From NCBI GenBank assembly GCA_016187745.1, contig JACPJC010000001.1, forward strand, positions 29,571 to 93,570: 64,000 bases of DNA, read 5' to 3'. This DNA is from Candidatus Iainarchaeum sp. (GTDB taxonomy: Archaea > Iainarchaeota > Iainarchaeia > Iainarchaeales > JAXPJC01). The position numbers were made by a program, and so were the translations under genes. Each line of letters begins with the position of its first letter. Position 1 is the first letter of the stretch. The notes under the pieces are model-generated. The model was not told the origin of the DNA, made no database searches, and saw nothing but the letters and a program-made list of their open reading frames with translations. Positions 1-64,000 of this stretch are shown piece by piece.

Positions 1-201
1 AATCCATCATCGCCCATTACAATAAGCACAGAGGGCTCCCCCTGGGGAAATCTCATAACCCCCCAGTAGGCATCGCACCAGAAAGGGATTGCTGAGCATC
101 TTACCAATCCAATCCATGTGGCAACAAAAAGAAGCGCAACAACAAGGGCAATAAGGAAGCCCAATTTCCACACAACCTGCAGATTCGCCTTTTCAGCCAT
201 T
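1..201 (-). CDS. Hypothetical membrane protein, N-terminal fragment. The gene continues beyond the window start.
   Basis: ATG at 201..199 on the minus strand. Translation MAEKANLQVVWKLGFLIALVVALLFVATWIGLV... is hydrophobic, and the frame stays open to position 1. Confidence 0.35.
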
Positions 202-262
202 TTTTTCACATCAGCGCAATATCGCGCTATATTTATAAGGTTTGAGGGGGATTATAATTATT

Positions 263-433
263 ATGGTAAAACTTGAAAGGATGCCGGGGAGCGGATATGC
301 CCCAAGTTCCACGCTCGGGATAATGCGCTTTTTTGACACAGACTCCGGGGGGCCAAAATTGACCCCTGAATTTGTTGTTGTGCTCTGCGCAGTATTCGCG
401 GTTGCAATACTTGTCCTGCAGCTTGTTATTTAG
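263..433 (+). CDS. Preprotein translocase Sec61-beta (archaeal SecG-like) small subunit
   Basis: A 57-aa product M(VKLER)MPGSGYAPSSTLGIMRFFDTDSGGPKLTPEFVVVLCAVFAVAILVLQLVI has the G-rich segment, the GLIRFFD-like motif and a single C-terminal TM helix, as in archaeal Sec61-beta. An alternative start is at 281. Confidence 0.55.
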   Translation: MVKLERMPGSGYAPSSTLGIMRFFDTDSGGPKLTPEFVVVLCAVFAVAILVLQLVI

Positions 434-442
434 AATCAATAA

Positions 443-1129
443 TCATTTTCTGTTTTTCAGCAGGCTGAGCAGTTCCATCGGTATTGGGATAATTGTCTTG
501 TTTCCCTTCCCATTTGATTCCGTAAGCGCCTCCAATGTCCTGAGGTGCATTGCAGCGCTGTTTTTTGACAGGACATCCGCAGCCTTTTTCAGGTTGCCTG
601 CCGCCGCCAGTTCGCCTTCTGACCTTATTATTGAAGCGCGCTTTTCCCTTTCCGCTTCAGCCTGCTTTGCCATTATGGGCTTCATTTCCCCCGGCAGCTC
701 TATGTCCTGCATTTTTATTGCACTTACCTCAATGCCCCAGGGCTCTATTTCCGAACCCACAACTTCCTTGACCTTCGAGGAGATGTATTCCCTTTTTGCA
801 AGCACGGAATCAAGGTTGCTCGCTCCAACACTGTCGCGCAGCGCGGCCTGCGCATACTGTGCAACCGCATATATGTAATCCTGCACATTCAATACTGCTT
901 TCTTTGCGTCAATAACCTTGAAGTAGACAACGGCATTTATCTTCACAGGAACATTGTCAAGCGTCATTACCTCCTGCTTTGGGATGTCAATGGTTTTCGT
1001 GCGCATGTCCACTTTGACTATTTTCTGCACCGCAGGAAAAAAGAAATGCATCCCCGGGGCAAGCAATCCTGAGAATTTTCCCCCTGAAAATTTCACGCCC
1101 TCCTCAAACTCATATACGAATCTCATCAT
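443..1129 (-). CDS. SPFH/band-7 family protein (stomatin/prohibitin-like)
   Basis: 228 aa. N-terminal hydrophobic segment, SPFH core (VDMRTKTIDIPKQEVMTLDNVPVKINAVVYFKVID...), and a C-terminal Ala/Glu-rich coiled coil. Confidence 0.85.
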   Translation of the reverse strand: MMRFVYEFEEGVKFSGGKFSGLLAPGMHFFFPAVQKIVKVDMRTKTIDIPKQEVMTLDNVPVKINAVVYFKVIDAKKAVLNVQDYIYAVAQYAQAALRDSVGASNLDSVLAKREYISSKVKEVVGSEIEPWGIEVSAIKMQDIELPGEMKPIMAKQAEAEREKRASIIRSEGELAAAGNLKKAADVLSKNSAAMHLRTLEALTESNGKGNKTIIPIPMELLSLLKNRK

Positions 1130-2421
1130 GCAAATTCCTCCTTGTTGTATTCATTGACCAGACCTAGCAATTCCCTTCTTTCTGAATCAATCGCCTTGTG
1201 CCTGATTCCGAGCCTCCGGAATTCCTTTTTCTTCTGGAATTCTCCCTTTGGCGCCAGCACATATTTCTTCCTTTTTGAATCTTCCTCCATCGAGAACATT
1301 AAATGCTTTCTCGGCTTTTCAAACAAATCCAGGCTCATTCCCAGGAGCGTTCTTTCCCTTGCAATCAGCTCATCGCTCTTTCCCAAACCCTTCCTTTCAG
1401 CTTCAAATATTCCCGGCAGCTTCAGCTGCTTTCTCTCCTTCCTCAGCAGCACTTCAGCTTCTTCAATGTTTTTTGGATATTCCTTCCCCCTGTTAAGGAC
1501 CGTCTGGATTATCTCTTTGGGCTGCAGGCTGCTTTTCAGATATTCCTCCGCAAGATGCGTGTTGAATGCCCTGCATGATACTATATCGGTTTTTACCAGC
1601 TGTTTTTTCGGATAGGTGTGGATTGCAATATGGCTTTCCGCGATTATGACAACCCCTGAAACTCCGCTCTCATCCTCCTTTTCCGAGTAGTAGTGGAAGG
1701 CACTAGGCTCGGAAATCTTCTGCATGCCGATGAGGTTTGGCAATTCATCCAGCATGCGCCTCACGAATTCCTCGCTGTTCAGCTTTTCCGAATTGCACTT
1801 GTAGGAATCAAAAATGAACTGCGTTCCGTAGGTTTCGGAAAACTGCCTGAAAGCAAGATAGAACAGCCTGTTTCCAAGCTCATAGCCGATTTGATACAGA
1901 AATATTGCAATGAAGTATATCCAATTGCTAAGATAGATTGAAACAGCAAATCCTGCAACAATCAGCAGAGGCCTTTCCTTAATGAAAAATTCCAGTGTTC
2001 TGTTTATTCTCTTCATTGATTTTCTCAGATTGTCAGAATATTCGTTCAGCGCCTCATCTGCAAATGCAAAGACTATGAAAACCAGGAGCAGCGGAATGCT
2101 TACCTGCGGCAATCCCAGGAAAGCAACCATTCCGACCAATAATGCGACCGCCAGCTGATGGCTCCTGTCAATCCTTTCATGCAGCAGAACCCCGATTACA
2201 ACGGCAATCCCAATGGTTGCAGTTTCAGTTGATAAGGAAACTAAATAGCCTGCGGAAATCCCGAAAACTGCGCCAAATGCATATTTCAGTTTCGGCCCGA
2301 CTTTTGCCTGCTCGTCAATCAAATTGTCCGTAACCTTGGTCAGGATTCCGGTTATGAAACTCAATGAGAAAATCAGAATATTAAGAAAAGACAGGAACAT
2401 TTTTTCACTCCCACATCCCAT
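1126..2421 (-). CDS. speH: Polytopic membrane protein fused to a pyruvoyl-dependent S-adenosylmethionine decarboxylase (SpeH-like) core and a charged C-terminal tail
   Basis: Residues 1-180 contain multiple TM helices. Residues ~190-300 read ...ESGVSGVVIIAESHIAIHTYPKKQLVKTDIVSCRAFN, which matches the archaeal SpeH proenzyme motif (VLVLLAESHISIHTYPE...VDVFTCG). The start overlaps the SPFH start by 4 bp (ATGA). Confidence 0.6.
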   Translation of the reverse strand: MGCGSEKMFLSFLNILIFSLSFITGILTKVTDNLIDEQAKVGPKLKYAFGAVFGISAGYLVSLSTETATIGIAVVIGVLLHERIDRSHQLAVALLVGMVAFLGLPQVSIPLLLVFIVFAFADEALNEYSDNLRKSMKRINRTLEFFIKERPLLIVAGFAVSIYLSNWIYFIAIFLYQIGYELGNRLFYLAFRQFSETYGTQFIFDSYKCNSEKLNSEEFVRRMLDELPNLIGMQKISEPSAFHYYSEKEDESGVSGVVIIAESHIAIHTYPKKQLVKTDIVSCRAFNTHLAEEYLKSSLQPKEIIQTVLNRGKEYPKNIEEAEVLLRKERKQLKLPGIFEAERKGLGKSDELIARERTLLGMSLDLFEKPRKHLMFSMEEDSKRKKYVLAPKGEFQKKKEFRRLGIRHKAIDSERRELLGLVNEYNKEEFA

Positions 2422-3346
2422 TTTTTTCTTTCAGTGCAGCAATCATTATGGGAAACAAGATTGTCGCATCCCCCACAACATTTGCTGTTTTTCCCTTCTC
2501 CTGTATTTTTCCCCAGCTCTTCGCTTCCTTTGTTTGTGCGCCAGAAAGGCTCCCGTCATATTCTGAGGCAGTTGAAACATACACTGCATAATCTAATCCT
2601 TCCCTCACAATATTCGCGCCTATCACATGGTGCTTTGAAATTCCCCCGCCTAAAATTATTCCCGCGGTTTTATCAGCATTAAGCACAATGTTCGCAAGCT
2701 CCTTCATATCCCCGGTTACATCAACGCAGAAATCAGGGTGGTTCTGCTTGAAGAAGAACATCTGCAATCCTATTGCGCCGTCTGTAATTCCCGGGCAGAA
2801 AACAGGGATCTTGTTTTTTGCAGCCCAGTAGAGGAAAGAGCTTTCATTCAGTCTGCTCCCTATGAATTCATTCAGCGCCCTTGGGGAAGTTGATTTGCTG
2901 CTTGCATACAGTTCCGAAAAAATCTTCTGCATCTTTTTCTCAAACAGCACAAAATGCCCCGTGGGGATGAAAATATTCCCGAGGCGGTTTATGCTTTTCT
3001 TGTGCAGCTCAACATCATTAACATCAAACGCGCCCTTGTAATACGGCACAAACGATTTTATCACATCATGGTCAATGCTTCCCGCTGTTGTCACAATCGC
3101 ATCAATGAAATGGGACTTGCACAGCTCTGCAAACACCCCGCGCAATCCGCTCGCTACCATGTTTGCCGTAAAAGCAAGGAAAATTGTGCATTTCTCCTCC
3201 TTCATTTTGCGCAGAATCTCAACAGCATCAGCCAGATGGGAAGCCTGAAAGCCAGAAGCGGAGAAAATACTGACCAGATCATCTGCTGAATTTCCGCCTT
3301 CATTCAATTTCATGTCCTTTATTTCCTCAAGGCCTAATTTCTTCAT
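2405..3346 (-). CDS. dys: Deoxyhypusine synthase
   Basis: 313 aa. Conserved DHS blocks (TANMVASGLRGV..., GGGISKHHVIGANI, spermidine/NAD-binding region). Overlaps the downstream gene by 17 bp. Confidence 0.85.
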   Translation of the reverse strand: MKKLGLEEIKDMKLNEGGNSADDLVSIFSASGFQASHLADAVEILRKMKEEKCTIFLAFTANMVASGLRGVFAELCKSHFIDAIVTTAGSIDHDVIKSFVPYYKGAFDVNDVELHKKSINRLGNIFIPTGHFVLFEKKMQKIFSELYASSKSTSPRALNEFIGSRLNESSFLYWAAKNKIPVFCPGITDGAIGLQMFFFKQNHPDFCVDVTGDMKELANIVLNADKTAGIILGGGISKHHVIGANIVREGLDYAVYVSTASEYDGSLSGAQTKEAKSWGKIQEKGKTANVVGDATILFPIMIAALKEKNGMWE

Positions 3347-3526
3347 AAATGCATCAGCTCCGTAAAATTACATGGGATTATTTATGCCAAAAATAAAAAT
3401 TCAAAAGTTGCACTGGATAAATTGCAGAACAAGCGCCTTCATATAGGGTATTGGGTAAATATGCAGTGCATTTCAGAAATATTGGTGTTGCAAGAATATT
3501 TAAACCTAACTTTGCACTAATCGGAT

Positions 3527-3883
3527 ATGCCATTACCCAAGAGAGTGGAAGTACTGAGAAACGTAGAGGCAGCAAGGAAGAAGCTCAGATTGTTCAGAAA
3601 AACGAAGCCGTGGAAAGTTATTCAGGCAAGAGACAAAAGTGCGATAAACCTGGCACTTGATTATTTCAGGATAAGGGACATAAAAACAAGAGAGAAAGTG
3701 CACAGGGAGATGCAGCAATACAAGGATCAGCACATAAAATTAAAAAATAGGATTTACACTCCAAGCGCTCTACAGTTTGATGCGCTAGATGGGAAACATT
3801 ATGACACGTTGAATAGGCTATTGCGGGGCAATGCACTTAAATTCGAGATTTCATTCCGGAAGTACCGGAAAAAACTTTATTAA
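3527..3883 (+). CDS. Hypothetical small basic protein
   Basis: A 118-aa ORF in the 740-bp divergent intergenic region. Lys/Arg-rich, with no recognisable domain. Confidence 0.3.
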   Translation: MPLPKRVEVLRNVEAARKKLRLFRKTKPWKVIQARDKSAINLALDYFRIRDIKTREKVHREMQQYKDQHIKLKNRIYTPSALQFDALDGKHYDTLNRLLRGNALKFEISFRKYRKKLY

Positions 3884-4084
3884 TATAATAAATGAAATTC
3901 CAGGCGTGTACCAAAAGCAATTAATAATGCGGATTTGTAATGCCTTCCGCAGGGGCCTGCTTGATTTAGGAGGTGGCTCACCAAGTAAATTTTTTTTGAT
4001 TCAGGCCCCCTGCATTTTCTTTTTTTTTGATTCAGAAATTTGAAAGAAAAGCCTTAAATACAACATTAATTCTCTATATTTCCG

Positions 4085-6496
4085 ATGAAAAGAATCCTGT
4101 TTTTGTTTGCGCTTATGCTTTCATTAGGATTTGCAGGCGCGCAGTTTCCATTTGGGCAGCCGCAAGGCCAGCAGGGGGGCTCTGGATTCCCGCAGCAGGG
4201 ATTCCCCCAACAGCAGGGATTTGGATTTCCCCAGCAGATGCCGCAGCAGCAAGGCGGATTTGGCTTTGGCACAGCGCCACAGCAGGGCTTTGGGTTCGGG
4301 CAGGGCCAGCAGCAGTTTACCCCGCCTACTCCCGGATTTATAGGTATGCCAAGCGGCTTTGAAGCAAGCGCAATTGCACTGCCTCCGCAGTTTCCTTCAG
4401 GCGCTCCAATAAATGAAATGGTTTCAGCACGCATGGGGCAGAAGATATTTGAGAGGTTTGGAACGCAGGAATTAATTTCAATGTGTGCAGATGAGGAAAA
4501 AATGGCTGAAACAATTTATGATTATGTAAAGAGCCTGCAGATGCCTGAGCTGTGCGCGCCGATAAAGGAAGGCCTGCAGAACTGCGAGAAATCGATTGAA
4601 TTCTGCAATGCAATGGGTCAGGGAGTGCCATCTGGAAAGGATGGCAAAGAAATACTGCAGGCATGCCCGCCTGATGAGCAAATTATGAAGCAGATCTGCA
4701 TTGAAAGGAACAGTGAGGACCAGGGCAGGCGCTCTGCTGACTTTGATGAGGATGTTCCACTGCAGTGCGAGCTTGATTGGGAAAGAAATGCAGGAAACTT
4801 CCGGAGAATGTGCGAGCAGAGAAAAATTGAAAAGGAGAGAAAAGAATGCAGGCGCCCGGAGTTTGATGAAAGCTTCAGAAGGGACTGCGGCATGCGCAAT
4901 GGAAGGATTATAGACCGATTTGACCAGTTCGGCTGCGTTTCAGGATGGGAATGCCAGGGCGGAGAATCCTTTGGAAGAGAAACGCCGCAAAGGGCAATAT
5001 GCGGAAATAATTTATGCGAATATCAGGAAAACCCTGACAACTGCCCGGGTGATTGCAGACTTACTGGCGCGAGATGCGGGGACAATTTCTGCGATTCCGG
5101 GAATAATGAGAATTCAGGAAACTGCAGGCAGGATTGCCTGCCGAATTGCGGCGACGGAATATGCGCAGGAATTTCATGCATGTCAACAGGCTGCCCAGAA
5201 AGCGAGAATTCAGCCAACTGCCCGAATGATTGCGAAATAAGGCGCGAGCCCGGCGCAATATGCGGAAATACAATCTGCGAAGCAGGGGAGGATTATGGGA
5301 ATTGCGCCTCTGACTGCCAGGCGCCTGTAATAACAGAGGAGCCATTTGTCGGGCAGCCGGCTTCAACCGAAGAAACAGAGCCTTCAACAACAGAAATCGC
5401 AACTTCAACAGAGGCTGCAACAACCACTACTGAAACAACCGCAACATCAGCAGAAACCGGAACTGCAACAACTGAAACAGCAGCAACAACCACAACAACC
5501 GAAACCACAGCCCCCGCTGCAACAACAGAGCCGGCGCCAGAAGCTACAGCAACAACTTCCACAAAAAAGAGAGTTAATATTTATAAAATTTATATGCAGG
5601 GGTTTGGCTATCCGCAGCCAATGGCTCCGCAGCAGCCGATGCAGCCGCAGGGCTTCGGGTTTGGAATGCAGCAGGGCTTCGGGCAGGCGCAGGGAAATGA
5701 AGCCAATGCGCAGGACTTCTGCGACAAGGATTCATATATCCGGAGTTGCATGGGCAGGATGGAGGAGCAGTTCAACCAGCAGTTCCAGGAAACCAATGTT
5801 GACAGGATATGCGAGCTTGAGGCAAAACTGAACAAGAACCAGATGGCAAGGTTCTGCAAGCAGATGGAGCAGGGAAAAGACGATTGCAAAAAGCACGCAG
5901 AAGACGGATGCAAATTCATAGAAAAACAGCTCGGGAAATGCCAGGAAATGTCATCAGAAGAAGGCATAAAATCAATAATAGAAGAAAAGGCGCACGAGGG
6001 ATGCCTGTTCATCAAGATGCAGCAGTCGCAGTTCAGCGGATTCGGCCTTCCGTTTATGCAGCCCCAGGCGCTTCCGCTTGATTCGCAGATATTCAATACT
6101 GTTTCAGCGCTTGCGCAGAGCGAAAACATGCTTACAGGGGAGTATGCCCCGTGGCTTTCAGGCGAAAGGGGCAGGCTTGTGGATGTTGCGGAGGATGTTG
6201 GAAAGGCAGAGGCGAATGAGAAATCAAAAGATTTGATTTACCAGATAACAAAATTCTTCGGCATGCAGAAGGAAAAGGAACTGAAGGAAGCGAAAGCGCT
6301 GGAGAAACAGACTGAAAAGCTTGAAAAAACAATTGAGAATCTGAAGGCGCTTGCAGAGCAGATGCCTGATGAGAGCACAAAAACAGCGCTTGAAGAGAGC
6401 ATCAAAGGGCTGGAAGAGCGCATGTCCGAGCTGCAGGCAATGGTGCAGTCCAAGGAAGCAGGCGCAGCAGGCATAATGGGAATATTCGGCGGATGA
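4085..6496 (+). CDS. Secreted low-complexity protein: signal peptide, FG/Q-rich repeats, Cys-rich DUF4215-like repeats, Thr/Ala-rich stalk, second FG/Q-rich region, C-terminal coiled coil
   Basis: - Signal peptide MKRILFLFALMLSLGFAGAQ.
- About 90 aa of GFPQQ/QGFGFG repeats.
- Four repeats of CG(N/D)xxCExxExxxNCxxDC (nt ~4997-5345).
- TEETEPSTTEIATSTEAATTTTETTATS... linker (nt ~5340-5580).
- Second MQGFGYPQP...QGFGFGMQQGFGQ region.
- Two 8-Cys helical domains.
- Heptad-rich C-terminus ending GAAGIMGIFGG. Confidence 0.8.
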   Translation: MKRILFLFALMLSLGFAGAQFPFGQPQGQQGGSGFPQQGFPQQQGFGFPQQMPQQQGGFGFGTAPQQGFGFGQGQQQFTPPTPGFIGMPSGFEASAIALPPQFPSGAPINEMVSARMGQKIFERFGTQELISMCADEEKMAETIYDYVKSLQMPELCAPIKEGLQNCEKSIEFCNAMGQGVPSGKDGKEILQACPPDEQIMKQICIERNSEDQGRRSADFDEDVPLQCELDWERNAGNFRRMCEQRKIEKERKECRRPEFDESFRRDCGMRNGRIIDRFDQFGCVSGWECQGGESFGRETPQRAICGNNLCEYQENPDNCPGDCRLTGARCGDNFCDSGNNENSGNCRQDCLPNCGDGICAGISCMSTGCPESENSANCPNDCEIRREPGAICGNTICEAGEDYGNCASDCQAPVITEEPFVGQPASTEETEPSTTEIATSTEAATTTTETTATSAETGTATTETAATTTTTETTAPAATTEPAPEATATTSTKKRVNIYKIYMQGFGYPQPMAPQQPMQPQGFGFGMQQGFGQAQGNEANAQDFCDKDSYIRSCMGRMEEQFNQQFQETNVDRICELEAKLNKNQMARFCKQMEQGKDDCKKHAEDGCKFIEKQLGKCQEMSSEEGIKSIIEEKAHEGCLFIKMQQSQFSGFGLPFMQPQALPLDSQIFNTVSALAQSENMLTGEYAPWLSGERGRLVDVAEDVGKAEANEKSKDLIYQITKFFGMQKEKELKEAKALEKQTEKLEKTIENLKALAEQMPDESTKTALEESIKGLEERMSELQAMVQSKEAGAAGIMGIFGG

Positions 6497-6514
6497 TATA
6501 ACTCAATATGGGCA

Positions 6515-7000
6515 TTATCCATCGCGTCTGATTTTCGCAAGTCTGGACTCATTATCAATGGCATTTTGCAACTCAAACATCTTAGCCCCTAAAGAATCAA
6601 CCAAATCCTTTGCAGCCTTCCATTCTGCAGGGTTATCACTAGAGTTTATTTTCAGTAAGTTAGCATTGGCAGCCTTCAATTTCTTTTTTATTCTGCTTAA
6701 TTCTTCAAGCTTGCCAGGAGAATAGTTCTTGTGCATTGCTATGATGCCCAATGCATCGTTTGCAGCGTTTTTTGCTATAAATATCTTCCCCCTAGCTCTT
6801 GTAAAATGTTTAAATTTACCTTGTCTGATAGCCCTATCAAGTATCCCCACAACAGTGCTTTTAGCTAAATTACATTCCACACTAATTGGCTCTACAAATG
6901 CCCATAAAGGCATATATCCCTCGGGCGCTTTTACCCGCCCAGATACCCTCCCTCTTACAAGCATCCTTCTTTTTACAGGCATAAAAACCACGTTATGCAT
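6515..7000 (-). CDS. Hypothetical protein, paralog A of a tandem pair (basic N-terminus, C-terminal coiled coil)
   Basis: 161 aa. Its C-terminal half KNYSPGKLEELSRIKKKLKAANANLLKINSSDNPAEWKAAKDL... aligns with KGYSLEESRELAKLKKSLRKANEELVRINSDQRLKMQNPAKWTAEQD... of the adjacent gene. Confidence 0.6.
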   Translation of the reverse strand: MHNVVFMPVKRRMLVRGRVSGRVKAPEGYMPLWAFVEPISVECNLAKSTVVGILDRAIRQGKFKHFTRARGKIFIAKNAANDALGIIAMHKNYSPGKLEELSRIKKKLKAANANLLKINSSDNPAEWKAAKDLVDSLGAKMFELQNAIDNESRLAKIRRDG

Positions 7001-7010
7001 AACCCGTGCT

Positions 7011-7514
7011 TCAATATCTAAGCCTTTTTAATTCAGCCTTCACTGTAAGATTCTTTTCCATCTCATTTATGCTTCCGCCAAGCTTATAAACCTCTTTTTG
7101 CGCAGCATCCTGCTCCGCAGTCCATTTCGCAGGATTCTGCATCTTAAGCCTCTGGTCTGAATTAATTCTTACTAATTCCTCGTTTGCCTTTCTCAGCGAT
7201 TTTTTTAGTTTTGCCAGCTCCCTGCTTTCTTCCAAGGAATAGCCTTTGTAACGTTCAACATACGCCTCCAAAGCACTTTCAGGCACGAGGAGATATGGCT
7301 TTTTTCCGACAAAAACCCTTTTCACCCCGCTGAGTTTGCCTAAAAAGAACTCAATACGTTGCCTATCCGCTTCCAAACCGTGTGTCATAGCCAGTTTATG
7401 CACAAACATATCGGTTGTAAGGTATCCCTTCCGGGCCAATAGCTTATTCTTATTTACTCTCTTTATGCCGCGGGCTGCATATTTTCTTATCAGAGGCCTG
7501 CCCGGTTTTTTCAT
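7011..7514 (-). CDS. Hypothetical protein, paralog B of the tandem pair
   Basis: 167 aa. Basic N-terminus MKKPGRPLIRKYAARGIKRVNKNKLLARKG. Shares the C-terminal coiled-coil block with 6515..7000. Confidence 0.6.
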   Translation of the reverse strand: MKKPGRPLIRKYAARGIKRVNKNKLLARKGYLTTDMFVHKLAMTHGLEADRQRIEFFLGKLSGVKRVFVGKKPYLLVPESALEAYVERYKGYSLEESRELAKLKKSLRKANEELVRINSDQRLKMQNPAKWTAEQDAAQKEVYKLGGSINEMEKNLTVKAELKRLRY

Positions 7515-7523
7515 AATGCTTGC

Positions 7524-10418
7524 CTACCCCGCAATCCCTATGTAAAATTTTCTTGCAATAAGCGGCTCCATTTCATGCGCGCCTTGTTCAGTTCTGAGTT
7601 TCGTGTTTGTTTCCTTCTCAATTGCGCCCCTGTATTTCTGCAGGAATTTTTCATCATCGCAGTCAATTATCAATTGCGCCTTTTGTTTTGGGAGAAGCTT
7701 CATTTCCTTCCTTTTCTCCTGTATGCGCCTGAGCAACTCGCGCAATTCCCATTCTTCTTTTAATTTATCATCCGCATCCAGGTTAAGGTAGATTGTTATT
7801 TCTCCAATTTGCGCTTTTGCATAATTTCCTTTTGGCTCTTTCTTAATTTCATTCGCCTTCTTCACATTGCACGCGACTTCAAGCATTTTTTTCACTTTTG
7901 AAAGCTCCTTCCCCGACTTTGTTTTTATTGCCAATTCAAGCAAAGGCCAGCGGAGCTTCAATTTATTCTGCTCCCTCAGCGCAAGCGCTGCCTGCGTAAT
8001 TTCCTTCGCAAGCGCAAATTCCTTCTCCAATTCCAAATCAACCAGTTTCTTATTCGTTTCAGGGAACTGCAATAAATGCAGGCTCTCGGGCATTTTTCCC
8101 GAGCGCAGATGCAGGTACAGGTATTCAGTAATGTGCGGCGCAATCGGCGCAAGCAATTTAAGCAAGGAAATTATTGCAGTCCCGATTGTATTTTCAACAG
8201 CGCCCTGTGTTTTTGTCCCTATCCTTTCCTTTACGTGCCTTATGTAGGTTCGGCTCAAATCCTCCATAACAAAATTCGTTATTGCGCTGCACGCCTTCGG
8301 ATAATCATAGGACTTGTATGCATTTGTTGCCTCTTCAATCAATGAATTAAGCCTGCTCAGGAGCCATTTGTCCTCAATCTGCAATCCCTTTGCGCTTATT
8401 TTCCCCCTGTGCGCGGTTTCAGGCTTCAATTGCAAATACATTTCCGCGAAATTGAAAACATTCCAGAATATCCCGAAGAACCTGTTCAGCTCGTTGAATT
8501 CCTCAACATCAAATATCAAATCCTCGCCTTTTGAGGTTGATGCCAGATAAAAGCGCAGATAATCGCGGTTGTATTTTTCAATCACCTCAGAAGGCTGCAC
8601 GATATTGCCAAGGCTTTTTGACATTTTTTTCTTTCCCATTCCCAGAACCATCCCATGAACCGCAATTGTCTTGTAGGGCGCCTTGTCAAATGCGATTGTT
8701 GAAAGTATCAGTTGGGAGTTCCACCATCCGCGCACTTGCTCGGTTGCCTCAATGTTCAAATCAGCGGGCCAGAATTTCCTGAATTGGGAAGAAGACTGGG
8801 GGAATCCAAGCGCCGCCCAGCTTGAAACTCCTGAATCAAACCAGACATCAAGCACCTCAGGAACCCTTCTCATTTCCCCTCCGCAGGAACATTTTATTTT
8901 AATCTCATCAATCCCCGGCTTGTGCACATCATTTATTTTCTGCCCTGATAATTTTTCCAGTTCCTCAATTGAGCCGATTACAGTTCTCTTTCCGCATGAA
9001 TTGCAAACCCATATCGGGAGCGGGGTTCCCCAGTAGCGCGCGCGGGAAACAGGCCAGTCGCCCAATTGCTCTAACCAATTTTTCATCCTGTCCTGCATCC
9101 ATTCCGGCTTCCAGGCAGTTTCTGAATTCAGCCCAAGCATCCTTTTCTGTATGCCTGAAACCCTGAAAAACCATTGCGGCAATGAAAGCATCAGCAGCGG
9201 GCTCTTGCAGCGCCAGCATATCGGATAATCATGCGTGTAAGCGTGCTTTAGAACAAGCGCATTTTCAGATTCCAAATCGGAAATTATTTCGGAATCCACT
9301 TCCCTTGCCTTTTTGCCTGAGTATTTTCCCGCCTCTCCGGTAAGAAGGCCGTTTATTGCAACAGGGCTCGGCATTGGAAGTTCATTTTTCTTCCCTTCCT
9401 CATAATCCTCCTTCCCGTGCCCCGGGGCGCAATGCACCAATCCGGTTCCTTCCTCCAGATTCACATAGCGCTCTGACATTATTACGCGGTATGCGCTCTT
9501 CAGTTCAGCATCGCCCAAATTCAGATTTATGTTTTTTGCAAGCGGGCTCTCATAATGCAGATTCTGAAGTTCCTTCCCCCTGAATTCCCTTTTTATTGTG
9601 TATGCTGCCTCAATGGAATCCATGAGCTTCTGCGCCAGTTCCTTTGCAACAATCCATGTTTCCCCGTTGCTTAACTCCAGTTCAACATACTCATGCTGCG
9701 GATGCACCATGACCCCGGTATTTCCCGGTAGCGTCCACGGGGTAGTGGTCCATACAACCAGATATTTGTTATTTGTGCCACTTACTTTGAATTTAACATA
9801 AATGCTGTTGTCGGTCTGTTTAGTGTATTCAATTTCATTATATGCAACGGCAGTTTCGCATCTCGGGCAGACATGCACGGGGTATTTTCCCAGATAAAGA
9901 AGGCCTTTCTCCTCGGCTTTCTTGAAGGTCCACCAAATCGCCTCAATGTAATCATTGCTGAGCGTGAGGTAAGGGTTTTTCCAGTCCATCCACACCCCAA
10001 GATTCTCAAATTCAGCATTCATCACATCAATGTAGCGCGTCGCGTATTCCTTGCATTTCCCAATGAATTTCCCAACACCAAATGTTTCAATGTCCTTCCT
10101 GCTTTTTGTCCCAAGCTCCTTCTCAATCTGGAATTCAATAGGAACCCCGTGCGTGTCATAGCCCGGGCGGTCAAAAACATCAAATCCCTGCATGCGCGCA
10201 GCGCGCATTGCAATATCCTTGAGGATTTTGTTCAGCGCAGTTCCCATGTGTATGTGCCCTGTCGCATATGGGGGGCCATCCATGAAATAGTATTTCTTCC
10301 CGGATTTCGCATTCCGCGCCCTTGCCTTCTCGGGAATCTTCCTCTCCTTCCAGAATTTATGCACTTCCTCTTCCTTCTGCAGGGAATAAGGCTCAAGCGC
10401 TTTCTGTTTTTCAGCCAT
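7524..10418 (-). CDS. ileS: Isoleucyl-tRNA synthetase
   Basis: 964 aa. Class I HIGH motif (PPYATGHIHMGTALNKILKD), GYDTHGVPIE (IleRS-type, compare GWDCHGLPIE), KMSKS (KKMSKSLGNIV), and a CxxC zinc knuckle. Confidence 0.85.
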   Translation of the reverse strand: MAEKQKALEPYSLQKEEEVHKFWKERKIPEKARARNAKSGKKYYFMDGPPYATGHIHMGTALNKILKDIAMRAARMQGFDVFDRPGYDTHGVPIEFQIEKELGTKSRKDIETFGVGKFIGKCKEYATRYIDVMNAEFENLGVWMDWKNPYLTLSNDYIEAIWWTFKKAEEKGLLYLGKYPVHVCPRCETAVAYNEIEYTKQTDNSIYVKFKVSGTNNKYLVVWTTTPWTLPGNTGVMVHPQHEYVELELSNGETWIVAKELAQKLMDSIEAAYTIKREFRGKELQNLHYESPLAKNINLNLGDAELKSAYRVIMSERYVNLEEGTGLVHCAPGHGKEDYEEGKKNELPMPSPVAINGLLTGEAGKYSGKKAREVDSEIISDLESENALVLKHAYTHDYPICWRCKSPLLMLSLPQWFFRVSGIQKRMLGLNSETAWKPEWMQDRMKNWLEQLGDWPVSRARYWGTPLPIWVCNSCGKRTVIGSIEELEKLSGQKINDVHKPGIDEIKIKCSCGGEMRRVPEVLDVWFDSGVSSWAALGFPQSSSQFRKFWPADLNIEATEQVRGWWNSQLILSTIAFDKAPYKTIAVHGMVLGMGKKKMSKSLGNIVQPSEVIEKYNRDYLRFYLASTSKGEDLIFDVEEFNELNRFFGIFWNVFNFAEMYLQLKPETAHRGKISAKGLQIEDKWLLSRLNSLIEEATNAYKSYDYPKACSAITNFVMEDLSRTYIRHVKERIGTKTQGAVENTIGTAIISLLKLLAPIAPHITEYLYLHLRSGKMPESLHLLQFPETNKKLVDLELEKEFALAKEITQAALALREQNKLKLRWPLLELAIKTKSGKELSKVKKMLEVACNVKKANEIKKEPKGNYAKAQIGEITIYLNLDADDKLKEEWELRELLRRIQEKRKEMKLLPKQKAQLIIDCDDEKFLQKYRGAIEKETNTKLRTEQGAHEMEPLIARKFYIGIAG

Positions 10419-10493
10419 CTTGATTCACTTGAAACTTCTTTTTTCTTTGGGTAATACCTAGACTTTCTTTTTTGTAAAAAGAAAGGATTGGTG

Positions 10494-10568
10494 TGGGCAT
10501 GGAGGGATTTGAACCCTCGACCCTTGGCTTATAAGACCAATGCTCTGACCAGGCTGAGCTACACGCCC
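10494..10568 (-). tRNA. tRNA-Ile, anticodon UAU
   Basis: The reverse complement GGGCGTGTAGCTCAGCCTGGTCAGAGCATTGGTCTTATAAGCCAAGGGTCGAGGGTTCAAATCCCTCCATGCCCA folds as a 75-nt cloverleaf. Acceptor stem 7 bp with one G-U, D-stem GCTC/GAGC, anticodon stem TTGGT/GCCAA, loop C-T-TAT-A-A, T-stem GAGGG/CCCTC with T-loop TTCAAAT. Confidence 0.8.
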
Positions 10569-10788
10569 TTGCAATCAAATAGTATGAAGTGTGAGGAGAT
10601 TTAAATATATAACTAAAATCAGCGCAGTCCGCAGGGAATTCATTGCGGATGTATTTGGCAATCCCTTCTTTGCATTTTCATAAAGTAATTGTGCTGGAAT
10701 GGATTTATAAGATATGCGGATAGCTGTGCAGGAATAAAATAAAAACAAGAAATAGGAAAGAAAATCTGAGATTTCCGGAACGCGCAGA

Positions 10789-11289
10789 TTAATAGCTGTC
10801 GCTTCCTTCTTGGCTGTCGGATTCGTCCGAGCCGCCGCCGCTTCCGTAGCTGCGCCCTCTTCCGCCGCCATAGCTGCCTCTGCCATAGCCGCCTCCGCGC
10901 CCTCCGCCGCCGTAGCCGCCGCCCCCGCCGCCGTACCTGTTCTGCCTCTCGTGCTGCTGCTCTGACATGTTGTTTGTCGTGTTGGGCTCAATCTCCGCCT
11001 GCACTTCCTCTATTGTGCCGTATCTTCCAATGTTCATGCGCAGGGTGTTCTGGAAAAGCGATGTGTATCCGTTCTTTATCTCATAGCATTTCCCGATCTC
11101 TATCTTCTCTATCATGTCGTCCCACAAGGTCAGCTGTATTGCGCCTGATGCGTCTCCAACAAGCGCCTCCGCAACCTTGTGCGCGCTGGAATCGATCTTG
11201 CTTGTTACTTCCCTGATTTCATTTTTCTCCAAAACCTTCACTATCAGATCAACCTTCTTGGAGTAAGGCTTTAACTCAGATATGTTCAT
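10789..11289 (-). CDS. ssb: Single-stranded DNA-binding protein (archaeal OB-fold SSB) with a C-terminal RGG/YG-rich tail
   Basis: The OB-fold MNISELKP...VKVLEKNEIREV...AEALVGDASGAIQLTLWDD...GKCYEIKNGYTSLFQNTLRMNIG resembles Sulfolobus-type SSB. The tail reads GGGGGYGGGGRGGGYGRGSYGGGRGRSYGSGGGSDESDSQE. GGAGG lies 7 nt before the ATG at 11289; the long ORF starts 30 nt further upstream. Confidence 0.7.
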   Translation of the reverse strand: MNISELKPYSKKVDLIVKVLEKNEIREVTSKIDSSAHKVAEALVGDASGAIQLTLWDDMIEKIEIGKCYEIKNGYTSLFQNTLRMNIGRYGTIEEVQAEIEPNTTNNMSEQQHERQNRYGGGGGGYGGGGRGGGYGRGSYGGGRGRSYGSGGGSDESDSQEGSDSY

Positions 11290-11474
11290 GAAATTTCCTC
11301 CGTGTTGTGAAATACTCATTTGCGAATTAGTTCAACTTGTGAAACACCCAAAAGTGTTCGAAGCAGGCTAATTCTTTTGAGTCTGTCATAAGTAGTGTGC
11401 AGGCTTCAGTTTTAAATACTTTCGGGGGCGTTCCGCCACTGAACATATTAAAAATAAAAAAAGAAAAAGAGGGC

Positions 11475-12140
11475 TTAGTCCTTTTTCAATTCAGCAATGA
11501 TGCGCTTTGCATCCTTCCTGAACGCCAAGCCGAACGCAATCCCGACCACTATTGCCGCTACGAGCACCAGTGCCGTGAATCCTATCTTGAACGCCTCAAT
11601 CAGTATTGTGACGTCCAGTCCCATTGTGCCAAGGCCCATTACCAGAGCCATGTACGCAATGATGAATTCTGCAACCGATGCCGCAGTCTGCTTGTATCTG
11701 TGCTGGGTAACCTGTATCTTGTTGCTGATGTATCTGCCGAAGAGCAGGCCGATTACTATTATTATTATGCCCGCTAATACTGCCGGAATGTATCCGACAA
11801 TCTGGCCTATGAAATTGCTCACGGGCCCTTCGCCCAGGAATACCACAGCCTGCTGCAGGAATATGAGTATTATGTACCACTCAACTATTTTTCCCGCAAT
11901 CCTTGAGATTGTGATATTGCCCAGTGCAGATGCCAGGTTTGTCTTTTTTATGTACTCGTCTACCCCGGAAACCTTCAGCAGCCTCACTGTTACTATCTGC
12001 AGTATTTTTCCGACAAGGTAGCCGACTATCACCAGTATTACTGCCAGCACTATGCCTGGAATTGCATTCACAAACGCAGTCAGCAGATTGCCGAACGCGC
12101 TTTGCAATGCTGTTCCTATGTCAGTTATCTGTGCAACCAT
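11475..12140 (-). CDS. Integral membrane protein, possibly a mechanosensitive-channel-like/conserved TM-helix repeat family member
   Basis: 221 aa with about 6 TM helices and repeated amphipathic TM-helix units. Confidence 0.55.
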   Translation of the reverse strand: MVAQITDIGTALQSAFGNLLTAFVNAIPGIVLAVILVIVGYLVGKILQIVTVRLLKVSGVDEYIKKTNLASALGNITISRIAGKIVEWYIILIFLQQAVVFLGEGPVSNFIGQIVGYIPAVLAGIIIIVIGLLFGRYISNKIQVTQHRYKQTAASVAEFIIAYMALVMGLGTMGLDVTILIEAFKIGFTALVLVAAIVVGIAFGLAFRKDAKRIIAELKKD

Positions 12141-12173
12141 TGGTTTTCACTGCATATAAGAGAACTTCCTTGT

Positions 12174-12920
12174 TTATAAAGTTTTTGGGCGCAGTTGTGC
12201 CGGCTTTGCAACCGTGAAATAGACATCAAACGCCATATCTTTCAAAATTGTCCTGTAAATCGGGATGTTTTTTTCAATTTCAAATCCTTTGCTTTCAATA
12301 AGCCGCATGCAGTGCTGCAGTGGGATGTTAACGGGCCTGCCAAATTCCATGGCAAAGCGCGCGTCAGGCTTCTCTGAAATCATTTCTCTTGCCGTTCTAA
12401 CCAGCCTTGAATCCTCAAGCTGCGGCAGCGATACCCCGAATGCGCAAACAAAGTCATGTGATTTCTCTTTTATTGGAATTTGCCCAATGTCCCCGAAAAC
12501 CAGCCTAACATTTTTCAGCCCCTCTTGTTCAATAATGCCATTTGCCAGCTTGTGCATTCTCTCAGAAAAATCTACAAAAGTGAATCTTGCCCTTGGGAAT
12601 TTTGATGCAACAAATGTTTCGGCAACAGCAGGCCCCGTGCACAGGAACAGCGCCCTTGAAAGCGGCTTTAATTGAACATGCCTGAAAAACTCCTCAAGAA
12701 GCCTTAGAGCCGGCTTACGCATCTGAATAGCCCTTAATAGCCCGCTGGATTCATTCCAGATTCTGATTCGCTCATTTTTTGGCTTGGTTTCCAGATCATA
12801 GAGGCGCCCTCGCAATTCCTCAATTTTCTGTCCAAGCTCTGCAGGCTTGGATTCAGGAACATGTCTCTTCAGAAACTGCCTTGCTGCAAACCTGTCAAAT
12901 CTCCTGAGTTTCATAATCAA
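12174..12920 (-). CDS. Hypothetical protein with a Rossmann-like (possibly SAM-dependent methyltransferase-like) core
   Basis: 248 aa. LFLCTGPAV (motif I-like), an acidic residue after beta2 (FVDFSERM), and VFGDIGQ. Confidence 0.4.
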   Translation of the reverse strand: MIMKLRRFDRFAARQFLKRHVPESKPAELGQKIEELRGRLYDLETKPKNERIRIWNESSGLLRAIQMRKPALRLLEEFFRHVQLKPLSRALFLCTGPAVAETFVASKFPRARFTFVDFSERMHKLANGIIEQEGLKNVRLVFGDIGQIPIKEKSHDFVCAFGVSLPQLEDSRLVRTAREMISEKPDARFAMEFGRPVNIPLQHCMRLIESKGFEIEKNIPIYRTILKDMAFDVYFTVAKPAQLRPKTL

Positions 12921-13006
12921 TTTAGGCAGCCAACTTAATAAATAATAAATGGTTAAGTTTCCAATTAGAATAAAAAGATAAAAAAAGAAATAGGACTAAT
13001 TCAAAT

Positions 13007-14665
13007 TTATTCCATATCAGGCATTCCGCCCATGCCGCCCATTCCGCCGGGAGGCATGCCCCTTCCGGCTCCTCCCTTAGAGCTTGCGGCAATCATGTCA
13101 TCAATGCGCAGTATCATTTCTGCCACTTCGCTTGCGGATGTTAGGGCTTGAGTCTTGATGCTCAATGGCTCAATTACGTGCTGCTCCTTCATGTTTGTCA
13201 GGCTTCCCTTGAATACATCAACCCCGATGTATTTCCCGTCCTTTGCCATGTGCTTTGAGCGCAGTCCCACTAATGTATCAATTGGGTCCATTCCCGCTGT
13301 TTCTGAAAGGGTCCTTGGAATTATCTCCAGTGTTTCAGCAAATGCCTCTATTGCAAGCTGCTCCCTTCCCCCGATGGTTTTTGCGAATTCGCGCAGTTTC
13401 ATTGCAACTTCAACTTCCGCTGAGCCCCCTCCGGCAACAACCTTTCCGACTTTTATTGCCGAAGAAACAGCGCATATCCCGTCATGCACCGCCCTTTCGG
13501 CCTCATCAACAACGTGTTCGCTTCCGCCGCGGATCAGCAATGAAATTGATTTGGGATTTTTGCAGCCTTCAACGAATGTCATGTCATCCCCTGCAACCTT
13601 CTTCTCGTGCACTATTTCAGCGCTTCCAAGGTCTTCCTTTGTAAGGTCCTGTACGCGCGAAACCACTTTCGCATCAGTTGCGCGCGCAAGCGCATCCATA
13701 TCCGACTGCTTAACGCGCCTTATTGCAACAATGCCTTCCTTTGCAAGGAAGTGCTGCGCCATGTCATCAATCCCCTTCTGGCATATTACTACATTAGCGC
13801 CTGATTTCTTCACCGCCTCAACCATCTTGCGGAGCATTGCCTCTTCCTGGTCCAAAAATGCCTGCAACTGGTCCGGGGAGGTAATTTCAATTTTCGCGTC
13901 AGTTTCTGTTTCCTTTATCTCAAGCGCTGCATCAATCAGTGCAATCCTTGCATTTTTAACCGTTCTTGGCATTGCCGCATGCACTATCTCCTTGTCAACA
14001 ACAATTCCGCGGACCATTTCGCTGTCCTGGAGCGAAGCGCCGACTTTCTTCTCAACCTTTATCTGGTCAATGTCAATCACTGTTTTTCCATTCTCTTTTT
14101 CAGCCACCTGCCTTACTGCATTCACAACAAGGTCTGAGAGCTCCTCCGCAGCCTCGGAAATTTTTCCGGTCATGGATGTTAGGGCAATGTCCCTGAGGCC
14201 CTTCACATCGTCAAATGATATATCATCAGCGCACTTCGCATAGAATTCCTTCGCCTTCTGCGCCGCAATCCTATAGCCCTTAACTATTACGCTTGGATGT
14301 ATCTCATCATCAAGCAGCTTTTCAGCATTCCCGAGCAGGCTTCCCGCAATGACAACAGCAGTTGTAGTGCCATCCCCGACCTCATCATCCTGTGTTTTTG
14401 CAACTTCCACCATCATCTTTCCCGCAGGATGCTCGATTGCCATTGCCTCGAGTATTGTCGCGCCGTCATTTGAAATTGTAATGTCCCCCAAATCATCCAC
14501 TAACATCTTGTCCATGCCTTTGGGGCCAAGGGTTGATTTGACAGCATTTGCAACCGCCTTTGCAATAAGTATGTTTATCCTCTGCGCGTCCCTTCCGCGC
14601 GTTCTTTTTGTGCCCTCAGAAAGGAACACAACGGGCTGCTGAGTTTGGTCATTCGCCATATTCAA
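13007..14665 (-). CDS. ths: Thermosome subunit (group II chaperonin)
   Basis: 552 aa. [25 protein letters not shown], and a C-terminal [13 protein letters not shown] tail. GGAGG Shine-Dalgarno 8 nt upstream. Confidence 0.95.
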
Positions 14666-14797
14666 TACCTCCAGTTATAAATTTCATAATTCAATAGCTA
14701 TACCCGGAAAAACAACAACATCCTCAAATTAGGGTTCTATTATATATTATATCCCTGATATAATGTTTAAAAAACTTCTACTTCGGGGGATTGTACC

Positions 14798-15400
14798 ATG
14801 TTTGAAGGGACTGAAAGGCGCCTGCGGAAATTCCTGAAAAAGCGCAGGCTCGCGCCCGCGGGCAAAGGGCGCATTGCAAAGGGCTACAGCTCGGAGATTT
14901 ACCTGGTTAAAAACCCAAAAGGCGGAAAATTCGCGCTCAAGATTGAGAAAGAGAATTCCCCCAGAAGGGAAATGTGCGAGAAGGAAGTTGCAAATCTCCT
15001 GCTTGCGAACAAATACGGCATAGGCCCGAAGCTTGCCGATTATGATATAAATGCGCGCATCATCCTGATGGAATTCATTGAGGGAAAGACCTTCAGCAAG
15101 TGGCTTCTGGATGGGAAGAAAGCGCCGAATAAAAAGCAGCTGCTGAAAGTAATAAGCGACTTATTGCTGCAGGCAAAAATTATGGATGAGATAGGACTGG
15201 ACCACGGGCAGCTCGCGGGAAAGGGCGCAAATATAATTGTCAAGCACAATCTGCGCCCCGTAATAATTGATTTTGAAAAGGCTTCGCAGAAGCGCAGGTG
15301 CCACAACCTCAATCAGCTGAACTCATTCCTTTTCAGGAACCCGAATTCCGAGATTGCAAGGAAAGTGAAAGAAATAACAAGCAACAAGGAGTTATGCTAG
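14798..15400 (+). CDS. Atypical Ser/Thr protein kinase (Bud32/RIO-like)
   Basis: 200 aa. Gly-loop GRIAKGYSSEIYLV, FALK (VAIK-like), catalytic HGQL...N, and IIDFEKA (DFG-like). Confidence 0.6.
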   Translation: MFEGTERRLRKFLKKRRLAPAGKGRIAKGYSSEIYLVKNPKGGKFALKIEKENSPRREMCEKEVANLLLANKYGIGPKLADYDINARIILMEFIEGKTFSKWLLDGKKAPNKKQLLKVISDLLLQAKIMDEIGLDHGQLAGKGANIIVKHNLRPVIIDFEKASQKRRCHNLNQLNSFLFRNPNSEIARKVKEITSNKELC

Positions 15401-15735
15401 CGCCTGATGCTTGCAATCTGTACAATTTTCTCTTTTGATTGCGCCAATTGCCCCTTAAGCAGGCTATCATACAATGCAACCATCTTTTTCACCTGCTCGT
15501 TTTCCTGATTCAGCTTGTAAAGCTTTGCCCTTCCAACCTCGCGCGTCATTGCAATAATTTTATTCTTTTCAAAGTTGGGCAGGATCCTGTGCAGTGTGCT
15601 CCATGAAATTCCTGCATTTTCAGCCAGATCGGTAAGCGTATAATCAAACTCCCTTCCGGTAATCAAAAAGTCCCAAAGCCTTGTGCTTGGCGTATCGCCA
15701 ATAAAATCCAGGAATGTGCTTTTCATTTGACACAC
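15397..15735 (-). CDS. Winged-helix transcriptional regulator
   Basis: 112 aa; the likely real start is the ATG at 15726. wHTH signature DLAENAGISWSTLHRILPNFEKNKII. Confidence 0.6.
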   Translation of the reverse strand: MCQMKSTFLDFIGDTPSTRLWDFLITGREFDYTLTDLAENAGISWSTLHRILPNFEKNKIIAMTREVGRAKLYKLNQENEQVKKMVALYDSLLKGQLAQSKEKIVQIASIRR

Positions 15736-15827
15736 TTCAATAATACTATTGGATAACCAAATATTTAAACCTTTCCTTTTGGTATATCAATATACTATTT
15801 CAGAGGGGAATTGATCTTTTAAATTGA

Positions 15828-16118
15828 TTGTCTACCCTTTCAATCATGCCTGATTTGGTTGTTTCCATTAAGCAATTTATTCTGAGAAAGCTGATAAATT
15901 TGGGCAAAATCGGCGGGGCGCACACTTCAGTATTTAACCTGAGCAAAGGGCTCCCAAACCACATTACCTCAAACAAGAAAGGCAAAAAGGCAATACAAAA
16001 TGCAATTAAAGAGCTAATTAATGATGGCTATTTGCTGGCAAAAACCTCAACAGACGAGCAGCACGTTTCAATCAACCCGAGAAAAATTAAAGAAATAGAG
16101 GAATTTCTAAGAGTCTAG
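15828..16118 (+). CDS. Small hypothetical protein, wHTH-like
   Basis: 96 aa. KQFILRKLINLGKIGGAHTSVFNLSKGL...KELINDGYLLAK suggests a DNA-binding winged helix. Confidence 0.45.
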   Translation: MSTLSIMPDLVVSIKQFILRKLINLGKIGGAHTSVFNLSKGLPNHITSNKKGKKAIQNAIKELINDGYLLAKTSTDEQHVSINPRKIKEIEEFLRV

Positions 16119-16157
16119 ACAGAAAGGATTATTAGCACAAAACAGGAAGTATTAGAT

Positions 16158-16910
16158 ATGAAACAAGGGGCAGTCATGAAGGGGAAAATCCGGCAGAGAA
16201 CCCCTGCGGCAAAGCTTTCTGAAGCATTGGAAAAAACAATATCGCCTGAACTAGGGCAAAGGTGGGAAGGCTATGACCTGCTAAGCTCATGGAAAGGCGC
16301 TGCAAGAAACAGGAAAGCGGTTGCAATGCTCAAAGGCGCTGTTTTTGATTTTAACAAATCAGTTAGAGCCACAGCGGTAGATAAAATGGCAGATTTATTC
16401 GGTTGGAAAGAAACAGTAGAATTTATCAATGCAAAATTAAGAACTGCAGGAAAAGTGCCAGCAGCATTCTTTGTGTCAACCCTTGGTCTCATACGAAGGT
16501 TTTACGAAAGCAAAAGAGAAGGCAGTCATTGGTATCCGAAAGAATGGCGTGCAATGAGTAGGCAAGCCATTATACGGGCGCACAACCTTGGTTTGGAAAG
16601 AGCGCGGGGCAGAAATGGAAAACCAATCTCAGTAAACGGCATGCCTGTATTTTTGAGCGAATTAAGAAAAGATTTTATGGGAGAACACAAGTCTGGACTG
16701 TTGCTTGTTAACAAAGATCCGAAAACAACCCCTGTAGAAGACAGAGAAGCGGTATCGTGGCATGAATTTGGTGAGATATTCAATGATAAAACAGGCAACG
16801 CATTTGTTATTTATTATCTGAAAAAGACTGGGCGGCTGCAGGATTTTTTAAAAAGATATCCCGGCATAACCGAAGAATTTAAGAAAATTGAAATGAATTG
16901 GACAAAATAA
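16158..16910 (+). CDS. Hypothetical protein
   Basis: 250 aa. No recognisable motif. Co-directional with, and 40 bp downstream of, the small wHTH ORF. Confidence 0.5.
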   Translation: MKQGAVMKGKIRQRTPAAKLSEALEKTISPELGQRWEGYDLLSSWKGAARNRKAVAMLKGAVFDFNKSVRATAVDKMADLFGWKETVEFINAKLRTAGKVPAAFFVSTLGLIRRFYESKREGSHWYPKEWRAMSRQAIIRAHNLGLERARGRNGKPISVNGMPVFLSELRKDFMGEHKSGLLLVNKDPKTTPVEDREAVSWHEFGEIFNDKTGNAFVIYYLKKTGRLQDFLKRYPGITEEFKKIEMNWTK

Positions 16911-16915
16911 AAGTC

Positions 16916-17380
16916 CTACTTGTGGAACTTCCTGTCAACTTCGTTTATGAGGACATCGCATGCAGCCTTTACTGATTCCAACTGCTTTATTATGCGCTCT
17001 TTTTCCTTTTCAATGTCCTGCACGTTCTCATATGTTTCAACCGCTTCCCTGAACATTGAGCCGTCAACATAGGAGTATGGCTGGGAATTCATTTTCTCAG
17101 CAATCCTTTTTACCATCTTTCCAAGCCAGATATTCATTTCAGTTTTTACCTGCCCCTTGATCTGCTTGCCCTTGTCAAGATGCTGCCTCAGCATATTCAC
17201 AATTGTTGCCCTGGGAAATGGAAGCTCCGATTCCGGAACGCTGTCGTCTTCCTCTTCCTCTGCGGCGCTTACAACAGCCTGCTCAGCAACATCCTTTACC
17301 TCTTCTGTTGGCAATCCTTTTGCCGGTTTTTCGTCCTTAGCCATCAAACTCCCTCCGTTTTTCCCATAATCAGCATCCAA
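16916..17380 (-). CDS. Histone-fold-like (NC2/NF-Y-like) DNA-binding protein with an acidic N-terminus; tentative
   Basis: 154 aa. Acidic stretch AAEEEEDDSVPESE followed by ELPFPRATIVNMLRQHL...KTEMNIWLGKMVKRIAEKM, which resembles a histone fold. Confidence 0.4.
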   Translation of the reverse strand: MDADYGKNGGSLMAKDEKPAKGLPTEEVKDVAEQAVVSAAEEEEDDSVPESELPFPRATIVNMLRQHLDKGKQIKGQVKTEMNIWLGKMVKRIAEKMNSQPYSYVDGSMFREAVETYENVQDIEKEKERIIKQLESVKAACDVLINEVDRKFHK

Positions 17381-17669
17381 ATTTAATGCATTAATTTGTC
17401 CTGCAAACAGATTTTAAAGCCTATCCCTGAGGATTTGCAGCAGCTACTTCCTGCTGGGATTGCGCACAGCAGAGAGCTTTTTAATAAAGCGGTCTTGTTG
17501 GAGCAGCTTAATGAATCTCTCCACGCCAGCAGCGCCCCAAAAAGTAATTTCTTTGCCGACCCTGTGCCTTTTTACGTCCCTAACACCTGCGCTGCGAAGG
17601 TTCCTTGCCATAGTTACCACTTATATGATGATGTTTTTGTTTTTAATACTATCCCGCTATTTCTTCCCC

Positions 17670-17700
17670 ACAGTGGTTTCCTTTATTTCCATCCCGAAAT
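17670..17700. repeat. Approx. 30-bp partial duplicate of the 3' end of gene 17742..17993 (gtttcctttatttccatc core); second copy at ~17755..17785
   Basis: gtggtttcctttatttccatcccgaaataa versus gtcgtttcctttatttccatctcgaatttc. The downstream copy would encode MEIKETTVGKK* against the gene's MEIKETTVEKK*. Confidence 0.6.
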
Positions 17701-17741
17701 AAGAAACCCTTCGTTTCTTATTATCTTCCGCTCTTTCAGGC

Positions 17742-17993
17742 CTATTTCTTTTCAACAGTCGTTTCCTTTATTTCCATCTCGAATTTCGGCTTCCCCGGCT
17801 TGCCCACTTCCGAATAGATGTAAGCCAGCCCCAGGGCAAGGGTAAGGAATGAAATGATTATGTCCCATTCAAAGGAAAGTATGGGATCCCCGTCGCGCAG
17901 GAAACCAAGCCCGCCAAGCAGGAAAACCACAGCAATAACCACAAACACAATCCCCGAAAAGGTCGTCTTTGCGCCGCTTGAGAAAAGCCCCAT
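17742..17993 (-). CDS. Small membrane protein
   Basis: 83 aa, two TM helices. The 3' end is duplicated 60 bp downstream (see the repeat feature). Confidence 0.4.
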   Translation of the reverse strand: MGLFSSGAKTTFSGIVFVVIAVVFLLGGLGFLRDGDPILSFEWDIIISFLTLALGLAYIYSEVGKPGKPKFEMEIKETTVEKK

Positions 17994-18046
17994 ATATTAT
18001 ACTTGGTTGCGCCTATTTATATAATTTACTGAATAGGGTTAAGGGG

Positions 18047-19084
18047 TTAATTTTCGCGCCATCCGCTCTGTATTTCGTAGGTTGAGTGCATTTTGAAAGC
18101 GCGCGCGCATTCCTGCAGTTTTGCATTTCCCACAAGCCCCCCGAGCGAAATATCCCCCCGGCCCCGCAGATAATGCAGATAGCCAATTTCTTCAGGCTCC
18201 AATCCCATCAATCGCGCCCCAAGCGCATCGGCCTTCAGCGCATCGCAGCTCGCAATTGCGCAGCTCATCCGCACTGCGCTTCCATCGGTTGGGCCATTTC
18301 CTTCCATGCATTCGAATGCATCAAGTATTGCAAGGCCGGGCCAGAGCGCTTTTGAAAATTCCGCAATGTTATGGTGTATTGCCTTTACGCTGCGCCCATA
18401 TATTCCGGATTTTATCATATAATTTTTGGACGCATTTGGTGCAAGCCGTTTTATAAGCATCAGCACGGGCATCGGAATATATTCCACAAAACGCCTGCGC
18501 TGCAGCTCAGGATAAGGGGTTTTTATCCCGTGCACAAATGCCTTATCATTCTGATGCACCAGGCCCATCATATTCTTGAGGGCAAGCGTTGCGATTGCGG
18601 CATCATGGGTTTTCGGGATTGCAAGGGAAATTATAAAATCAAACCTGCCCAAATCAGATGGAACCCTTATATTTCCGCTGCCCGAGATTGTCCTTATTGG
18701 AAGTTCCCTCCATTCCTGCCATTCATCAACAGCCTCTAACTTAATGTTCTTAAATTTCTCCTGAAGCGCATAAAAGCCGCAGTTTTTGAACACATCAAGG
18801 GTTGAAAGCCCCGCATAATGCGCGTCCCCCGAGCCTTCGGCAACCGTTATCCGCATCTTCCCAGAATCAGCAAAGTTCTCCTGCAGGAATTCAATTGCTG
18901 CGGAAACGGCATCCACATGCGTGTTTGCAATTGTGGGCTGCAATCCGACAAGATTCGGCTTCAGCAAAATATTGCGCTTTCCCTCCAGCGCCTTTTCCAG
19001 GTCGGGCATTATATATCCGAGCGCGCTTTTGATGTTCTGCTTGCGCTCAGGGCCTTTTACAAGCGCTGCAAGCCTTGCCGCCAT
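18047..19084 (-). CDS. DUF362 domain protein
   Basis: The KPNLVG...IPKTH...MKGLVH-type blocks are shared with the paralog at 54797..55867. The 445-aa ORF probably starts at the internal ATG 19084 (MAARL...) or 19009 (MPDLEK...). Its N-terminal extension overlaps a plus-strand gene. Confidence 0.6.
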   Translation of the reverse strand: MAARLAALVKGPERKQNIKSALGYIMPDLEKALEGKRNILLKPNLVGLQPTIANTHVDAVSAAIEFLQENFADSGKMRITVAEGSGDAHYAGLSTLDVFKNCGFYALQEKFKNIKLEAVDEWQEWRELPIRTISGSGNIRVPSDLGRFDFIISLAIPKTHDAAIATLALKNMMGLVHQNDKAFVHGIKTPYPELQRRRFVEYIPMPVLMLIKRLAPNASKNYMIKSGIYGRSVKAIHHNIAEFSKALWPGLAILDAFECMEGNGPTDGSAVRMSCAIASCDALKADALGARLMGLEPEEIGYLHYLRGRGDISLGGLVGNAKLQECARAFKMHSTYEIQSGWREN

Positions 19085-19257
19085 AAACAACAAAGCCCAC
19101 AAACCAAATAAAAAACAATCCGTGCATGCAATAGGTATTAGGAAAATTCTGGAGTCCCATATCGGAGTTGTAAGGCTCCGCAACAGGAGAGAATATTTTA
19201 AAACGCAGAAGTGGCCCAAGGATAACACAAAATTGGCGGATATTGAAAGGGCCCTGA

Positions 19258-19718
19258 TGTTTGACCTGCGCGGAGATATCGCAAAGAGAATAAAATCAGG
19301 GCAGAGGCCGAATGTCCTTGATTGGGGCTGCGGCAATGGCAGGGCGATAAAGCGGCTTGGCAGAAAGTTTAATGGCAGAATCAATGCATACGGGTATTCT
19401 GATATGCTTTATAAGGGCTGGCAAAAGGAAAAGAATGTGAAATACATCCATGCAACGAAGGAGGATATGCTGAGATACTTCAAAAACAGCTCCCTAGATA
19501 TAATCTATTCCCACATCGGCCTGTTTTACCTTGACACTGATGTTGTAAAATACACTGGAATGCTGCTTCCAAAATTGAAAGTTGGCGGCATTCTTTTGAG
19601 CGATATTCCGCGACTGCACCAGCTATTCCCCAAAAGCATTGAACTGCAGGGCATGGGATTCAAATCAACTTTCAAAAGTGGCGAAAACCAGGTGCTCCTC
19701 ATAAGGCGCGAGAAATAG
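19258..19718 (+). CDS. Class I SAM-dependent methyltransferase
   Basis: Motif I VLDWGCGNGRAIKRL. The long ORF from 18921 overlaps the DUF362 gene; the first in-frame ATG after the overlap is at 19258. Confidence 0.5.
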
Positions 19719-19876
19719 CCAGTGGCTCAGTTCGCCCATCTTTCGTCATTTTCCTTTCGGAATCTGCATCATCGTCGAATCCTCATCGCCAAGCAATTTG
19801 TGTTCCAAAAGCTTTAAATGGGGAATTTTTCACATATTTGCCCAACCGAACAGGTTTTTAACATTTTCATTCTTTA

Positions 19877-21604
19877 ATGCAATCCATGGCGGGATTGCCC
19901 TGGGGCAAGTTTGAAAAAAGGCTGAAGAAAACAGGCTATTGGAAGATTGCCATTGCCGCTGTTGTTGCAGTACTGGCGGTTGCGGGCTTTCTGATTCTGG
20001 GCGGTTTTTTCGGGGGGCAGCCCCCCGCTTCGGAAGGGATTTCCGCAGAGGTTTACAAAGCGGTGAATGAGCTGAAGCACCCCGATGTCATTGCGCAAAC
20101 AAATTTAACGCAGGAGGATGTGTTGGCTGCCTTTGGCGAGGAGGACGAATTCTACACAGTGCTTGAGCTTGCAGGGTATTTGGGCTATCAGGACCTTCTG
20201 GGCACTGTCAGGACAGATTACAAAGACGGGAACGCCATTACAGTTGGCATGCTTGCAAATTCAGGCGGCAATGTTATTTTCATTGAAAGGCTTGAAGCGC
20301 CGGGATACAGCAAAACACTCCTGATAAGCTATACGGATGAGGAGCATTACACAATATTTGATGCAGAAGGGGGAATTAAGAGGAATGGCGCAGATTTTAC
20401 TAAACTTGGAAAAGAGGATATCCTAGGGATTTCCCTTGAAGGCGGAATGAATCCAAGCAAGGGCATTCTTGCGCCCGATATAATCCGCTTTGGTTTTTGT
20501 GATGAGAAAGGCGGGGGCTTCTGGGACTGCATATGGGAAAATAAATGGTCCCTTGGCCTTTCCGTTGTAGGCGCGATTGCCGCATGCATTGGCTCAGGAG
20601 TCGGCGGCGCATTTACTGCTGTAACTGCCGGACTATTTACTCCTGCGGAAATTGCCCTGGTTCTTGGCTGCATCGGGGCAGGCGGTTCGGCTTTAGCAAT
20701 TATAGGTGACTGCTCGCTGCGGTCGGCAGACAATGCCCCAAGTGTTGATGCATTCAGCCAGATAACCGGCGATTGCTACAAATGCATCAGCAACAAAAGG
20801 ATGAAGCTCAAGGAGGTTACAATTACCGGAAGCGTTGAGGACGACAGGCAGCCCAATCCCACATGGAGTGAGCCAAACGCGTCTGGAAGTGTTGCTGTGT
20901 GCGACACAGGGGATTACATTGAGAGGTTTACTGCAGTTGACTGCGGGGGCAATAGCGTGAGCGAGTATGAGGAAATAACGCTGCCAGAGCCTGAACTTGC
21001 CTCAGAGCAATGCGTTGGCGGCGATGGCTGCTGCCCATCGGGCTGCACTGAGGACAATGACAACGACTGCATTGGGGAGTGCGGAAACAATGCTGCTGAA
21101 GGCTCTGAAGAGTGCGACGGCCCTGACTTGGGGGGCAAAGACTGCAAAAGCATTGGATATGCCCCGGGCGCCCTAACCTGCACTGCGGATTGTAAGCTTG
21201 ATGCTTCAGGCTGCGGCAATTGCTGGACTGATGCAGACTGCGATGATGCGAATGCATGCACCGATGATGCGTGCGCTGATTTTACCTGCAAAAACACCCA
21301 GAAGGCTGACTGCTGCACAAAAGACGCTGACTGCGATGATGGCGATTTATGCACAACAGATGTGTGCAATGCAGGCAACCGCTGTGAAAATACTACAACA
21401 ACAACCTCCCCGGGCTACGGCTCCCCGCAGTCTGGCAGCGACTGCGGCGCTTGCGCAGGCCTTGGCCTTGAATGCAGGGAAGATTTCTATGCGCCTGGCT
21501 ACTATGGCTGCTGCCCGCAGAACTACTGCCTTGTTGACAGCTTCTGCCAGCCCGAATGCACACTTGTAGACGGAAAAATATGCAAGAGCGGCTCATGGAC
21601 TTAA
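19877..21604 (+). CDS. Membrane-anchored extracellular protein with C-terminal Cys-rich (DUF4215/Myxococcus-type) repeats
   Basis: 575 aa.
- N-terminal TM anchor YWKIAIAAVVAVLAVAGFLIL.
- Gly-rich hydrophobic segment in mid-protein.
- C-terminal ~200 aa with CGNNAAEGSEECDGPDLGGKDC and DADCDDANACTDDACADFTC / DADCDDGDLCTTDVCNAGNRCEN repeats. Confidence 0.75.
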   Translation: MQSMAGLPWGKFEKRLKKTGYWKIAIAAVVAVLAVAGFLILGGFFGGQPPASEGISAEVYKAVNELKHPDVIAQTNLTQEDVLAAFGEEDEFYTVLELAGYLGYQDLLGTVRTDYKDGNAITVGMLANSGGNVIFIERLEAPGYSKTLLISYTDEEHYTIFDAEGGIKRNGADFTKLGKEDILGISLEGGMNPSKGILAPDIIRFGFCDEKGGGFWDCIWENKWSLGLSVVGAIAACIGSGVGGAFTAVTAGLFTPAEIALVLGCIGAGGSALAIIGDCSLRSADNAPSVDAFSQITGDCYKCISNKRMKLKEVTITGSVEDDRQPNPTWSEPNASGSVAVCDTGDYIERFTAVDCGGNSVSEYEEITLPEPELASEQCVGGDGCCPSGCTEDNDNDCIGECGNNAAEGSEECDGPDLGGKDCKSIGYAPGALTCTADCKLDASGCGNCWTDADCDDANACTDDACADFTCKNTQKADCCTKDADCDDGDLCTTDVCNAGNRCENTTTTTSPGYGSPQSGSDCGACAGLGLECREDFYAPGYYGCCPQNYCLVDSFCQPECTLVDGKICKSGSWT

Positions 21605-21638
21605 TAAAATCAAGGCAGTCAATAGCGTTAATATCAAA

Positions 21639-21821
21639 ATGGAAAGGCGGATAGACTAGAGAGTCAGGGAAGGGCTCTATAAAAGCAGGAGCGAACTAAT
21701 TAGGGAGTTGCTCATGGGGAAAATACAAAAAAGCGATTTTCCAAAAATGGCATTATCTGCAAAGGTGCTTGAAAAGATCTGGAACAACAAGTCTGATGGC
21801 ATCTGGGAAAGCTATTTGTGA
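21639..21821 (+). pseudogene. Remnant of a ribbon-helix-helix (CopG-like) gene with an in-frame TAG
   Basis: MERRID-TAG-RVREGLYKSRSELIRELLMGKIQ... . The GLYxSRSExIR motif is typical of RHH helix 2, but the N-terminal beta-strand region is missing. Confidence 0.25.
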
Positions 21822-21824
21822 ATA

Positions 21825-22334
21825 TTATGGCGTAATCCTGTCAATCTGATAGTAGTTTATGTCATTCTCAGAATCAACAACCGCAACCAGTATGATTGTG
21901 TGCAAGTTCCCTGCCAACCTCACCATTCGGCTCAGCACAGGCATTGTCAGTTTCTCCCCCTGCGTTGCAACGTGTATTACCCACTGCGTGTGCTCCTCCC
22001 CCGGCTTTTTTCCGCGCGGATACACGCGGAAGTCAAACCCGAACTTGAATCCGGTTTTAATAACAAATCCGCGCGTGCGCATGTCGCTGTAAACAAGATA
22101 TTTCGTGTAGAAATCAGCCTCCTCCCTGCCTGCAATTTTCAGGAGTTCAGGGCGCGAAACCTTTTTCCCCTTCTTGTCAAAAATTTCAAAGCCGCCCTTC
22201 TCAAGGAGATAGAGCGCCTCCTTCAGGTCAAGGACGTGCTCGTGCTCGCGCCTTTCGCCGAAGCCCTTCTGCAGGAGCTGGTCGGCCTTCTTGAAATCGT
22301 CAACAACCACTTTATTGTCAATAAGCAGGGACAT
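21825..22334 (-). CDS. endA: tRNA-splicing endonuclease catalytic subunit
   Basis: 169 aa. YLVYSDMRTRGFVIKTGFKFGFDFRVYP...H..WVIHV matches the EndA catalytic domain. Confidence 0.85.
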   Translation of the reverse strand: MSLLIDNKVVVDDFKKADQLLQKGFGERREHEHVLDLKEALYLLEKGGFEIFDKKGKKVSRPELLKIAGREEADFYTKYLVYSDMRTRGFVIKTGFKFGFDFRVYPRGKKPGEEHTQWVIHVATQGEKLTMPVLSRMVRLAGNLHTIILVAVVDSENDINYYQIDRITP

Positions 22335-22382
22335 TTCGCACCACCAATATTACATTTATATATCCTAATATCGTTTATTTAA

Positions 22383-23480
22383 ATGGTTATTATGGCTGAT
22401 GAAAGGATTGACCCATGGGGCAATGCGGAAATAAGGGACTATGCGCACATATTCAAGGAATTCGGGCTAAGCGCATTTCCCGGGGAATGGAAAGCGCAGT
22501 TAAAGCACAGGCTTTTCGAGCGCGGGATAATAATTGCGCACAGGGACTTCCAGAAAGTAATGCAGCGCATCTCCTCAAAAAAGCCATTCATCAATATAAC
22601 AGGAATTGCCTCCTCGGGATATTTGCATTTGGGGCACAAGGCGGACATTGACCTGTTTGTCTTTTTCAAGGGCTGCAAGGCGAAGAACTACTTTGCAATT
22701 TCAGACATTGATGCTTATGTGAGCAGGGAAAAAATTCCGGACATGGAAACCGCGAAGAAATTCGCAGCTGACAACCTTGCGCACGCGCTCGCCCTCGGGC
22801 TTGAGCCAAAGGATGTTTATGTGCAAAGCCAGAAGGAGCCGCGCTATTACTCTTTTGCATTTGAATTGGGCAAAAAAATCACTCAGGCAACATTTGAGGC
22901 GATTTACGGCCATGTTGATCTGGGAAAAATTTCCGCAGGATTGCTGCAGTATGCTGATATTTTGCATCCCCAACTGAAGGAATATTCCGGAAAAATGCCA
23001 AGCATTACAGGGATAGGATTGGACCAGGACCCGCACGCACGCCTTACTAGAGACATTGCTCAAAGGCTCTCCTATGATATTGAAGTTCCGAGCTTCATCT
23101 ATTTCAGGCACCAATCAGGATTGAAGGAAGGCACAAAGATGTCAAGCTCTGACCCTGATACTGCAATATTCCTCAATGACAGCGCGGAGGCGGCAGCAAA
23201 AAAAATCTCAAGCGCATTTACAGGCGGAAGGAATACAGAAGCCGAGCAGCGCCAGCTGGGCGGAAATCCAGACGTGTGCAAGGTTCATGAAATTCTTCTC
23301 TTCCATTATCCCGATTCAAAGGAAGTTAAGCGCATATTTGATGAGTGCAGGAAAGGAAAATGGCTCTGCAGGGAATGCAAGCAGTTCACTTCAGAATTCA
23401 TCGCGGATTTCCTCAAAAAGCACCAGGCGCTTGTAAAGAAGAAAATGCCGATTGCGCAAAAAATAGTTTATGGGAAATAA
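22383..23480 (+). CDS. trpS: Tryptophanyl-tRNA synthetase (archaeal/eukaryotic type)
   Basis: 365 aa. HIGH variant SGYLHLGH, KMSSSDPDTAIFL, and AFTGGRNTEAEQRQLGGNPDVC (compare human WARS [22 protein letters not shown]). Confidence 0.75.
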   Translation: MVIMADERIDPWGNAEIRDYAHIFKEFGLSAFPGEWKAQLKHRLFERGIIIAHRDFQKVMQRISSKKPFINITGIASSGYLHLGHKADIDLFVFFKGCKAKNYFAISDIDAYVSREKIPDMETAKKFAADNLAHALALGLEPKDVYVQSQKEPRYYSFAFELGKKITQATFEAIYGHVDLGKISAGLLQYADILHPQLKEYSGKMPSITGIGLDQDPHARLTRDIAQRLSYDIEVPSFIYFRHQSGLKEGTKMSSSDPDTAIFLNDSAEAAAKKISSAFTGGRNTEAEQRQLGGNPDVCKVHEILLFHYPDSKEVKRIFDECRKGKWLCRECKQFTSEFIADFLKKHQALVKKKMPIAQKIVYGK

Positions 23481-23484
23481 CTGA

Positions 23485-23724
23485 TTAGGCAGCCAATCTC
23501 ACATAGGTCATTATTTCCCAGCCCTTGAAGAATGTGAGCGCTGCTGTTCCAAGTGCAACCCATGAAATGAGATAGCTCGCAATAGCAAATACTATGTTGC
23601 CAGAAAGATGGATGAGCACGCCCTGAATCATCGCAGTTACAAAAACAGTAATTGCCATTACCGCGCATCCAAGGAGCATTACCGCCTTCATGAATGTGGG
23701 ATATGCCTGGGGCCTTATAATCAT
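23485..23724 (-). CDS. Small membrane protein
   Basis: 79 aa, two TM helices. Confidence 0.4.
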   Translation of the reverse strand: MIIRPQAYPTFMKAVMLLGCAVMAITVFVTAMIQGVLIHLSGNIVFAIASYLISWVALGTAALTFFKGWEIMTYVRLAA

Positions 23725-23761
23725 TCCAAAACACCAGTAAAATTTACTCGGAAGTAGTATA

Positions 23762-24139
23762 TTAAATTATCTGGATTTTCTTTGATGTCGCGCCCTCGAG
23801 CTTTTTCAGCAGTTCTTTCCAGTAATGGGTCTTGCCCTTTTTCAATACGATTTTGTCAACATTCTGCAGCTCCGCAATGTGCGCAATCTTGCTCACGGTA
23901 TTGCCCCATTCCGTAATTTCAACAGCGCTCTTTTTCCTTTTCCCGACGCTTTTTTTCAAATCCTCCAGAAAATCAGTGCCCTGCATTATTTCGCCTGCGG
24001 CAAAGCCGAACTGCCATGCAGGCATTTCCGAAGTGTCAATAACAAGCAGCAGCAGAACATTGTCCGCGTCCTGCGTTGCGGCATCTATGAATTCAGGGGA
24101 ATTCTCCTCGCGCGTTATTATCGGAAGCAGGATTTTCAT
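23762..24139 (-). CDS. Hypothetical protein (possibly an alpha/beta nucleotide-binding/USP-like fold)
   Basis: 125 aa. MKILLPII...NVLLLLVID...KIVLKKG pattern. Confidence 0.4.
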   Translation of the reverse strand: MKILLPIITREENSPEFIDAATQDADNVLLLLVIDTSEMPAWQFGFAAGEIMQGTDFLEDLKKSVGKRKKSAVEITEWGNTVSKIAHIAELQNVDKIVLKKGKTHYWKELLKKLEGATSKKIQII

Positions 24140-24144
24140 TCAAT

Positions 24145-24909
24145 TCACTCCACAATGCAGTAAACATTTTTCCTTTTTTCCATCAGGTCGCCCTTTTCCC
24201 TCAGCAGTTCGCATACTGCCTTTGCAAGGTTCTTGTCAATTTTGAGCTTTTCCGCAAGCTCGTCAGTGTTGCAAGCAGCGCTTTTAAGCGTGGAAAGGAT
24301 TTTTCCGCTGTGCTTGTTGTAAAGGTCTGAATAAACAATGTAGAACAATCCGTCAAACCCGCGCGTGCCCTGCATTTTTCCCGCCTTTATCAAGTCATAA
24401 TACTGGTCGGAAAGCTCGCGCGCAAGATTCTCATTTTTCACAACCATGAAGCCGTCCTTCTTGAAGGTATAGGAATCAACCGCCCTTTCCTGCTGCCCCG
24501 CCTGCGTTGCCGGCTGCTTCGCCTGCGCAATTTCTGCAGGGGCATCCCGCCTGTTTTCCGCCTGCTTCTCCGCAAGCCTGTAAATCGCATACTTGTATTT
24601 GTCGCTGAGTTTGTATTTCTCTGCAATCCCTTTTTTGAGCAGGGCCTGCAGAGCATTCATTTCATCTGCCCTGAGCATTTCCTCGAATTTGCCCTCAACC
24701 CTCTGCGCAAGCGGCTTGTATTTCAGCATTTCAATTACGCGCAGCTCAGCAGGAGCGTATTCCTGAATCTGCTTCTCATTCATTATGTATGAGCCCTTTC
24801 CCGCATTTACAAAATCATATTCCCTTGCAAGGGAAAGCTGCAGCTTTGCGAATTCAGCCTCCGAAAGAGCCAAAATGTATTTGTCAGCAATCTTCTGGAA
24901 TCTGGCCAT
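24145..24909 (-). CDS. Hypothetical protein with a C-terminal winged-helix-like segment
   Basis: Probable start is the ATG at 24909 (MARFQKIADKY...); the upstream 99 codons of the ORF overlap a plus-strand small gene. C-terminus ACNTDELAEKLKIDKNLAKAVCELLREKGDL. Confidence 0.5.
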   Translation of the reverse strand: MARFQKIADKYILALSEAEFAKLQLSLAREYDFVNAGKGSYIMNEKQIQEYAPAELRVIEMLKYKPLAQRVEGKFEEMLRADEMNALQALLKKGIAEKYKLSDKYKYAIYRLAEKQAENRRDAPAEIAQAKQPATQAGQQERAVDSYTFKKDGFMVVKNENLARELSDQYYDLIKAGKMQGTRGFDGLFYIVYSDLYNKHSGKILSTLKSAACNTDELAEKLKIDKNLAKAVCELLREKGDLMEKRKNVYCIVE

Positions 24910-25045
24910 TTTCCAATCCAACCCCAAATAACTATGCGCAATAAAGCTTATAATCAATAAAGGGGGGCACAGGAACCGCAGGTTCCGATGCCCAATAAGC
25001 CCTATAATTAATATTAATAACCAATCCCCCGCATAAAATTGTTCT

Positions 25046-25294
25046 ATGGGCGATGAGAAGCAGGCAAAGCAGGGGATTCTTGAGAAGATAGCCGCAAAGC
25101 TGATGAAAAAGGTCCAGGCGTTTGTCGCATTTGAATTCCTCATATTTACCGCAGGCATGGTTTTCGCATTGATAGTAAAGGATTTCAGCCCGTGGCTCCT
25201 GCTCATTCCGCCGATTCTGGGCTTGATAGCGTATTATTCGGCAGTTTTTTCGCTACTGCTGTTCGCATTTTTCATAATAGTTTTCATTCTCTGA
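25046..25294 (+). CDS. Small membrane protein
   Basis: 82 aa, two TM helices. Confidence 0.35.
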   Translation: MGDEKQAKQGILEKIAAKLMKKVQAFVAFEFLIFTAGMVFALIVKDFSPWLLLIPPILGLIAYYSAVFSLLLFAFFIIVFIL

Positions 25295-25350
25295 TTCAGC
25301 GGCGGTTTGGTCCCGAAACCGTTTAAAAGCAGCAAACCCGGAATTATTCC

Positions 25351-25779
25351 ATGGCGCGCTACTATGTTGATACAAGCATATGGAGGGATTTGCTTGAGGA
25401 CAGGAGGGACAGCATAAAACCATTGAGTGAATTTGCCTTCAAGCTTATGGAGAAGGTATTAAAAGAAAAGCACACAATTATTTTCTCAAAGGAAATTGAA
25501 TCAGAGCTGTGCAAAAGATTCAAAGTTGAGCAAATACAAGATCTGGCGCTTGATAGATTTACTAAAGAAAATCTTGTTTTATATGTGAAGGCAAATGTTC
25601 TGCAATTGAAAGAAGCCGAAACCCTATCTGCAAGGCTGAACATTCCCTTTCTTGATGCGCTGCATGCAATTCTTGCGAGGGACAATTCAGCAATTTTAGT
25701 TACAAGGGACAAGCATTTCGAAGAATTGAGGCATATTGTAGAAATCAGAACGCCTGAGGAAATCATTTCACAAACTTAG
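25351..25779 (+). CDS. vapC: PIN-domain protein (VapC-like toxin)
   Basis: 142 aa. MARYYVDTSIW (Asp in beta1), ...FLDALHAILARDNSAILVTRDKHF. Confidence 0.75.
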   Translation: MARYYVDTSIWRDLLEDRRDSIKPLSEFAFKLMEKVLKEKHTIIFSKEIESELCKRFKVEQIQDLALDRFTKENLVLYVKANVLQLKEAETLSARLNIPFLDALHAILARDNSAILVTRDKHFEELRHIVEIRTPEEIISQT

Positions 25780-26020
25780 GATAAAGCTCCCTCGCAACCT
25801 CTTCCCTGATTTTCTCAAGCTCCTCATCGCTTGTTGTTGTCTTTGAGCTCCCGCGCAATTTCTTTAGATTCCTTATGGCAATCCTGTATTCGTAGTCCTC
25901 AACCATTTTTCTTATTGCCTGGCGCATGAATTCAGTCCTGCTTGCAAAATCAAATGTTCTGCAAATCTCATCAAGCCTTTTGAGGCTTTGCCCCTTCATT
26001 TTGAATGTTATGAGCTGCAT
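25763..26020 (-). CDS. Ribbon-helix-helix antitoxin-like protein (CopG/VapB-like)
   Basis: The in-frame ATG at 26020 gives MQLITFKMKGQSLKRLDEICRTFDFASRTEFMRQAIRKMVEDYEY.... It is convergent with the PIN gene, and the 3' ends overlap by 17 bp. Confidence 0.6.
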   Translation of the reverse strand: MQLITFKMKGQSLKRLDEICRTFDFASRTEFMRQAIRKMVEDYEYRIAIRNLKKLRGSSKTTTSDEELEKIREEVARELYPKFVK

Positions 26021-26052
26021 GTTATATCGTATATACAACGTATATATAAGAT

Positions 26053-26102
26053 TATTCCTCTTCCAAATTGCGCAGATACTCATAGGCTGAAGTAGCGAAA
26101 TA
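26053..26102. repeat. Direct repeat: degenerate copy of the trxB 3' end (left flank of the insertion)
   Basis: ttattcctcttccaaattgcgcagatactcataggctgaagtagcgaaat versus 27350..27399 ctattcttccttcagattgcgcagatactcataggctgaagttgcggcaat (~45/51 identical). It would encode ...SAYEYLRNLEEE*, like the TrxB C-terminus. Confidence 0.8.
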
Positions 26103-26121
26103 GTTAAGCTTAATATCTTGA

Positions 26122-26847
26122 GTGAATGAATTATTTACAGAAGAGATTATTGGAAGCTGCAAAAAGGTGCAAAAACAAATGCCGATTACAAGACCGGAGA
26201 TAATTAAGCAACGACGAGAACCATTAAACAGAGAATTGGGAAGAAATAAAGCATTTATTGCGCAAACAGCACAAACAGAAAAGCCTTTTTCTAAAAAAGT
26301 AGCAGATCTTATCAAGTTAACAACAAGCCCCCATGAAAATAAGCGCCATTATGCAATTGAAGAATTAGGCAAGTTGAGAGACCCAAGGCTTGCTAAACTA
26401 TTTTTGCGTCTAACTGCAGATCGCAATATATATTCAAGCGTATCTTCACAAGCGGTAATTGCTTTGGCAAAATTAGGATATCCCAAAACACCAATAATAG
26501 CAAATAGGGTGGCTAAGATTGTAAGTCGTGCTGGACATAAATTTTCATTTTATACGTTAGAGCAAATTTATGAAGGCATTGCTAATGCAAAAGGCGGCCA
26601 TATCCGCAATTTATTTTCCATTGCAGAAACTAGGTTAAAATATCTGCCGGAGGATAAGAGGGCAGTTTTTAAGGCTGCAATTGCTCTTGGCAAAGTTCCA
26701 CAAGAACAAGTGGAACCTCCGAAAGGAACACATTTTTGGGATGAGGAGTCCGCGAAAAAAGGAAAAATTGAGTTATTGTTTTATGATTGGGAAAACGCCG
26801 CAAAGACTTACACAAATGAGCAATTAATAAAGAGGTTTAATTTTTAA
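26122..26847 (+). CDS. HEAT/PBS-lyase-type repeat protein
   Basis: 241 aa. ENKRHYAIEELGKLRDPRLAKLFLRLTADRNIYSSVSSQAVIALAKLG matches the HEAT-like repeat consensus. Lies inside the DR-flanked insertion. Confidence 0.55.
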   Translation: MNELFTEEIIGSCKKVQKQMPITRPEIIKQRREPLNRELGRNKAFIAQTAQTEKPFSKKVADLIKLTTSPHENKRHYAIEELGKLRDPRLAKLFLRLTADRNIYSSVSSQAVIALAKLGYPKTPIIANRVAKIVSRAGHKFSFYTLEQIYEGIANAKGGHIRNLFSIAETRLKYLPEDKRAVFKAAIALGKVPQEQVEPPKGTHFWDEESAKKGKIELLFYDWENAAKTYTNEQLIKRFNF

Positions 26848-27336
26848 ATGCAGCTTACTTCAAGACGAAACCCTTACAAAATTCCAAGGGCGCTTTATTC
26901 TGAGAAGTATAATGAATTGCCGCTTAAACAACAGAGGGCGGTACTCAGAACTCTGCATAAAACTCACAAGGGACTCTATCTCAGGGCGCATAATCTTGGC
27001 AAAGGAATTGAAAACCTCAATGAGGAGATTGCCAAGCTTAAGACGACAGGCCTATTGCCTGTTGGGCAGAAAGATCGCGCACAGTATATGCAACAGCTAG
27101 AACAAGGGACGAGTCAGATTTTTGAAAGTAAAAAAATTCTTGCCTCAGAACTTAAAAAATTTGTTGCATATGCCAAACCATATTTTGGAGAATTCAATCC
27201 ATTGGAATTTAGGTCAACTCCTAAGGCTGAAAATTATATAGAAAGAATGGTATATGAGACGGCAGGAGAAATTAGATACCTTACAGAGATTTATTATAGA
27301 GCACTAAATAATTTACGATTATTGAAGCCAAGATAA
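26848..27336 (+). CDS. Hypothetical protein
   Basis: 162 aa; its ATG overlaps the stop of the HEAT-repeat gene (TAAATG). Lies inside the DR-flanked insertion. Confidence 0.5.
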   Translation: MQLTSRRNPYKIPRALYSEKYNELPLKQQRAVLRTLHKTHKGLYLRAHNLGKGIENLNEEIAKLKTTGLLPVGQKDRAQYMQQLEQGTSQIFESKKILASELKKFVAYAKPYFGEFNPLEFRSTPKAENYIERMVYETAGEIRYLTEIYYRALNNLRLLKPR

Positions 27337-27348
27337 AAATAATATTCA

Positions 27349-28281
27349 CTATTCTTCCTTCAGATTGCGCAGATACTCATAGGCTGAAGTTGCGGCAATC
27401 GCGCCGCGAGAAACCGCAGTTGTGAACTGGCGCAGGCCTCCGCAAACATCGCCTGCGGCAAAAATCCCGGGAAGGGAGGTCCTGCAGTGCTCGTCAATTT
27501 TTATATATCCCCTTTCATCAATCCGCACGCCAATATGCTTTGCAAGCCCCGCATTCGGGCACAGGCCGGCATAAATGAAAACCCCGTCAACCGGAATTTC
27601 GGAAATTTCATTCGTCTTTTTGTTTTTTATCATTATTTTTTCCACATTCCCGTTTCCTGAAATCTCAGCCACTTCGGAATCCAGGATAATTTTTATGTTT
27701 GGAGCCTTTTCTATCCTGTGCAAATAGATTTTTTCAGCGCTGATTTCGCCCATGTTGTGTATGATGCTAACTTCCCTGCATATTTCGCTGAGATAAATTG
27801 CGGCGCTTACCCCTGAATTGCCCGCCCCAACAACTGCAACTCTTTTTCCTGCAAAGAACGCGCCGTCGCACACAACGCAATAGCTCACTCCGCTGCCGAG
27901 AAGTTCGGATTCCCCCGGCACATTCAACTTTGCATATTCCGTTCCAGTTGCAAGCACTACCGCCCTTGATTTTATGCGCGCGCCGTCGGCAAACAAAATC
28001 TCAAATTCTTTTCCATTTTTATTTATCCCTTTAACTTCCTTCCCCTTCTCAACATCAACATCCAGGTGCCTGAGCTGCGCATCAAAATTCCCGCACAAAT
28101 TGCTTCCGGAAATGCTCGCAAATCCCGGGAAATTCTCAATCAGCACAATATTGCATGCCTGCCCGCCGATTTCCGCATTCCTCTCATATAATTTCACATT
28201 CAGCCCGCGGCGCTTTGCGTATATTGCTGCAGAAATTCCCGCGGCTCCGCTTCCGATAATTGCGAGGTCTATTGTCTGCAT
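27349..28281 (-). CDS. trxB: Thioredoxin-disulfide reductase
   Basis: 310 aa. FAD site IIGSGAAGISAAIYA, redox CVVCDG, NADPH site VVGAGNSG. Confidence 0.9.
   Translation of the reverse strand: MQTIDLAIIGSGAAGISAAIYAKRRGLNVKLYERNAEIGGQACNIVLIENFPGFASISGSNLCGNFDAQLRHLDVDVEKGKEVKGINKNGKEFEILFADGARIKSRAVVLATGTEYAKLNVPGESELLGSGVSYCVVCDGAFFAGKRVAVVGAGNSGVSAAIYLSEICREVSIIHNMGEISAEKIYLHRIEKAPNIKIILDSEVAEISGNGNVEKIMIKNKKTNEISEIPVDGVFIYAGLCPNAGLAKHIGVRIDERGYIKIDEHCRTSLPGIFAAGDVCGGLRQFTTAVSRGAIAATSAYEYLRNLKEE
27350..27399. repeat. Direct repeat: authentic 3' end of trxB (right flank of the insertion)
   Basis: See 26053..26102. Confidence 0.8.
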
Positions 28282-28397
28282 GTTTATTCACTAATAAAAG
28301 AAATAGAAAAGATATAAAAGCTAATTAGGGCGATATAGCGGCGCCAATAGTTTAAAAAACACAGGAAGAATATATCATAACTAACCATTGAACTATT

Positions 28398-28913
28398 TTG
28401 GGGAGACAAATGATTGTTATTGTAATGGGCGTTACCGGATCAGGCAAAACAACCATAGGCAAAATGCTTGCTGAAGAGCTCGGATGGGGCTTCTATGAAG
28501 GGGATGAATTCCACCCTGCAGGCAATGTTGACAGAATGAAGAAAGGAATCCCGTTAAACGATAACGACAGAACGCCCTGGCTGAATACAATTAGGAAATT
28601 AATTATGAAATGTATTAAAGAAAAAGAAAATGCAATAATAACCTGCTCGGCTTTAAAGGAGTCTTACCGTAATTTATTAATGACGGATGATAAAGAGATA
28701 AAATTAGTATATCTTAAGGGGGATTTCAATGTGATTCAGAAAAGATTAAAGAATAAAAACCGTAAAAACCACTTTATGAATCCAAATCTGTTGAAAAGCC
28801 AATTTGATGCCCTTGAAGAGCCCAAAAATGCATTAGAGGTAGACATTTCCAAAAAGCCGAAGATTATTGCCGAATCCATTAAATCAGAATTAACTTTGCT
28901 GCTTTGCGCCTGA
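28398..28913 (+). CDS. gntK: Gluconokinase-like P-loop kinase
   Basis: 171 aa. GVTGSGKTTIG...GWGFYEGDEFHPAGNVDRMKKGIPLNDNDRTPWL matches the GntK signature (GDxxHP..N..KM..G.PL.D.DR.PWL). Confidence 0.75.
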   Translation: MGRQMIVIVMGVTGSGKTTIGKMLAEELGWGFYEGDEFHPAGNVDRMKKGIPLNDNDRTPWLNTIRKLIMKCIKEKENAIITCSALKESYRNLLMTDDKEIKLVYLKGDFNVIQKRLKNKNRKNHFMNPNLLKSQFDALEEPKNALEVDISKKPKIIAESIKSELTLLLCA

Positions 28914-30419
28914 GGCAAGCGCCTGCGCTTCCATGTCTCCGGAAATGAAGTGCTTGACGCCTTTTCTGAATATGTAGAGCAGGGCAATCACCGCAGCAAT
29001 AATTATGCCAAGGACAATGTCGCCCGCGCCTACGGCAAGCCCTGCAAAGCTGAGCGCGCCCGCAGGAACATTTATTGTTTTTGAAGCGAATTTCTTCCCT
29101 GAGGCAATCACATCAAAGCTCACATCCCCCGAAGCAACCTTGGGCTTTGTGACTTTCATTTCCACTACAATTTCCTCCCCGGGAGCAATGTTGAAATGGT
29201 TTGGGGAAAATTCCGCTGAGAACTCAGGCGGCATTGCTGTTATGTCAAAATGCACATCAGTAAGTGTTTCTGCAGTTGTGTTTTTTATCGGCTGCCTTAT
29301 TGCAACTGTTTCAATGCCTGAAACCTCAGGCTCTGCAGGCGCAGCGATTGGCGCAGCTGCTTCCCTTACTTCAACAGTGAATTCCACTACCCTGCTGATT
29401 TCCCCATTGAAATAAATTCTCGCGGGGTAAATTCCGGGAAGCGCGCCCTGCGCAGCCCTAATAGTGAATGGAAGGCTTGAGCTCTCCCCTGCGCCAATAT
29501 CTATTGCATTTGATTTAAGCTGTATCAGCTCCGAGCTTGAAGTCAGGGCAAAATGAAGCGCGTCATATCCTGTGTTTGTTATAAGCACTGAGGAATTGCT
29601 GTCAGTTCCTGAATTCAGCGCATAAACCGCATATGGCACGTCTATTTTTGCATCATAGAGCGGCTTTGCAAGGATTGCAATTTCGCCAAGGTTGAACTGC
29701 AGGTTTGTCGCAAGGTCAAGCAGCGCAATTCCAATTCCATAATTTCCCGGCTGCAGGCCTGAATTGCTTTTTGCATTTATATATATGCTGTACGTGCAGT
29801 TCATGCACACATTGTATGCAATCAGGGGATTTGCGCTCAGATCAATTCCTTCCGGGACATTGAAAAACACCACATTGAAGTCCGAGGCGCTTCCTGAATT
29901 CCTGAAGCTCACAATTGTGCTTTCATTGTCATTCTTTGCCATTATCAGCGCAGGATTGCTGAATTTCACTGCCGAAATGATTGGGGAAATATTCGAATTT
30001 GCGCTTGTTGTGTAAAGGTAGTCTGAGGATTCTGAAACTTCCACAACAATTACCCCGCTTGCGCTCCTTTCCCTCCCGAATTCATCAGCCGCCTTTATTT
30101 TCATCTCAAGGTTGTAGATTCCCGGAAACGCGTCTTCGGCAACCTCAATGCCATAATCAAATGTGTAGGAATCCTGCATCTTTATGGGGGAAAAGTCCCC
30201 AACGAGCTGCACCTTTGGATAATCCCCGGCTTCAGTATAAACAGTTGTAAGCTGATTTGCGCCTTCCACTCCATAAGTTGCGCTAATCGGATAAGTGCTG
30301 CCCTGCTGCATCTCAACCCTGGCGGGGCTTACTTCCATGCTCAGGTAGAGGGCGTTTGCCGTGCCAGCATAGATTATGAGCGCAATGCCGACAAATGCGA
30401 AAAACAATTTGAAGGTCAT
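28890..30419 (-). CDS. Cell-surface protein with a signal peptide and a C-terminal TM anchor
   Basis: 509 aa. Signal peptide MTFKLFFAFVGIALIIYAGTANA, many N-x-S/T sequons, and a C-terminal LGIIIAAVIALLYIFRKGVKH anchor. Confidence 0.65.
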   Translation of the reverse strand: MTFKLFFAFVGIALIIYAGTANALYLSMEVSPARVEMQQGSTYPISATYGVEGANQLTTVYTEAGDYPKVQLVGDFSPIKMQDSYTFDYGIEVAEDAFPGIYNLEMKIKAADEFGRERSASGVIVVEVSESSDYLYTTSANSNISPIISAVKFSNPALIMAKNDNESTIVSFRNSGSASDFNVVFFNVPEGIDLSANPLIAYNVCMNCTYSIYINAKSNSGLQPGNYGIGIALLDLATNLQFNLGEIAILAKPLYDAKIDVPYAVYALNSGTDSNSSVLITNTGYDALHFALTSSSELIQLKSNAIDIGAGESSSLPFTIRAAQGALPGIYPARIYFNGEISRVVEFTVEVREAAAPIAAPAEPEVSGIETVAIRQPIKNTTAETLTDVHFDITAMPPEFSAEFSPNHFNIAPGEEIVVEMKVTKPKVASGDVSFDVIASGKKFASKTINVPAGALSFAGLAVGAGDIVLGIIIAAVIALLYIFRKGVKHFISGDMEAQALASGAKQQS

Positions 30420-30504
30420 TTAATTCACTCCATAACGTTAATACATATATACTATGGTTTCCGGCATTTATAAGGCTTTCCTATCTGAAAAAAATCAGGC
30501 AAAT

Positions 30505-33500
30505 TCAGCGCTTTTGCGCGTGGAAAAAAGGCCTTGAAGGCATCCTTTGCTTTGAGAGCCTGAGGGCAAGGGCAAACGCAATAATGATAACAAGAGCCAG
30601 CAGGCCCAATCCCAGTGAAGGGCCCAAAGCAAACAATCCCACAAGCGCGCCCTCAGGGGATTCCTTTCCCGCGGCGGATTCCCTTACATAGAGAACCATG
30701 GGCTTTTCCGAAACATACTTGTCGCTTGCGGCCCTGAGCGTCAATCCCCAATCCCCAATTCCCGCATTTGATGCGAGTTTTATTGTTCCAATTGCGGTAA
30801 TTGTTGAATTCGCATCAACGTTCCCTGTGTCTATCGAATTAAAGTAAATGTTGCCCGGCAATCCCTCTATTGAAATGCTGATGTTTGTTATTTTCTCGTT
30901 TGTCGGGTTTGTTATTATGAATGTGAGCTGCTGCTCCGCGCCCTGGTTCAAATCAATTACTTGCGGATAGCTCTCAATGCGCAATACATTCTCCTGCAGT
31001 ATCCTCTCCGAAACAACTTCAAATGCAATGGCAATCTCCTTTGTTGCGTATGCGCCTGATGCTTTGAGCGTTATGCTTTTTGCCCCGGCATTTGCGTCCG
31101 CTGAAACATCAATCTTTATGCTAACCTGCTTGGAGTTTCCCGCATTCAGGTATATGTTTGAGTCTGAAAGCGCAGCGCTTATTCCGTCATAGCCCTCTGA
31201 AACCGAGAGCGTGTAATCCTCGCCGTAATCCCCTATGTTCTTAACAAGCGCGTAAAGCTCATCGGCAGAATTGCGCTTTATCTGCAGGCCGGGGTTCAGT
31301 GCGCTTAATTCCGTTGCGTGCGCATTTGCGACATTTATGCACACTATCCTTTTCGCATAGGATTCCGCATCATAGGCAAACAATTCAATGTTATGGGTTC
31401 CTGCAGAACTCCCAAGCAGAGTTGTTATTTTGACTGAATTTGAGTATGTTGAGCCGCCCTCAATTGAGAATGCGGAAGTTTTCACTTCGGAAATAAGGTC
31501 CCCGTCCGCGGTCGCATTTATTGAAAGTTTTTCATCGGAGATGTTCCCTACGCTGAACGGAATTTCCATTGAGGAGTTCTTGTTCATGTCAATGCATCCG
31601 GCATTCACATCAAGCGTGAATTCCGCAGCCTGCGTTTCAGCGCAGTCAATCACATTGAAATATATGTCCTCCCTAACGGAGTTGTTTCCCAGAAGCGCGG
31701 TTGCCGCAATCTTGTAATTGTCAGCGATTTTTGTTGTTGAATTTGTCCTTATTGCAAGTTCCGCATACTGCTGGCTGCCTGTTGGCAGCAATAAATTGTC
31801 AGGCGAAAAATACGGAAGGAACATTTCGGATTCCGCCTTGAGCACAATCGCATTCTGGTCATAGTAGTTGTTTTTCAGGAGCACGTTTATTTTTCCTGTA
31901 GAGCCCCTGCATATGCTTGCTGTGCTTGCGCTCAATTCAACTGCGGGAGTCTGCTCGATTCTAACCCCGATAATGCTTGAAACGCTTTCTGTTGCCGAGG
32001 CGGAATAGGTTGCGGTAAATGTCGCGCTATAGCCCCCATAAACTGCATCGCTCGTTGCGCTTATTCCCAAAGAAACAGTGCTCTGCTCATTTCCGTTAAG
32101 GCACAGGGATGATGTATTAAGGGCTGTTTTCACATACGGGCTGCTTGAGCTTGCGCTAAAGGTCATGCATATTTTGGAACTGGAAGTGTTTTTTACCGTG
32201 AAGCCCGCGCTTTCATTATCCCCCTTGTCAAGCTCATAATTTATGAATATCGCATCCAGGTCTATTTTTGTGAGGCTTTCCTTTATATTAATGTAATAAT
32301 TATAGGGTTCGCGGTTTGCGCCGTAATCAAGGTTCAATGTTATGCCGTATTTTCCGACTGCGGCAGAATCCCCTGCGCTTACAGCCAATGATACCGCTGT
32401 TGAGGAATTCGCATCAATGCAGGGGTTGTTGGGGGAAGCGCTTGCCGAAATTGCGGAATCCGTGCTCTGCGCAGTTATCAGCGGGCATATCTGCGACGCC
32501 GAGTTGTTCTTTATTGTCACGCTTGCGCCTGACTGCTCCCCAATCTCAACATCAAGTTCTGAAGGTGAGAACTGCACTGAAAAATTTCCGATTACATTCA
32601 CATTGAAGCTTGCATTTGCATAAAAGCCCCCGGAGTCAGTAACCCTCACAGTTACGGTATTCGTTCCCAGGGAATTTGCATCCGGCGCAGCGCAGCTCAC
32701 ATTCTGGTTCGAGGTTATTGAGCAGTTCAGCAGATTTGAATCGCTCTGCGAAACAATTGTGAATGCCAATTGCGCGTCTGCGCTTTCCGCATCGCTAGCA
32801 TATGCCCATAAATCAATCAAATTCGCCTGCGCGCCTGAATTGACTAAAACATTCCTGTCGGGCAGCGCAGAAATCTGCGGGGCGGTATTCGCAAGGACAG
32901 TGAAGCTCCAGCCCGCGCTTGAGTAATTGCCAAGGGAATCAGAAGCAGTAATTGCCGCATCAACCTGCTGATTGTAGGCAAATTGCGCGCTTGGGGTAAA
33001 TGTAACAGCGCCATTGTTATAGCTCAACTGGGAATTTGCAAGAGTGTAATCGATCCCTTCAACAGCCATTGTGATGGAATTTATATTGATGCCTGAAGCA
33101 TCGCTCAATTGCGCGCTTATGGGCTGCATCAGGTTAGTGCTTATTGACCCGTTTGCGGGATTAAAGTTTGCTATTGCCGGCCCTGTGTTGTCAATGGCAA
33201 AATTGCCGTCGCTGTAGCCGGTTATTGTTTCATAGCCGATTATTCCATCGCCCATATCAACAGTGCCGGTAATGCTCACATCAAGGAAGTAATTGCCGTC
33301 TGCGAAGCCGCCTGTTGATGAATAGGAAGAGCATGCAAACGAATTTCCTGAACTGTCGCAGTTGGATGGGTCATACATGTCAAAATCTGAAAACACTACA
33401 TAGCTGTAGCCGTTGCTGATGTTTGCATCATTGTCAAGGTAAATGCCCGCCCCGTTCAAATTAGGCCCTATGCCTTCGGATGTGAAGTATGCGGAAAGGC

Positions 33501-34419
33501 TGCTGCTGAAATATATCCCCGAATAGGGATAATCAACCTGCACGCTCTGCGCATTTGCTGAAGCGAGCATGAAAATTGCAAGGAACAAAATTGCGGCATA
33601 GTGGATTTTCTTCCCCTGCGCCCTGTGCACAAACCTCGCAATGAAGGAAATCAGCAGAAGCGCCGCAACTATTGCAAGCAGTATGTCAAGCGCAAGCTCC
33701 GGGCTTATTTTCGGGAAAAGCGCAGCAAATCCCGCAATAGCGCCCTTGGCATCGTATTTCAGCGCAATCCTCTCGGAATGCCCGAAGCCAAGCGCGGAGA
33801 ATTTCAGCATTGCATTCCCGTCAAATGAGCTAGCAGGCCTGAGAAGTATTGTCTGGGTTCTTGTTTCAAGCGCAGGAATCTTCAATTTGAATGTTTTCGG
33901 GCTCACATTCCAGTCCGAGGGAATGCCTTCAATCCCTGAAAATTCCAATTCCATATCCTGGACTGTTTTGTTGTATGCGGTAACATCAATCCAGAATGTG
34001 TTTTCGTCCCTGCCAACATTATAATTCGAATTCAGTGTAACCTTTGCCGGGAAATCATCAAGCGCATAGAATTTAAGGGTTATTTCCCTTGTTTCAATAT
34101 TGCTGCCAAGGGAAACCTGCAGGTTCGCCTTCTGCTGTATTCCCACAAATTCAGTTTTCGGGTAAAGCAGCATTTTTATTCCGGCGGATTTGTTCGCGTC
34201 AATTGAAGCCGGAAGCGCGCCTTCAATCTCATAATCAATCGGCGCAAAGAGCTTCACTCCCAGCGTTTGCGCAGTTGCATAATTGTTTGTTACTGTAAGT
34301 GTAAGCTCTTCAGGCATCTGGTTGAACTGCACTACGTTGTTAACTGAAATCGCAGCGCTTGCGCTCAGCGCCAGCAATAGCGCAAAAAGCAATACTGCAA
34401 TAATCCTTACCCCGAACAT
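30505..34419 (-). CDS. Large cell-surface protein: apparently two secreted modules in one frame, each with a signal peptide and a C-terminal TM anchor
   Basis: 1304-aa ORF.
- Signal peptide MFGVRIIAVLLFALLLALSASAA.
- TM anchor plus basic stop-transfer at aa ~245-270 (ILLAIVAALLLISFIARFVHRAQGKK).
- Immediately after it, a second signal-peptide-like segment IHYAAILFLAIFMLASANAQS.
- Final C-terminal anchor LLALVIIIAFALALRLSKQR.
- Abundant N-glycosylation sequons. Confidence 0.7.
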   Translation of the reverse strand: MFGVRIIAVLLFALLLALSASAAISVNNVVQFNQMPEELTLTVTNNYATAQTLGVKLFAPIDYEIEGALPASIDANKSAGIKMLLYPKTEFVGIQQKANLQVSLGSNIETREITLKFYALDDFPAKVTLNSNYNVGRDENTFWIDVTAYNKTVQDMELEFSGIEGIPSDWNVSPKTFKLKIPALETRTQTILLRPASSFDGNAMLKFSALGFGHSERIALKYDAKGAIAGFAALFPKISPELALDILLAIVAALLLISFIARFVHRAQGKKIHYAAILFLAIFMLASANAQSVQVDYPYSGIYFSSSLSAYFTSEGIGPNLNGAGIYLDNDANISNGYSYVVFSDFDMYDPSNCDSSGNSFACSSYSSTGGFADGNYFLDVSITGTVDMGDGIIGYETITGYSDGNFAIDNTGPAIANFNPANGSISTNLMQPISAQLSDASGININSITMAVEGIDYTLANSQLSYNNGAVTFTPSAQFAYNQQVDAAITASDSLGNYSSAGWSFTVLANTAPQISALPDRNVLVNSGAQANLIDLWAYASDAESADAQLAFTIVSQSDSNLLNCSITSNQNVSCAAPDANSLGTNTVTVRVTDSGGFYANASFNVNVIGNFSVQFSPSELDVEIGEQSGASVTIKNNSASQICPLITAQSTDSAISASASPNNPCIDANSSTAVSLAVSAGDSAAVGKYGITLNLDYGANREPYNYYINIKESLTKIDLDAIFINYELDKGDNESAGFTVKNTSSSKICMTFSASSSSPYVKTALNTSSLCLNGNEQSTVSLGISATSDAVYGGYSATFTATYSASATESVSSIIGVRIEQTPAVELSASTASICRGSTGKINVLLKNNYYDQNAIVLKAESEMFLPYFSPDNLLLPTGSQQYAELAIRTNSTTKIADNYKIAATALLGNNSVREDIYFNVIDCAETQAAEFTLDVNAGCIDMNKNSSMEIPFSVGNISDEKLSINATADGDLISEVKTSAFSIEGGSTYSNSVKITTLLGSSAGTHNIELFAYDAESYAKRIVCINVANAHATELSALNPGLQIKRNSADELYALVKNIGDYGEDYTLSVSEGYDGISAALSDSNIYLNAGNSKQVSIKIDVSADANAGAKSITLKASGAYATKEIAIAFEVVSERILQENVLRIESYPQVIDLNQGAEQQLTFIITNPTNEKITNISISIEGLPGNIYFNSIDTGNVDANSTITAIGTIKLASNAGIGDWGLTLRAASDKYVSEKPMVLYVRESAAGKESPEGALVGLFALGPSLGLGLLALVIIIAFALALRLSKQRMPSRPFFHAQKR

Positions 34420-34510
34420 AAGCTCACAATTAACTGATTAACATTAATTAAGTATAATAATTAGCAGTCAAAGTTGTATATAAACCCTGCTGTTTTGGCA
34501 AGCCAGGGGG

Positions 34511-35104
34511 CTAAGGGCGCTTCCCCGCCACAATCGCGCCTAGGAGGTCGGTTTTTGTTATGATTCCCGCGATTCCGCCGTGCTTTGCGACCAGGACAGC
34601 AGGATAATGCTCGAGCATTGCGGCTATCATCTCCTGCGGCGAATTTTCCTGTATCATGGGCGGGGAATCCTCCATTATCTGCCTTACCGGAAGCTCGGCA
34701 ATGCTCTTTTGCCTGCCGGAGTAATCCTGCCCTGTTTCAATTATCCTTTTTTCCGAAATCATCCCCACCACTTTTCCGGAATCAACAACAGGCAGCTGGC
34801 TTATGCTGTGCCTGCGCATTATGATTATTACATTCTTTATTCTCTCATTTGCCTTCACATCTATTACGTGCTTATGCATTATGTCCTTCGCTGTTTTCAC
34901 ATCCGTGCGCTTTGCGGAATCAAGCGCATTCAGAATCTTCTTCGCATTCCCATAGCCGGGAACGAGATTTCCGGATTCTATTTTTGCAATGAGCGACTGG
35001 GAAACGCCCGCAAGCTTCGCCAGTCCGGTTTGCGTCAGCCCCAGATGCATGCGCCTTAATTTTATCTCATCCAGCTCGGGAAGCATGTTCTGATTATGTA
35101 CCAA
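34511..35104 (-). CDS. HTH (XRE-type) + tandem CBS domain transcriptional regulator
   Basis: 197 aa. HTH LTQTGLAKLAGVSQSLIAKIESG, followed by two CBS motifs (MHKHVIDV..., IMEDSPPMIQ...). Divergent from metK. Confidence 0.75.
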   Translation of the reverse strand: MVHNQNMLPELDEIKLRRMHLGLTQTGLAKLAGVSQSLIAKIESGNLVPGYGNAKKILNALDSAKRTDVKTAKDIMHKHVIDVKANERIKNVIIIMRRHSISQLPVVDSGKVVGMISEKRIIETGQDYSGRQKSIAELPVRQIMEDSPPMIQENSPQEMIAAMLEHYPAVLVAKHGGIAGIITKTDLLGAIVAGKRP

Positions 35105-35233
35105 AACCCTTTTAATTATTATTCTTAAAGGAATAATTCTTGCAAATAATTATTATTTATAAATATTTTGAACTTCCCTAATACTGTAAATTATCAAATA
35201 TTTCAAATCAATAAAAAAGGAGTTGATTGAAAA

Positions 35234-36394
35234 ATGAGATGCGGGGGATTTTTGTTTACCAGCGAGGCGATGACCGAGGGCCATCCGGACAAGGTCTGCG
35301 ACCAGATTGCGGATGCGGTTCTCGACAAGATACTTGCGGACGACCCTTACGGAAGGGTTGCGTGCGAGGTAATGGCCGGAATGGGGTTCATTATTGTTAC
35401 AGGGGAAATAACAACAAAGACCTATGTTGATGTGCAGAAGATTGTAAGAGGCGTGCTTGAGCACATAGGCTATACAAAGCCCGAATACGGCTTTGACTAT
35501 CACACCGTTGGAGTGCTTACAGCAATACACGAGCAGAGCCCGGACATTTCACAGGGAGTTACTAAAAAGACCCCTAAGGAAGTGGGTGCAGGGGACCAGG
35601 GGATGATGTCAGGCTATGCGACAAACGAAACGCCTGAATTGATGCCTTTGCCGATTACCCTTGCGCACAAGATTGCGAAGCGCGCCACGGAATTGAGAAA
35701 GAACGGCACCCTTAAGTATTTGAGGCCTGACGGGAAAATGCAGGTTACAATAGAATATGACAAGGACAAGCCGGTGCGCGCGGATTCGGTTGTCGTTGCC
35801 GTCCAGCACGACCCTGATGTTACCTTGGAGCAGCTGCGCGAGGATGTGAAAGAGCACATAATAAAGCCCGTTGTCGGAAAATACCTTGATGAAAGGACAA
35901 AATACTACATCAACAACACGGGGCGCTTTGTTATTGGCGGCCCAGTAGCGGATTCAGGCTGCACGGGAAGGAAAATAATCCAGGACACATATGGCGGCGT
36001 GGGAAATCACGGCGGCGGCGCCTTCTCAGGGAAAGACCCCACAAAGGTTGACAGGAGCGCTGCATACTATGCAAGATATGTTGCAAAGAACATTGTTGCA
36101 GCGGGGCTTGCGGACCGCTGTGAAGTACAGCTTTCATACGTGATTGGCGGAACTGAGCCTCTCAGCATATTCATTGACATGCACAAAACGAACAAGGTAG
36201 ATCCGCACAGGATATATGATGCGGTGTGCAAGCACTTCAAGTTCGGCCCAGGGGAGATAATTGAGGAACTGCAATTGCGCAGGCCGATATTCAGCAAAAC
36301 CACAGTCTACGGCCACTTCGGAAGGAACGAGCCGGAATTCATATGGGAAAAGACCGACAGGGCCGAGCTTCTGAAAAAGGAATGTGGGCTTTAA
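35234..36394 (+). CDS. metK: S-adenosylmethionine synthetase, bacterial/eukaryotic type
   Basis: 386 aa. [57 protein letters not shown]. Confidence 0.9.
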
Positions 36395-36471
36395 GAAATG
36401 GGGTTAATAAGGGCATTATGCCCTTATTTTTATTATTTTCATTTTCAATTTTCATACTTTAATGATCCAAA

Positions 36472-36924
36472 ATGCTTGAAGACTTTATTGAAACGAACAA
36501 GATTGCTGCGGAAATAATCAATTGCGCAAGGGAAGTGCAGAGCGCCAAGGACGTTATGGGCCTGCTGAAAGTTCCGCTTGAGAAAATTGCAAAAACAGTC
36601 CTTTTTATTGATTCAGGCGCCAATCCTGTTCTGATAATCCAGTCAGGCGATAAGCGCATTTCCACAGTAAAGGTATGCGCATTGCTTAATGTTACAGGCA
36701 TAAGGCTTGCAAGCGCTGAGGAAACACTTGAAATTACTGGCTATGAAATCGGGGGAGTTCCCCCAATTTCCATTTATGCGGTAAAAACCATAATGGACGG
36801 CTCAGTGGCAGCGCAATCAGAAGTGATAACCGGAGGGGGAGACAAGCTGCATCTGATGCGCATCTCCCCGAAGGCAATACAGGAAAACGTTGAAGGCATC
36901 ATAATCGGGGATGTTGCGGAATAA
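36472..36924 (+). CDS. YbaK/ProX-family aminoacyl-tRNA deacylase (trans-editing) domain protein
   Basis: 150 aa. ...LEITGYEIGGVPPIS... matches the ProX/YbaK signature. Confidence 0.7.
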   Translation: MLEDFIETNKIAAEIINCAREVQSAKDVMGLLKVPLEKIAKTVLFIDSGANPVLIIQSGDKRISTVKVCALLNVTGIRLASAEETLEITGYEIGGVPPISIYAVKTIMDGSVAAQSEVITGGGDKLHLMRISPKAIQENVEGIIIGDVAE

Positions 36925-36931
36925 TTCTAAT

Positions 36932-37183
36932 CTAAGAATCATCCTTAAAATGTTCTCTGAGAATTGTTTCTATTTCCTCAGTGGATTTTTCAGGACAATC
37001 TGTCCTGCCATAGTATAGTATAGTGTATTTATCATTTTCTAAAAATAAGAGAGGGCTACTTATAGCCATTGGAGACCTACTAAGTTCCTCTCTGTATTTT
37101 TTAAATATGTCCCACTTTGCCGCAGTCCATTTATTATAAAAGTCTAGGCCAATGGTGGGAGATACTGTTACAAATGTTTGCAT
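36932..37183 (-). CDS. Hypothetical protein, possibly the 3' part of a frameshifted gene
   Basis: 83 aa. Starts 2 nt after the stop of the upstream 74-aa ORF, in a different frame. Confidence 0.3.
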   Translation of the reverse strand: MQTFVTVSPTIGLDFYNKWTAAKWDIFKKYREELSRSPMAISSPLLFLENDKYTILYYGRTDCPEKSTEEIETILREHFKDDS

Positions 37184-37185
37184 TC

Positions 37186-37410
37186 TTACTTCATATTCAC
37201 ATTTAACAGCAGGATAAGAAACTTGCAGGTGAAATAGGATGTTGTTATCTCATATTCCCAACCACTGGGCAGAATTTCTGACAACTGCTTTATCTTGTCT
37301 TCTGAATTTGGTTGGAGAATATAAAAAATAGCTATCATAAGCAAAACAATGACAATCACTCCGAAACTGAACAACAATTTTTTATTCTTCATTACTCTAT
37401 ATTTTTTCAT
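37186..37410 (-). CDS. Small membrane-anchored protein, possibly the 5' part of a frameshifted gene
   Basis: 74 aa; MKKYRVMKNKKLLFSFGVIVIVLLMIAIFYIL is a signal-anchor. Confidence 0.3.
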   Translation of the reverse strand: MKKYRVMKNKKLLFSFGVIVIVLLMIAIFYILQPNSEDKIKQLSEILPSGWEYEITTSYFTCKFLILLLNVNMK

Positions 37411-37478
37411 TACATATATGAGTTAAATAAGATATATAAATGTTATAGATATACAAAACAATATTGCCACAGGTTATA

Positions 37479-38705
37479 CTAGCCAAACGCCTTAATTATT
37501 TTCTGCATTTCTCTTGCGAAAACATCAATTTCCTCTTTTGTATTGTAGAAATAGAATGAAGCCCTGCACAGCCCCCTCGGATTTATGCTTCCGACAAATG
37601 GCTCAGCGCAGAGCATTCCGCTCCTTATTGCAATGTTCGCGCTCTCATCAAGCGCAAGCGCGAGGTCATGCGCCTCCAGCTTTTCATGCTCAAAGAGGAC
37701 AATCCCGCCCTGCGTTTCAGGATTCTGCGTCCCGTAAATTTTAATTTTAGGAATTTTGCCTATTGCATCAAGCGCGTATTTTGTAAGCTCCTTCTCATGC
37801 TTCCTTATTTTATCCATTCCGGTTTTCTGCAAATATTCAATCGCAGCGCCCAATCCGTATGCCGCGGCAATATTGGGAGTTCCGGCTTCGAATTTGTATG
37901 GAAGGTCATTCCATGTTGCGCTGTGCTCGCTTACGGATTTTATCATGTCCCCGCCGTACATGAAAGGCTGCATTTTTTCAAGCAGTTCCTTTTTTCCATA
38001 AAGAACCCCGATTCCTGTGGGAGCAAGCATCTTATGCCCTGAGAACGCGAGGAAATCCGCATTGATGCTCCGGACATCAATAGGCATATGCGGGATGCTT
38101 TGTGCAGCATCCACAACAAACAATGCATTATTCTCATGCGCAATTTTCCCAATTTCCTTAACATCATTTATTGTCCCTGTTGAATTCGCAACATGCGTAA
38201 GGGAAACAATTTTCGTGTTTTTTGTAATTTTATTCTCCAAATCCTGCATATTGAGCGAATAATCAGGATTAAGTTCCGCAAATTTCAGTTTGATTCCAAT
38301 CTTCCTCTCAAGGAACTGCCAGGGGACAATATTTGAGTGGTGCTCGAATTTGGAAATCAGCACTTCATCCCCGGATTTGAGCATATTACCCGCCCAAAAG
38401 CAGTACATTAAGAGATTGAATGTCTCGGTTGTATTCCTTGCAAAAACAATTTCCTGCCATGATTTTGCGTTTATGAATTTTGCCGCACCTTTATGCGCAT
38501 TCTCATATGCAAGCGTGGCGTGCTCGCTTAATTTATGCACCCCCCTGTGGATGTTTGCGCATTCCTCATTGTAATAGCGCGCTTCAGCCCCAATAACCTG
38601 CTTCGGCTTGAGGGAAGTCGCCGAACTGTCAAAGTATATCAACGGCTTTCCATTTATGCGCCTCTGCAGGATTGGAAAGTCCATTCGCAATGAGCTGAAA
38701 TCCAT
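37479..38705 (-). CDS. Cysteine desulfurase (class V aminotransferase, SufS/NifS-like)
   Basis: 408 aa. PLP-Lys motif SGHKMLAPTGIGVLY and catalytic Cys loop RSGMLCAEP. Confidence 0.85.
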   Translation of the reverse strand: MDFSSLRMDFPILQRRINGKPLIYFDSSATSLKPKQVIGAEARYYNEECANIHRGVHKLSEHATLAYENAHKGAAKFINAKSWQEIVFARNTTETFNLLMYCFWAGNMLKSGDEVLISKFEHHSNIVPWQFLERKIGIKLKFAELNPDYSLNMQDLENKITKNTKIVSLTHVANSTGTINDVKEIGKIAHENNALFVVDAAQSIPHMPIDVRSINADFLAFSGHKMLAPTGIGVLYGKKELLEKMQPFMYGGDMIKSVSEHSATWNDLPYKFEAGTPNIAAAYGLGAAIEYLQKTGMDKIRKHEKELTKYALDAIGKIPKIKIYGTQNPETQGGIVLFEHEKLEAHDLALALDESANIAIRSGMLCAEPFVGSINPRGLCRASFYFYNTKEEIDVFAREMQKIIKAFG

Positions 38706-38773
38706 AGTCTCACAGAAGTAATGATATTTGATTAGTATTTTATATATTGGCTTTGTCGCGCAGTTAAGGGCCC

Positions 38774-39355
38774 TTATTCAAATATTGCATTGTCTGAATT
38801 CAACAAGGAAAATTTCCTTCCTTCTCTTTCAAGTTCAAATACTGCGCAGTCACCCACATATTTCAATTCCCCTGCCTTGACAACTTCCCTGACAATGCAT
38901 CTAATTGGGCCCGCATGGGTAAATATTGCTATGACATCATATTTTGAGCCTGCAATCTTGCGGAATGCCCTGATTACCCTTTTTTTAAGATGGCTGTAAG
39001 TTTCTGCGCCCTTTGCCGTCTTGCGGAAGTCTTCCAGCAATTTCACTTGCTCAGGATATTTCAATTTTGCCTCTGATTTTTTCATACCGGCCATTATCCC
39101 ATATTTGTTTCTTTCTCTGATGCCCCCAACAATCCTTAAATCGCATTTCAGGCATTTCTTCAGAATCTGCGCTGTTTCTTTTGCCCTGAACAATGGGCTG
39201 GAGAAAATAATCTGAATTCCTGATTTTGAAAGTTTTTTGGCAAGCTGTTCTGATTGGGCAATGCCTTTTTCTGTAAGATGGTCGTCATAATTTCCGCCAT
39301 AGCGCTCTTCAACATCGCCTGTAGTTTCCCCGTGGCGGATTAAATAGATTTTCAT
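38774..39355 (-). CDS. Histidine phosphatase (phosphoglycerate-mutase-like) family protein
   Basis: Start MKIYLIRHGETT (RHG motif); ...IFTHAGPIR. Confidence 0.8.
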   Translation of the reverse strand: MKIYLIRHGETTGDVEERYGGNYDDHLTEKGIAQSEQLAKKLSKSGIQIIFSSPLFRAKETAQILKKCLKCDLRIVGGIRERNKYGIMAGMKKSEAKLKYPEQVKLLEDFRKTAKGAETYSHLKKRVIRAFRKIAGSKYDVIAIFTHAGPIRCIVREVVKAGELKYVGDCAVFELEREGRKFSLLNSDNAIFE

Positions 39356-39359
39356 AGCA

Positions 39360-39824
39360 TTATCCCTGTTGCATTTCACACGTTTCCTTAAGGCAGTTGC
39401 AATCGGTGCCGCACTTCTGGAAATCCTTTACCGCGCAATTGCCAACATCAAATGGGCAGTCGCATATGGGCTCTGCTGTCTGGGGCTGGAAAATGCAATT
39501 GCTCGGGTCCTGCGGGTCGCAGGTCCCATAAACCGCGAGATTGTAAATCGCAAATGCGCTGTAAAACAGGCTCACAACCATTGCAATTGTCATGATCCAG
39601 GAAAGCAGCTCAAAGTGCCTGAATACGAATCCCCCGAGCTTGGGGCTTTTCTGCATTAGCTTTGTGGAAATCTTCATCTTCATCTTGTTGTCGAAGCCTG
39701 TGTTGCATTTACGCAGCGTAATTCTCCTGAAGATGCAGTTGAAGGCCTCCTTTGCGTAAGCGCGGTGGGTTGCGGAGAATATGCCCAGAATACCAAAAAC
39801 AACAAGCGCGATTATGCAGATCAT
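39360..39824 (-). CDS. Membrane protein with a Cys-rich C-terminal region
   Basis: 154 aa, 2 TM helices. C-terminus CDPQDPSNCIFQPQTAEPICDCPFDVGNCAVKDFQKCGTDCNC. Confidence 0.45.
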   Translation of the reverse strand: MICIIALVVFGILGIFSATHRAYAKEAFNCIFRRITLRKCNTGFDNKMKMKISTKLMQKSPKLGGFVFRHFELLSWIMTIAMVVSLFYSAFAIYNLAVYGTCDPQDPSNCIFQPQTAEPICDCPFDVGNCAVKDFQKCGTDCNCLKETCEMQQG

Positions 39825-39869
39825 TTCAGTGCCCCGCTATTTATATTGATAGAATAACTGCATACCTAT

Positions 39870-41170
39870 TGTGAATTACCATAACCTATATAATACTTGA
39901 GGTTATGGCTTCTTGCTTCATAGAACTACTTGCTGTTTCGTTCTCCACAAAGCCCCATCCCAGAGCCAATATGTTTTTAGCGGAATTTACATCTCTCTCT
40001 ATTTCCAATCCACAATCACAGGAGTATGTTCTCTGCGATAATGGAATGTCCTGCATAGCCCCGCAACTGCTGCACATCCTGCTTGTATTTTTTGGATTTA
40101 CTTCTATTACTTCTGCACCAGCACTTTCAGCCTTGTGCTTCAGCATAGAAGCAAATTTTGCCCAAGAACAATCAAGAAAATTGCGCATATTCCAAAACCT
40201 ATTCTTCTTTTTGCTGATCATTTCTTTTATATTCAAACCTTCAATGCAAATCAATTTGTTTTTGCTTACTATTTTTGTTGAGAGTTTATGCATAAAATCA
40301 TTTCTCTGATTTTCAACTTTCTCATATAGTTTGCCTAACTTTTGCTTTGCCCTTTTCCTGTTGTAGCTTCCTTTCTTTTTTCTTGATAAATCCTGATGTA
40401 CTTTTTTTATTTTCTTCAAACTTTTTTTCAGAAACAAAGGAGATTTTATTTTGTTGCCGTTGCTGTCTGCAATGAAATTCATAATTCCAAAGTCAAGCCC
40501 TATTTGCCCTTCTCCCTTTTGTTTCTTGTATATTTCATCTGTTATCAAAATAGCATACCATTTCCCCGCTGTCTTCTTGATTGTTATTTGTTTGATTGCT
40601 CCACTTGTTATTCTATGGCATCTGATATTTATTTTGCCTATCTTTGAAAGTTTGAGTTTTCCGTATCTTTTCCCTGTTTGTTCCAATTCATAACCGCTTT
40701 GGTTGTAGTTTATTGTCTTGAACCATTCCCTTCCCTTGAAGCGCAACTTTCCTACTTTTATACCCTTCCTTTTCAATTGTACCAATGCCCTTAAATTTCC
40801 AAACAGCTTATGGCATTCATATTGCAGAGTTTTTGAATATACATCATCCAATCCAGAAAATTCCTTTTTAAATTCAACAAGGCTGTGCTGTATTTCTTTC
40901 TTGTTTATTTTCTCACTTTTATTCATTTTTTCCAGCAGTTTGTTGTAAGTAAATCTGCACAAATCAAATGTTCTGAACAACGCCTGCTCCTGCTGCTTTG
41001 AAGGGTATAATCTGAATTTGTATGCCATCATAGCTATTTCCCCTTTCCGCGGCTTTCAGTATATTTTGCCTTTAAGTGGCTTTTAATGGTTTTGGAACCA
41101 TTTCGCCACTGAATTACGATATATACCAATTCATCTATAGCCTAACAAAGTTCAGGTTATAGACTCCTTG
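39870..41170 (-). mobile_element. IS200/IS605-family insertion sequence, tnpB-only (IS1341-like); no tnpA
   Basis: TnpB ORF, plus subterminal hairpins at both ends. Right-end hairpin ccataacct-N12-aggttatgg at 39879..39908 overlaps the tnpB stop. Left-end imperfect hairpin ctatagcc-N12-ggttatag at 41135..41162. Confidence 0.75.
39886..41031 (-). CDS. tnpB: IS200/IS605 transposon-associated RNA-guided endonuclease TnpB (OrfB)
   Basis: 381 aa. OrfB N-terminal helix MMAYKFRLYPSKQQEQAL, RuvC-like blocks, and a C-terminal zinc finger CSSCGAMQDIPLSQRTYSCDCGLEIERDVNSAKNI. Confidence 0.9.
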   Translation of the reverse strand: MMAYKFRLYPSKQQEQALFRTFDLCRFTYNKLLEKMNKSEKINKKEIQHSLVEFKKEFSGLDDVYSKTLQYECHKLFGNLRALVQLKRKGIKVGKLRFKGREWFKTINYNQSGYELEQTGKRYGKLKLSKIGKINIRCHRITSGAIKQITIKKTAGKWYAILITDEIYKKQKGEGQIGLDFGIMNFIADSNGNKIKSPLFLKKSLKKIKKVHQDLSRKKKGSYNRKRAKQKLGKLYEKVENQRNDFMHKLSTKIVSKNKLICIEGLNIKEMISKKKNRFWNMRNFLDCSWAKFASMLKHKAESAGAEVIEVNPKNTSRMCSSCGAMQDIPLSQRTYSCDCGLEIERDVNSAKNILALGWGFVENETASSSMKQEAITSSII

Positions 41171-41222
41171 GTGATAGGATTAAATCTTTTATTATCGTTA
41201 GTGTTATTGCGAAGGGAAGACC

Positions 41223-41882
41223 ATGAAATTTGACCTGCATGTGCACTCCTGTTACAGCAGGGATGCCGTAAATAAGCCCGAAACACTCATAAGGCGCGCG
41301 AAAGAGCTGGGAATAAACATTGCAATTACCGACCACAACACAACCGCCGCCTACCCCAAACTTAAAAAAATCAGCAAGAAGAGCGGCGTCAGCGTAATTC
41401 CTGGGATGGAGATGGATATTTATTCGGAAGGGAAATACCTGGGCGAATTAAGCGCGCTTTTCCTGCAGGAAGCGCCTAAAGCCAATGAATTTCCTGCAAT
41501 TGTTGATGAAATAAAAAAGCAGGATGCGCTGCTCTATGCGCCCCATCCCTTTGATGTTTTCAGGAGCGGGTTCAGGGAATTGGGTACGGTTGCAAAAAAG
41601 CTTGATGCGCTTGAGGCTTTCAATTCGCGCTGCTATTTCAGCGGATTCAACAGGAAAGCGGAGGCATATGCGGATGCGCATAAAATCTGCAAAATTGCAG
41701 GGAGCGATGCGCACTTCCCGCAGGAGATTGGGAAAGCGATAACGGAATTCAATTGCGATAATCTCGAAGGCGTGCGCAAGGCAATTAAAAAGCGCAACAC
41801 GCGCATTTATGGGGAAAAATCGAGCCCGATAGTGCATTTTTACACCTTTTTGAGAAAGCGTAAACTGTTGAAAGAGGCATAA
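41223..41882 (+). CDS. PHP-domain metal-dependent phosphoesterase
   Basis: 219 aa. MKFDLHVHSCYSRDA...ITDHNT...HP...GSDAHF. Confidence 0.8.
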   Translation: MKFDLHVHSCYSRDAVNKPETLIRRAKELGINIAITDHNTTAAYPKLKKISKKSGVSVIPGMEMDIYSEGKYLGELSALFLQEAPKANEFPAIVDEIKKQDALLYAPHPFDVFRSGFRELGTVAKKLDALEAFNSRCYFSGFNRKAEAYADAHKICKIAGSDAHFPQEIGKAITEFNCDNLEGVRKAIKKRNTRIYGEKSSPIVHFYTFLRKRKLLKEA

Positions 41883-41885
41883 GAA

Positions 41886-42209
41886 ATGATAAAATTCGAT
41901 GAATGGAAGAAAATTGAATTGAAAACAGCTAAAATCCTGAGTGTTGAAGATATTGCAGGAAAGGACAAGCTCTACAAAGTGCAGATTGATTTGGGAAGCG
42001 AAAAGCGCACTCTGGTTGCGGGGCTAAAGCAGCATTATTCAAAAGAGGAGCTGCAGGGAAAAAGCGTCATTGTTTTCTGCAACCTGGAGCCAAGGAATGT
42101 TGCAGGGATTGAGAGCAACGGGATGCTTCTTGCGGTAAGGGATGCGGAAGGGAAATACAGATTGCTTGGCGCAGAGGGGAATATTGCGCCCGGAACGCCA
42201 ATAGAATAG
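41886..42209 (+). CDS. tRNA-binding domain protein (Trbp111/CsaA/MetRS-C-terminal-like OB fold)
   Basis: 107 aa. ...KTAKILSVEDIAGKDKLYKVQIDLG...LVAGLKQHYSKEELQGKSVIVFCNLEPRNVAGIESNGMLLA. Confidence 0.75.
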   Translation: MIKFDEWKKIELKTAKILSVEDIAGKDKLYKVQIDLGSEKRTLVAGLKQHYSKEELQGKSVIVFCNLEPRNVAGIESNGMLLAVRDAEGKYRLLGAEGNIAPGTPIE

Positions 42210-42247
42210 CTTTGGGTTTACATTTCTACCAAAAAATTAAATAGCTG

Positions 42248-42988
42248 ATGGTACTTAATCTATGCATGGCTCCGAATTTTCTAAAGTTTCTTAAACTCCA
42301 GAGAAAACCTGTTGTGCGGAAAGATTCTGCGGAATATCTTAAAGACCCGAGAAATGCAGATGCCGCCAACTCCTTAAGCAAGGCGTTCTATGCCCATGGC
42401 TTAAAAAAAATAATAGTGGGCAAACTGCCCCTGCCTGCCCTTGCATTCGACATCAGGCAGGTGCGCGGAAAAATCATAAACAGAAATGCGCCATTAATTA
42501 TTGACCCGCATTTTGTTGTGGCGCTTGCGGAGGTTAGGGCCGTCTTGCCTGAGCTAGCAGAAAAAATCATAAGATATGAAACATTATACCATATGCGGAT
42601 GCGCGAACTTCTCAATCCGAAAGTTCACAAACAGATTTTTGGGACAAAGCCGACTGTTAAAAGCATCAGTTCCCCTGAATTCAGGAAAAAAGCAAGGCAG
42701 CTGCTTACTGCGGGCACATACCGTCCGAATTACAATGTGAAGCCCGAGGAGCGCACAGAGTGCCTGGCTTCATTGATGCTGATGAATTTTCTTGGATCCA
42801 CTGTTGCAGTCAAAGGCGAAAAACGGGCAGCAGAATTGGCAAGTGCGAAAAATGTGCGCTGGATAGTCAATATGGAATACAATGCCCCTGATTATCAGTT
42901 TGCCTCTGCAAAGGAAAAGGAAGCAACATCAAATCTGACATACAATCTTATTAGAGAATTTTTCTACAAGAGGGCGCTGTTGGGCTAG
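42248..42988 (+). CDS. Hypothetical protein
   Basis: 246-aa ORF with no recognisable motif. The true start is uncertain (MVLNLCMAPNF...). Confidence 0.45.
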   Translation: MVLNLCMAPNFLKFLKLQRKPVVRKDSAEYLKDPRNADAANSLSKAFYAHGLKKIIVGKLPLPALAFDIRQVRGKIINRNAPLIIDPHFVVALAEVRAVLPELAEKIIRYETLYHMRMRELLNPKVHKQIFGTKPTVKSISSPEFRKKARQLLTAGTYRPNYNVKPEERTECLASLMLMNFLGSTVAVKGEKRAAELASAKNVRWIVNMEYNAPDYQFASAKEKEATSNLTYNLIREFFYKRALLG

Positions 42989-43048
42989 CATAATATGCAA
43001 AACACATCGCAGCCATTAGCCACAATGTAAATTCTAAAAAGAGATTGA

Positions 43049-44203
43049 TTATGCAAACATGCTCAGGATATAGGGCAGCGCTATTATAACTCCAATTGTT
43101 GAGCCTAAATTTGTATATGCTGCAACAAGCAGCAGATGCGTTACCTTGTTTTTCTCAAAATCCCTGTAGCTGTTGAGATTGCTCAGATTCTCAAAATCCT
43201 CAACCTTTGGCATGGAGTATTTCGCTTCCATTGCCGCAGCAAACCACCCGGATGCAAGCGCGGGATGCAATGTCGTAAAAGGCGCCGCGAGGAATGCGAC
43301 AATAATTGACTGCAGGCGCGACCTTGCAAATAATGCGCCGAGCGCTGAGAAAATTCCAGTAATGAGGAACCATATTCCGAAAATATACAGGCTTGCCTCA
43401 ATCCCCTTAAGGAAAAAGCCGTATGCAATAAATAAAACAAACAGCGCAGGCACAAGATATTTCAGGTAGCGGAGCAGGCTTTTTTTCTTCTGCACTTTCT
43501 CCAATTCAGAAATGTCCCTTTTCCTGTCAAGGCATTTTTTAATCCCCTGGAGATGGCCTGCGCCAACCACTGCAACAATTTTCCTTCCCCTCGCATCAAG
43601 GATCTTGTTTGCAATATACAAATCGCGCTCATCAACAAGCACTCTCTTTATTGTGGGCGCCTCGTGGCTGAGCTCCTCCATCAGTTTTGTAATCACATCC
43701 TTGTTTTTAAGCTCCTCAATAGTTTCCTTTGTTATTTTCTCCTCAACCCCTGAAAAGAGCCCGACAACAATCCCGAACCCGAGTTTAAGTTTTTCCCATA
43801 GCGACATTAAATCAAACGCCCTTTTCAGCGTAATTCTCACATCCCTGTCGAGCAGCACAACGGGAATTTTTTTCCTTTCGGCAATCCTGATTGCGGCAAG
43901 CATTTCGCTTCCGGGTTTTACCCCGATTTTATTCCCAAGCCTGCGCTGCAGGTTTGCCAACAAAAGATTCACAAGCAGGAGGTAAATCCTGCCGGATTTT
44001 ATCACGTCCATTATGTTGGTTTCCCTCCACTTGCGCTGGTTCTTCAGCTGCCCGTAGCGCTGCGCATCAAGTTCCACTCCAACACAATCGGGCTTTTCCT
44101 TCTCAATTGTCTTTTCAACAAGCTCAATGCTGCCCCGGCTTATGTGGGCAGTGCCTACAAGAATTATTTTCCTGTTCTTGTCCCCGATTTTCTCTATTGT
44201 CAT
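43049..44203 (-). CDS. TraB/PrgY/GumN-family protein
   Basis: 384 aa. N-terminal ILVGTAHISRGS...DCVGVELD, and a C-terminal multi-TM region. Confidence 0.7.
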   Translation of the reverse strand: MTIEKIGDKNRKIILVGTAHISRGSIELVEKTIEKEKPDCVGVELDAQRYGQLKNQRKWRETNIMDVIKSGRIYLLLVNLLLANLQRRLGNKIGVKPGSEMLAAIRIAERKKIPVVLLDRDVRITLKRAFDLMSLWEKLKLGFGIVVGLFSGVEEKITKETIEELKNKDVITKLMEELSHEAPTIKRVLVDERDLYIANKILDARGRKIVAVVGAGHLQGIKKCLDRKRDISELEKVQKKKSLLRYLKYLVPALFVLFIAYGFFLKGIEASLYIFGIWFLITGIFSALGALFARSRLQSIIVAFLAAPFTTLHPALASGWFAAAMEAKYSMPKVEDFENLSNLNSYRDFEKNKVTHLLLVAAYTNLGSTIGVIIALPYILSMFA

Positions 44204-44209
44204 TTAAAA

Positions 44210-45850
44210 TCAGCCGCTTACCTGCAATTTCGTCTGCTTTTTGTCAATGCAGGCGTCAACAAAACTGAAGAACAGCGGGGCAGGCCTTTCAAGGCTTGAC
44301 TTGAATTCAGGATGCGCCTGCGTTGCAACAAAAAACCTGTTTTTCGGGACTTCAACAAATTCCGCAAGCATCCCGTCCTTGGAGGTTCCGGAAATCAGCA
44401 TGCCGTTCCTCTCAAGCAGGTCATGGTAATCCGGATTCACCTCATAGCGGTGCCTGTGCCTTTCGCTTACAATTTTCTGCTTCCCGTAAATTTCCCAGAC
44501 CCTGCTTTTCTCCTTCAGGTATGCGGAGTAGGCGCCAAGGCGCATTGTAGCCCCCTTCCTTGAAATGTTTTTCTGCTCGGGCATTATGTCAATTATGGGA
44601 TTTTTTGTTTTTGCATCAACCTCTGTCGAGTTCGCGTCCTTTAAGTTGCAGACATCCCTTGCGAATTCCACAACAGCAAGCTGCAGGCCGAAGCACAGCC
44701 CGAGGAAGGGGATGTTTTTTTCGCGCGCATATCCAATAGCCTTTATTTTTCCCTCAGTCCCGCGCGTTCCGAAGCCCCCGGGCACAATAAGACCGCGCAC
44801 CCCTGAAAATGCATTCTCAATATTGGAATTCCCCTTCTCAAGGCTCTCGGAATCAATCCATTTGAGGTTTACCCTTGCATTTAAGTGCGCCCCCGCGTGG
44901 CTGAGCGCTTCCGCAATGCTCGCATAGGAATCCTTGAGCTTTGTGTATTTTCCGCAGAGCGCAATTGTTGTTTCGCCTGCTGGCTTTTTCATTTTTGAAA
45001 CAAGCGCCTGCCAGTTCTTCAGGTCCGCCTTGTGCCTTATGTTCAGCTTTCTTTCAATCAGCCCGCGCAGCCCCTCCTTCTCAAAAATCAATGGCAGCTC
45101 ATAAACGCTTTCAAGGTTTGGGCTGGAAAATACCGCTTGTACTGGAACATTGCAAAAAAGCGCAATCTTCTGTTTTGTCTTTTCCTCAAGGATGTGCCTG
45201 CTCCTTCCTATTATTACATCAGGCATTATTCCCTTCTCCCTGAGCAAATCAACGCTCTGCTGCGTCGGCTTTGTTTTCTGCTCATCCACTGCTTCCAGAA
45301 CAGGCACATATGAAAGGTGCGCAAACAGTACGTTTTCCGCGCCCAATTCAATGCGCATCTGCCTTGCGGCTTCCAGAAACAGCATGTTCTCTATATCCCC
45401 CACAGTTCCCCCGATCTCTATAAGCAGCATATCCGCGCCTTCCTCATTTGCAACTGAATAAAACGCTTCCTTTATTTCATCTGTCGCATGCGGAATCATC
45501 TGCACGGTTTTTCCAAGAAAATTCCCGTTCCTTTCCTTTTCCACAAGCCTCATGAAAATTTTTCCAGTAGTTAAATTCCAGGGGAATTTGCAGCTTATCC
45601 CCATAATTCTCTCATAATGGCCGAAATCCATGTCAACTTCTCCCCCGTCCTCAAGCACAAAAACCTCCCCGTGCTCAATGGGATTCATTGTGCCAGGGTC
45701 AACATTCAAATAGCCGTCGCACTTCATTGGCATGACTTTCAGTCTTGGGGAGAACAATTTCCCTATTGAGGCTGTAACAATGCCCTTTCCCAATCCGCTC
45801 AGCACTCCGCCGGTTATCACAATGAACTTGGTTTTTTTGTTCCAAGGCAT
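44210..45850 (-). CDS. pyrG: CTP synthase
   Basis: 546 aa. KFIVITGGVLSGLGKG...; C-terminal glutamine amidotransferase GLCFGLQ with catalytic Cys. Confidence 0.95.
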   Translation of the reverse strand: MPWNKKTKFIVITGGVLSGLGKGIVTASIGKLFSPRLKVMPMKCDGYLNVDPGTMNPIEHGEVFVLEDGGEVDMDFGHYERIMGISCKFPWNLTTGKIFMRLVEKERNGNFLGKTVQMIPHATDEIKEAFYSVANEEGADMLLIEIGGTVGDIENMLFLEAARQMRIELGAENVLFAHLSYVPVLEAVDEQKTKPTQQSVDLLREKGIMPDVIIGRSRHILEEKTKQKIALFCNVPVQAVFSSPNLESVYELPLIFEKEGLRGLIERKLNIRHKADLKNWQALVSKMKKPAGETTIALCGKYTKLKDSYASIAEALSHAGAHLNARVNLKWIDSESLEKGNSNIENAFSGVRGLIVPGGFGTRGTEGKIKAIGYAREKNIPFLGLCFGLQLAVVEFARDVCNLKDANSTEVDAKTKNPIIDIMPEQKNISRKGATMRLGAYSAYLKEKSRVWEIYGKQKIVSERHRHRYEVNPDYHDLLERNGMLISGTSKDGMLAEFVEVPKNRFFVATQAHPEFKSSLERPAPLFFSFVDACIDKKQTKLQVSG

Positions 45851-46022
45851 CTAAACCAAAACTCCCAATAAATTAGGCATAGAGGATATATAAAAGTTCT
45901 GCTTCCCTGCGGGTTAATGCTTCCTGCGGGGAATCCAGAAGATTCCAGCAAAAATTTCCACAGTGAATATCCTAAAGCAAAAAATAGCAAGCCTTTAAAA
46001 GCGGACATCAGGATATTATACT

Positions 46023-47201
46023 ATGGACACAAAAGGAATAGTGCTGAAGCCCGAATTTGAGAAGGCAATATTTGATTTGGGCTTTTCCGAATTCACGGAA
46101 ATACAGGAAAAATGTATTCCGCTTATACAGCAGGGAAAGGACTTAATCGGCCAGTCTTTTACCGGCTCCGGAAAAACAGCCGCATTCGGCTTTCCCACGC
46201 TTGAGAAAGTAATCCCCGGAAGGGGGATACAGCTGCTGGTCCTTGTTCCCACAAGGGAACTTTGCATCCAGGTGGCAAAAGAATTCAGGAAGTTTTCAAA
46301 ATACAGGAGAACATACATTACTGGAATATATGGCGGGGAATCAATAAACCCCCAGATATCCGACCTCAGGCGCGCGGATGTTGTTGTAGGCACCCCCGGA
46401 AGGCTTCTCGACCATCTTTCAAGGGGAACTTTTAATACAAGCGGCATAAAAATACTCGTCCTTGATGAGGCCGACAAGATGTTTGAAATGGGATTCATTG
46501 ATGACGTGAGAAGGATAATCTCAAGGGTTCCGGGAAACTGCCAGAAGCTGCTGTTCGGCGCGACACTGCCCCCGGAAATAATGGGCATTGCAAAGAATTA
46601 CCTGAACAATCCTGAAAGGGTCAAGATGCAGACCTATGTGGACAAGAGCAAGATAGTGCAGCATTACTATGATGTTGAGAAGGAGGACAAATTCTCCCTT
46701 CTGGTCCACATATTGAATAAGGAATTGGGCGGATTGGCAATTGTTTTTTGCGGCGCAAGGCACATTGTGGATGCCGTTAATAAAAACCTTAACAAGCAGA
46801 ACATAAAATCCCAGGCGCTTCACGGCGGAATGACGCAGAACAGGAGAAAGCAGGTAATAGACGCGTTCCACAGCCAGCAGCTTGATGTTTTAGTTGCAAG
46901 CGATGTTGCTGCGCGCGGGCTGGACATAAAGAACGTAACTCTCATAATAAATTACAACATCCCCAAAACCTCGCAGGAATATGTCCACAGGATAGGGCGG
47001 ACTGCAAGGGCCGGGGAAGAGGGAAAAGTGATTTCACTGCTGTCCTGGGACGATTATGGCAACTTCAGGAGAGTTCTCGAGGACAAATACATATTGATTC
47101 ACAAAATGGAAACCCCGCATTTTGAGCACGTGGAATTCGTAAAGCAGCAAAGATACGGCAGGCCCTCATACGGAAGGTTTTCAAGATACAGGCGCAGGTA
47201 A
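46023..47201 (+). CDS. DEAD-box ATP-dependent RNA helicase
   Basis: 392 aa. Q-motif, GSGKTAAF, PTRELC, VLDEADKM, SAT-like FGATLP, HRIGRTARAG. Confidence 0.9.
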   Translation: MDTKGIVLKPEFEKAIFDLGFSEFTEIQEKCIPLIQQGKDLIGQSFTGSGKTAAFGFPTLEKVIPGRGIQLLVLVPTRELCIQVAKEFRKFSKYRRTYITGIYGGESINPQISDLRRADVVVGTPGRLLDHLSRGTFNTSGIKILVLDEADKMFEMGFIDDVRRIISRVPGNCQKLLFGATLPPEIMGIAKNYLNNPERVKMQTYVDKSKIVQHYYDVEKEDKFSLLVHILNKELGGLAIVFCGARHIVDAVNKNLNKQNIKSQALHGGMTQNRRKQVIDAFHSQQLDVLVASDVAARGLDIKNVTLIINYNIPKTSQEYVHRIGRTARAGEEGKVISLLSWDDYGNFRRVLEDKYILIHKMETPHFEHVEFVKQQRYGRPSYGRFSRYRRR

Positions 47202-47237
47202 CATCCATTTCGCATATTGCCTGTTCAAAACTTTTAG

Positions 47238-47312
47238 TGGGGCAGGGAGGATTTGAACCCCCGTCTTGCGGTCCCGAACCACAGATCCTAGACCAGACTA
47301 GACTACTGCCCC
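47238..47312 (-). tRNA. tRNA-Pro, anticodon CGG
   Basis: The reverse complement GGGGCAGTAGTCTAGTCTGGTCTAGGATCTGTGGTTCGGGACCGCAAGACGGGGGTTCAAATCCTCCCTGCCCCA has a perfect 7-bp acceptor stem, anticodon stem TGTGG/CCGCA with loop TT-CGG-GA (G37), and T-arm GGGGG/CCTCC with TTCAAAT. The D-arm register is atypical. Confidence 0.7.
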
Positions 47313-47342
47313 TTAGCTATTATATTTTTGTTTGAATAAACT

Positions 47343-48161
47343 TTAAATCCCTCTTGTTGCAGAAATTACATAGGATTCCGAGAAGGGATAAAGAATCCAG
47401 CTACCCGGCATCGGCAAACGCCCTGCAATTCTGCTGGCAAATCCAAAAAAATCAAGCGCAGCCTTCTCAAGCGGTTTTGCAATTATCGGGATTTCCCTGT
47501 CGTCTTTTTTGAACAGGGGCGGGCGCAGCACTGCAAAGCCCAGACTCAAATGCGAAAATCCGTTTTTTGCCAATAATTCCATAAGCCCGCCTGCACTTAT
47601 GTTCTTCACATATACCCGTGGCATATCCGCATCGCGCAATTTGAAAAATCCGATTCCTGCAAAGAAGCGCCTTATCCGGGGGGAAACATCCCAGATGCCC
47701 GGGGTTGTTTTTGAGATTATGACCAGTTTTCCATTATGCTTCAGCATTTTGCTGATATTTTTGATTGCCCGCTCCTTGTTTTTGAAAGATTCCATAACCC
47801 GCACCATAAATATCTTATCAAATTTCTTCTTTGTCCTGTAATCCAGAAAATCGCATTTTACAAACTTTACATTTTTTTTGTTTGCCGCCTTTTTTGCAGC
47901 ATCCAGCATTTCGGCTGAAATGTCGATTGCAGTCAGCGTTTTGCAAAGCTTAGCGACTATTTTACTCCATATGCCTGTTCCGCATCCAATTTCAAGAATA
48001 TTTTCATCGGCTTGCGGCTTCAAAGCTGAAAGCAAAGCCCCTTTCGTCTGCCTGTAATCAAATTTTGCAGCCTCGGAGCAGAGCCATGCCCTCCCCGCAT
48101 AAACTGCAGAGCGCACATCAAAGAAATTCTCAACAAGCGCATGTTCTCTGTATTTTGGCAT
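47343..48161 (-). CDS. Class I SAM-dependent methyltransferase
   Basis: Motif I ILEIGCGTGIWS. The probable start is the ATG at 48161 (MPKYREH...), which avoids overlap with the upstream gene. Confidence 0.7.
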   Translation of the reverse strand: MPKYREHALVENFFDVRSAVYAGRAWLCSEAAKFDYRQTKGALLSALKPQADENILEIGCGTGIWSKIVAKLCKTLTAIDISAEMLDAAKKAANKKNVKFVKCDFLDYRTKKKFDKIFMVRVMESFKNKERAIKNISKMLKHNGKLVIISKTTPGIWDVSPRIRRFFAGIGFFKLRDADMPRVYVKNISAGGLMELLAKNGFSHLSLGFAVLRPPLFKKDDREIPIIAKPLEKAALDFFGFASRIAGRLPMPGSWILYPFSESYVISATRGI

Positions 48162-48168
48162 TTTGTTC

Positions 48169-48921
48169 TCACTGCAGAATATTTTTAAGCCTTCCAAAAT
48201 AATAAACCTTGTCCTCGACAGCAAAGACTTCAAATCCGGCCAAATCCTGCTGAAGGAAAGGGCTCAGGGGAATTTGCTTTGAAATATCGCTTCCTTCAGC
48301 AATTGCGCTTATCGCGGGCTGCGCAATCAGAATTTTCCCATCATAATTCCCTTTAAGGAAGCAGCGGTATTTTTCGGATTTTGCGCCCTCGCGCAGCGTA
48401 ATTGCGCAATGCTCATGCGCAATTATGAGAGTTTCTGCATTTCTGTAGTTTTCAGAATTCTCATCAATTGCCTTATCCCCATGCAAGATGAGCGCCTTTT
48501 CATGCTCCGCAAAAAACTCATTCACAATTTTTATTTCCTTCCAGCGCGCTATTGGGCCAAGAATATTGTCATGGTTTCCCTTTATTAGGATTATTTCCCC
48601 GCAGTGCGCCTGCAGGAATTCCAGCATGTCAAGGACTTCCTTCCACTCCTGCCGGGAAGGAACGCCAAACTCGTGCTTCAAATCCCCGTTTACAATAATC
48701 AATTCAGTTTTCTTTCTCTTTGCCTTCAATTCCGAGAAAGCCCTTTCAATGCGCTTTTTTATCTCATTGTAATTGACCCTTGGAATCATTACTCCCTGCT
48801 TGTTGAGCATTTCCTCATATCCCAGATGAAGATCAGCAATTACAAGTGCTTTTGATTTTTCCAAATAGAGGCACAAATCCGCAATCAGGATATTTTTAGC
48901 AATTATATTCTGCTCTTCCAT
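48169..48921 (-). CDS. Calcineurin-like metallophosphoesterase
   Basis: LVIADLHLG, GDLKH, GNHD, and HEH motifs. The probable start is the ATG at 48921. Confidence 0.75.
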   Translation of the reverse strand: MEEQNIIAKNILIADLCLYLEKSKALVIADLHLGYEEMLNKQGVMIPRVNYNEIKKRIERAFSELKAKRKKTELIIVNGDLKHEFGVPSRQEWKEVLDMLEFLQAHCGEIILIKGNHDNILGPIARWKEIKIVNEFFAEHEKALILHGDKAIDENSENYRNAETLIIAHEHCAITLREGAKSEKYRCFLKGNYDGKILIAQPAISAIAEGSDISKQIPLSPFLQQDLAGFEVFAVEDKVYYFGRLKNILQ

Positions 48922-48946
48922 AGGCGAATAATGCAGCGTTATTCTT

Positions 48947-49579
48947 TTATGCCTGCTTTTCAATTAGCGCAGACCAGAAATGGACTTTGTTTCTACTTCC
49001 CTTCTCAGTATATGTCCTTCTCCCAATCTTGAGTATCCTGAAATCCTTTGAGAATAACTCAGATATCAGTTCTTTAGTGAAGGTATAATCCGGCCAGTCA
49101 TTGAGCTCGCTGAAGCAGGTTACATGGTATTTTCCTTTCGGCTTAAGGACTCTTTTTATCTCGCCTATAAACCCTTTCCTGTCTTCAGGATGGATGTGAT
49201 GCAGGCACCCTCTATCAAAAACAAGCCCAAATTCCTTATCAGGGAACTTCGGCATTAGCACATCTCCGACTACAAACTTTGCCTCTGAATCCACTTTTGC
49301 CTTTTTTGAATTTTCCTTTGCAATCTCTATCGCCTTTTCAGAAATGTCAATTCCAATTGCTTCAAAGCCTTTTTTTGCAGCATAGATTGCATTTGTTCCA
49401 ATGCCGCAGCAAATATCAAGCACAGGCCCTCTAAATGACTTGTTTTTGACCAATGCAACCAGGTCCCTTGAAGGCCTGCCTTCATTCCAAGGAATTTTAT
49501 TTAAGGGCACTTCCCTGTAAATTCTGTCCCAGCGCCTGGCATCAGTATGCACCATAATACAACAAACCCATACAAACAT
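48947..49579 (-). CDS. Class I SAM-dependent methyltransferase
   Basis: Motif I VLDICCGIGTNAIY, post-I acidic residue IGIDIS, and VVGDV. An alternative start is the ATG at 49555. Confidence 0.7.
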   Translation of the reverse strand: MFVWVCCIMVHTDARRWDRIYREVPLNKIPWNEGRPSRDLVALVKNKSFRGPVLDICCGIGTNAIYAAKKGFEAIGIDISEKAIEIAKENSKKAKVDSEAKFVVGDVLMPKFPDKEFGLVFDRGCLHHIHPEDRKGFIGEIKRVLKPKGKYHVTCFSELNDWPDYTFTKELISELFSKDFRILKIGRRTYTEKGSRNKVHFWSALIEKQA

Positions 49580-49606
49580 TTAAAATAACTATCAATATGT
49601 GTTATT

Positions 49607-50161
49607 ATGTTTCACATGACGAAAATGCAAAAGCCGACTGAAATGCTTTCCGCGGAGCACCAGAACATACTGAAGCTTATTGCCGCGCTTGAGAAGGAGT
49701 GCGGAGCGCTTGAATCCGGAAAGCCGATTGACAGGGCGTTCTTCACAAAGGCAATTGATTTCATAAGGAACTATGCGGACAAATTCCACCATGCGAAGGA
49801 AGAGGACATTCTGTTTGTGGAATTGTGCAAGGATTCTGTCAGCATGCACTGCAATCCCACGGAGCAGATGCGCCATGAGCACGAAATAGGAAGGGGGTTC
49901 GTTAAGGGAATGGAAGAGGCGCTGAATTCAGGCAGCAGGCAGAAGCTGATTGAGAATGCGCAGGGATATGTGCAGCTGCTTCAGGAGCACATTTACAAGG
50001 AAGACAATATCCTCTATCCCATGGCTGATGAGGCGCTGGATGCGCAGATGCAGAAATCAATCCTCAATGAATTCGGGAATGCCGAGAAAAAGAGGTTTGC
50101 AAAGGGCGTTAAGGAAAAATACATTGCGCTTGCAAAGGAATTCGGAAAAAGGGCGGGGTAA
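49607..50161 (+). CDS. Hemerythrin-like (HHE cation-binding) domain protein
   Basis: 184 aa. His/Glu ligand spacing SAEHQ..., HHAKEE, HEHE, HIYKED. Confidence 0.65.
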   Translation: MFHMTKMQKPTEMLSAEHQNILKLIAALEKECGALESGKPIDRAFFTKAIDFIRNYADKFHHAKEEDILFVELCKDSVSMHCNPTEQMRHEHEIGRGFVKGMEEALNSGSRQKLIENAQGYVQLLQEHIYKEDNILYPMADEALDAQMQKSILNEFGNAEKKRFAKGVKEKYIALAKEFGKRAG

Positions 50162-50166
50162 GAAAG

Positions 50167-50493
50167 ATGGGCGGGGCGGGCAAACTGAATAAGAATTGGG
50201 TTAGCATCAAAGAGCTTATTGAGTATCCTAAGAGCGGCATACTCAGCAAGGAGCTTGCAAAAACACCAAAGAATAATATTACGCTTTTCTGCATGGCAAA
50301 GGGAACTGAACTTTCCGAGCACACCTCAACAAAGGAGGGATTTATTTATGTCCTTGAGGGAAAAGGAATTTTCAATTTAGAGGGGGAAAAAATCCCAATG
50401 AAACCCGGAATCTGCATATTCATGGAGCGAAACGCAAAGCATTCCCTCAAGGCGGAGCAGAACACCTCTTTCATACTTTCCCTGTGCGGGTAA
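50167..50493 (+). CDS. Cupin-domain protein
   Basis: 108 aa. The beta-barrel motif pattern (...SEHTSTKEGFIYVLEGKG...KPGICIFMERNAKHSL) fits a cupin. Confidence 0.6.
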   Translation: MGGAGKLNKNWVSIKELIEYPKSGILSKELAKTPKNNITLFCMAKGTELSEHTSTKEGFIYVLEGKGIFNLEGEKIPMKPGICIFMERNAKHSLKAEQNTSFILSLCG

Positions 50494-50497
50494 TGAA

Positions 50498-53089
50498 TCA
50501 TTCCCCTATTTTTCTCATTATCTTCTCATGCATGCGCTGTATGAACTGCAATCTTCCCTCAATGCGCATTATGTCCGCATAGCCCTGCGAGTACAGGTTA
50601 AGGGCAAAGGGGCTCGGCAGCTCTGCTGTTTTAATTTTTATTTCAATTTCCTTGTTTTCAATCCATTTGAGCAGTTGCTCCGCGTGCCTTATGTCCATGG
50701 CATCCTCAAGGACTTCCCTGCGCGTTTCCCTCAGTATCGGAAAATCATTGCCGATGCGCTTTACCGCGCTCAGCAACAGGCGCGCATTCATCTGCTGCTT
50801 TCCCACGGATTTTTCCCTTCCCCTGTAGGAGCGCAAAATCATTAAGGAGCGCGTTGCGCAGTGCCTAAAGCGCCTTCTGAATAATTCCGTGTCATCAATC
50901 GCCTTTTCAAGAACCATGCGCAGATTCCCGGATTTCAATAAACTGAAAGCGTGCTCAATCGGCATCTTTGTGTCCGCGCTCAAAATGAAGCCATTGTCAT
51001 CCAGCACTATTTCAATGTCCTTGTGCACCAATTTCCCAATTACATAGGCAAGCGCCCTGCTCAGCGCATCATTAGTGCGCCTTCCGAATGTTGAATGGAA
51101 AATCGCATGGCGCATTTCCTCCTCCTTGTATATTTCAACCAGCAGCTTTTCATTGTGCGGGATTTCGGCATATCTGAACTGCTCGTGGAAATATGAATAA
51201 ATCGCATTTGCCGCGTTTTTGTCCACATAGAGATAGGAATTTATGAAGTCAATTATTTCGGCTTTTGCCCTTCTCGCAGAGAATTTCTGCTCCATCAGTT
51301 TCCTGAATTTCTGTATTTCAAGCGCAAGGTCAAAGCTAAGCGGGAGCATTTCGCTGAACCAGCTTGGGACTGTGGGGGGCCTTTTCTCCGCGCCCGAAAC
51401 ATTTGCAACCATCCCGATTGCGTGCCTGAACACATAGCTCTGCCCGCCAAGGACAAAAACATCGCCCTTGTGCAGGCGCTCCAGAAAGCCCTCATCAATT
51501 GTGCCAATAACAAAATCACCCAATTTCACTTTCACGCGCGCTTCATCTGGGATAGTGCCAATGTTTGTCATATATAGAACGCGCGCAAGCTTCCCGCGCT
51601 TTCCGATTATTCCGGAAGCCTCATCATGCCAGATTTTAGCATAAACATTGCGAGTTTCCAGGCTTGTGTAAGTGCCGGAAAGGTAATTTATTATTTCAAG
51701 GAAGTCATTCCTGCCTAATGTGCAATAACAATAGCTGTGCCTTATTATTTTGAGCAGTTCATCAATGTGGATTTTTGAATCAATTGCAATTCCATAAATC
51801 TGCTGCGCAAGCACATCAAGCGCGTTTTTAGGAACTGAAATTTTATCAAGCTTCTTCTCAAGCGCATTTTTCAGCAGGACAGCGCACTCCACAAGGTCAT
51901 CCCTGTCCAGTACGACAATCCTGCCCTTTATCTGGTCATGCAGCTTGTGTCCGCTTCTTCCGGTGCGCTGTATTGCCCTTGCAACGCTCTTCGGGCTTCC
52001 CAAGAGTACAACAAGATCTATATAGCCGATGTCAATGCCCAACTCCAGGCTTGTAGATGATATTACTGCTTTCAGTTTCCCTTCCTTCAGCCTGTTCTCT
52101 GTATTTATGCGCAGTTCCCTGCTCAGTGAGGAATGGTGTGCCTCAATATTTGTTTTGCTGTAATATTTTGGATAATTCTCTTTCAAATAATGCACCACTC
52201 TTTCGGTAGCGGAGCGCGTGTTTGTAAATACAAGTGTTGTTTTGTGCTCCTGAATCAATTCGTGCAGCGTTTTGTATAGCGCGGAATGTATCTGCTCCTG
52301 CGTGACATTGATCAGGTCCGGAAGCGGCGAAAGCACCTTCAAATCCATTTTCTTCAGGAAATTCACATCAACAATCCTGCAGCCCCTTGGGGTTTCTGCA
52401 TTTTCCATTCCCACGAGGAATTTTGCAATTTCCTCAAGCGGGGCAATGGTTGCGCTCAGGCCGATGCGCGCGAAGTTCGGATTGTAGTGCTGCAGCCTTT
52501 CCATGCTTAATGAGAGGTGCATTCCGCGCTTGTTGTCAGCAAGGGAATGGATTTCATCCACAATAACCCATTTTATTTCCTGCAGATGCGCCTTGAAGCG
52601 CGGGCTGTTGAGGAGTATTGCGAATGATTCGGGAGTTGTAATTAAAATGTGCGGGGGCTTTGCGAGCATTTTTGCCCTTTCGCTTGCGGGGGTATCTCCC
52701 GTACGAACAGCAACCCTCACATTAATATCCTTCCCCAATTTTTTTCCGGCTTTTGTGATTTCAGCAAGAGGTTCCTTCAGATTTTTTTCAATGTCATTTG
52801 AAAGCGCGCGCAATGGCGAAATATAAAGGCAGTAAACCTTGTCCTCAAGCATTTTGCTTTCGGAAAGCGTTATTAATTCGCTCAGTACTGCTGCAAAAGC
52901 GCTTAGGGTTTTTCCAGTTCCTGTTTCTGCGCTCACAAGAGTGTTCTGGCGCTGATGGATATTCATTATTGCATAGCGCTGTGGCTCAGTAAAACTGCCA
53001 AACTTCCATCTGAACCACTTCGCAAGCAGGGGATTCAGCGCTGAGAATATCTCCTCATCCGAGTATTTTTGGACCTGGGTTTCTATCAT
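50498..53089 (-). CDS. lhr: Lhr-family large ATP-dependent helicase (DExH)
   Basis: 863 aa. ETGTGKTLSAF, VIVDEIHSL, SAT, helicase C-terminal QRTGRSGH; a long C-terminal Lhr-core-like extension. Confidence 0.8.
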   Translation of the reverse strand: MIETQVQKYSDEEIFSALNPLLAKWFRWKFGSFTEPQRYAIMNIHQRQNTLVSAETGTGKTLSAFAAVLSELITLSESKMLEDKVYCLYISPLRALSNDIEKNLKEPLAEITKAGKKLGKDINVRVAVRTGDTPASERAKMLAKPPHILITTPESFAILLNSPRFKAHLQEIKWVIVDEIHSLADNKRGMHLSLSMERLQHYNPNFARIGLSATIAPLEEIAKFLVGMENAETPRGCRIVDVNFLKKMDLKVLSPLPDLINVTQEQIHSALYKTLHELIQEHKTTLVFTNTRSATERVVHYLKENYPKYYSKTNIEAHHSSLSRELRINTENRLKEGKLKAVISSTSLELGIDIGYIDLVVLLGSPKSVARAIQRTGRSGHKLHDQIKGRIVVLDRDDLVECAVLLKNALEKKLDKISVPKNALDVLAQQIYGIAIDSKIHIDELLKIIRHSYCYCTLGRNDFLEIINYLSGTYTSLETRNVYAKIWHDEASGIIGKRGKLARVLYMTNIGTIPDEARVKVKLGDFVIGTIDEGFLERLHKGDVFVLGGQSYVFRHAIGMVANVSGAEKRPPTVPSWFSEMLPLSFDLALEIQKFRKLMEQKFSARRAKAEIIDFINSYLYVDKNAANAIYSYFHEQFRYAEIPHNEKLLVEIYKEEEMRHAIFHSTFGRRTNDALSRALAYVIGKLVHKDIEIVLDDNGFILSADTKMPIEHAFSLLKSGNLRMVLEKAIDDTELFRRRFRHCATRSLMILRSYRGREKSVGKQQMNARLLLSAVKRIGNDFPILRETRREVLEDAMDIRHAEQLLKWIENKEIEIKIKTAELPSPFALNLYSQGYADIMRIEGRLQFIQRMHEKIMRKIGE

Positions 53090-53166
53090 ATATATCTTCT
53101 ACATAACAGAATGCTGTTAAGCAAGCACTTACATATAATATATAGAATAGAAATAAAAATGAATTA

Positions 53167-54741
53167 TTATATTAATTCCGCCTTTTTCAAAACCTGCGGA
53201 ACACTATATTTGCATTTTCTTACTCTCTGTAATGCCCTTTTAGCCTCTTTTTTAGTAAGAAAGCCGACGGTAACTTCTCTTGCTAAACGGGTGGTATCTG
53301 GGTGAAATCCTAAATTTTTACATAACGGCTCTTCTGCAGCGCAGGCTAAAAGGCAGGAAGCAGCATTGGATTGAACATTATGATAATAATTCCATCCCAT
53401 CTTTTTAAGAATTTTTTTAGTATCTTTTAATTTTGCCTGAATCAAAAATGGAAAATGCACAATATAAACAGCAGGCTTATCGGGAAAAGGTTTTAATTTT
53501 CTAATTGCAGATACAACTAGTTTCTTTTGCGAGGTGCTTTGTTTTAAGGAGGTCCATTCATTAATTCCAATTGCTACTGCCCGCACTCCGTGCTTGAGAG
53601 CCTCAAAATAGCGAGCATGGATTATTAATTCTCTGCATACCCAGCAAGGTCGCACAACACCCTGATATTCTCTACGGCCAGCTACATAATCCTTAACAAA
53701 TTCCTCTTTTTTATCTCTTTTATAGAGGTCTGCCATTTTGCGAAAGCTTCTTAGCATTTTTTTAGTAATATATTTTCTGACAGGGATTATTTCATAATCA
53801 ACTCCGCACATCTCAGCCACCTTTTTTGCTCTTCGGTAAATGTAAGGGTGGAAATAACCCAGGTCAAAAGTGAATGCGAGAGGGGTAAATCCCATTTCTC
53901 TAACCTGATATAGTGTGGCTGAGCTATCCTTTCCGCCAGAAAGCCCTACCATTATATCGTATTTTCCTTTGCCGCTTCCTATGAATGATTTGAAAAGTGC
54001 TAATTCTTTAGCTAGAGCTTTCTTGTCAAAATTCTTCAGGTATATTTCGCAAACATCACAATAGCCTTCCTTATTAAACTTAATAAAAGGGTTCTGATTT
54101 GTATTAATACACTTCTTGCATTCTTGTATTTTTTTTGGGATTAAACTTTTTATTATCTTATCCACAATCTCTGCCACACAAATAGTGGAAGTGTTAAATA
54201 CCAAATCAGCCTCTTTCTCAATCTTCTTTGTTAGATATAGGCGGTCTTCCTCTTTTAATTCGTTTAAAATCTCTTTCTTCGAATACCCCCTTTTCTTGGA
54301 AAGTCTTTCTAAAATGTCTTCTTTATTTGCTTTAAGGAAAACAACCAAATAGCCTTGTTTCTTGAAATATTTCGCATTTTCGTATCCTCTAACGCCGGTA
54401 AATATCAAAGGCGCTGTAGGATATTTTTTTGAATAGATATTCTCAAAAGTCTCTGCTATAAAAGAGGGAAAATATTGTTTAACTAAAGAAGAGAAGATTT
54501 CCCTCGCATCTTTCCTATTTATCGGGGCTTTGGCAGCCAGATTTTTATCAACAATTTTCTCAAGACTATAAAGAAGCGTGTTATAATTGGAGGGCAATTT
54601 TTTGAAATGGCGCGCTATGGGAACAATAAGACCATCGGAAGATTCTACAATTTTATAATTAGGGAGTTTGAAAGATAACTTTTTTGCAATTGTTGACTTG
54701 CCTGTTGCAGGCTCTCCAAAAATTACAATATTTTTTAACAT
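53167..54741 (-). CDS. Fusion protein: N-terminal P-loop kinase-like domain + Zn-ribbon + PP-loop ATP pyrophosphatase (N-type ATP PPase/amidotransferase-like) domain
   Basis: 524 aa. Walker A FGEPATGKST at the N-terminus; CKKC...CDVC zinc ribbon followed by the PP-loop VGLSGGKDSS, and a later CWVC pair. This architecture resembles N-acetyl-sugar amidotransferase/QueC-like enzymes. Confidence 0.65.
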   Translation of the reverse strand: MLKNIVIFGEPATGKSTIAKKLSFKLPNYKIVESSDGLIVPIARHFKKLPSNYNTLLYSLEKIVDKNLAAKAPINRKDAREIFSSLVKQYFPSFIAETFENIYSKKYPTAPLIFTGVRGYENAKYFKKQGYLVVFLKANKEDILERLSKKRGYSKKEILNELKEEDRLYLTKKIEKEADLVFNTSTICVAEIVDKIIKSLIPKKIQECKKCINTNQNPFIKFNKEGYCDVCEIYLKNFDKKALAKELALFKSFIGSGKGKYDIMVGLSGGKDSSATLYQVREMGFTPLAFTFDLGYFHPYIYRRAKKVAEMCGVDYEIIPVRKYITKKMLRSFRKMADLYKRDKKEEFVKDYVAGRREYQGVVRPCWVCRELIIHARYFEALKHGVRAVAIGINEWTSLKQSTSQKKLVVSAIRKLKPFPDKPAVYIVHFPFLIQAKLKDTKKILKKMGWNYYHNVQSNAASCLLACAAEEPLCKNLGFHPDTTRLAREVTVGFLTKKEAKRALQRVRKCKYSVPQVLKKAELI

Positions 54742-54796
54742 GCGTTACTCACACAGTGTCCATATTTAGAGAGTATCTAAATTAATATATCCGTTG

Positions 54797-55867
54797 CTAA
54801 ACAGCTTTTATTGCAGAATAGGGGCACAGCTCAACGCAAACAAGGCACCGGATGCATTTGCGCTCGTTTATTTCAGGGAATCCGTTTGAATTGTCAAATG
54901 CGAACGCGCTTTCAGGGCAGAAGTGCAGGCATTTCCTGCATTTTGCGCATTCCCGCAAATTTATTTCAGGCCTTTGCGCAGATAGTTTTGCCTTGAGCAC
55001 CTTGTGCGTGAATCCGTATGCGAGCCTTGAAAGGCGCGTCGGCAGCCAGTCAATCTTTTTCGGCAGTTCCAGATCAAAATGCCTTTCCCCTATTATTTCA
55101 ATATCCGGAATTCCGAATTCCTTTATTGCCAGATTCAAATGATTTATTTTATTTGCTGGAATTCCTGCGCATTTTGCAATCGCGCAATCAACTGCAAGGG
55201 AATTTGTCCCTGCAAACACTTTATCCAGTTTTATTTTCTCACCGGAGTGCGGGCCGCTTCCCTGCATTGCTGTTGTTGCATCCACAAGCACCAAATCGGG
55301 TTTAAGGATGCGGTTGTAATCAACAATCGCCTCATCAAGGCCAATCGTATGGCACTTTAATTTATCATTCGGGTGCAAACATCCTTTCATATTCTTCAGC
55401 GCGCAGGTAAGAGTTGTAAGGACATGGGTTTTGAGCACAGGCACATTTACAATTTTGTCTGCATTGAGAATTGTTTCGGAAATTCTCGCGCTTTTGAGAA
55501 CCCTCGCATTCGGAATTTTCACATTCCTGAATTTTCCCTTATTCAAATCAATCAATTCAATGCCGTATTTTTTTGCAATCCCATAATATCCCGCTTTCCG
55601 GAAGTTCGCGAGCGCATTCCCTATTATTGAAGTTCCTTCCGCGATTGCAATGTGAGGGCTTTTTTTTATGAGCACGGAAACAAGGGAATCAATTACTGCA
55701 GAAGAAGTATTTGCTCCTGTTCCAGAAACCTGGAATTCATTTACATTCGGCTTTATTACAATCTTATCATTTTTCCCGAAGCCGGAAAAATTTATCGCAT
55801 CAAGCGCGGAAGAAACGGCATTATTCACGCTCGGCAGCGCCTCTGAGCATGCAACTTTTTCCCTCAT
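54797..55867 (-). CDS. DUF362 domain protein fused to a 2x[4Fe-4S] ferredoxin domain
   Basis: 356 aa. DUF362 blocks (KIVIKPNVN..., VPVLKTHVLT..., MKGCLHP), and a C-terminal CAKCRKCLHFCP...CIRCLVCVELCP. Confidence 0.7.
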   Translation of the reverse strand: MREKVACSEALPSVNNAVSSALDAINFSGFGKNDKIVIKPNVNEFQVSGTGANTSSAVIDSLVSVLIKKSPHIAIAEGTSIIGNALANFRKAGYYGIAKKYGIELIDLNKGKFRNVKIPNARVLKSARISETILNADKIVNVPVLKTHVLTTLTCALKNMKGCLHPNDKLKCHTIGLDEAIVDYNRILKPDLVLVDATTAMQGSGPHSGEKIKLDKVFAGTNSLAVDCAIAKCAGIPANKINHLNLAIKEFGIPDIEIIGERHFDLELPKKIDWLPTRLSRLAYGFTHKVLKAKLSAQRPEINLRECAKCRKCLHFCPESAFAFDNSNGFPEINERKCIRCLVCVELCPYSAIKAV

Positions 55868-56427
55868 CCCAAAACCCTTTTGGCGTAAACCAGCCTTGAA
55901 GCGAGCGCATATGCGCCGATGAGCAGGACAGCATAGACCGCATATCTTACCGCATTTGCGGCAGGCACAAGCAGCCCGAGGAAAATTATTGCTGTGCGCA
56001 CCGCGCGCAAACTGATGCGCTCCCCGGTTGTTTTCTCAACCTGCGCATCAAGGCATGCAGAGGCATAGCTTGCAATTGTTATGAGCGTTAATGCAAGCAA
56101 ACCAACCCACAATTCAACCAATCCCGCGAGGATTATTGCGCTGAGAATTATCGCATCATTTATCCTGTCTGCAACCTTGTCAAAGAGTGAGCCGAATTTT
56201 GTTGCGCGCCTGTGGGTTTTTGCAACTTCGCCGTCAAGCGAATCAAAAATTCCAGAAAGGAGCCAGAATGTTGCGGCAGGCAAGAGCGCATTTTGCAGTA
56301 TGAAATAGCCCGCAATGATGCAGAGCAGGATTGAGAATGCCGTTATGTAATTCGGGCTCATGTTCATGCGCTTTGCTATTGGCGCAAGCAGCATCGCCTC
56401 TATCCTGCCCTTTGTTTTTATTTCCAT
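55864..56427 (-). CDS. CDP-alcohol phosphatidyltransferase family protein
   Basis: 187 aa. DSLDGEVAKTHRRATKFGSLFDKVADRINDA matches D-G-x2-A-R-x8-G-x3-D-x3-D. Confidence 0.8.
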   Translation of the reverse strand: MEIKTKGRIEAMLLAPIAKRMNMSPNYITAFSILLCIIAGYFILQNALLPAATFWLLSGIFDSLDGEVAKTHRRATKFGSLFDKVADRINDAIILSAIILAGLVELWVGLLALTLITIASYASACLDAQVEKTTGERISLRAVRTAIIFLGLLVPAANAVRYAVYAVLLIGAYALASRLVYAKRVLG

Positions 56428-56925
56428 TCATCCCAGCCCGAACAGTTTTGAAAGCCAGGCAATCCCATAGAAGCCGGCATATGCTATTGCCGAATATTTT
56501 ATTACTTTCCCAATTGCAGTTGCAACAATGAATTTTCTTAGCGAATATCCCATAATGCCGCAGAATATCCCCACAACATCAAAGGGGAGCGGGGTTGCGG
56601 CAAAAATAAGTATTACGAAAAAACCCCCGAATTTCTCGAAATATTTCTCCATTGCCTTCAGCTTGTCCCTGTAATTGTTAAGCGCGAGCTTTTCGCTACC
56701 ATAGCCGATTCCATAGCCGATCATCTCCCCGAGCGCTGCCCCGATTCCCGCGGAAATCCCCAAAAACAGCGGATTGAAGCCGAACTGAGGCGCGGCCATT
56801 ATGAAAATCACGATAAATGCAGGCGTGGGCAGGAAAAGCGTTGCAGAACTTATAAAGCCTGCAAGCAGCGCCCCCAAATACCCGAGGCTTACTATCAATT
56901 CAGTCAAAAGCACATCAAGGGCCAT
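56428..56925 (-). CDS. DedA/SNARE-associated (TVP38-like) membrane protein
   Basis: 165 aa. ...LPFDVVGIFCGIMGYSLRKF... is a DedA signature. Its stop is adjacent to the next gene's start, so the two are probably co-transcribed. Confidence 0.7.
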   Translation of the reverse strand: MALDVLLTELIVSLGYLGALLAGFISSATLFLPTPAFIVIFIMAAPQFGFNPLFLGISAGIGAALGEMIGYGIGYGSEKLALNNYRDKLKAMEKYFEKFGGFFVILIFAATPLPFDVVGIFCGIMGYSLRKFIVATAIGKVIKYSAIAYAGFYGIAWLSKLFGLG

Positions 56926-57034
56926 TTTCTCACGCGGAATCAGTTATGATTATAGAATGATTTATTATTAATTGTTTTTACTAAAGAACCTTGGCGCTGA
57001 ACATTAAGCGCTTTGGCATTTATGCCAAGGTTCT

Positions 57035-57754
57035 TTACATTCCGCTCAGCAGCCTTTCGGCCTCAAACCTCGGGAGCCCGGCCTGCAAAACCTCATCATA
57101 TGTTTTTTTCACGTCATATTCCACTCTGAAAATTTCCAGTTCCCTGGTTTCAGTATCAAGGATTCCGAAGCCGGCATTTTTATCCCCGTCACGCGGCTGC
57201 CCCACGGAGGGGAGAGACACAACAATGCGCCTTCCCATGCACTTTACTTTTGAGTTTCCGATAATTGCCTTCGTGCTATCCGCATTTGCCTCATAATAGA
57301 AAGGCATGTGCACATGCCCGCATATTACCAAGGCCTCAGGCACGCGCCGAAGTGAATTCCTTGCAATTTCCTCATCCATATAGCCCCACAAGGGATTTTC
57401 GGGGCTTCCGTGGAGCGCAAGCATATACTGCATCGAGAAAAACCTTGGCAGTTCAGAAAGGAATTTTTTGTTCTGCGCAGTTAATTGTGGTTTTGTCCAT
57501 TTTATGCATTCCGCGGCCTCGGGATTGAATTCCTCAAGCGGAATTTCCCCAACAGAAGCCGCATCATGGTTTCCCTGAATGCATATAACATTGTTGTTGC
57601 GCAAGCGCTCAATGCACTCATTCGGCCTTGCATTGTATCCTACAATGTCCCCAAGGCACAGGGCGCGCTCATAGCCGGTTTTCTGCGCAGCGGCAAGTAC
57701 GGCATTCAGCGCGTGCAAATTGCCGTGCACATCCGCAATAAGTAGATAGCGCAT
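57035..57754 (-). CDS. Metallophosphoesterase (YfcE/ApaH-like)
   Basis: 239 aa. LIADVHGN, LGDIVGY, GNHD, GHVH. Confidence 0.85.
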   Translation of the reverse strand: MRYLLIADVHGNLHALNAVLAAAQKTGYERALCLGDIVGYNARPNECIERLRNNNVICIQGNHDAASVGEIPLEEFNPEAAECIKWTKPQLTAQNKKFLSELPRFFSMQYMLALHGSPENPLWGYMDEEIARNSLRRVPEALVICGHVHMPFYYEANADSTKAIIGNSKVKCMGRRIVVSLPSVGQPRDGDKNAGFGILDTETRELEIFRVEYDVKKTYDEVLQAGLPRFEAERLLSGM

Positions 57755-57771
57755 TCCTGAAGCCCCTGACT

Positions 57772-57927
57772 TCAGCCCCTGAGGAATACTACTATCCCTA
57801 TAACCATCAGAATCAGCCCGAAATAGGGATTTATTATGTCAATTGGCGCGGGAAATTTAGGCAGGTATGTGCCAACGCCCAGCCCGATCAGAAACATCCC
57901 GACAGCATGCGCCGAATCAGTCGCCAT
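57772..57927 (-). CDS. Possible 51-aa small membrane protein (below the ORF-track cutoff)
   Basis: MATDSAHAVGMFLIGLGVGTYLPKFPAPIDIINPYFGLILMVIGIVVFLRG; two hydrophobic helices. Confidence 0.25.
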   Translation of the reverse strand: MATDSAHAVGMFLIGLGVGTYLPKFPAPIDIINPYFGLILMVIGIVVFLRG

Positions 57928-57996
57928 TATATTGCCTCCATGGTTTCTCCAATAATTAATGCAAGGTGATTATTAAATCTATTGATTGTGCAGGCC

Positions 57997-59856
57997 TTAT
58001 TCAAAATCAGATGGCAATATTACCTCTTTTTTGTGTTTTTCCACTGCCTCAAGCAATCTCCTTCTCTGCTGCCCAATATGCTGCTTAAACACCTCAGGAA
58101 CATTAGTTTCCGCCCTGTAGATGCCCTCAATCCTGTCCAGCCTCTCAAGGAGTTTTTTGGCCCTTATTGAGAATTGTCTTTCATAATCCTTTTCCGCAAA
58201 TTCCCTGTTAAAAAGCATTTTAAAAAGTTCCTTAAGGTCTTCAAACCGCGGGATTAGCCCTATGGGGGTTTCAATTGCATTGCATTCGTTATGCACCCTT
58301 GCCTCCATCCAGGCAAGCCAGGCTTTCTTGTCAGCTCTCCTGTTCAGGAATTCCCCATTTTCCTTAAGGAAATAGTTTGTGGCAAAGATTCTGGGCGGCT
58401 TATCAAGCAGCAGGCCGAATTTCAGATGGTTTTCTATATACGTGCCCAGGGGTATAACCAGAAAATCCAGGTTCGCCATAGGGTTGTGCTCCCTGACCCC
58501 TGTCTGCCCCAAAGTTGCCGCAGTGGTTTCTGATTCCAGCGCAGCGCCTATAAATACGCCATGGGGCCAGCCAAAAGATTCCAGCACAGGGGGGGAAGTA
58601 TCAGAATCCCTGCCTCCATAAATAATGCCTGAGACCGGCACCCCATCCGGATTATGCAAATTCTGATCAACATTCTCCAATTCCCCAAGCCTGATTGTGT
58701 AACGGGCATTCCTGTGCGCAGGCAGAATTTCTTTGCCAGTAGCATCTTTGTTTCCAAGCTCCCAATTTCCCGCATAATTTCTTCCCTGAACCGGGATATC
58801 CCTCCCCATCCCAAGCCAATAAGGGTTCTTATCAGCAATCAGGACATTTGAGAATATCATTTCCCTGGGGGTTGTAAGCGCTTTATAGATTAAAGGGTCA
58901 TCACTTGGATTGACTTCCTCAATGATTCCGAAAATCCCCTGTTCAGCATTTGCTGCATATGCCCTGCCATCATTGCCTGCCATCAGGTATGCAATATCAT
59001 CGCCAACAATTGTCTGCCCAGGAATCATTGCAGTTGAGGTCTTGCCGCAGGCGCTTGGAAAAGCGCCTGTAAAATAAGTTGTGCGGTTTTTTCCTTCGGG
59101 CCTGACGCCAATTATCAGCATGTGCTCGCAAAGCCAGTTTTCCAAATGGGATTTCTTGATTGCAAGGCGGAGTGCTAATTTCTTCAGCCCAACGCTGTTG
59201 CCTGCATACTGGCAGTTTATTGTAAATACCCTGTTTCCCTCCAAGTCCATGTAGATCCTTCTCTTGCTGATGTTCTTGCTGATTCCATTTTCAAGCTCCC
59301 CCGAGGAATGGACAAAATGAAAGAAGTTGCTTGATCCGCCCAGCCTTCTGAATTCCTCATATCCTGCCCTGTACAGGATATCCTCGCTGTGCGCAACATA
59401 GGCGGAATCGGTCAACTGCAGCGCGCAAATTGAAAACCTTGATTTTACAGGAGCCAGGCAGAAAAATCTCACCAGCATTTCCTTGCCCGCCATTATGTTG
59501 CGCAGCAATCCTGAAATTTCTTCTAGGCATTTCTCCCTATCGGCAGTATTTATTGCCTTGCCAAGGGTCTGGCCATCTGAAACAAGCACCTTCGTGTTTT
59601 CCCTATCCCTCCCCTGGTCATGATAGCCGTCAAAATGCACAGTATGCCCCTGCATGGCCAGTGGCATTTCCTCGCCCCATTTTATTGCCAGCTCCTTTAC
59701 ATAATTGATGTCTTCTTTTGAATCAGTAATAACACTTATTTTTTCCGGCCTGCACAAATTCGCATATTCCTCCACAATCCCCAGAACATGCCTGTTGCCG
59801 AGCCCAAGCAGTTTGTCAGAATTGCCCTCATCCAGCACCGCCTTCGGGATATCCAT
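57997..59856 (-). CDS. pckG: Phosphoenolpyruvate carboxykinase (GTP)
   Basis: 619 aa. PEPCK-GTP signature FPSACGKTSTAMIPGQTIVGDDIAY and kinase-1a/P-loop. Confidence 0.9.
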   Translation of the reverse strand: MDIPKAVLDEGNSDKLLGLGNRHVLGIVEEYANLCRPEKISVITDSKEDINYVKELAIKWGEEMPLAMQGHTVHFDGYHDQGRDRENTKVLVSDGQTLGKAINTADREKCLEEISGLLRNIMAGKEMLVRFFCLAPVKSRFSICALQLTDSAYVAHSEDILYRAGYEEFRRLGGSSNFFHFVHSSGELENGISKNISKRRIYMDLEGNRVFTINCQYAGNSVGLKKLALRLAIKKSHLENWLCEHMLIIGVRPEGKNRTTYFTGAFPSACGKTSTAMIPGQTIVGDDIAYLMAGNDGRAYAANAEQGIFGIIEEVNPSDDPLIYKALTTPREMIFSNVLIADKNPYWLGMGRDIPVQGRNYAGNWELGNKDATGKEILPAHRNARYTIRLGELENVDQNLHNPDGVPVSGIIYGGRDSDTSPPVLESFGWPHGVFIGAALESETTAATLGQTGVREHNPMANLDFLVIPLGTYIENHLKFGLLLDKPPRIFATNYFLKENGEFLNRRADKKAWLAWMEARVHNECNAIETPIGLIPRFEDLKELFKMLFNREFAEKDYERQFSIRAKKLLERLDRIEGIYRAETNVPEVFKQHIGQQRRRLLEAVEKHKKEVILPSDFE

Positions 59857-59860
59857 AGAA

Positions 59861-60304
59861 TTACCTTCCTGCCCTGATGTTCAGGTCCTGCTTCAGCACA
59901 ATGAATGATTTTGTTTCAAGCACTCCGGAAATTCTCCTTATTGTATCTATAAGCTTGTTCATTTTCTCATGGCTCTGCGCCTCCCCGAAGCATATTATGT
60001 CATATTCCCCGGAAACCTCGCATATGTGGTTTATCTCATAGGGCAGCGCCTTGAGCCTTTTTATCATTTCCCTTGCATCAACCGCGGGCTTCAGCCTTAT
60101 GCATATGATTGCGCGGTAATCGAATTCAGTATTTGTTTCAATCCCGAATTTTATTATTGTGCCGGAATCCAGCATCCTTTTCACGCGGTGCCTTATGGTC
60201 CCCTCGGAAAGGCCCAGTTTCCTCCCTATGCCCATGAAGTGCAGCCTGCTGTTCTCCCTCAGGAGCGAGAGTATTTTCTTGTCGGTTTCATCGGCTTTCA
60301 TCAA
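59861..60304 (-). CDS. lrp: Lrp/AsnC-family transcriptional regulator
   Basis: 147 aa. HTH DETDKKILSLLRENSRLHFMGIGRKLGLSEGTIRHRVKRM, plus a RAM domain. Confidence 0.9.
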   Translation of the reverse strand: MMKADETDKKILSLLRENSRLHFMGIGRKLGLSEGTIRHRVKRMLDSGTIIKFGIETNTEFDYRAIICIRLKPAVDAREMIKRLKALPYEINHICEVSGEYDIICFGEAQSHEKMNKLIDTIRRISGVLETKSFIVLKQDLNIRAGR

Positions 60305-60362
60305 AGAAGCAGATACGAAATTGTTTAAAAACCTTACTGAAATTACGGATTTCGTTTTTCAC

Positions 60363-61334
60363 TCACTTCTTTATTCCCCTGGCCTCAAACAGTTCCGAAA
60401 CCGATTTGTTTTCGTGGATGTTCCCTATCGCCTTTGCAAGAATCTCCGAAACCGAAAGGACCCTGATTTTTCCGATTGCCCTTTCGCTTGCAATCGGGAT
60501 GGTGTCCGTAACAATCAGCTCCTTTATCGGCGCGGAATTCAGCTTTTCAATGGCATTTCCCGCAAGTATTGCATGCGTAACAGCAACATAAATGTCCCCC
60601 GCGCCGTTCTCCTTCAGGATTTTCGCGGCATTTACAATAGTTCCCCCGGTGCTTATCTCATCATCTATTATTGCAATGTTCCTGCCCTTCACTTCCCCGA
60701 TCAGGGAAACTGTTTCAACCTCATCATGCACCCCGCGCTTTTTGCTTATTACTGCCATTTCCGCATCCAGCAGCCTTGCGAAATCCCTTGCGCCCTTTGC
60801 GCTTCCGACATCCGGCGCAACAACGGTAAGGCTTGGGAGCTTCTTGCTCCGCAGATAATTCAATATGAGCGGCTCCGCAGTAAGATTGTCAAGGGGAATA
60901 TCGAAGAAGCCCTGCACCTGTCCGGAATGCAAATCAATTACCGCAACCCTGTCCGCGCCCGCAGCAGTAAGCAAATCAGCGACCAATTTTGCAGTAATTG
61001 GCTCCCTGCTCTCAGTTTTCCTGTCCTGCCTCCTGTATCCGTAAAAAGGCATAACTGCGGTAATGCGCCCCGCACTCGCGCGCTTTGCAGCATCAATCAT
61101 TATCAAAAGTTCCATTATATTTTCATTAGCGGGATTGCAGGTGGGCTGCACAAGAAAAACGTCCTTTCCCCTTATGTTCTCAAGGAACTGCACGTATGTT
61201 TCATTATCAGCAAACCGCTCAATCCTTATTTTTCCAAGCGCAATTCCGAGATGCTCCGCAATTCCCTCAGTGAGCTTCGGGTTTGCGCTTCCTGAAAACA
61301 GAACAAGGTCAAAATTTTCCATAACTCTCCCCAA
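60363..61334 (-). CDS. prs: Ribose-phosphate pyrophosphokinase
   Basis: 323 aa. PRPP-binding loop IIDDEISTGGTIV; divalent-cation site DLHS. Confidence 0.9.
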   Translation of the reverse strand: MGRVMENFDLVLFSGSANPKLTEGIAEHLGIALGKIRIERFADNETYVQFLENIRGKDVFLVQPTCNPANENIMELLIMIDAAKRASAGRITAVMPFYGYRRQDRKTESREPITAKLVADLLTAAGADRVAVIDLHSGQVQGFFDIPLDNLTAEPLILNYLRSKKLPSLTVVAPDVGSAKGARDFARLLDAEMAVISKKRGVHDEVETVSLIGEVKGRNIAIIDDEISTGGTIVNAAKILKENGAGDIYVAVTHAILAGNAIEKLNSAPIKELIVTDTIPIASERAIGKIRVLSVSEILAKAIGNIHENKSVSELFEARGIKK

Positions 61335-61344
61335 AAAAACAATA

Positions 61345-62187
61345 ATGGCTTCAGTTTTTATAGCTTTGTTTTCCTATTCTTTAATTATGCCTAAATTGGA
61401 TTTGATTCCCGAGCAGCAGCTCAAAAAGCATGCGCTTGTCTTCTGCATGGACAATATTCTCATTCCCGGGGACATTGCGCAGAAAATAAACAAGGGCGCA
61501 ATTGAGGAAATTTTGCAGAACCTCCACGAAATGGAAACGCGCTACAAGAATTTCCATGTTTTTGTTGTTTCAGGCGCAAAAACCGAAGAGGCAAAAGGCA
61601 TAATTTCTGAAAACGGCCTGAACTCCTACTTCAATGATGCAAATATTCTCGGGGTCACGCAAGCCTATGTGGATTCCAAGGAGCCCATAGATAAGGAGCG
61701 CTATGGGATTGAGCTGCAGAAAAACCCCAGATTTCGGGATGAGTTCTTCAAGCAGTATGCGATTGACAAGGAGATAATAGAAAAGCGCGGCATTCCCCGC
61801 GAGAACATACTTCTCATATGCCATGACCTCCTTACCGATGCTTTTTATACCCTGCGCTTCTCCCAGGTTGATTTTGCGCTTGTTAAGGGCGCGCTTTCCT
61901 ACCGGCATCTTCCAATTAAGGAAGTGATAAAGGGCCTTGTGTACCTTAACATGAACTGGAAGGAATTCAGGAAGCTCCTCACTGGAAAATCAAAAAAAGG
62001 AAACACAAAATTCCTGGAAAGCTATGTTTATTCAAGGCTTCAGAAGGACGTTATTGGCGGCTTCGAGATTGATGTCAAAACAATTGAGCTTAAAAAGAAG
62101 AAAAAGACTGAAAACAAAATGCAGCGCGCTGCGCTTGACTCCGCGCAGGCAGTAAAGGAAAAAACCGGCGGAAAGGCGGATTTCTAG
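61345..62187 (+). CDS. Hypothetical protein (possibly a HAD-like hydrolase) with a Lys-rich C-terminus
   Basis: The 374-aa ORF overlaps prs on the opposite strand; the first ATG clear of prs is at 61345 (MASVFIALF...). LVFCMDNILIPGD only weakly resembles HAD motif I. Confidence 0.45.
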   Translation: MASVFIALFSYSLIMPKLDLIPEQQLKKHALVFCMDNILIPGDIAQKINKGAIEEILQNLHEMETRYKNFHVFVVSGAKTEEAKGIISENGLNSYFNDANILGVTQAYVDSKEPIDKERYGIELQKNPRFRDEFFKQYAIDKEIIEKRGIPRENILLICHDLLTDAFYTLRFSQVDFALVKGALSYRHLPIKEVIKGLVYLNMNWKEFRKLLTGKSKKGNTKFLESYVYSRLQKDVIGGFEIDVKTIELKKKKKTENKMQRAALDSAQAVKEKTGGKADF

Positions 62188-62202
62188 GATTTTGTAATTG
62201 AC

Positions 62203-63244
62203 CTATTTCAAATCTTCATCACTCAAAATCATTGCCTCTGCATTCGGCCTTTTGTCTGTTGCCCCGTACTCATAGAATATGTCCAAAAACTTCTGCGCAG
62301 CCTCAACATGCCCATCAAAATCCTCTGTTGTGACCCAGATTGGGAATGGCACCTTATCAGCAATTTCATTTTCCATGCCTAAATATTTTGGAAGGAATTT
62401 CCTGAACTCATCCGGACTGGCATTAATCTCATCAACTGATTTTATCCGGACTGGCATTAATCTCATCAACTGATTTTGTGAGAATTGAAATGACCTTTTT
62501 TGCCTCGACAGGATGTTCTTTCATAAATTTCGTTGAGATGCTGAATGCCCCGCCGCACCAAGGGTCTGCAATATATCTTACCATTGGGCTTGCAATAAAA
62601 ACCTGCGAAATGCCTTTTTCCGTTCCAATAGTTCCAACTGGCTCAAGAGTTAGAACAGCATCAACCTGCCCTGACTGCAATGCCTGCAACTGCAATGGAA
62701 TAGCCAATTCAACAATCCTCACATCAATTTCTACTTCCAAATTATTTTCTGCAAGTATGTGCTTCGCAACAGTTTTGAACTGTATTCCCGGAATAATTCC
62801 AAGGTTCCTTCCCTTCAAATCAGCAATGGTTTTTATTGAAGCATCATCCCTTCTTGTGAGCAGCTCATCATTAAGATGCTGCAGGTCCCCGCAAACAAAG
62901 CCAAACACCTTGATGTTTCCTGGGGCTTTTGTCTCAGCAATTCCAACAATTCCCGTTCCTGTGTTGGCTGCAACATCAGTGCTTCCTGCCTCCAATGAAT
63001 CAACAATTTGGCCTGGATTGTCAAATCTTACTATTTCAACATCTAGACCTGCATCTTCAAAATAGTGGTTTTCAACAGCATTGAAAAGCAAAAGGCTTTG
63101 GACTGCAGGCAGATAACTGATTTTGATTTTAACATCCTCATTCTGTAAAATGGTTGCTTGCCCCGTAGTGGATATAAACACCGCTGAAAGCGCAGCAACA
63201 AGCGCAACGCACACAACAACCAAAATGAAATTTCTTTTGTTCAT
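62203..63244 (-). pseudogene. ABC transporter substrate-binding protein (NMT1/TauA-like), frameshifted by a 34-bp tandem duplication
   Basis: Signal/anchor MNKRNFILVVVCVALVAALSAVF. Two ORFs (62432..63244 and 62203..62469) each contain ...SVDEINASPD... . Removing one copy of the 34-bp repeat restores one ~335-aa reading frame. Confidence 0.6.
62411..62478. repeat. Perfect 34-bp tandem direct duplication (tccggactggcattaatctcatcaactgatttt-N x2)
   Basis: Copy 1 at 62411..62444, copy 2 at 62445..62478; identical except the last base (a/g). The length is not a multiple of 3. Confidence 0.85.
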
Positions 63245-63347
63245 TCAATCACTCCTTCACTAAATAAAATTGCTGTTTTTGTACCTCTTATATATTGCCA
63301 CCCCCTATGGTGGTGGATTTAAAAAGAGAAACTTACAATATTCATAG

Positions 63348-64000
63348 ATGATAAAAGAAAGCCTTGAGCAGGCAGGCCTCAGCAAGAACGAGACAAAGGT
63401 ATATGTTGCGCTGCTCCCTTTAGGCTCTGCAACAGCAGGCGAATTGATAAGCAAGGCTGCAATTCCAAGGTCAAAGATTTATGTTGTACTTGACAGGCTC
63501 ATTGAGAAAGGCCTTGCCTCTTTTGTTGCCAAGGGCAAAACAAGATATTTCCAAGCAAGCCCACCCTATCACTTAAAGGAAATCCTTGAGAAAAAGGAAG
63601 AGGCAATAAAAATACAGAAGCAGGAAATAGAAAAAATAATCCCAAAATTAGTGGAAATGCAGAAAACAGGCTACGAGGAGCAAAAGGCAACATTGTTTGA
63701 GGGGATAAAGGGGGTTAAGGCGGCAGTAACCGACATAATCAATACGCTTAGAAAAGGAAACAGTTATGATGTTTTCACAATGGGCGAAGAATTAGAGAAA
63801 GAAGATGTGATGCTCTTCTTCAGGTGGTATCATACTCAAAGAGCCAAGAAAGGGATTGGCGTAAGGCTTATCACAAATAAAAATGTGAGCAGGGTAATGA
63901 GAAAATATCACATGTATCCTTTGATGAAACTGCGCATATCCGAACAAATAATGCCGACAGGAATTTTCATATATGCCGATAAGGTGCTAACTCTAATTTG
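63348..64000 (+). CDS. TrmB-family transcriptional regulator; partial, continues past the window end
   Basis: MIKESLEQAGLSKNETKVYVALLPLGSATAGELISKAAIPRSKIYVVLDRLIEKGLA... is the TrmB N-terminal wHTH. No stop codon before position 64000. Confidence 0.65.
   Translation, partial: MIKESLEQAGLSKNETKVYVALLPLGSATAGELISKAAIPRSKIYVVLDRLIEKGLASFVAKGKTRYFQASPPYHLKEILEKKEEAIKIQKQEIEKIIPKLVEMQKTGYEEQKATLFEGIKGVKAAVTDIINTLRKGNSYDVFTMGEELEKEDVMLFFRWYHTQRAKKGIGVRLITNKNVSRVMRKYHMYPLMKLRISEQIMPTGIFIYADKVLTLI

Follow-up and report, generated by a model that had tools for sequence, protein, structure and literature searches.

The gene and its locus

The window analysed here is a 64,000-nucleotide stretch of Candidatus Iainarchaeum sp. 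DNA. At positions 4085..6496 of its forward strand, on which all parts of the gene described below lie, it carries a complete open reading frame of 803 codons plus a TGA stop, which runs without interruption in a single frame from its ATG and is flanked by archaeal housekeeping genes. The product, which contains 38 Cys in total, is 100% identical to P0001, which shares a cluster with MBI2529558.1, a protein of a Candidatus Diapherotrites MAG to which NCBI assigns the identical sequence. The archaeal origin proposed in a preliminary description of this DNA is correct, and can be specified as DPANN, Diapherotrites. A TATA-like box (TTAAATA, 4054..4060), read from the sequence 31 nt upstream of the ATG, lies in a block, AAAGCCTTAAATA..ATTCTCTATA, that is invariant at three orthologous loci, and it suggests that the gene is transcribed as a unit of its own, with little or no leader.

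Two orthologues, P0002 and P0003 (63-66% identity), align collinearly with the protein from end to end; they are encoded at loci syntenic with that of the window, and the indels relative to them are in-frame and all fall within low-complexity segments. Owing to low-complexity DNA, the locus also contains several long ORFs in alternative frames, which might point to an artefact, either a composite of frameshifted fragments, as the preliminary description had considered, or low-complexity DNA read in the wrong frame. Such an artefact is hardly credible in view of the end-to-end collinearity with both orthologues, the restriction of the in-frame length differences to low-complexity regions, and the presence of each ordered domain in dozens of distant homologues. 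A frameshift composite was ruled out on the full-length alignment with P0002 and P0003 and the homologues of every ordered domain, and 4085..6496 is a real, intact gene. Nearly every architectural element listed in the preliminary description is found in its product. Among the loci compared, no gene neighbourhood conserved beyond the close orthologues was found, so that the context gives no functional clue. Elsewhere in the window, the product of 30505..34419, with Big_5 and cadherin-like domains, is a more typical surface-protein candidate.

Putative export signal and FG/Q-rich regions

The N-terminus carries a putative Sec-type signal peptide (aa 1-19, 4085..4141), composed of MKR, 13 hydrophobic residues (ILFLFALMLSLGF) and AGA, with Q following the presumed cleavage point. 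This stretch forms the top hydropathy window of the whole protein and is conserved in the orthologues, in agreement with the cleavable signal peptide of the preliminary description, and a comparable hydrophobic N-terminus is found in 60 out of 76 full-length family representatives. The family Cys are conserved in even numbers, and Kazal and thioredoxin domains occur in some members. Taken with the N-terminus, these sequence features indicate that the protein is almost certainly exported.

The predicted mature protein begins with LCR1 (aa 20-95, 4142..4369), an uncharged, Q/G/F/P-rich region with FG motifs. Its 76 residues comprise 28% Q, 25% G, 17% F and 14% P, with one charged residue, and harbour 16 FG/GF dipeptides compared with 6.5 +/- 2.1 in composition-preserving shuffles, a 2.5-fold enrichment reached by none of 5000 shuffles. 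Its length varies from 71 to 94 residues in the three orthologues, with 37% gapped columns (37-38% for the low-complexity regions of close orthologues), yet its composition is constant within a few percent. AF2 assigns it a pLDDT below 30, and no DNA tandem repeat was found beneath it. It had been described as about 90 residues of GFPQQ/QGFGFG repeats resembling FG nucleoporins; the FG enrichment stands, but the region is shorter, and a hmmscan search of the full protein against Pfam (E <= 1) listed five families, and no nucleoporin family, Nucleoporin_FG included, was among them. The second region, LCR2 (aa 496-540, 5570..5704), was correctly placed ahead of a second Cys-helical domain, which has 8 Cys. 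Within its 45 residues, nine aromatic-Gly dipeptides are observed against 2.5 expected (z = 4.9), and it is likewise indel-rich among the orthologues.

In the orthologues, the enrichment of FG motifs amounts to z = 4.5-6; of 31 low-complexity regions of the family, 12 show it at p < 0.01. Both FG/Q segments are genuine, uncharged, low-complexity FG-motif regions and not compositional noise. Aromatic-Gly regions occupy the same two positions in distant homologues from several DPANN lineages (11 and 9 of 63 with strict thresholds, 27 of 76 with loose ones), that is, in about one sixth to one third of the representatives. The sequence flavour shifts from GFPQQ and QGFGFG in the window protein to PGFGG and GGYG in other members, as Q-rich compositions give way to G/P-rich ones from one lineage to another. 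Position 1 holds no FG/Q region in P0007 and P0008, which come next after the orthologues in closeness; most members have no FG or aromatic-Gly region, and some carry acidic segments in their place. The suspicion that these segments might be drifting spacers absent from all homologues was therefore half right: they are present in all three orthologues and in a minority of distant relatives, but most homologues do not have them and their composition drifts. From this distribution, the FG/Q stretches appear as lineage-specific additions to a conserved core, accessory modules and not the bearers of the family's conserved function.

Cysteine-rich domains and the Thr-rich segment

LCR1 is followed by the Cys-helical domain A (aa 96-300, 4370..4984; HMM core aa 99-270), which displays conserved CPP and CE..W motifs and predicted helices at aa 109-176, 198-209 and 227-253. 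The preliminary description had recognised a Cys-helical domain here, but with 8 Cys; there are 12 (aa 134-290), nearly invariant in 65 representatives, and the family HMM finds the domain in 77 proteins. Domain B (aa 545-642, 5717..6010) harbours 8 Cys with the spacing C-x8-C-x20-C-x14-C-x9-C-x7-C-x9-C-x20-C, all eight of which are at least 90% conserved in the 65 representatives. It includes a twin Cx9C arrangement, C591-x9-C601-x7-C609-x9-C619, found in 52 out of 63 domain-B segments of the family, always with a spacer of 7 residues. The AF2 models of both domains are not confident, that of domain B being helical at low confidence. A comparison of A-only and B-only profiles with hhalign gave a probability of 90% (E 1.6e-6, 56 columns), and direct BLASTP an E-value of 0.022. 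These scores indicate that the two domains are homologous and share a duplicated Cys-helix unit, the first copy of which spans aa 197-262 (4673..4870), in line with the duplicated halves noticed earlier. Domain B leads into a short Q/F/G/P linker, QQSQFSGFGLPFMQPQ... (aa 646-664, 6020..6076), 79% invariant in the orthologues and with a pLDDT below 50.

Between domains A and B lies a hypervariable insert, which in the window protein holds the Cys repeats, the Thr-rich segment and LCR2, LCR1 being N-terminal to it. Across the family, this insert ranges from 20 to 415 residues with 0 to 30 Cys; in minimal members it is reduced to 20-38 residues, and domains A and B abut directly. The four 4-Cys repeats, CG[ND]xxC-x(8-10)-C-xxDC (aa 306-411, 5000..5317), were accurately described. 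Their units, C-G-[ND]-x2-C...E...N-C-x2-D-C, lie at aa 306, 331, 355 and 393, the third having two extra Cys. In the orthologues, the block shows 79% invariant columns and no gaps, and is as conserved as the core. A relationship to DUF4215/TIGR02232 was not borne out, as neither the whole protein nor the repeat block (aa 296-415) gave a match (Pfam E <= 10, NCBIfam E <= 1), and the repeats matched no Pfam family even at E 10 and no NCBIfam model. Neither did the same repeat type recur in the product of 19877..21604, for which the best BLASTP E-value was 0.096, and the repeat regular expression matched none of the other ORFs of the window.

The Thr/Ala/Glu/Pro-rich, mucin-like segment (aa 413-495, 5321..5569) consists of 83 residues (T 39%, A 19%, E 16%, P 8%) and is compositionally alike in the three orthologues, where it spans 83-103 residues with 39-48% T. 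A weak 9-bp array at 5461-5505 is the only one of its kind in the underlying DNA. The Pfam Mucin profile matches the protein at E 0.19 only. Its composition suggests that the segment is probably O-glycosylated; N-glycosylation sequons number 0 in the 803-aa protein compared with 3.6 expected. An earlier estimate of about 70 residues was somewhat short, and the term stalk is questionable: since the segment sits in an insert that shrinks to 20-38 residues in minimal members, it may form a loop instead.

C-terminal module and tail

The predicted C-terminal four-helix module (aa 665-790, 6077..6454) carries the motif K-D/G-x-x-Y-x3-F-[FL]-G-[ML] at aa 715-727 and a helical hairpin (725-759 / 763-800). 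Its long C-terminal helices, 712-759 and 763-800, show an a/d heptad pattern split by a conserved Pro/Asp turn and end in AGAAGIMGIFGG. A long oligomeric stalk of the tetrabrachion type would have an unbroken heptad register. The heptads and long helices of the coiled coil proposed earlier are thus present, but with a 40-sequence MSA, AF2 models them as part of an intramolecular, monomeric four-helix bundle (pLDDT 86, pTM 0.78). Fold searches with the module returned generic helical bundles only. In a full HMMER scan, it was matched by 113 cluster representatives, 48 of them at E <= 1e-10. Another Diapherotrites genome encodes a truncated, stand-alone module without signal peptide, which could be either a remnant or a sign that the module is capable of a cytoplasmic role.

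The protein terminates in a Gly/hydrophobic tail, EAGAAGIMGIFGG (aa 791-803, 6455..6493), for which the family consensus is K-x-K-x-A-x-G-[IL]-[FL]-[SG]-x-[FL]-G at the very end of the sequence. The G is 96% conserved at a median distance of 10 residues from the end, and 66 of 114 proteins end at most 5 residues from the profile match. Family tails measure 7-14 residues, 73% of them G/L/F/I, and are preceded by eight residues of which 28% are Lys; many read ...KKAKGLFGLFG or ...KGLLRLFGLFG. In the window protein, the tail is weakly amphipathic (muH 0.23) and has a single Lys in its vicinity, making it less similar to the MinD membrane-targeting sequence (MTS) than those of other members. The last 19 residues have a mean hydropathy of 0.70, only 12 of them being hydrophobic or small. 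No PGF-CTERM/archaeosortase-type signal was found, there being no NCBIfam match and no C-terminal transmembrane helix. The short hydrophobic GIMGIFGG tail had been noted in the preliminary description; the most informative point escaped it, namely that, as far as profile matches can tell, it is by this module and its tail that a DPANN-wide family is recognised.

A protein family of DPANN archaea

The window protein contains the core elements of this family in order, with domain A matching at E 2e-53 (aa 99-270), domain B at E 1.5e-29 (aa 545-642), and the C-terminal module with its tail at E 1.5e-48. Nine of the 113 cluster representatives in the HMMER scan bear an organism name, and all nine are archaeal; seven come with a DPANN phylum, the other two only with the label 'archaeon'. 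The names comprise Diapherotrites, Iainarchaeum/AR10, Micrarchaeota, Nanoarchaeota, Aenigmarchaeota and 'archaeon', and cover at least four named DPANN phyla. None of the nine carries a functional name, all being 'hypothetical' or 'uncharacterized'. At every locus examined, the gene is single-copy and located among housekeeping genes. Searches of Pfam, NCBIfam, PHROGs and the PDB yielded no match other than PDB profile hits to designed or generic coiled coils, and no relatives were found on viral contigs.

On the strength of these comparisons, the protein appears to belong to an undescribed family confined to DPANN archaea. Its conserved core, as delineated by the profiles, is formed by the two Cys-helical domains, the C-terminal four-helix module, and the basic and G[IL][FL]xxFG tail; the FG/Q regions, the Cys repeats and the Thr-rich segment fall outside it as variable additions.

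Possible roles at the cell envelope

We favour, with a rough probability of 0.45, an exported, disulfide-stabilised cell-envelope protein of a new family apparently confined to DPANN. After export, disulfides would staple the helical domains, while the four-helix module and the MinD-MTS-like tail would attach the protein to the outer side of a membrane through interfacial, non-spanning insertion, possibly aided by oligomerisation. The variable modules, which in this Diapherotrites lineage are the two FG/Q regions, the four Cys repeats and the probably O-glycosylated Thr-rich loop, would point outward. What matters in the FG/Q regions would be their composition: they would serve as cohesive or elastic aromatic-Gly 'stickers' for self-association or adhesion, and the Cys repeats would be the likeliest specific binding surface. 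A hydrogel-forming or adhesive role of the FG/Q segments is plausible, but the formation of a hydrogel or condensate, and an episymbiotic role, are conjecture; as FG regions are absent from most members, some of which have acidic segments there, any cohesive function would not be the family's core role. A more ambitious version, in which throughout DPANN the stapled core and inserting tail engage the cell's own or a host membrane and, in several lineages, FG domains displayed outside the cell form a selective or adhesive gel at its surface, strikes us as improbable.

The FG/Q and Thr-rich segments may instead be passive flexible or elastic spacers, entropic bristles or elastomer-like linkers devoid of any cohesive or adhesive role, with all specific function residing in the Cys domains and the C-terminal module. 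The abundance of indels even in close orthologues, the absence of these regions from most members and their replacement by acidic segments in others, and the compositional drift between lineages are all consistent with this, as is the G/P/aromatic composition, which is typical of elastomeric proteins such as abductin, resilin and glutenin. A mere spacer, however, has no need of FG adjacency above that expected from composition, nor would it require that charge be almost wholly excluded and that composition vary by no more than a few percent among three orthologues. Regions of this type also recur at both positions in several lineages of DPANN, and on balance we consider the spacer reading somewhat doubtful. 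A structural envelope subunit, S-layer-associated or part of a sheath or matrix, and architectural instead of interactive, would fit the putative signal peptide, the probably O-glycosylated Thr-rich region and the conserved single-copy gene in core-genome contexts, and a Thr-rich segment together with a C-terminal anchor is a frequent combination in archaeal S-layer glycoproteins. Archaeal S-layer proteins are nevertheless beta-rich or Ig-like, whereas an all-helical, disulfide-stapled fold is predicted here; there are no N-glycosylation sequons and no transmembrane or PGF-CTERM anchor, and the window has a more typical surface-protein candidate in the product of 30505..34419, all of which makes a subunit of this kind quite improbable.

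The cell-envelope protein that we prefer may also be compared with a membrane-active host-interaction device, in which the bundle opens and the Gly/Phe/Ile tail, like a fusion peptide or MTS, enters a partner membrane, leading to membrane bridging or fusion, or to the extraction of lipids that DPANN cannot make. Most DPANN are devoid of lipid synthesis, and some form cytoplasmic bridges to their hosts; the apparently DPANN-wide, single-copy occurrence among housekeeping genes and the conserved hydrophobic, Gly-rich end beside a helical hairpin would suit such a device. It is made unlikely by the lack of significant resemblance to any fusogen, pore-former or lipid-transfer protein (0 Foldseek matches at E <= 0.001), by PDB profile matches limited to designed or generic coiled coils, and by the absence of relatives from viral contigs and PHROGs. 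Moreover, the tail is C-terminal and only 7-14 residues long, and an episymbiotic lifestyle is not established for Diapherotrites.

Few DPANN archaea have been cultivated, and most depend on a host. A single odd ORF has become a defined, searchable family, recognisable by its Cys spacing, its C-terminal four-helix module and the G[IL][FL]xxFG tail that ends the protein. The family occurs in at least four named DPANN phyla and is single-copy, among housekeeping genes, at every locus examined, which marks it out as a concrete candidate for a function in the envelope or in cell contact. Aromatic-Gly modules on an exported prokaryotic protein offer a test case for FG-type cohesion outside eukaryotic cells. 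If they did form a gel, this would be the first prokaryotic, extracellular counterpart of a nucleoporin-style FG phase, perhaps at the symbiont-host contact; were they mere spacers, a new uncharacterised domain family would still be at hand.

Comparison with known systems

Like the cohesive GLFG domains of Nup98, Nup100 and Nup116, LCR1 is uncharged, disordered and Q/G-rich, with an FG every 2-12 residues. GLFG domains contain less F and P and much more S/T than LCR1 (F 17%, P 14%). In contrast to FG nucleoporins, the protein is prokaryotic and exported, has no pore-anchoring domain and no Pfam profile match, and its FG segments are only 76 and 45 residues long and missing from most homologues. 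The Gly/Gln/Pro/aromatic composition and presumed extracellular location of the family's low-complexity regions recall secreted elastomeric or cohesive repeat proteins, namely, HMW glutenin, gliadins (PQQPFPQQ), abductin (GGFGGMGGGX), resilin and flagelliform silk; however, these have long, regular tandem repeats, while the regions described here are short and irregular, with no repetitive DNA underlying them. The only precedent found for an extracellular adhesive FG domain is trophinin, a metazoan membrane protein whose extracellular FG-repeat domain has been proposed, as a hypothesis, to mediate homophilic cell adhesion (PMC8311347). Trophinin likewise displays FG-rich low-complexity sequence outside the cell, but it shares no homology with the window protein and is an animal integral membrane protein with decapeptide repeats.

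With regard to the Cys-rich parts, the C-x9-C-x7-C-x9-C pattern of domain B, located in predicted helices, is reminiscent of the twin Cx9C (CHCH) proteins of the mitochondrial intermembrane space, and would fit a disulfide-stapled helical hairpin in an oxidising compartment. The Pfam CX9C/CHCH profiles matched one of 30 domain-B segments (E 1.8e-4) and none of the others; unlike CHCH proteins, domain B has four more conserved Cys and sits in a large multidomain protein. The Cys repeats resemble Myxococcus-type DUF4215/TIGR02232 in being short, Cys-rich units of secreted proteins that start with CGNG/CGDG, but they follow a C-x4-C-x8-10-C-x3-C pattern and lack the EECDDGN core.

The periplasmic PBP5 is held by an amphipathic C-terminal anchor, and the membrane-targeting sequence of E. 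coli MinD is KGFLKRLFGG (PMC5471200). The family tail, with its Lys-rich flank and G-[ILF]-[FL]-x-x-[FL]-G at the very end, too short to span a bilayer, resembles such sequences. MinD, however, acts at the cytoplasmic face, and the resemblance is that of a short motif of 10 residues, not homology. At the level of the whole family, the main text of Castelle et al. 2021 (PMC8204110), in which neither this family nor its architecture is described, reports that the families specific to DPANN include many uncharacterised ones with predicted extracellular or membrane-bound products, a generalisation that the present family fits.

The gene and its neighbourhood

The 803-residue protein is encoded by one unbroken ORF at 4085..6496(+), running from ATG to TGA. 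Its sequence is already present in public data (P0001), where it shares a 90%-identity cluster with MBI2529558.1, a protein predicted from the MAG of a 'Candidatus Diapherotrites archaeon'. The NCBI gene model starts 10 codons downstream of the ORF start at 4085 and thereby cuts into the signal peptide. Two close orthologues, P0002 (822 aa) and P0003 (845 aa), share 63-66% identity with the protein (BLASTP), align to it end to end and are encoded at the same position, between the genes for deoxyhypusine synthase and IleRS. Since all length differences among the three orthologues are in frame and lie inside low-complexity segments, an artefactual ORF composed of frameshifted fragments, envisaged in the preliminary description, is excluded.

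The surrounding genes are of the archaeal housekeeping type, coding for deoxyhypusine synthase, AdoMet decarboxylase, IleRS, an Ssb-like OB protein, the thermosome and tRNA-splicing endonuclease. A tRNA-Ile gene with anticodon UAU (10493-10568, minus strand) adjoins the IleRS gene (7524..10418, minus strand) on its upstream side; AUA is decoded in most archaea by a CAU tRNA with an agmatidine modification, and UAU tRNA-Ile has been reported from a few reduced archaea, e.g. Nanoarchaeum. Directly downstream of the 803-aa gene, on the opposite strand, two tandem paralogous ORFs of 161 and 167 aa (6515-7000(-) and 7011-7514(-); BLASTP E 2e-10) gave no match in Pfam and PHROG searches, and the orthologous loci have ORFs of similar size at this position. 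The small upstream ORF 3527..3883 was ruled out as a partner gene, having no counterpart in the orthologous locus (E 41).

Just upstream of the TATA-like box of the gene lies a roughly 110-nt non-coding element (3905-4013(+)), with a stretch of T behind it that reaches about 4035. The element is near-invariant in the three orthologous loci and exceeds the coding sequence in conservation, unlike the small ORFs called in its surroundings, which are not conserved. For this element a hairpin is predicted, composed of an 8-bp stem (GGGGCCUG/CAGGCCCC) and upper stems and followed by oligo-T. It has no Rfam match at E <= 1, and may encode a small RNA or act as a regulatory element in cis. A promoter-proximal direct repeat, TTTTTTTTGATTCAG, is present at 3990-4004 and 4021-4035 (+), with its first copy within the hairpin element.

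Architecture of the 803-residue protein

The predicted signal peptide (aa 1-19), recognised already on first reading, consists of MKR, the hydrophobic core ILFLFALMLSLGF and AGA followed by Q, and includes the top hydrophobicity window of the whole protein. The first FG/Q low-complexity region (LCR1, aa 20-95) is made of 28% Q, 25% G, 17% F and 14% P with one charged residue, and F recurs every 2-12 residues; it holds 16 FG/GF dipeptides, compared with 6.5 +/- 2.1 in composition-preserving shuffles, none of which (0/5000) reached 16. The helical domain A (aa 96-300) carries 12 Cys and not the eight initially counted. It precedes four C-G-[ND]-x2-C-x(8-10)-C-x2-D-C units (aa 306-411), the third with two additional Cys, and a Thr-rich segment (aa 413-495; T 39%, A 19%, E 16%, P 8%). 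As first described, a second FG/Q region (LCR2, aa 496-540; nine aromatic-Gly dipeptides versus 2.5 expected) and a second Cys-helical domain (domain B, aa 545-642, 8 Cys) come next, and the C-terminal long helices (aa 665-803) end in AGAAGIMGIFGG. The full-length AF2 model, built on a 3-sequence alignment, has a mean pLDDT of 41.6, its usable part being the C-terminal helices only. The 803 residues contain no N-x-S/T sequon, against 3.6 +/- 1.7 expected from composition, so that any glycans would probably be O-linked and confined to the Thr-rich segment.

Among the three orthologues, the Cys-repeat block displays 79% invariant columns and no gaps; this conservation equals that of the core and makes the block a better candidate than the FG/Q regions for a specific binding surface. 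Neither DUF4215 nor TIGR02232, suggested earlier for these repeats, nor Nucleoporin_FG gave a meaningful match to the whole protein or its parts. The same repeat had also been thought to recur in the protein at 19877..21604, which was rejected (best BLASTP E-value 0.096), and a regular expression for it found no match in the other ORFs of the window. The 19877-21604(+) protein (575 aa, 40 Cys, N-terminal TM segment) has a different set of Cys-rich repeats, of CGNNAAEGSEECDG... and DCDDxxxCTxDxC types, unrelated to those of the 803-aa protein, and is without match in Pfam and NCBIfam. Elsewhere in the window, a protein of 1304 aa that matches Big_5, NPCBM_assoc and cadherin-like domains (30505-34419(-)) is a more conventional candidate for an S-layer/adhesin-type surface protein of this organism.

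A DPANN protein family

With aa 536-803 of the three orthologues as query, HMMER was run exhaustively over 1.84 billion cluster representatives and matched 113 of them at E <= 1e-3, 48 at E <= 1e-10 and 15 at E <= 1e-30. Word-index searches with sub-alignments recovered almost nothing (no match for domain A, alignment A3; one for the C-terminal module, A4) and missed even the protein's own orthologues, a failure that we take as a limit of sensitivity given the outcome of the exhaustive scan. In GTDB genomes, ortholog-specific peptides retrieved no locus and a narrower alignment two, A4 being too divergent for search patterns. The nine organism-named clusters, annotated only as 'hypothetical' or 'uncharacterized protein', come from Diapherotrites/Iainarchaeum (including the closed AR10 genome), Micrarchaeota, Nanoarchaeota, Aenigmarchaeota and unclassified archaea, and one more GTDB genome locus is labelled as Diapherotrites; a scan of viral contigs found no relatives. 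Five distant members are flanked by ribosomal-protein, RNA-polymerase, RFC and topoisomerase genes, unrelated housekeeping genes among which no conserved neighbour was found. Most members have a Sec-like N-terminus. Searches of Pfam, NCBIfam and PHROGs with the whole protein, sub-domains and 30-65 members yielded no consistent family, Kazal and thioredoxin domains being present in a few members only. PDB searches returned nothing for alignment A1 and, for A4 and A5, only designed or generic coiled coils plus one low-complexity linker match.

Iterated family HMMs delimited three core elements: domain A (window protein aa 99-270), domain B and the C-terminal module. Domain A precedes domain B in 63 representatives, where the segment between them varies from 20 to 415 aa and from 0 to 30 Cys. 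In the window protein, this hypervariable insert contains the four Cys repeats, the Thr-rich segment and LCR2. The Thr/Ala/Glu/Pro segment, whose composition agrees with the 'stalk' of the preliminary description, may because of this position be a loop leaving and re-entering a compact core. An hhalign comparison of the A-only and B-only profiles (probability 90%, E 1.6e-6, 56 columns, aa 197-262 versus 547-604) bears out the impression of a duplication as far as one Cys-helix unit is concerned.

Conserved Cys occur in even numbers in the family, and each of the eight in domain B is at least 90% conserved (65 representatives). Their commonest spacing, C-x8-C-x(18-21)-C-x14-C-x9-C-x7-C-x9-C-x(19-20)-C, fits disulfide-stapled helical hairpins, and hence an extracytoplasmic protein. 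A twin Cx9C with a 7-residue spacer, found in 52 of 63 domain B segments, resembles that of the CHCH family; it does not by itself make domain B a member, since the Pfam model matched only one of 30 segments.

The C-terminal module and its tail

The C-terminal module comprises a variable helix, the motif K-[GD]-x-x-Y-x3-F-[FL]-G-[LM], a long helix, a conserved Asp turn, another long helix and the tail, and AF2 (40-sequence alignment) predicts a bundle of four packed helices (pLDDT 86, pTM 0.78). The protein end follows the consensus K-x-K-x-A-x-G-[IL]-[FL]-[SG]-x-[FL]-G, in which the Gly reaches 96% conservation at a median distance of 10 residues from the C-terminus. The terminal GIMGIFGG of the window protein is a family hallmark and no accident. 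The tail is 73% G/L/F/I, preceded by eight residues with 28% Lys, and is far below membrane-spanning length; no archaeosortase-type signal was detected at the C-terminus. Many members end in ...KKAKGLFGLFG or ...KGLLRLFGLFG, closely resembling the E. coli MinD membrane-targeting sequence KGFLKRLFGG (PMC5471200), a short-motif likeness for which we claim no homology. The window protein's tail is less basic and less amphipathic than those of other members.

The FG/Q regions as labile accessories

Tandem Repeats Finder detected no DNA repeat in LCR1 or LCR2, and the Thr-rich segment gave no more than a weak 9-bp array; the low-complexity regions are thus not products of fresh slippage. LCR1 varies in length among the three orthologues (71-94 aa, 37% gapped columns), and its composition is steady (Q 23-28%, G 24-27%, F 15-17%, P 14-15%, essentially no charge). 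Under a strict criterion, 11 of 63 representatives have a G/P/Q + F/Y region right behind the signal peptide, and nine of 63 have one right before domain B; a looser criterion finds at least one such region in 27 of 76, and two in 10. Composition depends on lineage (e.g. PGFGG, GGYG, QGFG), and aromatic-Gly adjacency exceeds composition-matched shuffles (p < 0.01) in 12 of 31 family regions. Most members lack FG-type regions, including, at the first position, the next-closest relatives P0007 and P0008, and in many acidic segments replace them. Taken together, steady composition, motif excess and patchy recurrence indicate that these regions are evolutionarily labile accessories under selection for composition and motif.

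Proposed function and comparison with known systems

We propose that the protein would be exported and its disulfides then formed, that the tail would attach it peripherally to the membrane, possibly strengthened by oligomerisation, and that the variable modules would be displayed outward, the FG/Q regions being cohesive or elastic. A caveat to export is a locus in another Diapherotrites genome (L005, Candidatus Diapherotrites archaeon CG08, PEXL01000013.1, 5767-6429(+)), whose ORF is a truncated stand-alone C-terminal module of about 190-220 aa, with domain B reduced to its last Cys and no signal peptide, as in sequence P0022; it may be what a deletion has left, or else a module expressed in its own right.

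The FG/Q regions might instead be passive spacers, which their patchy occurrence would allow; with the dipeptide excess on the other side, we regard this as rather unlikely. The protein could also be a membrane-active host-interaction device, acting in bridging, fusion or lipid capture, which we hold to be improbable. Slightly more doubtful still is a purely structural envelope subunit. The boldest reading, in which a DPANN surface protein that engages membranes would carry an FG phase outside a prokaryotic cell, has in our estimate little likelihood.

According to one study (PMC8204110), a large share of the protein families specific to DPANN lack characterisation and have a predicted extracellular location, and our literature search found no description of this DPANN family or its signature. 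Exported surface proteins with low-complexity and Cys-rich modules have precedent as a kind of object; the domain family and its terminal tail are new, as are its predicted extracellular FG-type modules. By composition, the FG/Q regions lie between the cohesive GLFG domains of nucleoporins and elastomeric proteins of the gluten or abductin type. The sole extracellular FG domain that we found described is that of trophinin, for which a role in homophilic adhesion has been proposed (PMC8311347).

Follow-up and report, generated by a model that had tools for sequence, protein, structure and literature searches.

A tRNA-Ile gene with an encoded UAU anticodon upstream of ileS in an Iainarchaeota genome segment: AUA decoding and conserved gene order

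The tRNA-Ile(UAU) gene and its neighbors

Based on ARAGORN and Rfam searches of the 64-kb stretch of DNA analyzed here (the window), a tRNA-Ile gene with a genome-encoded UAU anticodon was found on the minus strand at 10494..10568; it is 75 nt long and has no intron. ARAGORN placed tRNA-Ile(tat) at 10493/10494-10568 (minus strand), and Rfam model RF00005 matched 10568-10494 along its full length (model positions 1-71) with 73.1 bits (E = 4e-14), the gathering score of this model being 29. The anticodon loop is C32-U33-U34-A35-U36-A37-A38, with the anticodon at 10533-10531; the discriminator is A73, and CCA is not encoded. The first-pass annotation had described a clean tRNA with the loop C-U-UAU-A-A, and it was right on this point: ARAGORN and the Rfam covariance model both give the UAU register, not CAU. 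The tRNA gene and its UAU anticodon are genuine. Only one further tRNA gene, tRNA-Pro(CGG) at 47238-47312, was detected in the window by the two programs.

The ileS gene (7524..10418, minus strand) encodes an isoleucyl-tRNA synthetase (IleRS) of 964 aa. A spacer of exactly 75 nt (10419..10493 on the minus strand) separates the 3' end of the tRNA (10494) from the ileS ATG (10418), in agreement with the approximate distance and the common strand that had been noted in the first pass. The product was assigned by NCBIfam TIGR00392 (875 bits; cutoff, 621), by its Pfam domains (tRNA-synt_1, Anticodon_1 and a partial DUF5915 covering profile positions 83-168 of 195) and by its PDB relatives, of which T. 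thermophilus 1ILE and the type-2 IleRS 8C9D are the best. It is an archaeal/eukaryote-like type 2 enzyme with a short C-terminal domain (the partial DUF5915), and its closest homologues carry the names Ca. Diapherotrites and Iainarchaeum; an exact-sequence look-up gave no recorded entry for the protein itself. Four other minus-strand genes are relevant here: those for deoxyhypusine synthase (DS; 2405..3346; Pfam PF01916, 364 bits), an OB-fold ssDNA-binding protein (SSB/RPA-like; 10789..11319; NCBIfam NF005049, Pfam PF21473), a mechanosensitive-channel-like (MscS) membrane protein (11475..12140; NCBIfam NF033912 and synteny) and, as the distal member of the block, a thermosome subunit (Cpn60/TCP-1; 13007..14665; Pfam PF00118, 590 bits). 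Because of the names of the IleRS homologues and the synteny with Ca. Iainarchaeum andersonii (locus L157), the source organism is placed among the DPANN archaea, in Iainarchaeota/Diapherotrites.

An A/T-rich, TATA-like box, TTATATATTTAAAT, was read from the sequence at 10599..10612 (minus strand), 31-44 nt ahead of the first base of the mature tRNA. The orthologous locus L001 has an identical box, and most other orthologous tRNA loci have similar ones (TTTAAAT/TTAAATA) between about -45 and -27; the window box is probably the archaeal promoter of the tRNA gene. Beginning 9 nt past the tRNA 3' end, a T-rich/A-rich hairpin, CUUUCUUUUU-ACA-AAAAAGAAAG, lies at 10463..10485 (minus strand), and its T5 run (about 10476-10480) is a possible archaeal terminator of the tRNA transcript. 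Comparable T-rich hairpins are recognized 3' of the tRNA in L001, L005, L006, L014 and L065. The hairpin stem has 10 bp, and the whole 75-nt spacer folds with an MFE of -9.6 kcal/mol; because this corresponds to z = -1.2 against shuffles, the fold is not statistically exceptional, and the hairpin was rejected as a special structure.

Selection on the tRNA and use of the AUA codon

When 14 tRNA-Ile(UAU) orthologues were aligned, 99.3% of the cells were paired, and nine of the 21 stem pairs were altered on both sides by compensatory change. The covariation was 0.418, versus 0.165 in shuffles, none of 500 of which reached the observed value; slid controls gave 0.09 or less. The tRNA of L001 is identical to that of the window at 75 of 75 positions, whereas the IleRS proteins of the two loci are merely 87% identical. 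The tRNA structure is under purifying selection with compensatory changes. Two relatives, L116 and L123, also show a tRNA-Ile(GAU); both isoacceptors have the same acceptor, D and T arms and differ mainly in the anticodon stem, and the tRNA-Ile(UAU) is probably an isoleucine isoacceptor.

AUA is the codon for 387 of the 1046 Ile positions in the window (37%) and, at 31 per 1000 codons, is more frequent than AUG (22 per 1000). At the 24 AUA positions of ileS, 55 homologues show I at 47%, L at 17% and V at 14%, a substitution profile that resembles that of the AUU/AUC sites and is unlike that of the AUG sites (M 62%). AUA is heavily used, and it is used as isoleucine.

Searches for TiaS and tRNA-Ile2(CAU)

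The TiaS-related profiles PF08489, PF22641 and PF23783 matched none of the window ORFs scanned (all but a 1304-aa ORF at 30505-34419 and a few short ORFs). A tblastn search with the A. fulgidus TiaS sequence (100% identical to PDB 4RVZ over 420 aa) gave no match at E<1 in the window and 201 loci, which together make up 1.72 Mb of scattered sequence. The best 120 matches of TiaS in a protein-database search were all from Archaeoglobi, and this search thus says nothing on DPANN. No tRNA-Ile2(CAU) was found in the 64-kb window by ARAGORN or Rfam, and a literature search on agmatidine or TiaS with DPANN or Diapherotrites returned nothing relevant. The organism probably lacks TiaS.

The window encodes an AdoMetDC-family decarboxylase, and this family includes agmatine-forming enzymes in some archaea. 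One candidate for a U34/C34-modifying enzyme, a PP-loop/kinase fusion protein (53167-54741), was rejected: it best resembles a WbuX-like sugar amidotransferase (76 bits, below the cutoff), and its MnmA/TtuA/QueC scores are marginal. A cnm5U34 modification does not confine a UAU tRNA to AUA, as AUG and AUU are also bound (PMC3895270).

Distribution of the tRNA in DPANN archaea

A pattern scan for this tRNA type (D-arm/anticodon-stem/CUUAUA) recovered it from at least 120 GTDB species representatives and, among the matches listed, from Woese-, Pace-, Nano- and Micrarchaeota and Iainarchaeum. ARAGORN without its intron mode missed intron-bearing orthologues and mislabelled some as Ala, Ser or Leu; the orthologue set used here rests on pattern matching and manual correction. 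An intron at 37/38 is present in 94 of 98 orthologues from other DPANN among the matches listed and is missing from the window copy. Among 167 classical archaeal genomes, only two carry a genome-encoded UAU tRNA-Ile (PMC6000648), and earlier reports of UAU decoding without TiaS concern Nanoarchaeum, Korarchaeum and ARMAN. The first-pass annotation had regarded this anticodon as a minority solution of reduced lineages, which is true of the classical archaea but not of DPANN, where, because at least 120 species representatives carry the same tRNA type, it is the norm; a genome-encoded UAU tRNA is the usual AUA-reading route in this group. The annotation had also suggested a bearing on phylogenetic placement. 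The tRNA does support DPANN, but it discriminates no further, since the type is spread over several DPANN phyla.

Conserved gene order around the tRNA and ileS

Sixteen metagenome loci and 16 genome loci, that of Ca. Iainarchaeum andersonii among the latter, have the tRNA gene ahead of ileS in the same orientation, and this order persists down to about 45% IleRS identity. The conserved block is thermosome-MscS-SSB-tRNA-ileS(-DS): SSB is upstream of the tRNA in most of the loci with both tRNA and ileS, the MscS, SSB and/or thermosome gene is kept upstream in all such loci with enough flank, and DS is downstream of ileS in L001, L003, L005, L007, L020, L062, L106, L120 and L197. In at least three loci (L107, L123 and L093) the tRNA stays with the SSB/thermosome block, and no ileS follows. 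Among the matches listed, the adjacency is seen only in Iainarchaeota-type loci, about 30 in number; ileS is not beside the tRNA in the 98 loci from other DPANN, in whose phyla the orthologous tRNA belongs to clusters of tRNA genes that do not include ileS.

The spacer between the tRNA and ileS varies from 23 to 1467 nt in the metagenome loci and up to about 2200 nt in the genome loci; among 15 tabulated metagenome loci, 10 have a short spacer of 23-109 nt, and an ORF is inserted in L002 and L032. In L010 the spacer of 23 nt is too short to hold a promoter for ileS alone, which argues for co-transcription, at least in that locus. Inspection of the 75-nt window spacer revealed no clear TATA box for ileS, and TATA-like boxes and Shine-Dalgarno-like motifs occur ahead of ileS in L005, L009, L014 and L042. 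The marks of a single transcription unit, i.e., tight conserved spacing with no internal terminator or promoter, do not appear in these sequences, and no linkage beyond the background synteny was found, as the adjacency occurs only where the thermosome-MscS-SSB block is kept. The tRNA and its synthetase had been called physically coupled in the first pass; this holds for the gene order but not for a unit, given the spacers of 23 to about 2200 nt, the tRNA's own TATA-like box, the T-rich hairpin and the loss of the adjacency in L107, L123 and L093. The adjacency is a lineage-specific conserved gene order rather than a demonstrated functional unit, and the tRNA and ileS are probably separate transcription units. 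Alternatively, the persistence of the order down to about 45% IleRS identity could reflect selection for linkage.

Interpretation and alternatives

We consider it quite probable that the tRNA is a functional, major AUA-decoding tRNA-Ile, that its position belongs to an inherited Iainarchaeota gene order, and that the tRNA and ileS are not an obligate operon. With U34 encoded directly, AUA would be read by a U34:A3 pair, with no agmatidine conversion of a CAU tRNA by TiaS. The tRNA would be charged by the type 2 IleRS encoded just downstream, and this enzyme would have to accept U34, although the haloarchaeal IleRS, from a CAU/agmatidine user, charges a U34 tRNA poorly (PMC3895270); the window IleRS is probably adapted to do so. 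The place of the tRNA upstream of ileS is inherited in Iainarchaeota with the thermosome-MscS-SSB-tRNA-ileS(-DS) block. Most probably, transcription of the tRNA starts from a promoter of its own (the TATA-like box at -31 to -44) and stops at the oligo-T/hairpin that follows it, and ileS would be a separate or read-through transcript and not an obligate operon partner.

It seems unlikely that the two genes instead form a co-expression unit, in which the ileS mRNA would come mainly from read-through from the tRNA promoter and be freed by RNase Z/RNase P, the supply of the sole AUA decoder and of its co-adapted synthetase being coupled and IleRS possibly binding its own leader tRNA. Such a unit would fit the tRNA-first, same-strand order of about 32 loci with IleRS identities down to about 45%, the short spacers (those of the 10 metagenome loci and that of the window) and the promoterless 23 nt of L010, as well as the lack of a strong TATA box for ileS in the window spacer; furthermore, as a U34 tRNA is poorly charged by an IleRS of the CAU/agmatidine type (PMC3895270), enzyme and tRNA must co-evolve. 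However, the adjacency always accompanies the thermosome-MscS-SSB block, and on breakage the tRNA stays with SSB and the thermosome gene; some spacers are as long as 334-2200 nt and can contain inserted ORFs, terminator-like T-rich hairpins directly follow the tRNA, ileS has promoter- and Shine-Dalgarno-like motifs of its own in four loci, and, among the matches listed, the other DPANN phyla keep the tRNA in clusters without ileS.

The searches covered 64 kb of this genome, and the AdoMetDC-family decarboxylase of the window belongs to a family with agmatine-forming archaeal members; a redundant or decaying UAU tRNA, with AUA decoded by TiaS and a tRNA-Ile2(CAU) encoded elsewhere in the genome, is nevertheless highly unlikely. 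A perfect cloverleaf scoring 73 bits, strong covariation across orthologues, a tRNA 100% identical in L001 next to an IleRS of 87% identity, the rank of AUA as a major codon and the conservation of the tRNA in at least 120 DPANN species all speak against decay, no TiaS domain or match was found in the scanned window ORFs or in the 1.72 Mb of related loci, and the published DPANN cases of the UAU anticodon have neither TiaS nor tRNA-Ile(CAU) (PMC3239211). AUA means Met in many mitochondria (PMC11938285), but a reassignment of this kind, or a tRNA that does not carry isoleucine, is extremely improbable here: the AUA positions of IleRS align with I/L/V, exactly like the AUU/AUC positions, rather than with M, the tRNA body matches the tRNA-Ile(GAU) of the same genome in relatives, and the discriminator is A73.

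A bolder form of the co-expression idea, which we regard as quite improbable, is that the only AUA-reading tRNA of Iainarchaeota came to lie directly upstream of ileS by capture, that it lost the near-universal DPANN intron, and that the pair is now a co-expression module in which the read-through tRNA serves as a 5' element, with RNase P/Z processing or IleRS binding setting ileS mRNA levels. If true, such a module would amount to a T-box-like feedback in archaea that makes use of a genuine tRNA gene.

Comparison with known systems and implications

The canonical archaeal tRNA-Ile2(CAU)/TiaS agmatidine system performs the same task, the reading of AUA but not AUG, with a CAU anticodon and TiaS, whereas the window has UAU, and neither PF08489 nor PF22641 was found in the ORFs scanned. 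The eukaryotic cytoplasm is like the window in using a UAU isoacceptor for AUA and an eukaryote/archaeal-type IleRS; the eukaryotic tRNA has pseudouridine 34. Eukaryotic tRNA-Ile(UAU) genes carry an intron, as do almost all of the listed orthologues from other DPANN; in this respect the window copy differs from both. Close published parallels are ARMAN-2, -4 and -5 (Micrarchaeota/Parvarchaeota), DPANN archaea that likewise have a genome-encoded UAU tRNA-Ile, and in which both TiaS and tRNA-Ile(CAU) are absent (PMC3239211, Fujishima et al. 2011); in the window organism these were searched for in 64 kb only. The Micrarchaeota loci of our scan have the same D-arm and anticodon stem as the window tRNA. 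However, the ARMAN-2 gene has a 25-nt intron at 37/38 (PMC3239211), absent from the window copy, and the adjacency to ileS, present in the window, is not reported for ARMAN (PMC3239211) and was found in none of the Micrarchaeota loci among the matches listed.

Nanoarchaeum equitans and Korarchaeum cryptofilum, members of phyla other than that of the window, are also reported to carry tDNA-Ile(TAT) and to lack tiaS (PMC3575796, PMC6000648). The Korarchaeum tRNA-Ile(UAU), which has an intron, resembles the tRNA-Ile(GAU) of its own genome, as is the case in L116 and L123. These papers describe a rare, species-specific gain (PMC3575796, PMC6000648), whereas the tRNA studied here is lineage-wide across at least 120 DPANN species. 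In Mycoplasma mobile, too, a UAU tRNA reads AUA, and no modified cytidine is involved (Taniguchi et al. 2013, PMC3575796), but U34 is unmodified there and the UAU-adapted IleRS has a bacterial-type C-terminal domain (PMC3575796), in contrast to the type 2 enzyme of the window.

Because AUA is used heavily (37% of the Ile codons here), the problems of AUG misreading and IleRS recognition, which make U34 deleterious in haloarchaea (PMC3895270), must have been solved in these organisms, and the tRNA-IleRS pair of the window is a compact candidate for studying the solution. For Iainarchaeota, the conserved order of the two genes can serve as a synteny marker. In short, Iainarchaeota and at least 120 DPANN species join the archaea that read AUA via a genome-encoded UAU tRNA, and UAU decoding is a clade-wide strategy rather than the two-genome oddity that it is in surveys of cultivated archaea.

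The tRNA-Ile(UAU) gene

Two tRNA genes were recognized by ARAGORN in the 64-kb window, one for Pro(CGG) and the other for Ile(tat) on the minus strand (10493/4-10568). The Rfam tRNA model matches 10568-10494 from end to end with 73.1 bits (gathering score, 29), and because the anticodon loop reads C-U-U-A-U-A-A under this model, the anticodon is UAU (10533-10531). Both programs thus agree, in the same register, with the first-pass annotation, which had described a cleanly folding tRNA with this anticodon at 10494-10568. The discriminator is A73 in the Rfam alignment, and no encoded CCA was found on reading the gene sequence.

Orthologous tRNAs were collected from the ileS-centred metagenome loci (the lower-numbered comparison loci), and 14 distinct sequences were aligned. 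The standard cloverleaf pairs 99.3% of the cells of this alignment, nine of the 21 pairs are changed on both sides, and the covariation score is 0.418 versus 0.165 in shuffles (none of 500 as high) and at most 0.09 in slid-register controls; CUUAUA of the loop does not vary, nor does most of the anticodon stem. The tRNA of metagenome locus L001 is identical to that of the window at 75 of 75 positions, with an adjoining IleRS that is just 87% identical. In L116 and L123, which belong to the tRNA-centred genome contigs (L082-L201), a tRNA-Ile(GAU) lies near the tRNA-Ile(UAU); in these two relatives the isoacceptors have their acceptor, D and T arms in common and most of their differences in the anticodon stem, which fits one common IleRS identity set.

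AUA accounts for 387 of the 1046 Ile codons (37%) in the 38 annotated window genes, where it occurs 31 times per 1000 codons versus 22 for AUG. Across 55 homologues, the 24 AUA positions of ileS are occupied by I (47%), L (17%) and V (14%), a profile that resembles AUU/AUC sites and is unlike AUG sites (M, 62%). Judged from the sequences, the covariation, the identity with L001, the AUA usage, the ileS profile and the GAU/UAU similarity together make it very unlikely that this tRNA is a pseudogene or has a non-Ile identity.

IleRS and the source organism

The ileS gene (7524-10418, minus strand) encodes an isoleucyl-tRNA synthetase of 964 aa (TIGR00392, 875 bits; cutoff, 621) with tRNA-synt_1 and Anticodon_1 domains and a partial C-terminal DUF5915; the last match covers profile positions 83-168 of 195, so that the type-2 C-terminal domain is matched in part only. 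The closest solved relatives are the type-2 IleRSs 1ILE and 8C9D. IleRS proteins of the clade have about 945-970 aa. The closest homologues, with identities of 87-92% and then of about 55-66%, bear the labels Candidatus Diapherotrites, Iainarchaeum or 'ainarchaeum', and the local gene order is common to the window (G+C, 45%) and Ca. Iainarchaeum andersonii SCGC AAA011-E11 (L157). On these labels and this gene order, the source is assigned to a DPANN archaeon of the Iainarchaeota.

Gene order around ileS

The 3' end of the tRNA lies exactly 75 nt from the ATG of ileS on the same strand, as had been estimated, so that the earlier observation holds in all its particulars. With intron-aware detection, corrected by hand, tRNA-Ile(UAU) was found to precede ileS, in the same orientation, in 16 ileS-centred metagenome loci; of the 18 loci that have usable sequence upstream and an IleRS at least 57% identical, 13 have it, and so do L010, L042 and L044 (identity, 45-55%). 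Among the matches listed in the tRNA-centred genome set, 16 Iainarchaeota-type loci, including Ca. I. andersonii, have ileS next after the tRNA, and none of 98 loci from other DPANN has it there. A tblastn search with the window's neighbour genes revealed that tRNA+ileS loci with enough flank also keep the MscS-like channel, OB-fold SSB and/or thermosome genes upstream, and sometimes deoxyhypusine synthase downstream; of the ileS loci that lack the tRNA, none keeps this upstream block.

We read the adjacency as a gene order that is probably inherited and lineage-specific. The physical coupling claimed by the first-pass annotation stands as same-strand adjacency but was overstated: eleven spacers are 23, 42, 50, 68, 75, 81, 85, 85, 90, 99 and 109 nt, the others are longer (334-1467 nt, with about 2.2 kb reached in L185), an extra ORF occupies the spacer in L002 and L032, and in L107, L123 and L093 the order is broken and the tRNA remains with SSB/thermosome.

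Neither the gene order nor the transcription signals, which were read from the sequence, give positive evidence of a dedicated regulatory coupling. The box TTATATATTTAAAT lies at -44 to -31 of the window tRNA, and most orthologues have one like it at about -45 to -27. A T-rich hairpin with a T5 run follows the tRNA (10463-10485), and similar ones are found 3' of the tRNA in L001, L005, L006, L014 and L065; the window hairpin folds no better than shuffles (z = -1.2). Several relatives have TATA-like and Shine-Dalgarno-like motifs ahead of ileS. Counting the other way, L010 has a spacer of just 23 nt and no obvious TATA box precedes ileS in the window, so that there is scope for read-through expression. 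Palindromes that read (C)CTTTTCTTTTT...AAAAAGAAAAG(G) occur at 10463-10485, in the post-tRNA spacers of L001, L006, L014 and L065, and within tRNA introns of L005, L014, L062 and L065, and may represent a terminator-like or repeat element that these genomes have in common.

Distribution and introns in DPANN

A scan of one genome per GTDB species with a pattern of D-arm, anticodon-stem 5' strand and CUUAUA gave at least 120 loci; the groups named among the matches listed are Woesearchaeota, Pacearchaeota, Nanoarchaeota/Nanoarchaeia, Micrarchaeota, 'Nanobdellati' and Iainarchaeum/Diapherotrites. The earlier view of UAU as a minority solution holds for surveyed archaea, with tRNA-Ile(UAU) in two of 167 genomes, Nanoarchaeum and Korarchaeum (PMC6000648), but its rarity within the lineage was overstated. 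tDNA-Ile(TAT) is present in archaea without tiaS (PMC3575796), and ARMAN-2, -4 and -5 have tRNA-Ile(UAU) and lack both tRNA-Ile(CAU) and TiaS (PMC3239211). We found no discussion of such decoding in Diapherotrites, or in DPANN as a whole, in the open-access literature.

A few bins among the matches listed are evidently wrongly named ('Methanosarcinales', 'Chloroflexota', 'Saccharibacteria', 'bacterium'). Contigs L093, L120 and L160 have bacterial or Methanosarcinales names and DPANN-type tRNA-Ile(UAU), as do many 'uncultured Methanosarcinales' TPA_asm records (e.g., L094, L098, L099 and L103); L120 has the full Iainarchaeota MscS-tRNA-ileS-DS block (DS, deoxyhypusine synthase). These bins are likely to be mislabelled or contaminated. 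The 'Candidatus Iainarchaeum' MAG JBDRGO01 has two contigs (L185 and L193; IleRS 57% and 68% identical to that of the window), each with tRNA-Ile(UAU) and then ileS, so that the bin may be mixed or contain two strains.

Outside Iainarchaeota, tRNA-Ile(UAU) very often adjoins tRNA-Glu(UUC) among the matches listed (L082-L201), and tRNA-Gly(GCC) and tRNA-Val(UAC) are also frequent neighbours, forming a recurrent DPANN tRNA cluster. ARAGORN recognized 51 tRNA-Glu(UUC) genes in all sequence examined, nearly all in L082-L201. Among the same matches, an intron directly follows A37 in 94 of 98 loci from DPANN other than Iainarchaeota and in only 5 of 22 Iainarchaeota-type loci. Intron length varies between about 14 and 238 nt (in relatives from Iainarchaeota, 44-144 nt), and the neighbouring tRNA-Glu(UUC), Gly and Val genes mostly have none. 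The observation extends to the metagenome loci L005, L008, L014, L062 and L065. In eukaryotic tRNA-Ile(UAU) the intron is obligatory, being required for pseudouridine 34/36, and the near-general DPANN intron parallels this; it hints at an intron-dependent step with which the window's lineage has dispensed. The tRNA-splicing endonuclease EndA (169 aa, TIGR00324; 21825-22334, minus strand), which adjoins TrpRS (22383-23480, plus strand) divergently, is retained though both window tRNAs lack introns.

Other features of the window

On the minus strand, deoxyhypusine synthase (2405-3346) shares 17 nt with the beginning of a 431-aa ORF (1126-2421) with a SpeH-type AdoMet-decarboxylase domain (TIGR03330, 77 bits) behind an N-terminal half that is hydrophobic by eye; a membrane-anchored enzyme of this family, if it is one, would be unusual. 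The pair is kept downstream of ileS in L001, L003, L020, L120 and L197. Directly downstream of ileS lie two paralogous ORFs in tandem (161 aa, 6515-7000, and 167 aa, 7011-7514, minus strand; 32% identity over 81 aa of the C-terminal halves, E = 2e-10); neither is matched by Pfam or NCBIfam, and both are kept in L020. An 803-aa protein (4085-6496, plus strand; 72% identity in L001), which is probably secreted or exposed on the surface, has a hydrophobic N-terminus, low-complexity repeats rich in Q/G/F, further repeats rich in Cys (CGNxxCE...NCxxDC) and a linker rich in Thr, and is not matched by Pfam. Another large ORF, at 30505-34419, encodes a putative surface protein of 1304 aa. The 524-aa protein at 53167-54741 (minus strand) fuses an N-terminal P-loop kinase-like domain (AAA_18/SKI) to an ATP-pyrophosphatase domain of the PP-loop type (SGGKDS motif); it scores highest as a WbuX-like N-acetyl-sugar amidotransferase, with 76 bits and thus below the cutoff, and its QueC/MnmA/TtuA scores are marginal. 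An IS200/IS605-family OrfB/TnpB-like protein (39886-41031, minus strand; OrfB_IS605, Cas12f1-like TNB and HTH_OrfB domains) indicates a mobile element or a relative of RNA-guided nucleases.

Decoding of AUA

The U34-A35-U36 tRNA is under selection, AUA is heavily used as Ile, and a type-2 IleRS adjoins. A Pfam scan that covered nearly all ORFs of the window (that of 1304 aa excepted) revealed no TiaS domain, and A. fulgidus TiaS, with the query sequence verified against PDB 4RVZ, gave no tblastn match in the window and 201 loci (1.72 Mb in total); in a large protein database it matched Archaeoglobi only, among the matches listed. By analogy with ARMAN and Nanoarchaeum only, TiaS and tRNA-Ile2(CAU) would be absent genome-wide.

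A haloarchaeal tRNA-Ile with U34 acquires cnm5U, binds AUA most strongly, then AUG and then AUU, slows growth and is a poor substrate of haloarchaeal IleRS (PMC3895270); M. mobile combines unmodified U34 with an adapted IleRS (PMC3575796). In DPANN, IleRS and the tRNA body, with its invariant UGGU/ACCA anticodon stem, may have been co-adapted to accept U34 and limit misreading of AUG, possibly together with the ribosome.

In short, the earlier interpretation is partly supported, being right as to the tRNA, its decoding context and the lineage, and overstated as to rarity within the lineage and coupling. A genome-encoded tRNA-Ile(UAU) is an already known solution, and new is only that it is common to Iainarchaeota and the norm in DPANN; the tRNA-ileS gene order is a useful synteny marker.

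Follow-up and report, generated by a model that had tools for sequence, protein, structure and literature searches.

The window, by which we mean the whole 64,000-nucleotide stretch of DNA analyzed here, comes from a tiny groundwater archaeon (DPANN, Diapherotrites). Its trxB gene (27349..28281, minus strand) encodes a 310-aa thioredoxin reductase (TrxR; Pyr_redox_2, E 5e-53) that is 92-95% identical in amino-acid sequence to the orthologues of the related lineages L012, L024 and L025. Between the 3′ end of trxB and a PIN-RHH gene pair lies an inserted segment of approximately 1.25 kb (26098..27348, plus strand), delimited by blastn synteny and by composition. Because it was found integrated in 16 independently assembled contigs from approximately 12 sequencing runs, the insert is not an assembly artefact. 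An Rfam scan of positions 24000-29000 returned no RNA family.

The insert differs in composition from its surroundings. Its GC content of 36.9% falls at the 2.5th percentile of the window (mean 45.1 ± 3.2), and third-position GC is 28% in the first of its two genes (HEAT) and 33% in the second (orphan), compared to 49-59% in neighboring host genes. The AT-rich two-gene segment of the preliminary description is thus foreign in composition; low GC also extends over the PIN-RHH pair (40.3%). The two genes are co-oriented and joined by a TAA|ATG junction (26845-26850), at which the second start abuts the first stop, just as had been described.

The first of these cargo genes (26179..26847, plus strand) encodes a 222-aa HEAT-repeat protein (HEAT_2, PF13646; Pfam E 4e-8). 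Its start is probably ATG 26179, which is preceded by GGTG and common with the homologue, rather than GTG 26122. An AF2 model of the protein is all-alpha (pLDDT 75) and matches alphaRep/HEAT-like folds only; PHROGs and PADLOC gave no significant clue to its role. The second gene (26848..27336, plus strand) encodes a basic 162-aa orphan for which Pfam, PHROGs and PADLOC gave nothing significant. Its AF2 model (pLDDT 81) predicts a three-helix bundle (helices at residues 26-67, 77-113 and 130-157), and comparison with known folds produced generic three-helix-bundle matches, none of them specific.

Both proteins are rare. Among 5.8 billion proteins, the HEAT protein has a single homologue (P0004, 68% identical), while P0002 (61% identical) is the sole close homologue of the orphan, which has five further, remote ones, giving only two copies of the element. 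Ratios of dN/dS between these copies (0.47 for the HEAT gene, 0.24 for the orphan) indicate purifying selection, so that neither cargo gene is decaying. Synonymous divergence between the copies (dS 0.45-1.06) is about equal to that of host genes. For this reason, the 61-68% identity of the cargo proteins is not proof that diverged variants integrated independently; relaxed constraint accounts for the low amino-acid identity. The remote orphan homologues (P0038-P0043) are single genes convergent to housekeeping genes on other archaeal contigs, where no flanking repeats were found, and the family alone is therefore no marker of mobile DNA.

Neither cargo protein carries a recombinase domain detectable by Pfam, PHROGs, PADLOC or fold search, in agreement with the earlier observation that no integrase lies between the repeats described below. 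Across the wider window, Pfam assignments to 31 of the 60 open reading frames returned a TnpB at 39886-41031 but no integrase; the others were judged from sequence alone to be housekeeping genes.

On the far side of the insert, the PIN-domain gene (25351..25779, plus strand; PF01850, E 6e-10) and the RHH (CopG-type) gene (25763..26020, minus strand; PF01402, E 3e-5) converge with a 17-nt overlap. The same arrangement is present in L012, L025, L046, L048 and the Woesearchaeota L049-L051. Upstream of the RHH gene, a 31-nt spacer (26021..26051, minus strand) carries tandem CGTATATA motifs and a TATA box, which suggest a putative promoter/operator. This spacer, which forms the left chromosomal flank of the left repeat, shows 100% identity among the window, L024, L025 and L046. 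The pair had been called vapBC-like and proposed as cargo of a mobile island. The first label is apt as far as the PIN-domain protein is concerned: as in VapBC type II toxin-antitoxin systems, a PIN protein lies beside a ribbon-helix-helix protein, and the position of the cassette varies among relatives, with a different slot occupied in L012 and L048. In contrast to the antitoxin-first operon of VapBC, however, the RHH gene is on the opposite strand, with the 3′ ends overlapping in a convergent order conserved to Woesearchaeota. The second proposal does not hold: the pair, which is located outside the repeats, is also carried by genomes whose insertion site is empty and so does not belong to the element.

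Direct repeats at the trxB 3′ end

A repeat search of the window identified a 45-nt direct repeat with 89% identity at 26053-26097 and 27350-27394, flanking the insert. With the first stop-codon base included, the repeat is 46 nt long (26052-26097 and 27349-27394), and 40 of its 46 positions are identical, so the proposed duplication of the trxB end stands up to proper alignment. The six mismatches fall at 26052, 26058, 26061, 26063, 26066 and 26094 in coordinates of the left copy, leaving an exact 27-mer core, ATTGCGCAGATACTCATAGGCTGAAGT, at 26067-26093 and 27364-27390. Random placement of six mismatches would produce a clean run of 27 nt with P ~0.02. The core occurs nowhere else in the window, even with up to three mismatches allowed, and 0 of 100 shuffles gave any match. 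Read on the minus strand, the left copy ends in SAYEYLRNLEEE and the right copy in SAYEYLRNLKEE, each followed by a stop codon.

The origin of each part of these copies can be traced by comparison with related contigs. Within the stop-proximal 16 nt, the left copy shows no differences from the chromosomal trxB end of L046, to which the region of its outer arm is identical over 33 of 33 nt. Over the same 16 nt, the right copy differs from L046 at five positions and from the functional trxB end of L012 at two, and all five discriminating bases are common to L012. The cores are identical in the two window copies (27/27). In the distal 16 nt the relationship is reversed: the right copy is identical to L024, whereas the left copy differs at 11-12 positions and is unrelated. 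Beyond 26097 the DNA bears no relation to trxB, and from 26102 it is homologous to the left end of the L012 element.

Judged arm by arm, the two copies are thus reciprocal hybrids of chromosomal and element sequence. The left copy, attL (26052..26097, minus strand), corresponds to the displaced original trxB 3′ end, comprising its last 14 codons and stop, and divides into a chromosomal B arm (26052-26066), the core (26067-26093) and an element-derived P′ arm beginning at 26094-26101 (AGCGAAATAGTTAAGC). The right copy, attR (27349..27394, minus strand), is the functional trxB 3′ end and divides into an element-derived P arm (27349-27363; CTATTCTTCCTTCAG), the core (27364-27390) and a chromosomal B′ arm. 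Such hybrid arms are the pattern predicted for Campbell-type integration of attP into attB, with the element providing the last TrxR codons. The insertion leaves trxB intact: TrxR is full-length and changed only in its third-from-last residue, from E to K. One feature of the cores calls for an additional step, in that both window copies carry a G (26085/27382) that is missing from all four relatives; either attP had the identical base or gene conversion is needed.

Empty and occupied sites in related lineages

Synteny comparison by blastn revealed an empty site in three related metagenome lineages (L024, L025 and L046). In each, the RHH gene is followed by 31 nt and then by an intact trxB, to whose single 3′ end both repeat copies of the window align. 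L024 and L025 are approximately 87% identical to the window at the nucleotide level. The empty sites anticipated by the preliminary description therefore exist, with breakpoints exactly at the repeats, and together with the hybrid arms they support its reading of the repeats as attL and attR of an insertion into the 3′ end of trxB. A search of contigs with TrxR matched nothing nearer than bacterial relatives with identities of 41% or less and was uninformative about empty sites. Other indels among these relatives, at the L025 146-aa HEAT, L025 739-aa and L012 6PGD genes, showed no comparable duplicated gene ends, and the L025 146-aa HEAT protein is unrelated to that of the window.

The only other occupied lineage is L012/L013, which has the element genes at the same place and shares with the window both the left terminus of the element, AGTTAAGCTTAATAT, and the P arm. 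L012 lacks a full attL, however, and retains at most an 8/9-nt vestige. The same two genes in the same position with no repeat had been named beforehand as a sign of an ancestral arrangement. Taken literally, L012/L013 is such a case, but it is outweighed by the empty sites and the hybrid arms. To either side of the insert, the window backbone resembles the empty-site contigs more closely than it does L012; on the right flank (SKI-like kinase, 509-aa and 1304-aa genes), identities are 83-91% to the empty-site contigs and 76-85% to L012.

Routes to an integrase-less islet

The explanation we favor, with a probability of roughly 0.6, is that 26098-27348 is a small att-flanked element that entered the 3′ end of trxB by Campbell-type integration, with recombination provided in trans. 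A circular form of the element would have carried an attP of approximately 45-50 bp, similar in sequence to the final 45 bases of trxB, and a conservative, single reciprocal crossover would have taken place within the 27-nt core at 26067-26093. One product, attL, would join the chromosomal stop-proximal arm, the core and the element arm and be left stranded beside the RHH promoter; the upstream context of RHH is kept. The other, attR, would link the final five codons with their stop, as carried by the element, to the core and the trxB body. Since neither cargo protein resembles a recombinase, the crossover would have been carried out in trans, by the integrase of a helper element or of the host, or by host homologous recombination on short homology. 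Enzyme-mediated and short-homology single-crossover recombination fit the data alike, and integration may thus have been site-specific or homology-driven. The present state is a stable, integrase-less, att-flanked islet.

Counting against this explanation, searches for a free form or a helper returned no match: neither the exact 27-mer nor a degenerate attP pattern was found in IMG/VR, nor were the HEAT and orphan profiles; element DNA was absent from PLSDB and a phage collection; and no autonomous partner element with the same att came to light in these searches. The 16 same-strain contigs contain no attP or attB junction, a count in which assemblies would miss rare forms.

The strongest alternative, which we consider unlikely but well short of negligible, is that the islet itself was never mobile and instead represents the remains of a larger virus or plasmid with its own tyrosine integrase, from which deletions left two genes between attL and attR. 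This would explain why no integrase lies between the repeats and why all 16 assemblies show integrated junctions only. DPANN genomes are streamlined and deletion-prone, L012 already lacks most of attL, and decay of an ICE or IME to an att-flanked CIME is the standard route in bacteria (PMC5704250). Several observations argue against such a history. First, the same two genes, the left terminus and the P arm occur in two lineages whose element copies differ by a dS of 0.45-1.06, so that decay would have to predate their split. Second, the window cores are identical at 27 of 27 positions and have a derived base in common, which suggests a much more recent recombination of the two-gene form. Finally, dN/dS values of 0.24-0.47 point to purifying selection on both genes rather than decay. 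On the favored explanation, the two-gene unit itself, not a larger ancestor, would have integrated.

The host-like dS between the element copies (0.45-1.06) also counts against the favored explanation, as it would fit an insert of greater age that was passed down vertically and then lost with precision wherever the site is now empty.

At the other extreme, the unit may still be active in Diapherotrites populations, as a miniature, non-autonomous and MITE-like element that would leave and re-enter the trxB end again and again with a recombinase provided in trans or, less likely, through one of its own proteins acting as a new recombinase or targeting factor. The evidence for such activity is the contrast between perfectly matched att cores and the old divergence of the two known copies, and we regard it as improbable.

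Slightly more doubtful is a reversal of polarity, in which the HEAT-orphan unit would be the resident beside trxB, as it is in L012, and an A-type 82aa-PIN-RHH segment would have been imported together with the first 45 nt of the donor trxB end. Homology-facilitated illegitimate recombination, anchored by homology on the left side and joined through microhomology (AAGT.GCG) on the right, would make the left repeat hitch-hiked donor DNA instead of an attL. Relative to L012, window-specific DNA indeed spans exactly 25295-26101, that is, PIN, RHH and the trxB fragment; the 254aa, 82aa and RHH genes are nearer to L025 and the 79aa and 125aa genes nearer to L012, a hint of mosaicism; and the L012 spacer has a possible AAGT.GCGA microhomology. 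Yet the right flank is also nearer to the empty-site contigs than to L012, so the import would require a recipient with HEAT-orphan on an A-type backbone, a combination not seen elsewhere. Furthermore, importation leaves unexplained why the trxB ends of donor and recipient should show 5 differences in 16 positions followed by 0 in 27, and an earlier replacement of the trxB end by the element type would still be needed.

Least probable by far is a duplication whose non-coding copy then mutated, produced either locally in tandem or as the 45-bp target site of a transposon-like insertion: direct repeats around an insert that lacks an integrase would fit, but the repeat search reported no terminal inverted repeats at the ends, the insert encodes neither a transposase nor a casposase, the repeats are 46-nt hybrids rather than identical copies with their mismatches confined to one arm, and an empty-site-like right copy with a diverged left one would be expected, the opposite of what the arm comparison gives.

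Comparison with known integrative elements

Integration in trans at trxB, as favored here, resembles several known systems. Archaeal integrative elements have att sites of 29-69 bp (median 45), and 14 of 68 thaumarchaeal elements integrate in the 3′-distal part of protein-coding genes, bringing a new stop codon (PMC6563490). As with NitEve-E2 and 13 other elements of Thaumarchaeota (Krupovic et al. 2019, PMC6563490), the repeats at trxB correspond to a gene 3′ end, the terminal codons and stop are supplied by the element, the site is empty in a close relative, and the att length is within range. Thaumarchaeal elements, however, typically measure several to tens of kilobases, and an integrase or casposase is present in nearly all of them (PMC6563490), whereas the trxB element measures 1.25 kb, has two genes and no recombinase, and resides in a DPANN (Diapherotrites) host. 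Integration of prophages and genomic islands at the 3′ ends of tRNA and tmRNA genes by tyrosine integrases (lambda-type; class II archaeal integrases, PMC8371274) likewise yields hybrid attL and attR around a core and a target end rebuilt with element DNA; the trxB element differs in its protein-coding target and lack of an integrase, and no arm-type binding sites were identified. It shows none of the hallmarks of a DNA transposon, IS or casposon (a transposase or casposase, terminal inverted repeats, a short identical duplication).

The closest likeness is to streptococcal CIMEs (related to ICESt1/ICESt3, PMC5704250), which keep attL and attR, carry cargo but no recombination or transfer genes, and are mobile only via an enzyme from another element. 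CIMEs are bacterial and are defined by a known ICE or IME partner with the same att, whereas the trxB element has no known partner, and accretion or mobilization is not in evidence. Our findings thus support its description as an att-flanked, integrase-less, CIME-like element in a DPANN archaeon, a kind of element already known. The integration scar is otherwise textbook; only the lack of a mobility enzyme in the insert itself is unusual.

Little is known about the mobile elements of DPANN archaea, and here the evidence for integration is legible in full from metagenome contigs alone: the site is occupied in the window and in a second lineage and empty in three others, and the att arms are hybrid. 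With it, trxB joins the protein-coding integration targets of archaea, and an att-flanked islet of two genes without a recombinase is documented. Should this unit turn out to be mobilized in trans, it would offer a minimal model of how archaeal integrative elements can be non-autonomous; otherwise it would be an ordinary integration scar, useful as a marker of the trxB surroundings as a hot spot where small cassettes turn over in these genomes.

A duplicated trxB 3′ end and its empty counterparts

Sequence reading and ORF listing across 25000-28800 gave the gene order 82-aa membrane protein (leftmost, + strand), PIN (25351-25779, +; also from Pfam), RHH (25763-26020, -; Pfam RHH_1), a short trxB-like fragment, a HEAT-repeat gene (+; Pfam HEAT_2), a 162-aa orphan (+; no Pfam match) and trxB (27349-28281, -; by Pfam, a thioredoxin-reductase-type flavoprotein). 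The two copies of the trxB end align without gaps, and a repeat search returned them (26053-26097 and 27350-27394; 45 nt, 89% identity) as the region's top direct repeat. Within them, the exact 27-mer ATTGCGCAGATACTCATAGGCTGAAGT occurs at 26067-26093 and 27364-27390 only, even with 3 mismatches allowed, and no shuffle yielded a match to it. The preliminary description had read this locus as a duplicated trxB 3′ end bracketing two genes in an AT-rich segment, and both features hold: the bracketed segment has 36.9% GC (window mean 45.1 +/- 3.2; 2.5th percentile), with GC3 of 28% and 33% in the two cargo genes and 49-59% in surrounding host genes. The same arrangement is present in 16/16 same-strain contigs from independent runs (L014-L023, L035-L040), and is therefore no assembly artefact.

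A TrxR metagenome scan recovered three JGI contigs (L024-L026) at 94-95% amino-acid identity, and a PIN search added two more short contigs (L046 and L048). By blastn, the window matches L024/L025 at ~87% nucleotide identity in two collinear blocks, 23743-26097 against L024 4100-1801 and 27350-29207 against L024 1845-1. These blocks overlap on the relative's contig by exactly the repeat, whose position coincides with the breakpoints of the 1.25-kb insertion. An empty site, for which the preliminary description had proposed searching related genomes, was found in L024, L025 and L046: here RHH is followed by a 31-nt promoter-like spacer and an intact 310-aa trxB, and neither the HEAT gene nor the orphan is present.

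HYW05_00390, from a Candidatus Diapherotrites MAG, has the same sequence as the 162-aa protein; among 5.8 billion proteins, the latter and the HEAT protein have one close homologue each. Close homologues of both lie on Logan contigs L012/L013, a second occupied lineage. Relative to L012, the DNA specific to the window is PIN-RHH plus the trxB fragment, and the locus could be read in reverse, as import of this block into an L012-like genome. Such a history has low probability, as sliding identity places the window nearer the empty-site contigs than L012 on both flanks of the insertion (left, 80-92% versus 68-82%; right, 83-91% versus 76-85%). These values indicate a backbone of the empty-site type into which the HEAT-orphan pair was inserted.

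Hybrid composition of the att arms

We aligned all versions of the att site and counted differences per segment. Over the stop-proximal 16 nt, the left copy has no differences from L046 (33/33 identical if extended), whereas the right copy has 5 from L046 and 2 from the functional trxB end of L012, agreeing with L012 at all five discriminating bases (AAG GAA GAR TAR vs GAA/AAA GAG GAA TAA). The next 25 nt are identical between the window's two copies. Past the core, the right copy shows 0/16 differences from L024; the left copy is unrelated to trxB (11-12/16 differences) and from 26102 on shows homology with the left terminus of the L012 element (AGTTAAGCTTAATAT). This distribution of differences indicates that the left copy, attL, consists of chromosome arm, core and element arm, and the right copy, attR, of element arm, core and chromosome arm. 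One reciprocal crossover between the attP of a circular element and the trxB end would produce these hybrids. Integration into the trxB 3′ end, as originally suggested, is supported by the empty sites together with the hybrid arms, and we assign a probability of about 0.85 to conservative insertion with the gene end supplied by the element. Duplication followed by decay predicts a chromosomal-looking coding copy and a diverged free copy, the opposite of what is observed, and leaves unexplained why all mismatches but one fall in one arm (for a clean run of 27 nt, P is about 0.02).

History of the site, its cargo and the recombining enzyme

In L012/L013 the two genes also sit at this trxB end, and both the right junction and the left terminus of the element agree with those of the window; on the left side of that copy, only 18 nt separate the element from the stop of an 80-aa gene. 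Within these 18 nt, CAAGTGCGA could be what is left of the core end and P′ arm (8/9 nt), a match that is suggestive only. By codon-based divergence the three lineages are roughly equidistant (dS 0.4-0.9), and the element genes' dS (0.45 and 1.06) is near host-gene values. Their dN/dS is higher (0.47 and 0.24 versus 0.03-0.13 in host genes), which marks the cargo genes as real and under constraint, though evolving fast. The data allow either two gains, in the window and L012 lineages, or one old gain that the L024/25 and L046 lineages later lost precisely; under both, the same core must have recombined more than once. The window's cores are 27/27 identical, including a G common to both copies and missing in all four relatives, which points to a recent event or gene conversion.

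The predicted HEAT model (pLDDT 75) matched alphaRep/HEAT scaffolds only, and the orphan is modelled (pLDDT 81) as a three-helix bundle whose matches are generic; neither protein had a significant match in PHROG or PADLOC. Neither cargo protein resembles a recombinase, in keeping with the earlier observation that no integrase lies between the repeats. A profile search found five remote orphan relatives with a common N-terminal motif, KIP..FSEKY..LP.KQ, as single genes beside housekeeping genes on other archaeal contigs; no repeats flank them. Each of the five is convergent with the downstream housekeeping gene (RelA/SpoT-like, PheRS beta, others), and for 3/5 a contig end is no more than about 100 nt away (L041 1-580, L043 1-472, L044 1-621), where assembly may break at variable upstream DNA.

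No integrase was found in the 31/60 window ORFs scanned with Pfam, but only a TnpB at 39886-41031. This TnpB / IS605 OrfB-type gene (381 aa, -; OrfB_IS605, Cas12f1-like TNB and HTH_OrfB_IS605 domains) is located in a patch of low GC (about 39600-40250), with no TnpA seen adjoining it. The window's other marked low-GC patch (52900-54000) overlaps a 524-aa gene (53167-54741, -) with AAA_18/SKI-like and QueC-like domains. ARAGORN also places a tRNA-Ile with anticodon TAT, an uncommon AUA reading mode in archaea, at 10493-10568 (-).

Same-strain assembled contigs contain no excised or restored junction, and among virus and plasmid records, the core, a degenerate attP and the cargo proteins had no match in IMG/VR, nor had the element DNA in PLSDB or the phage collection. 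The crossover could have been made by an integrase acting in trans, by the element's own integrase, lost before the two copies diverged, or by host recombination at short homology. We somewhat favor integration of the two-gene unit itself, by a recombinase in trans, over its being what remains of a larger one.

Neighborhood turnover and relation to known elements

The adjoining PIN-RHH pair, initially regarded as mobile cargo, is real but does not belong to this element, because the empty-site genomes carry it at the same place. Its convergent, 3′-overlapping layout is kept as far as Woesearchaeota (L049-L051, 2501-3260; PIN 46% identical, 85-aa RHH 33% identical, E 2e-7), which makes it a stable architecture across DPANN phyla rather than a decayed vapBC operon; unlike canonical VapBC, the pair is not in antitoxin-first order. 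In L012/L013 and L048 the block occupies a different slot, between 79-aa and 125-aa genes, and its boundaries coincide with neighboring stop codons (window 25295-26051; L012 925-1676; L048 960-1713). L012 has a frameshift in PIN, and the L048 copy is intact. Upstream of RHH, the 31-nt spacer (26021-26051) contains a TATA box as well as tandem CGTATATA motifs, and shows no difference between the window, L024, L025 and L046 (100% identity), the surrounding DNA being 77-92% identical. This spacer may serve as an RHH operator, and might also constrain the adjacent trxB-end copy.

Several other small genes have been gained or lost at gene ends near trxB, making this neighborhood a local hot spot where cassettes turn over. 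In L025, a 146-aa HEAT-repeat gene unrelated to that of the window lies between 254-aa and 125-aa genes (2903-3343), and a secreted protein of 739 aa is encoded between TyrRS and the 79-aa gene (4273-6492); L012 has a 6PGD-like gene after an SKI-like kinase (5958-6857); none of these three indels has a duplicated gene end.

Among thaumarchaeal elements, 14/68 target the 3′-distal part of protein-coding genes and supply the new stop, and att sites in Crenarchaeota are 29-69 bp long (median 45; PMC6563490). CIMEs are bacterial islands that keep their flanking att sites but have lost the genes for recombination (PMC5704250). The trxB locus has the repeats, empty site and hybrid arms of an integrated element but no integrase of its own; like CIMEs, it is att-flanked and integrase-less, but it has no known cognate autonomous element. 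By analogy, this combination places it in a CIME-like class, as an integrase-less integrated islet. The kind of element is already known; what is new is the phylum of its host, the gene it targets and its very small size.
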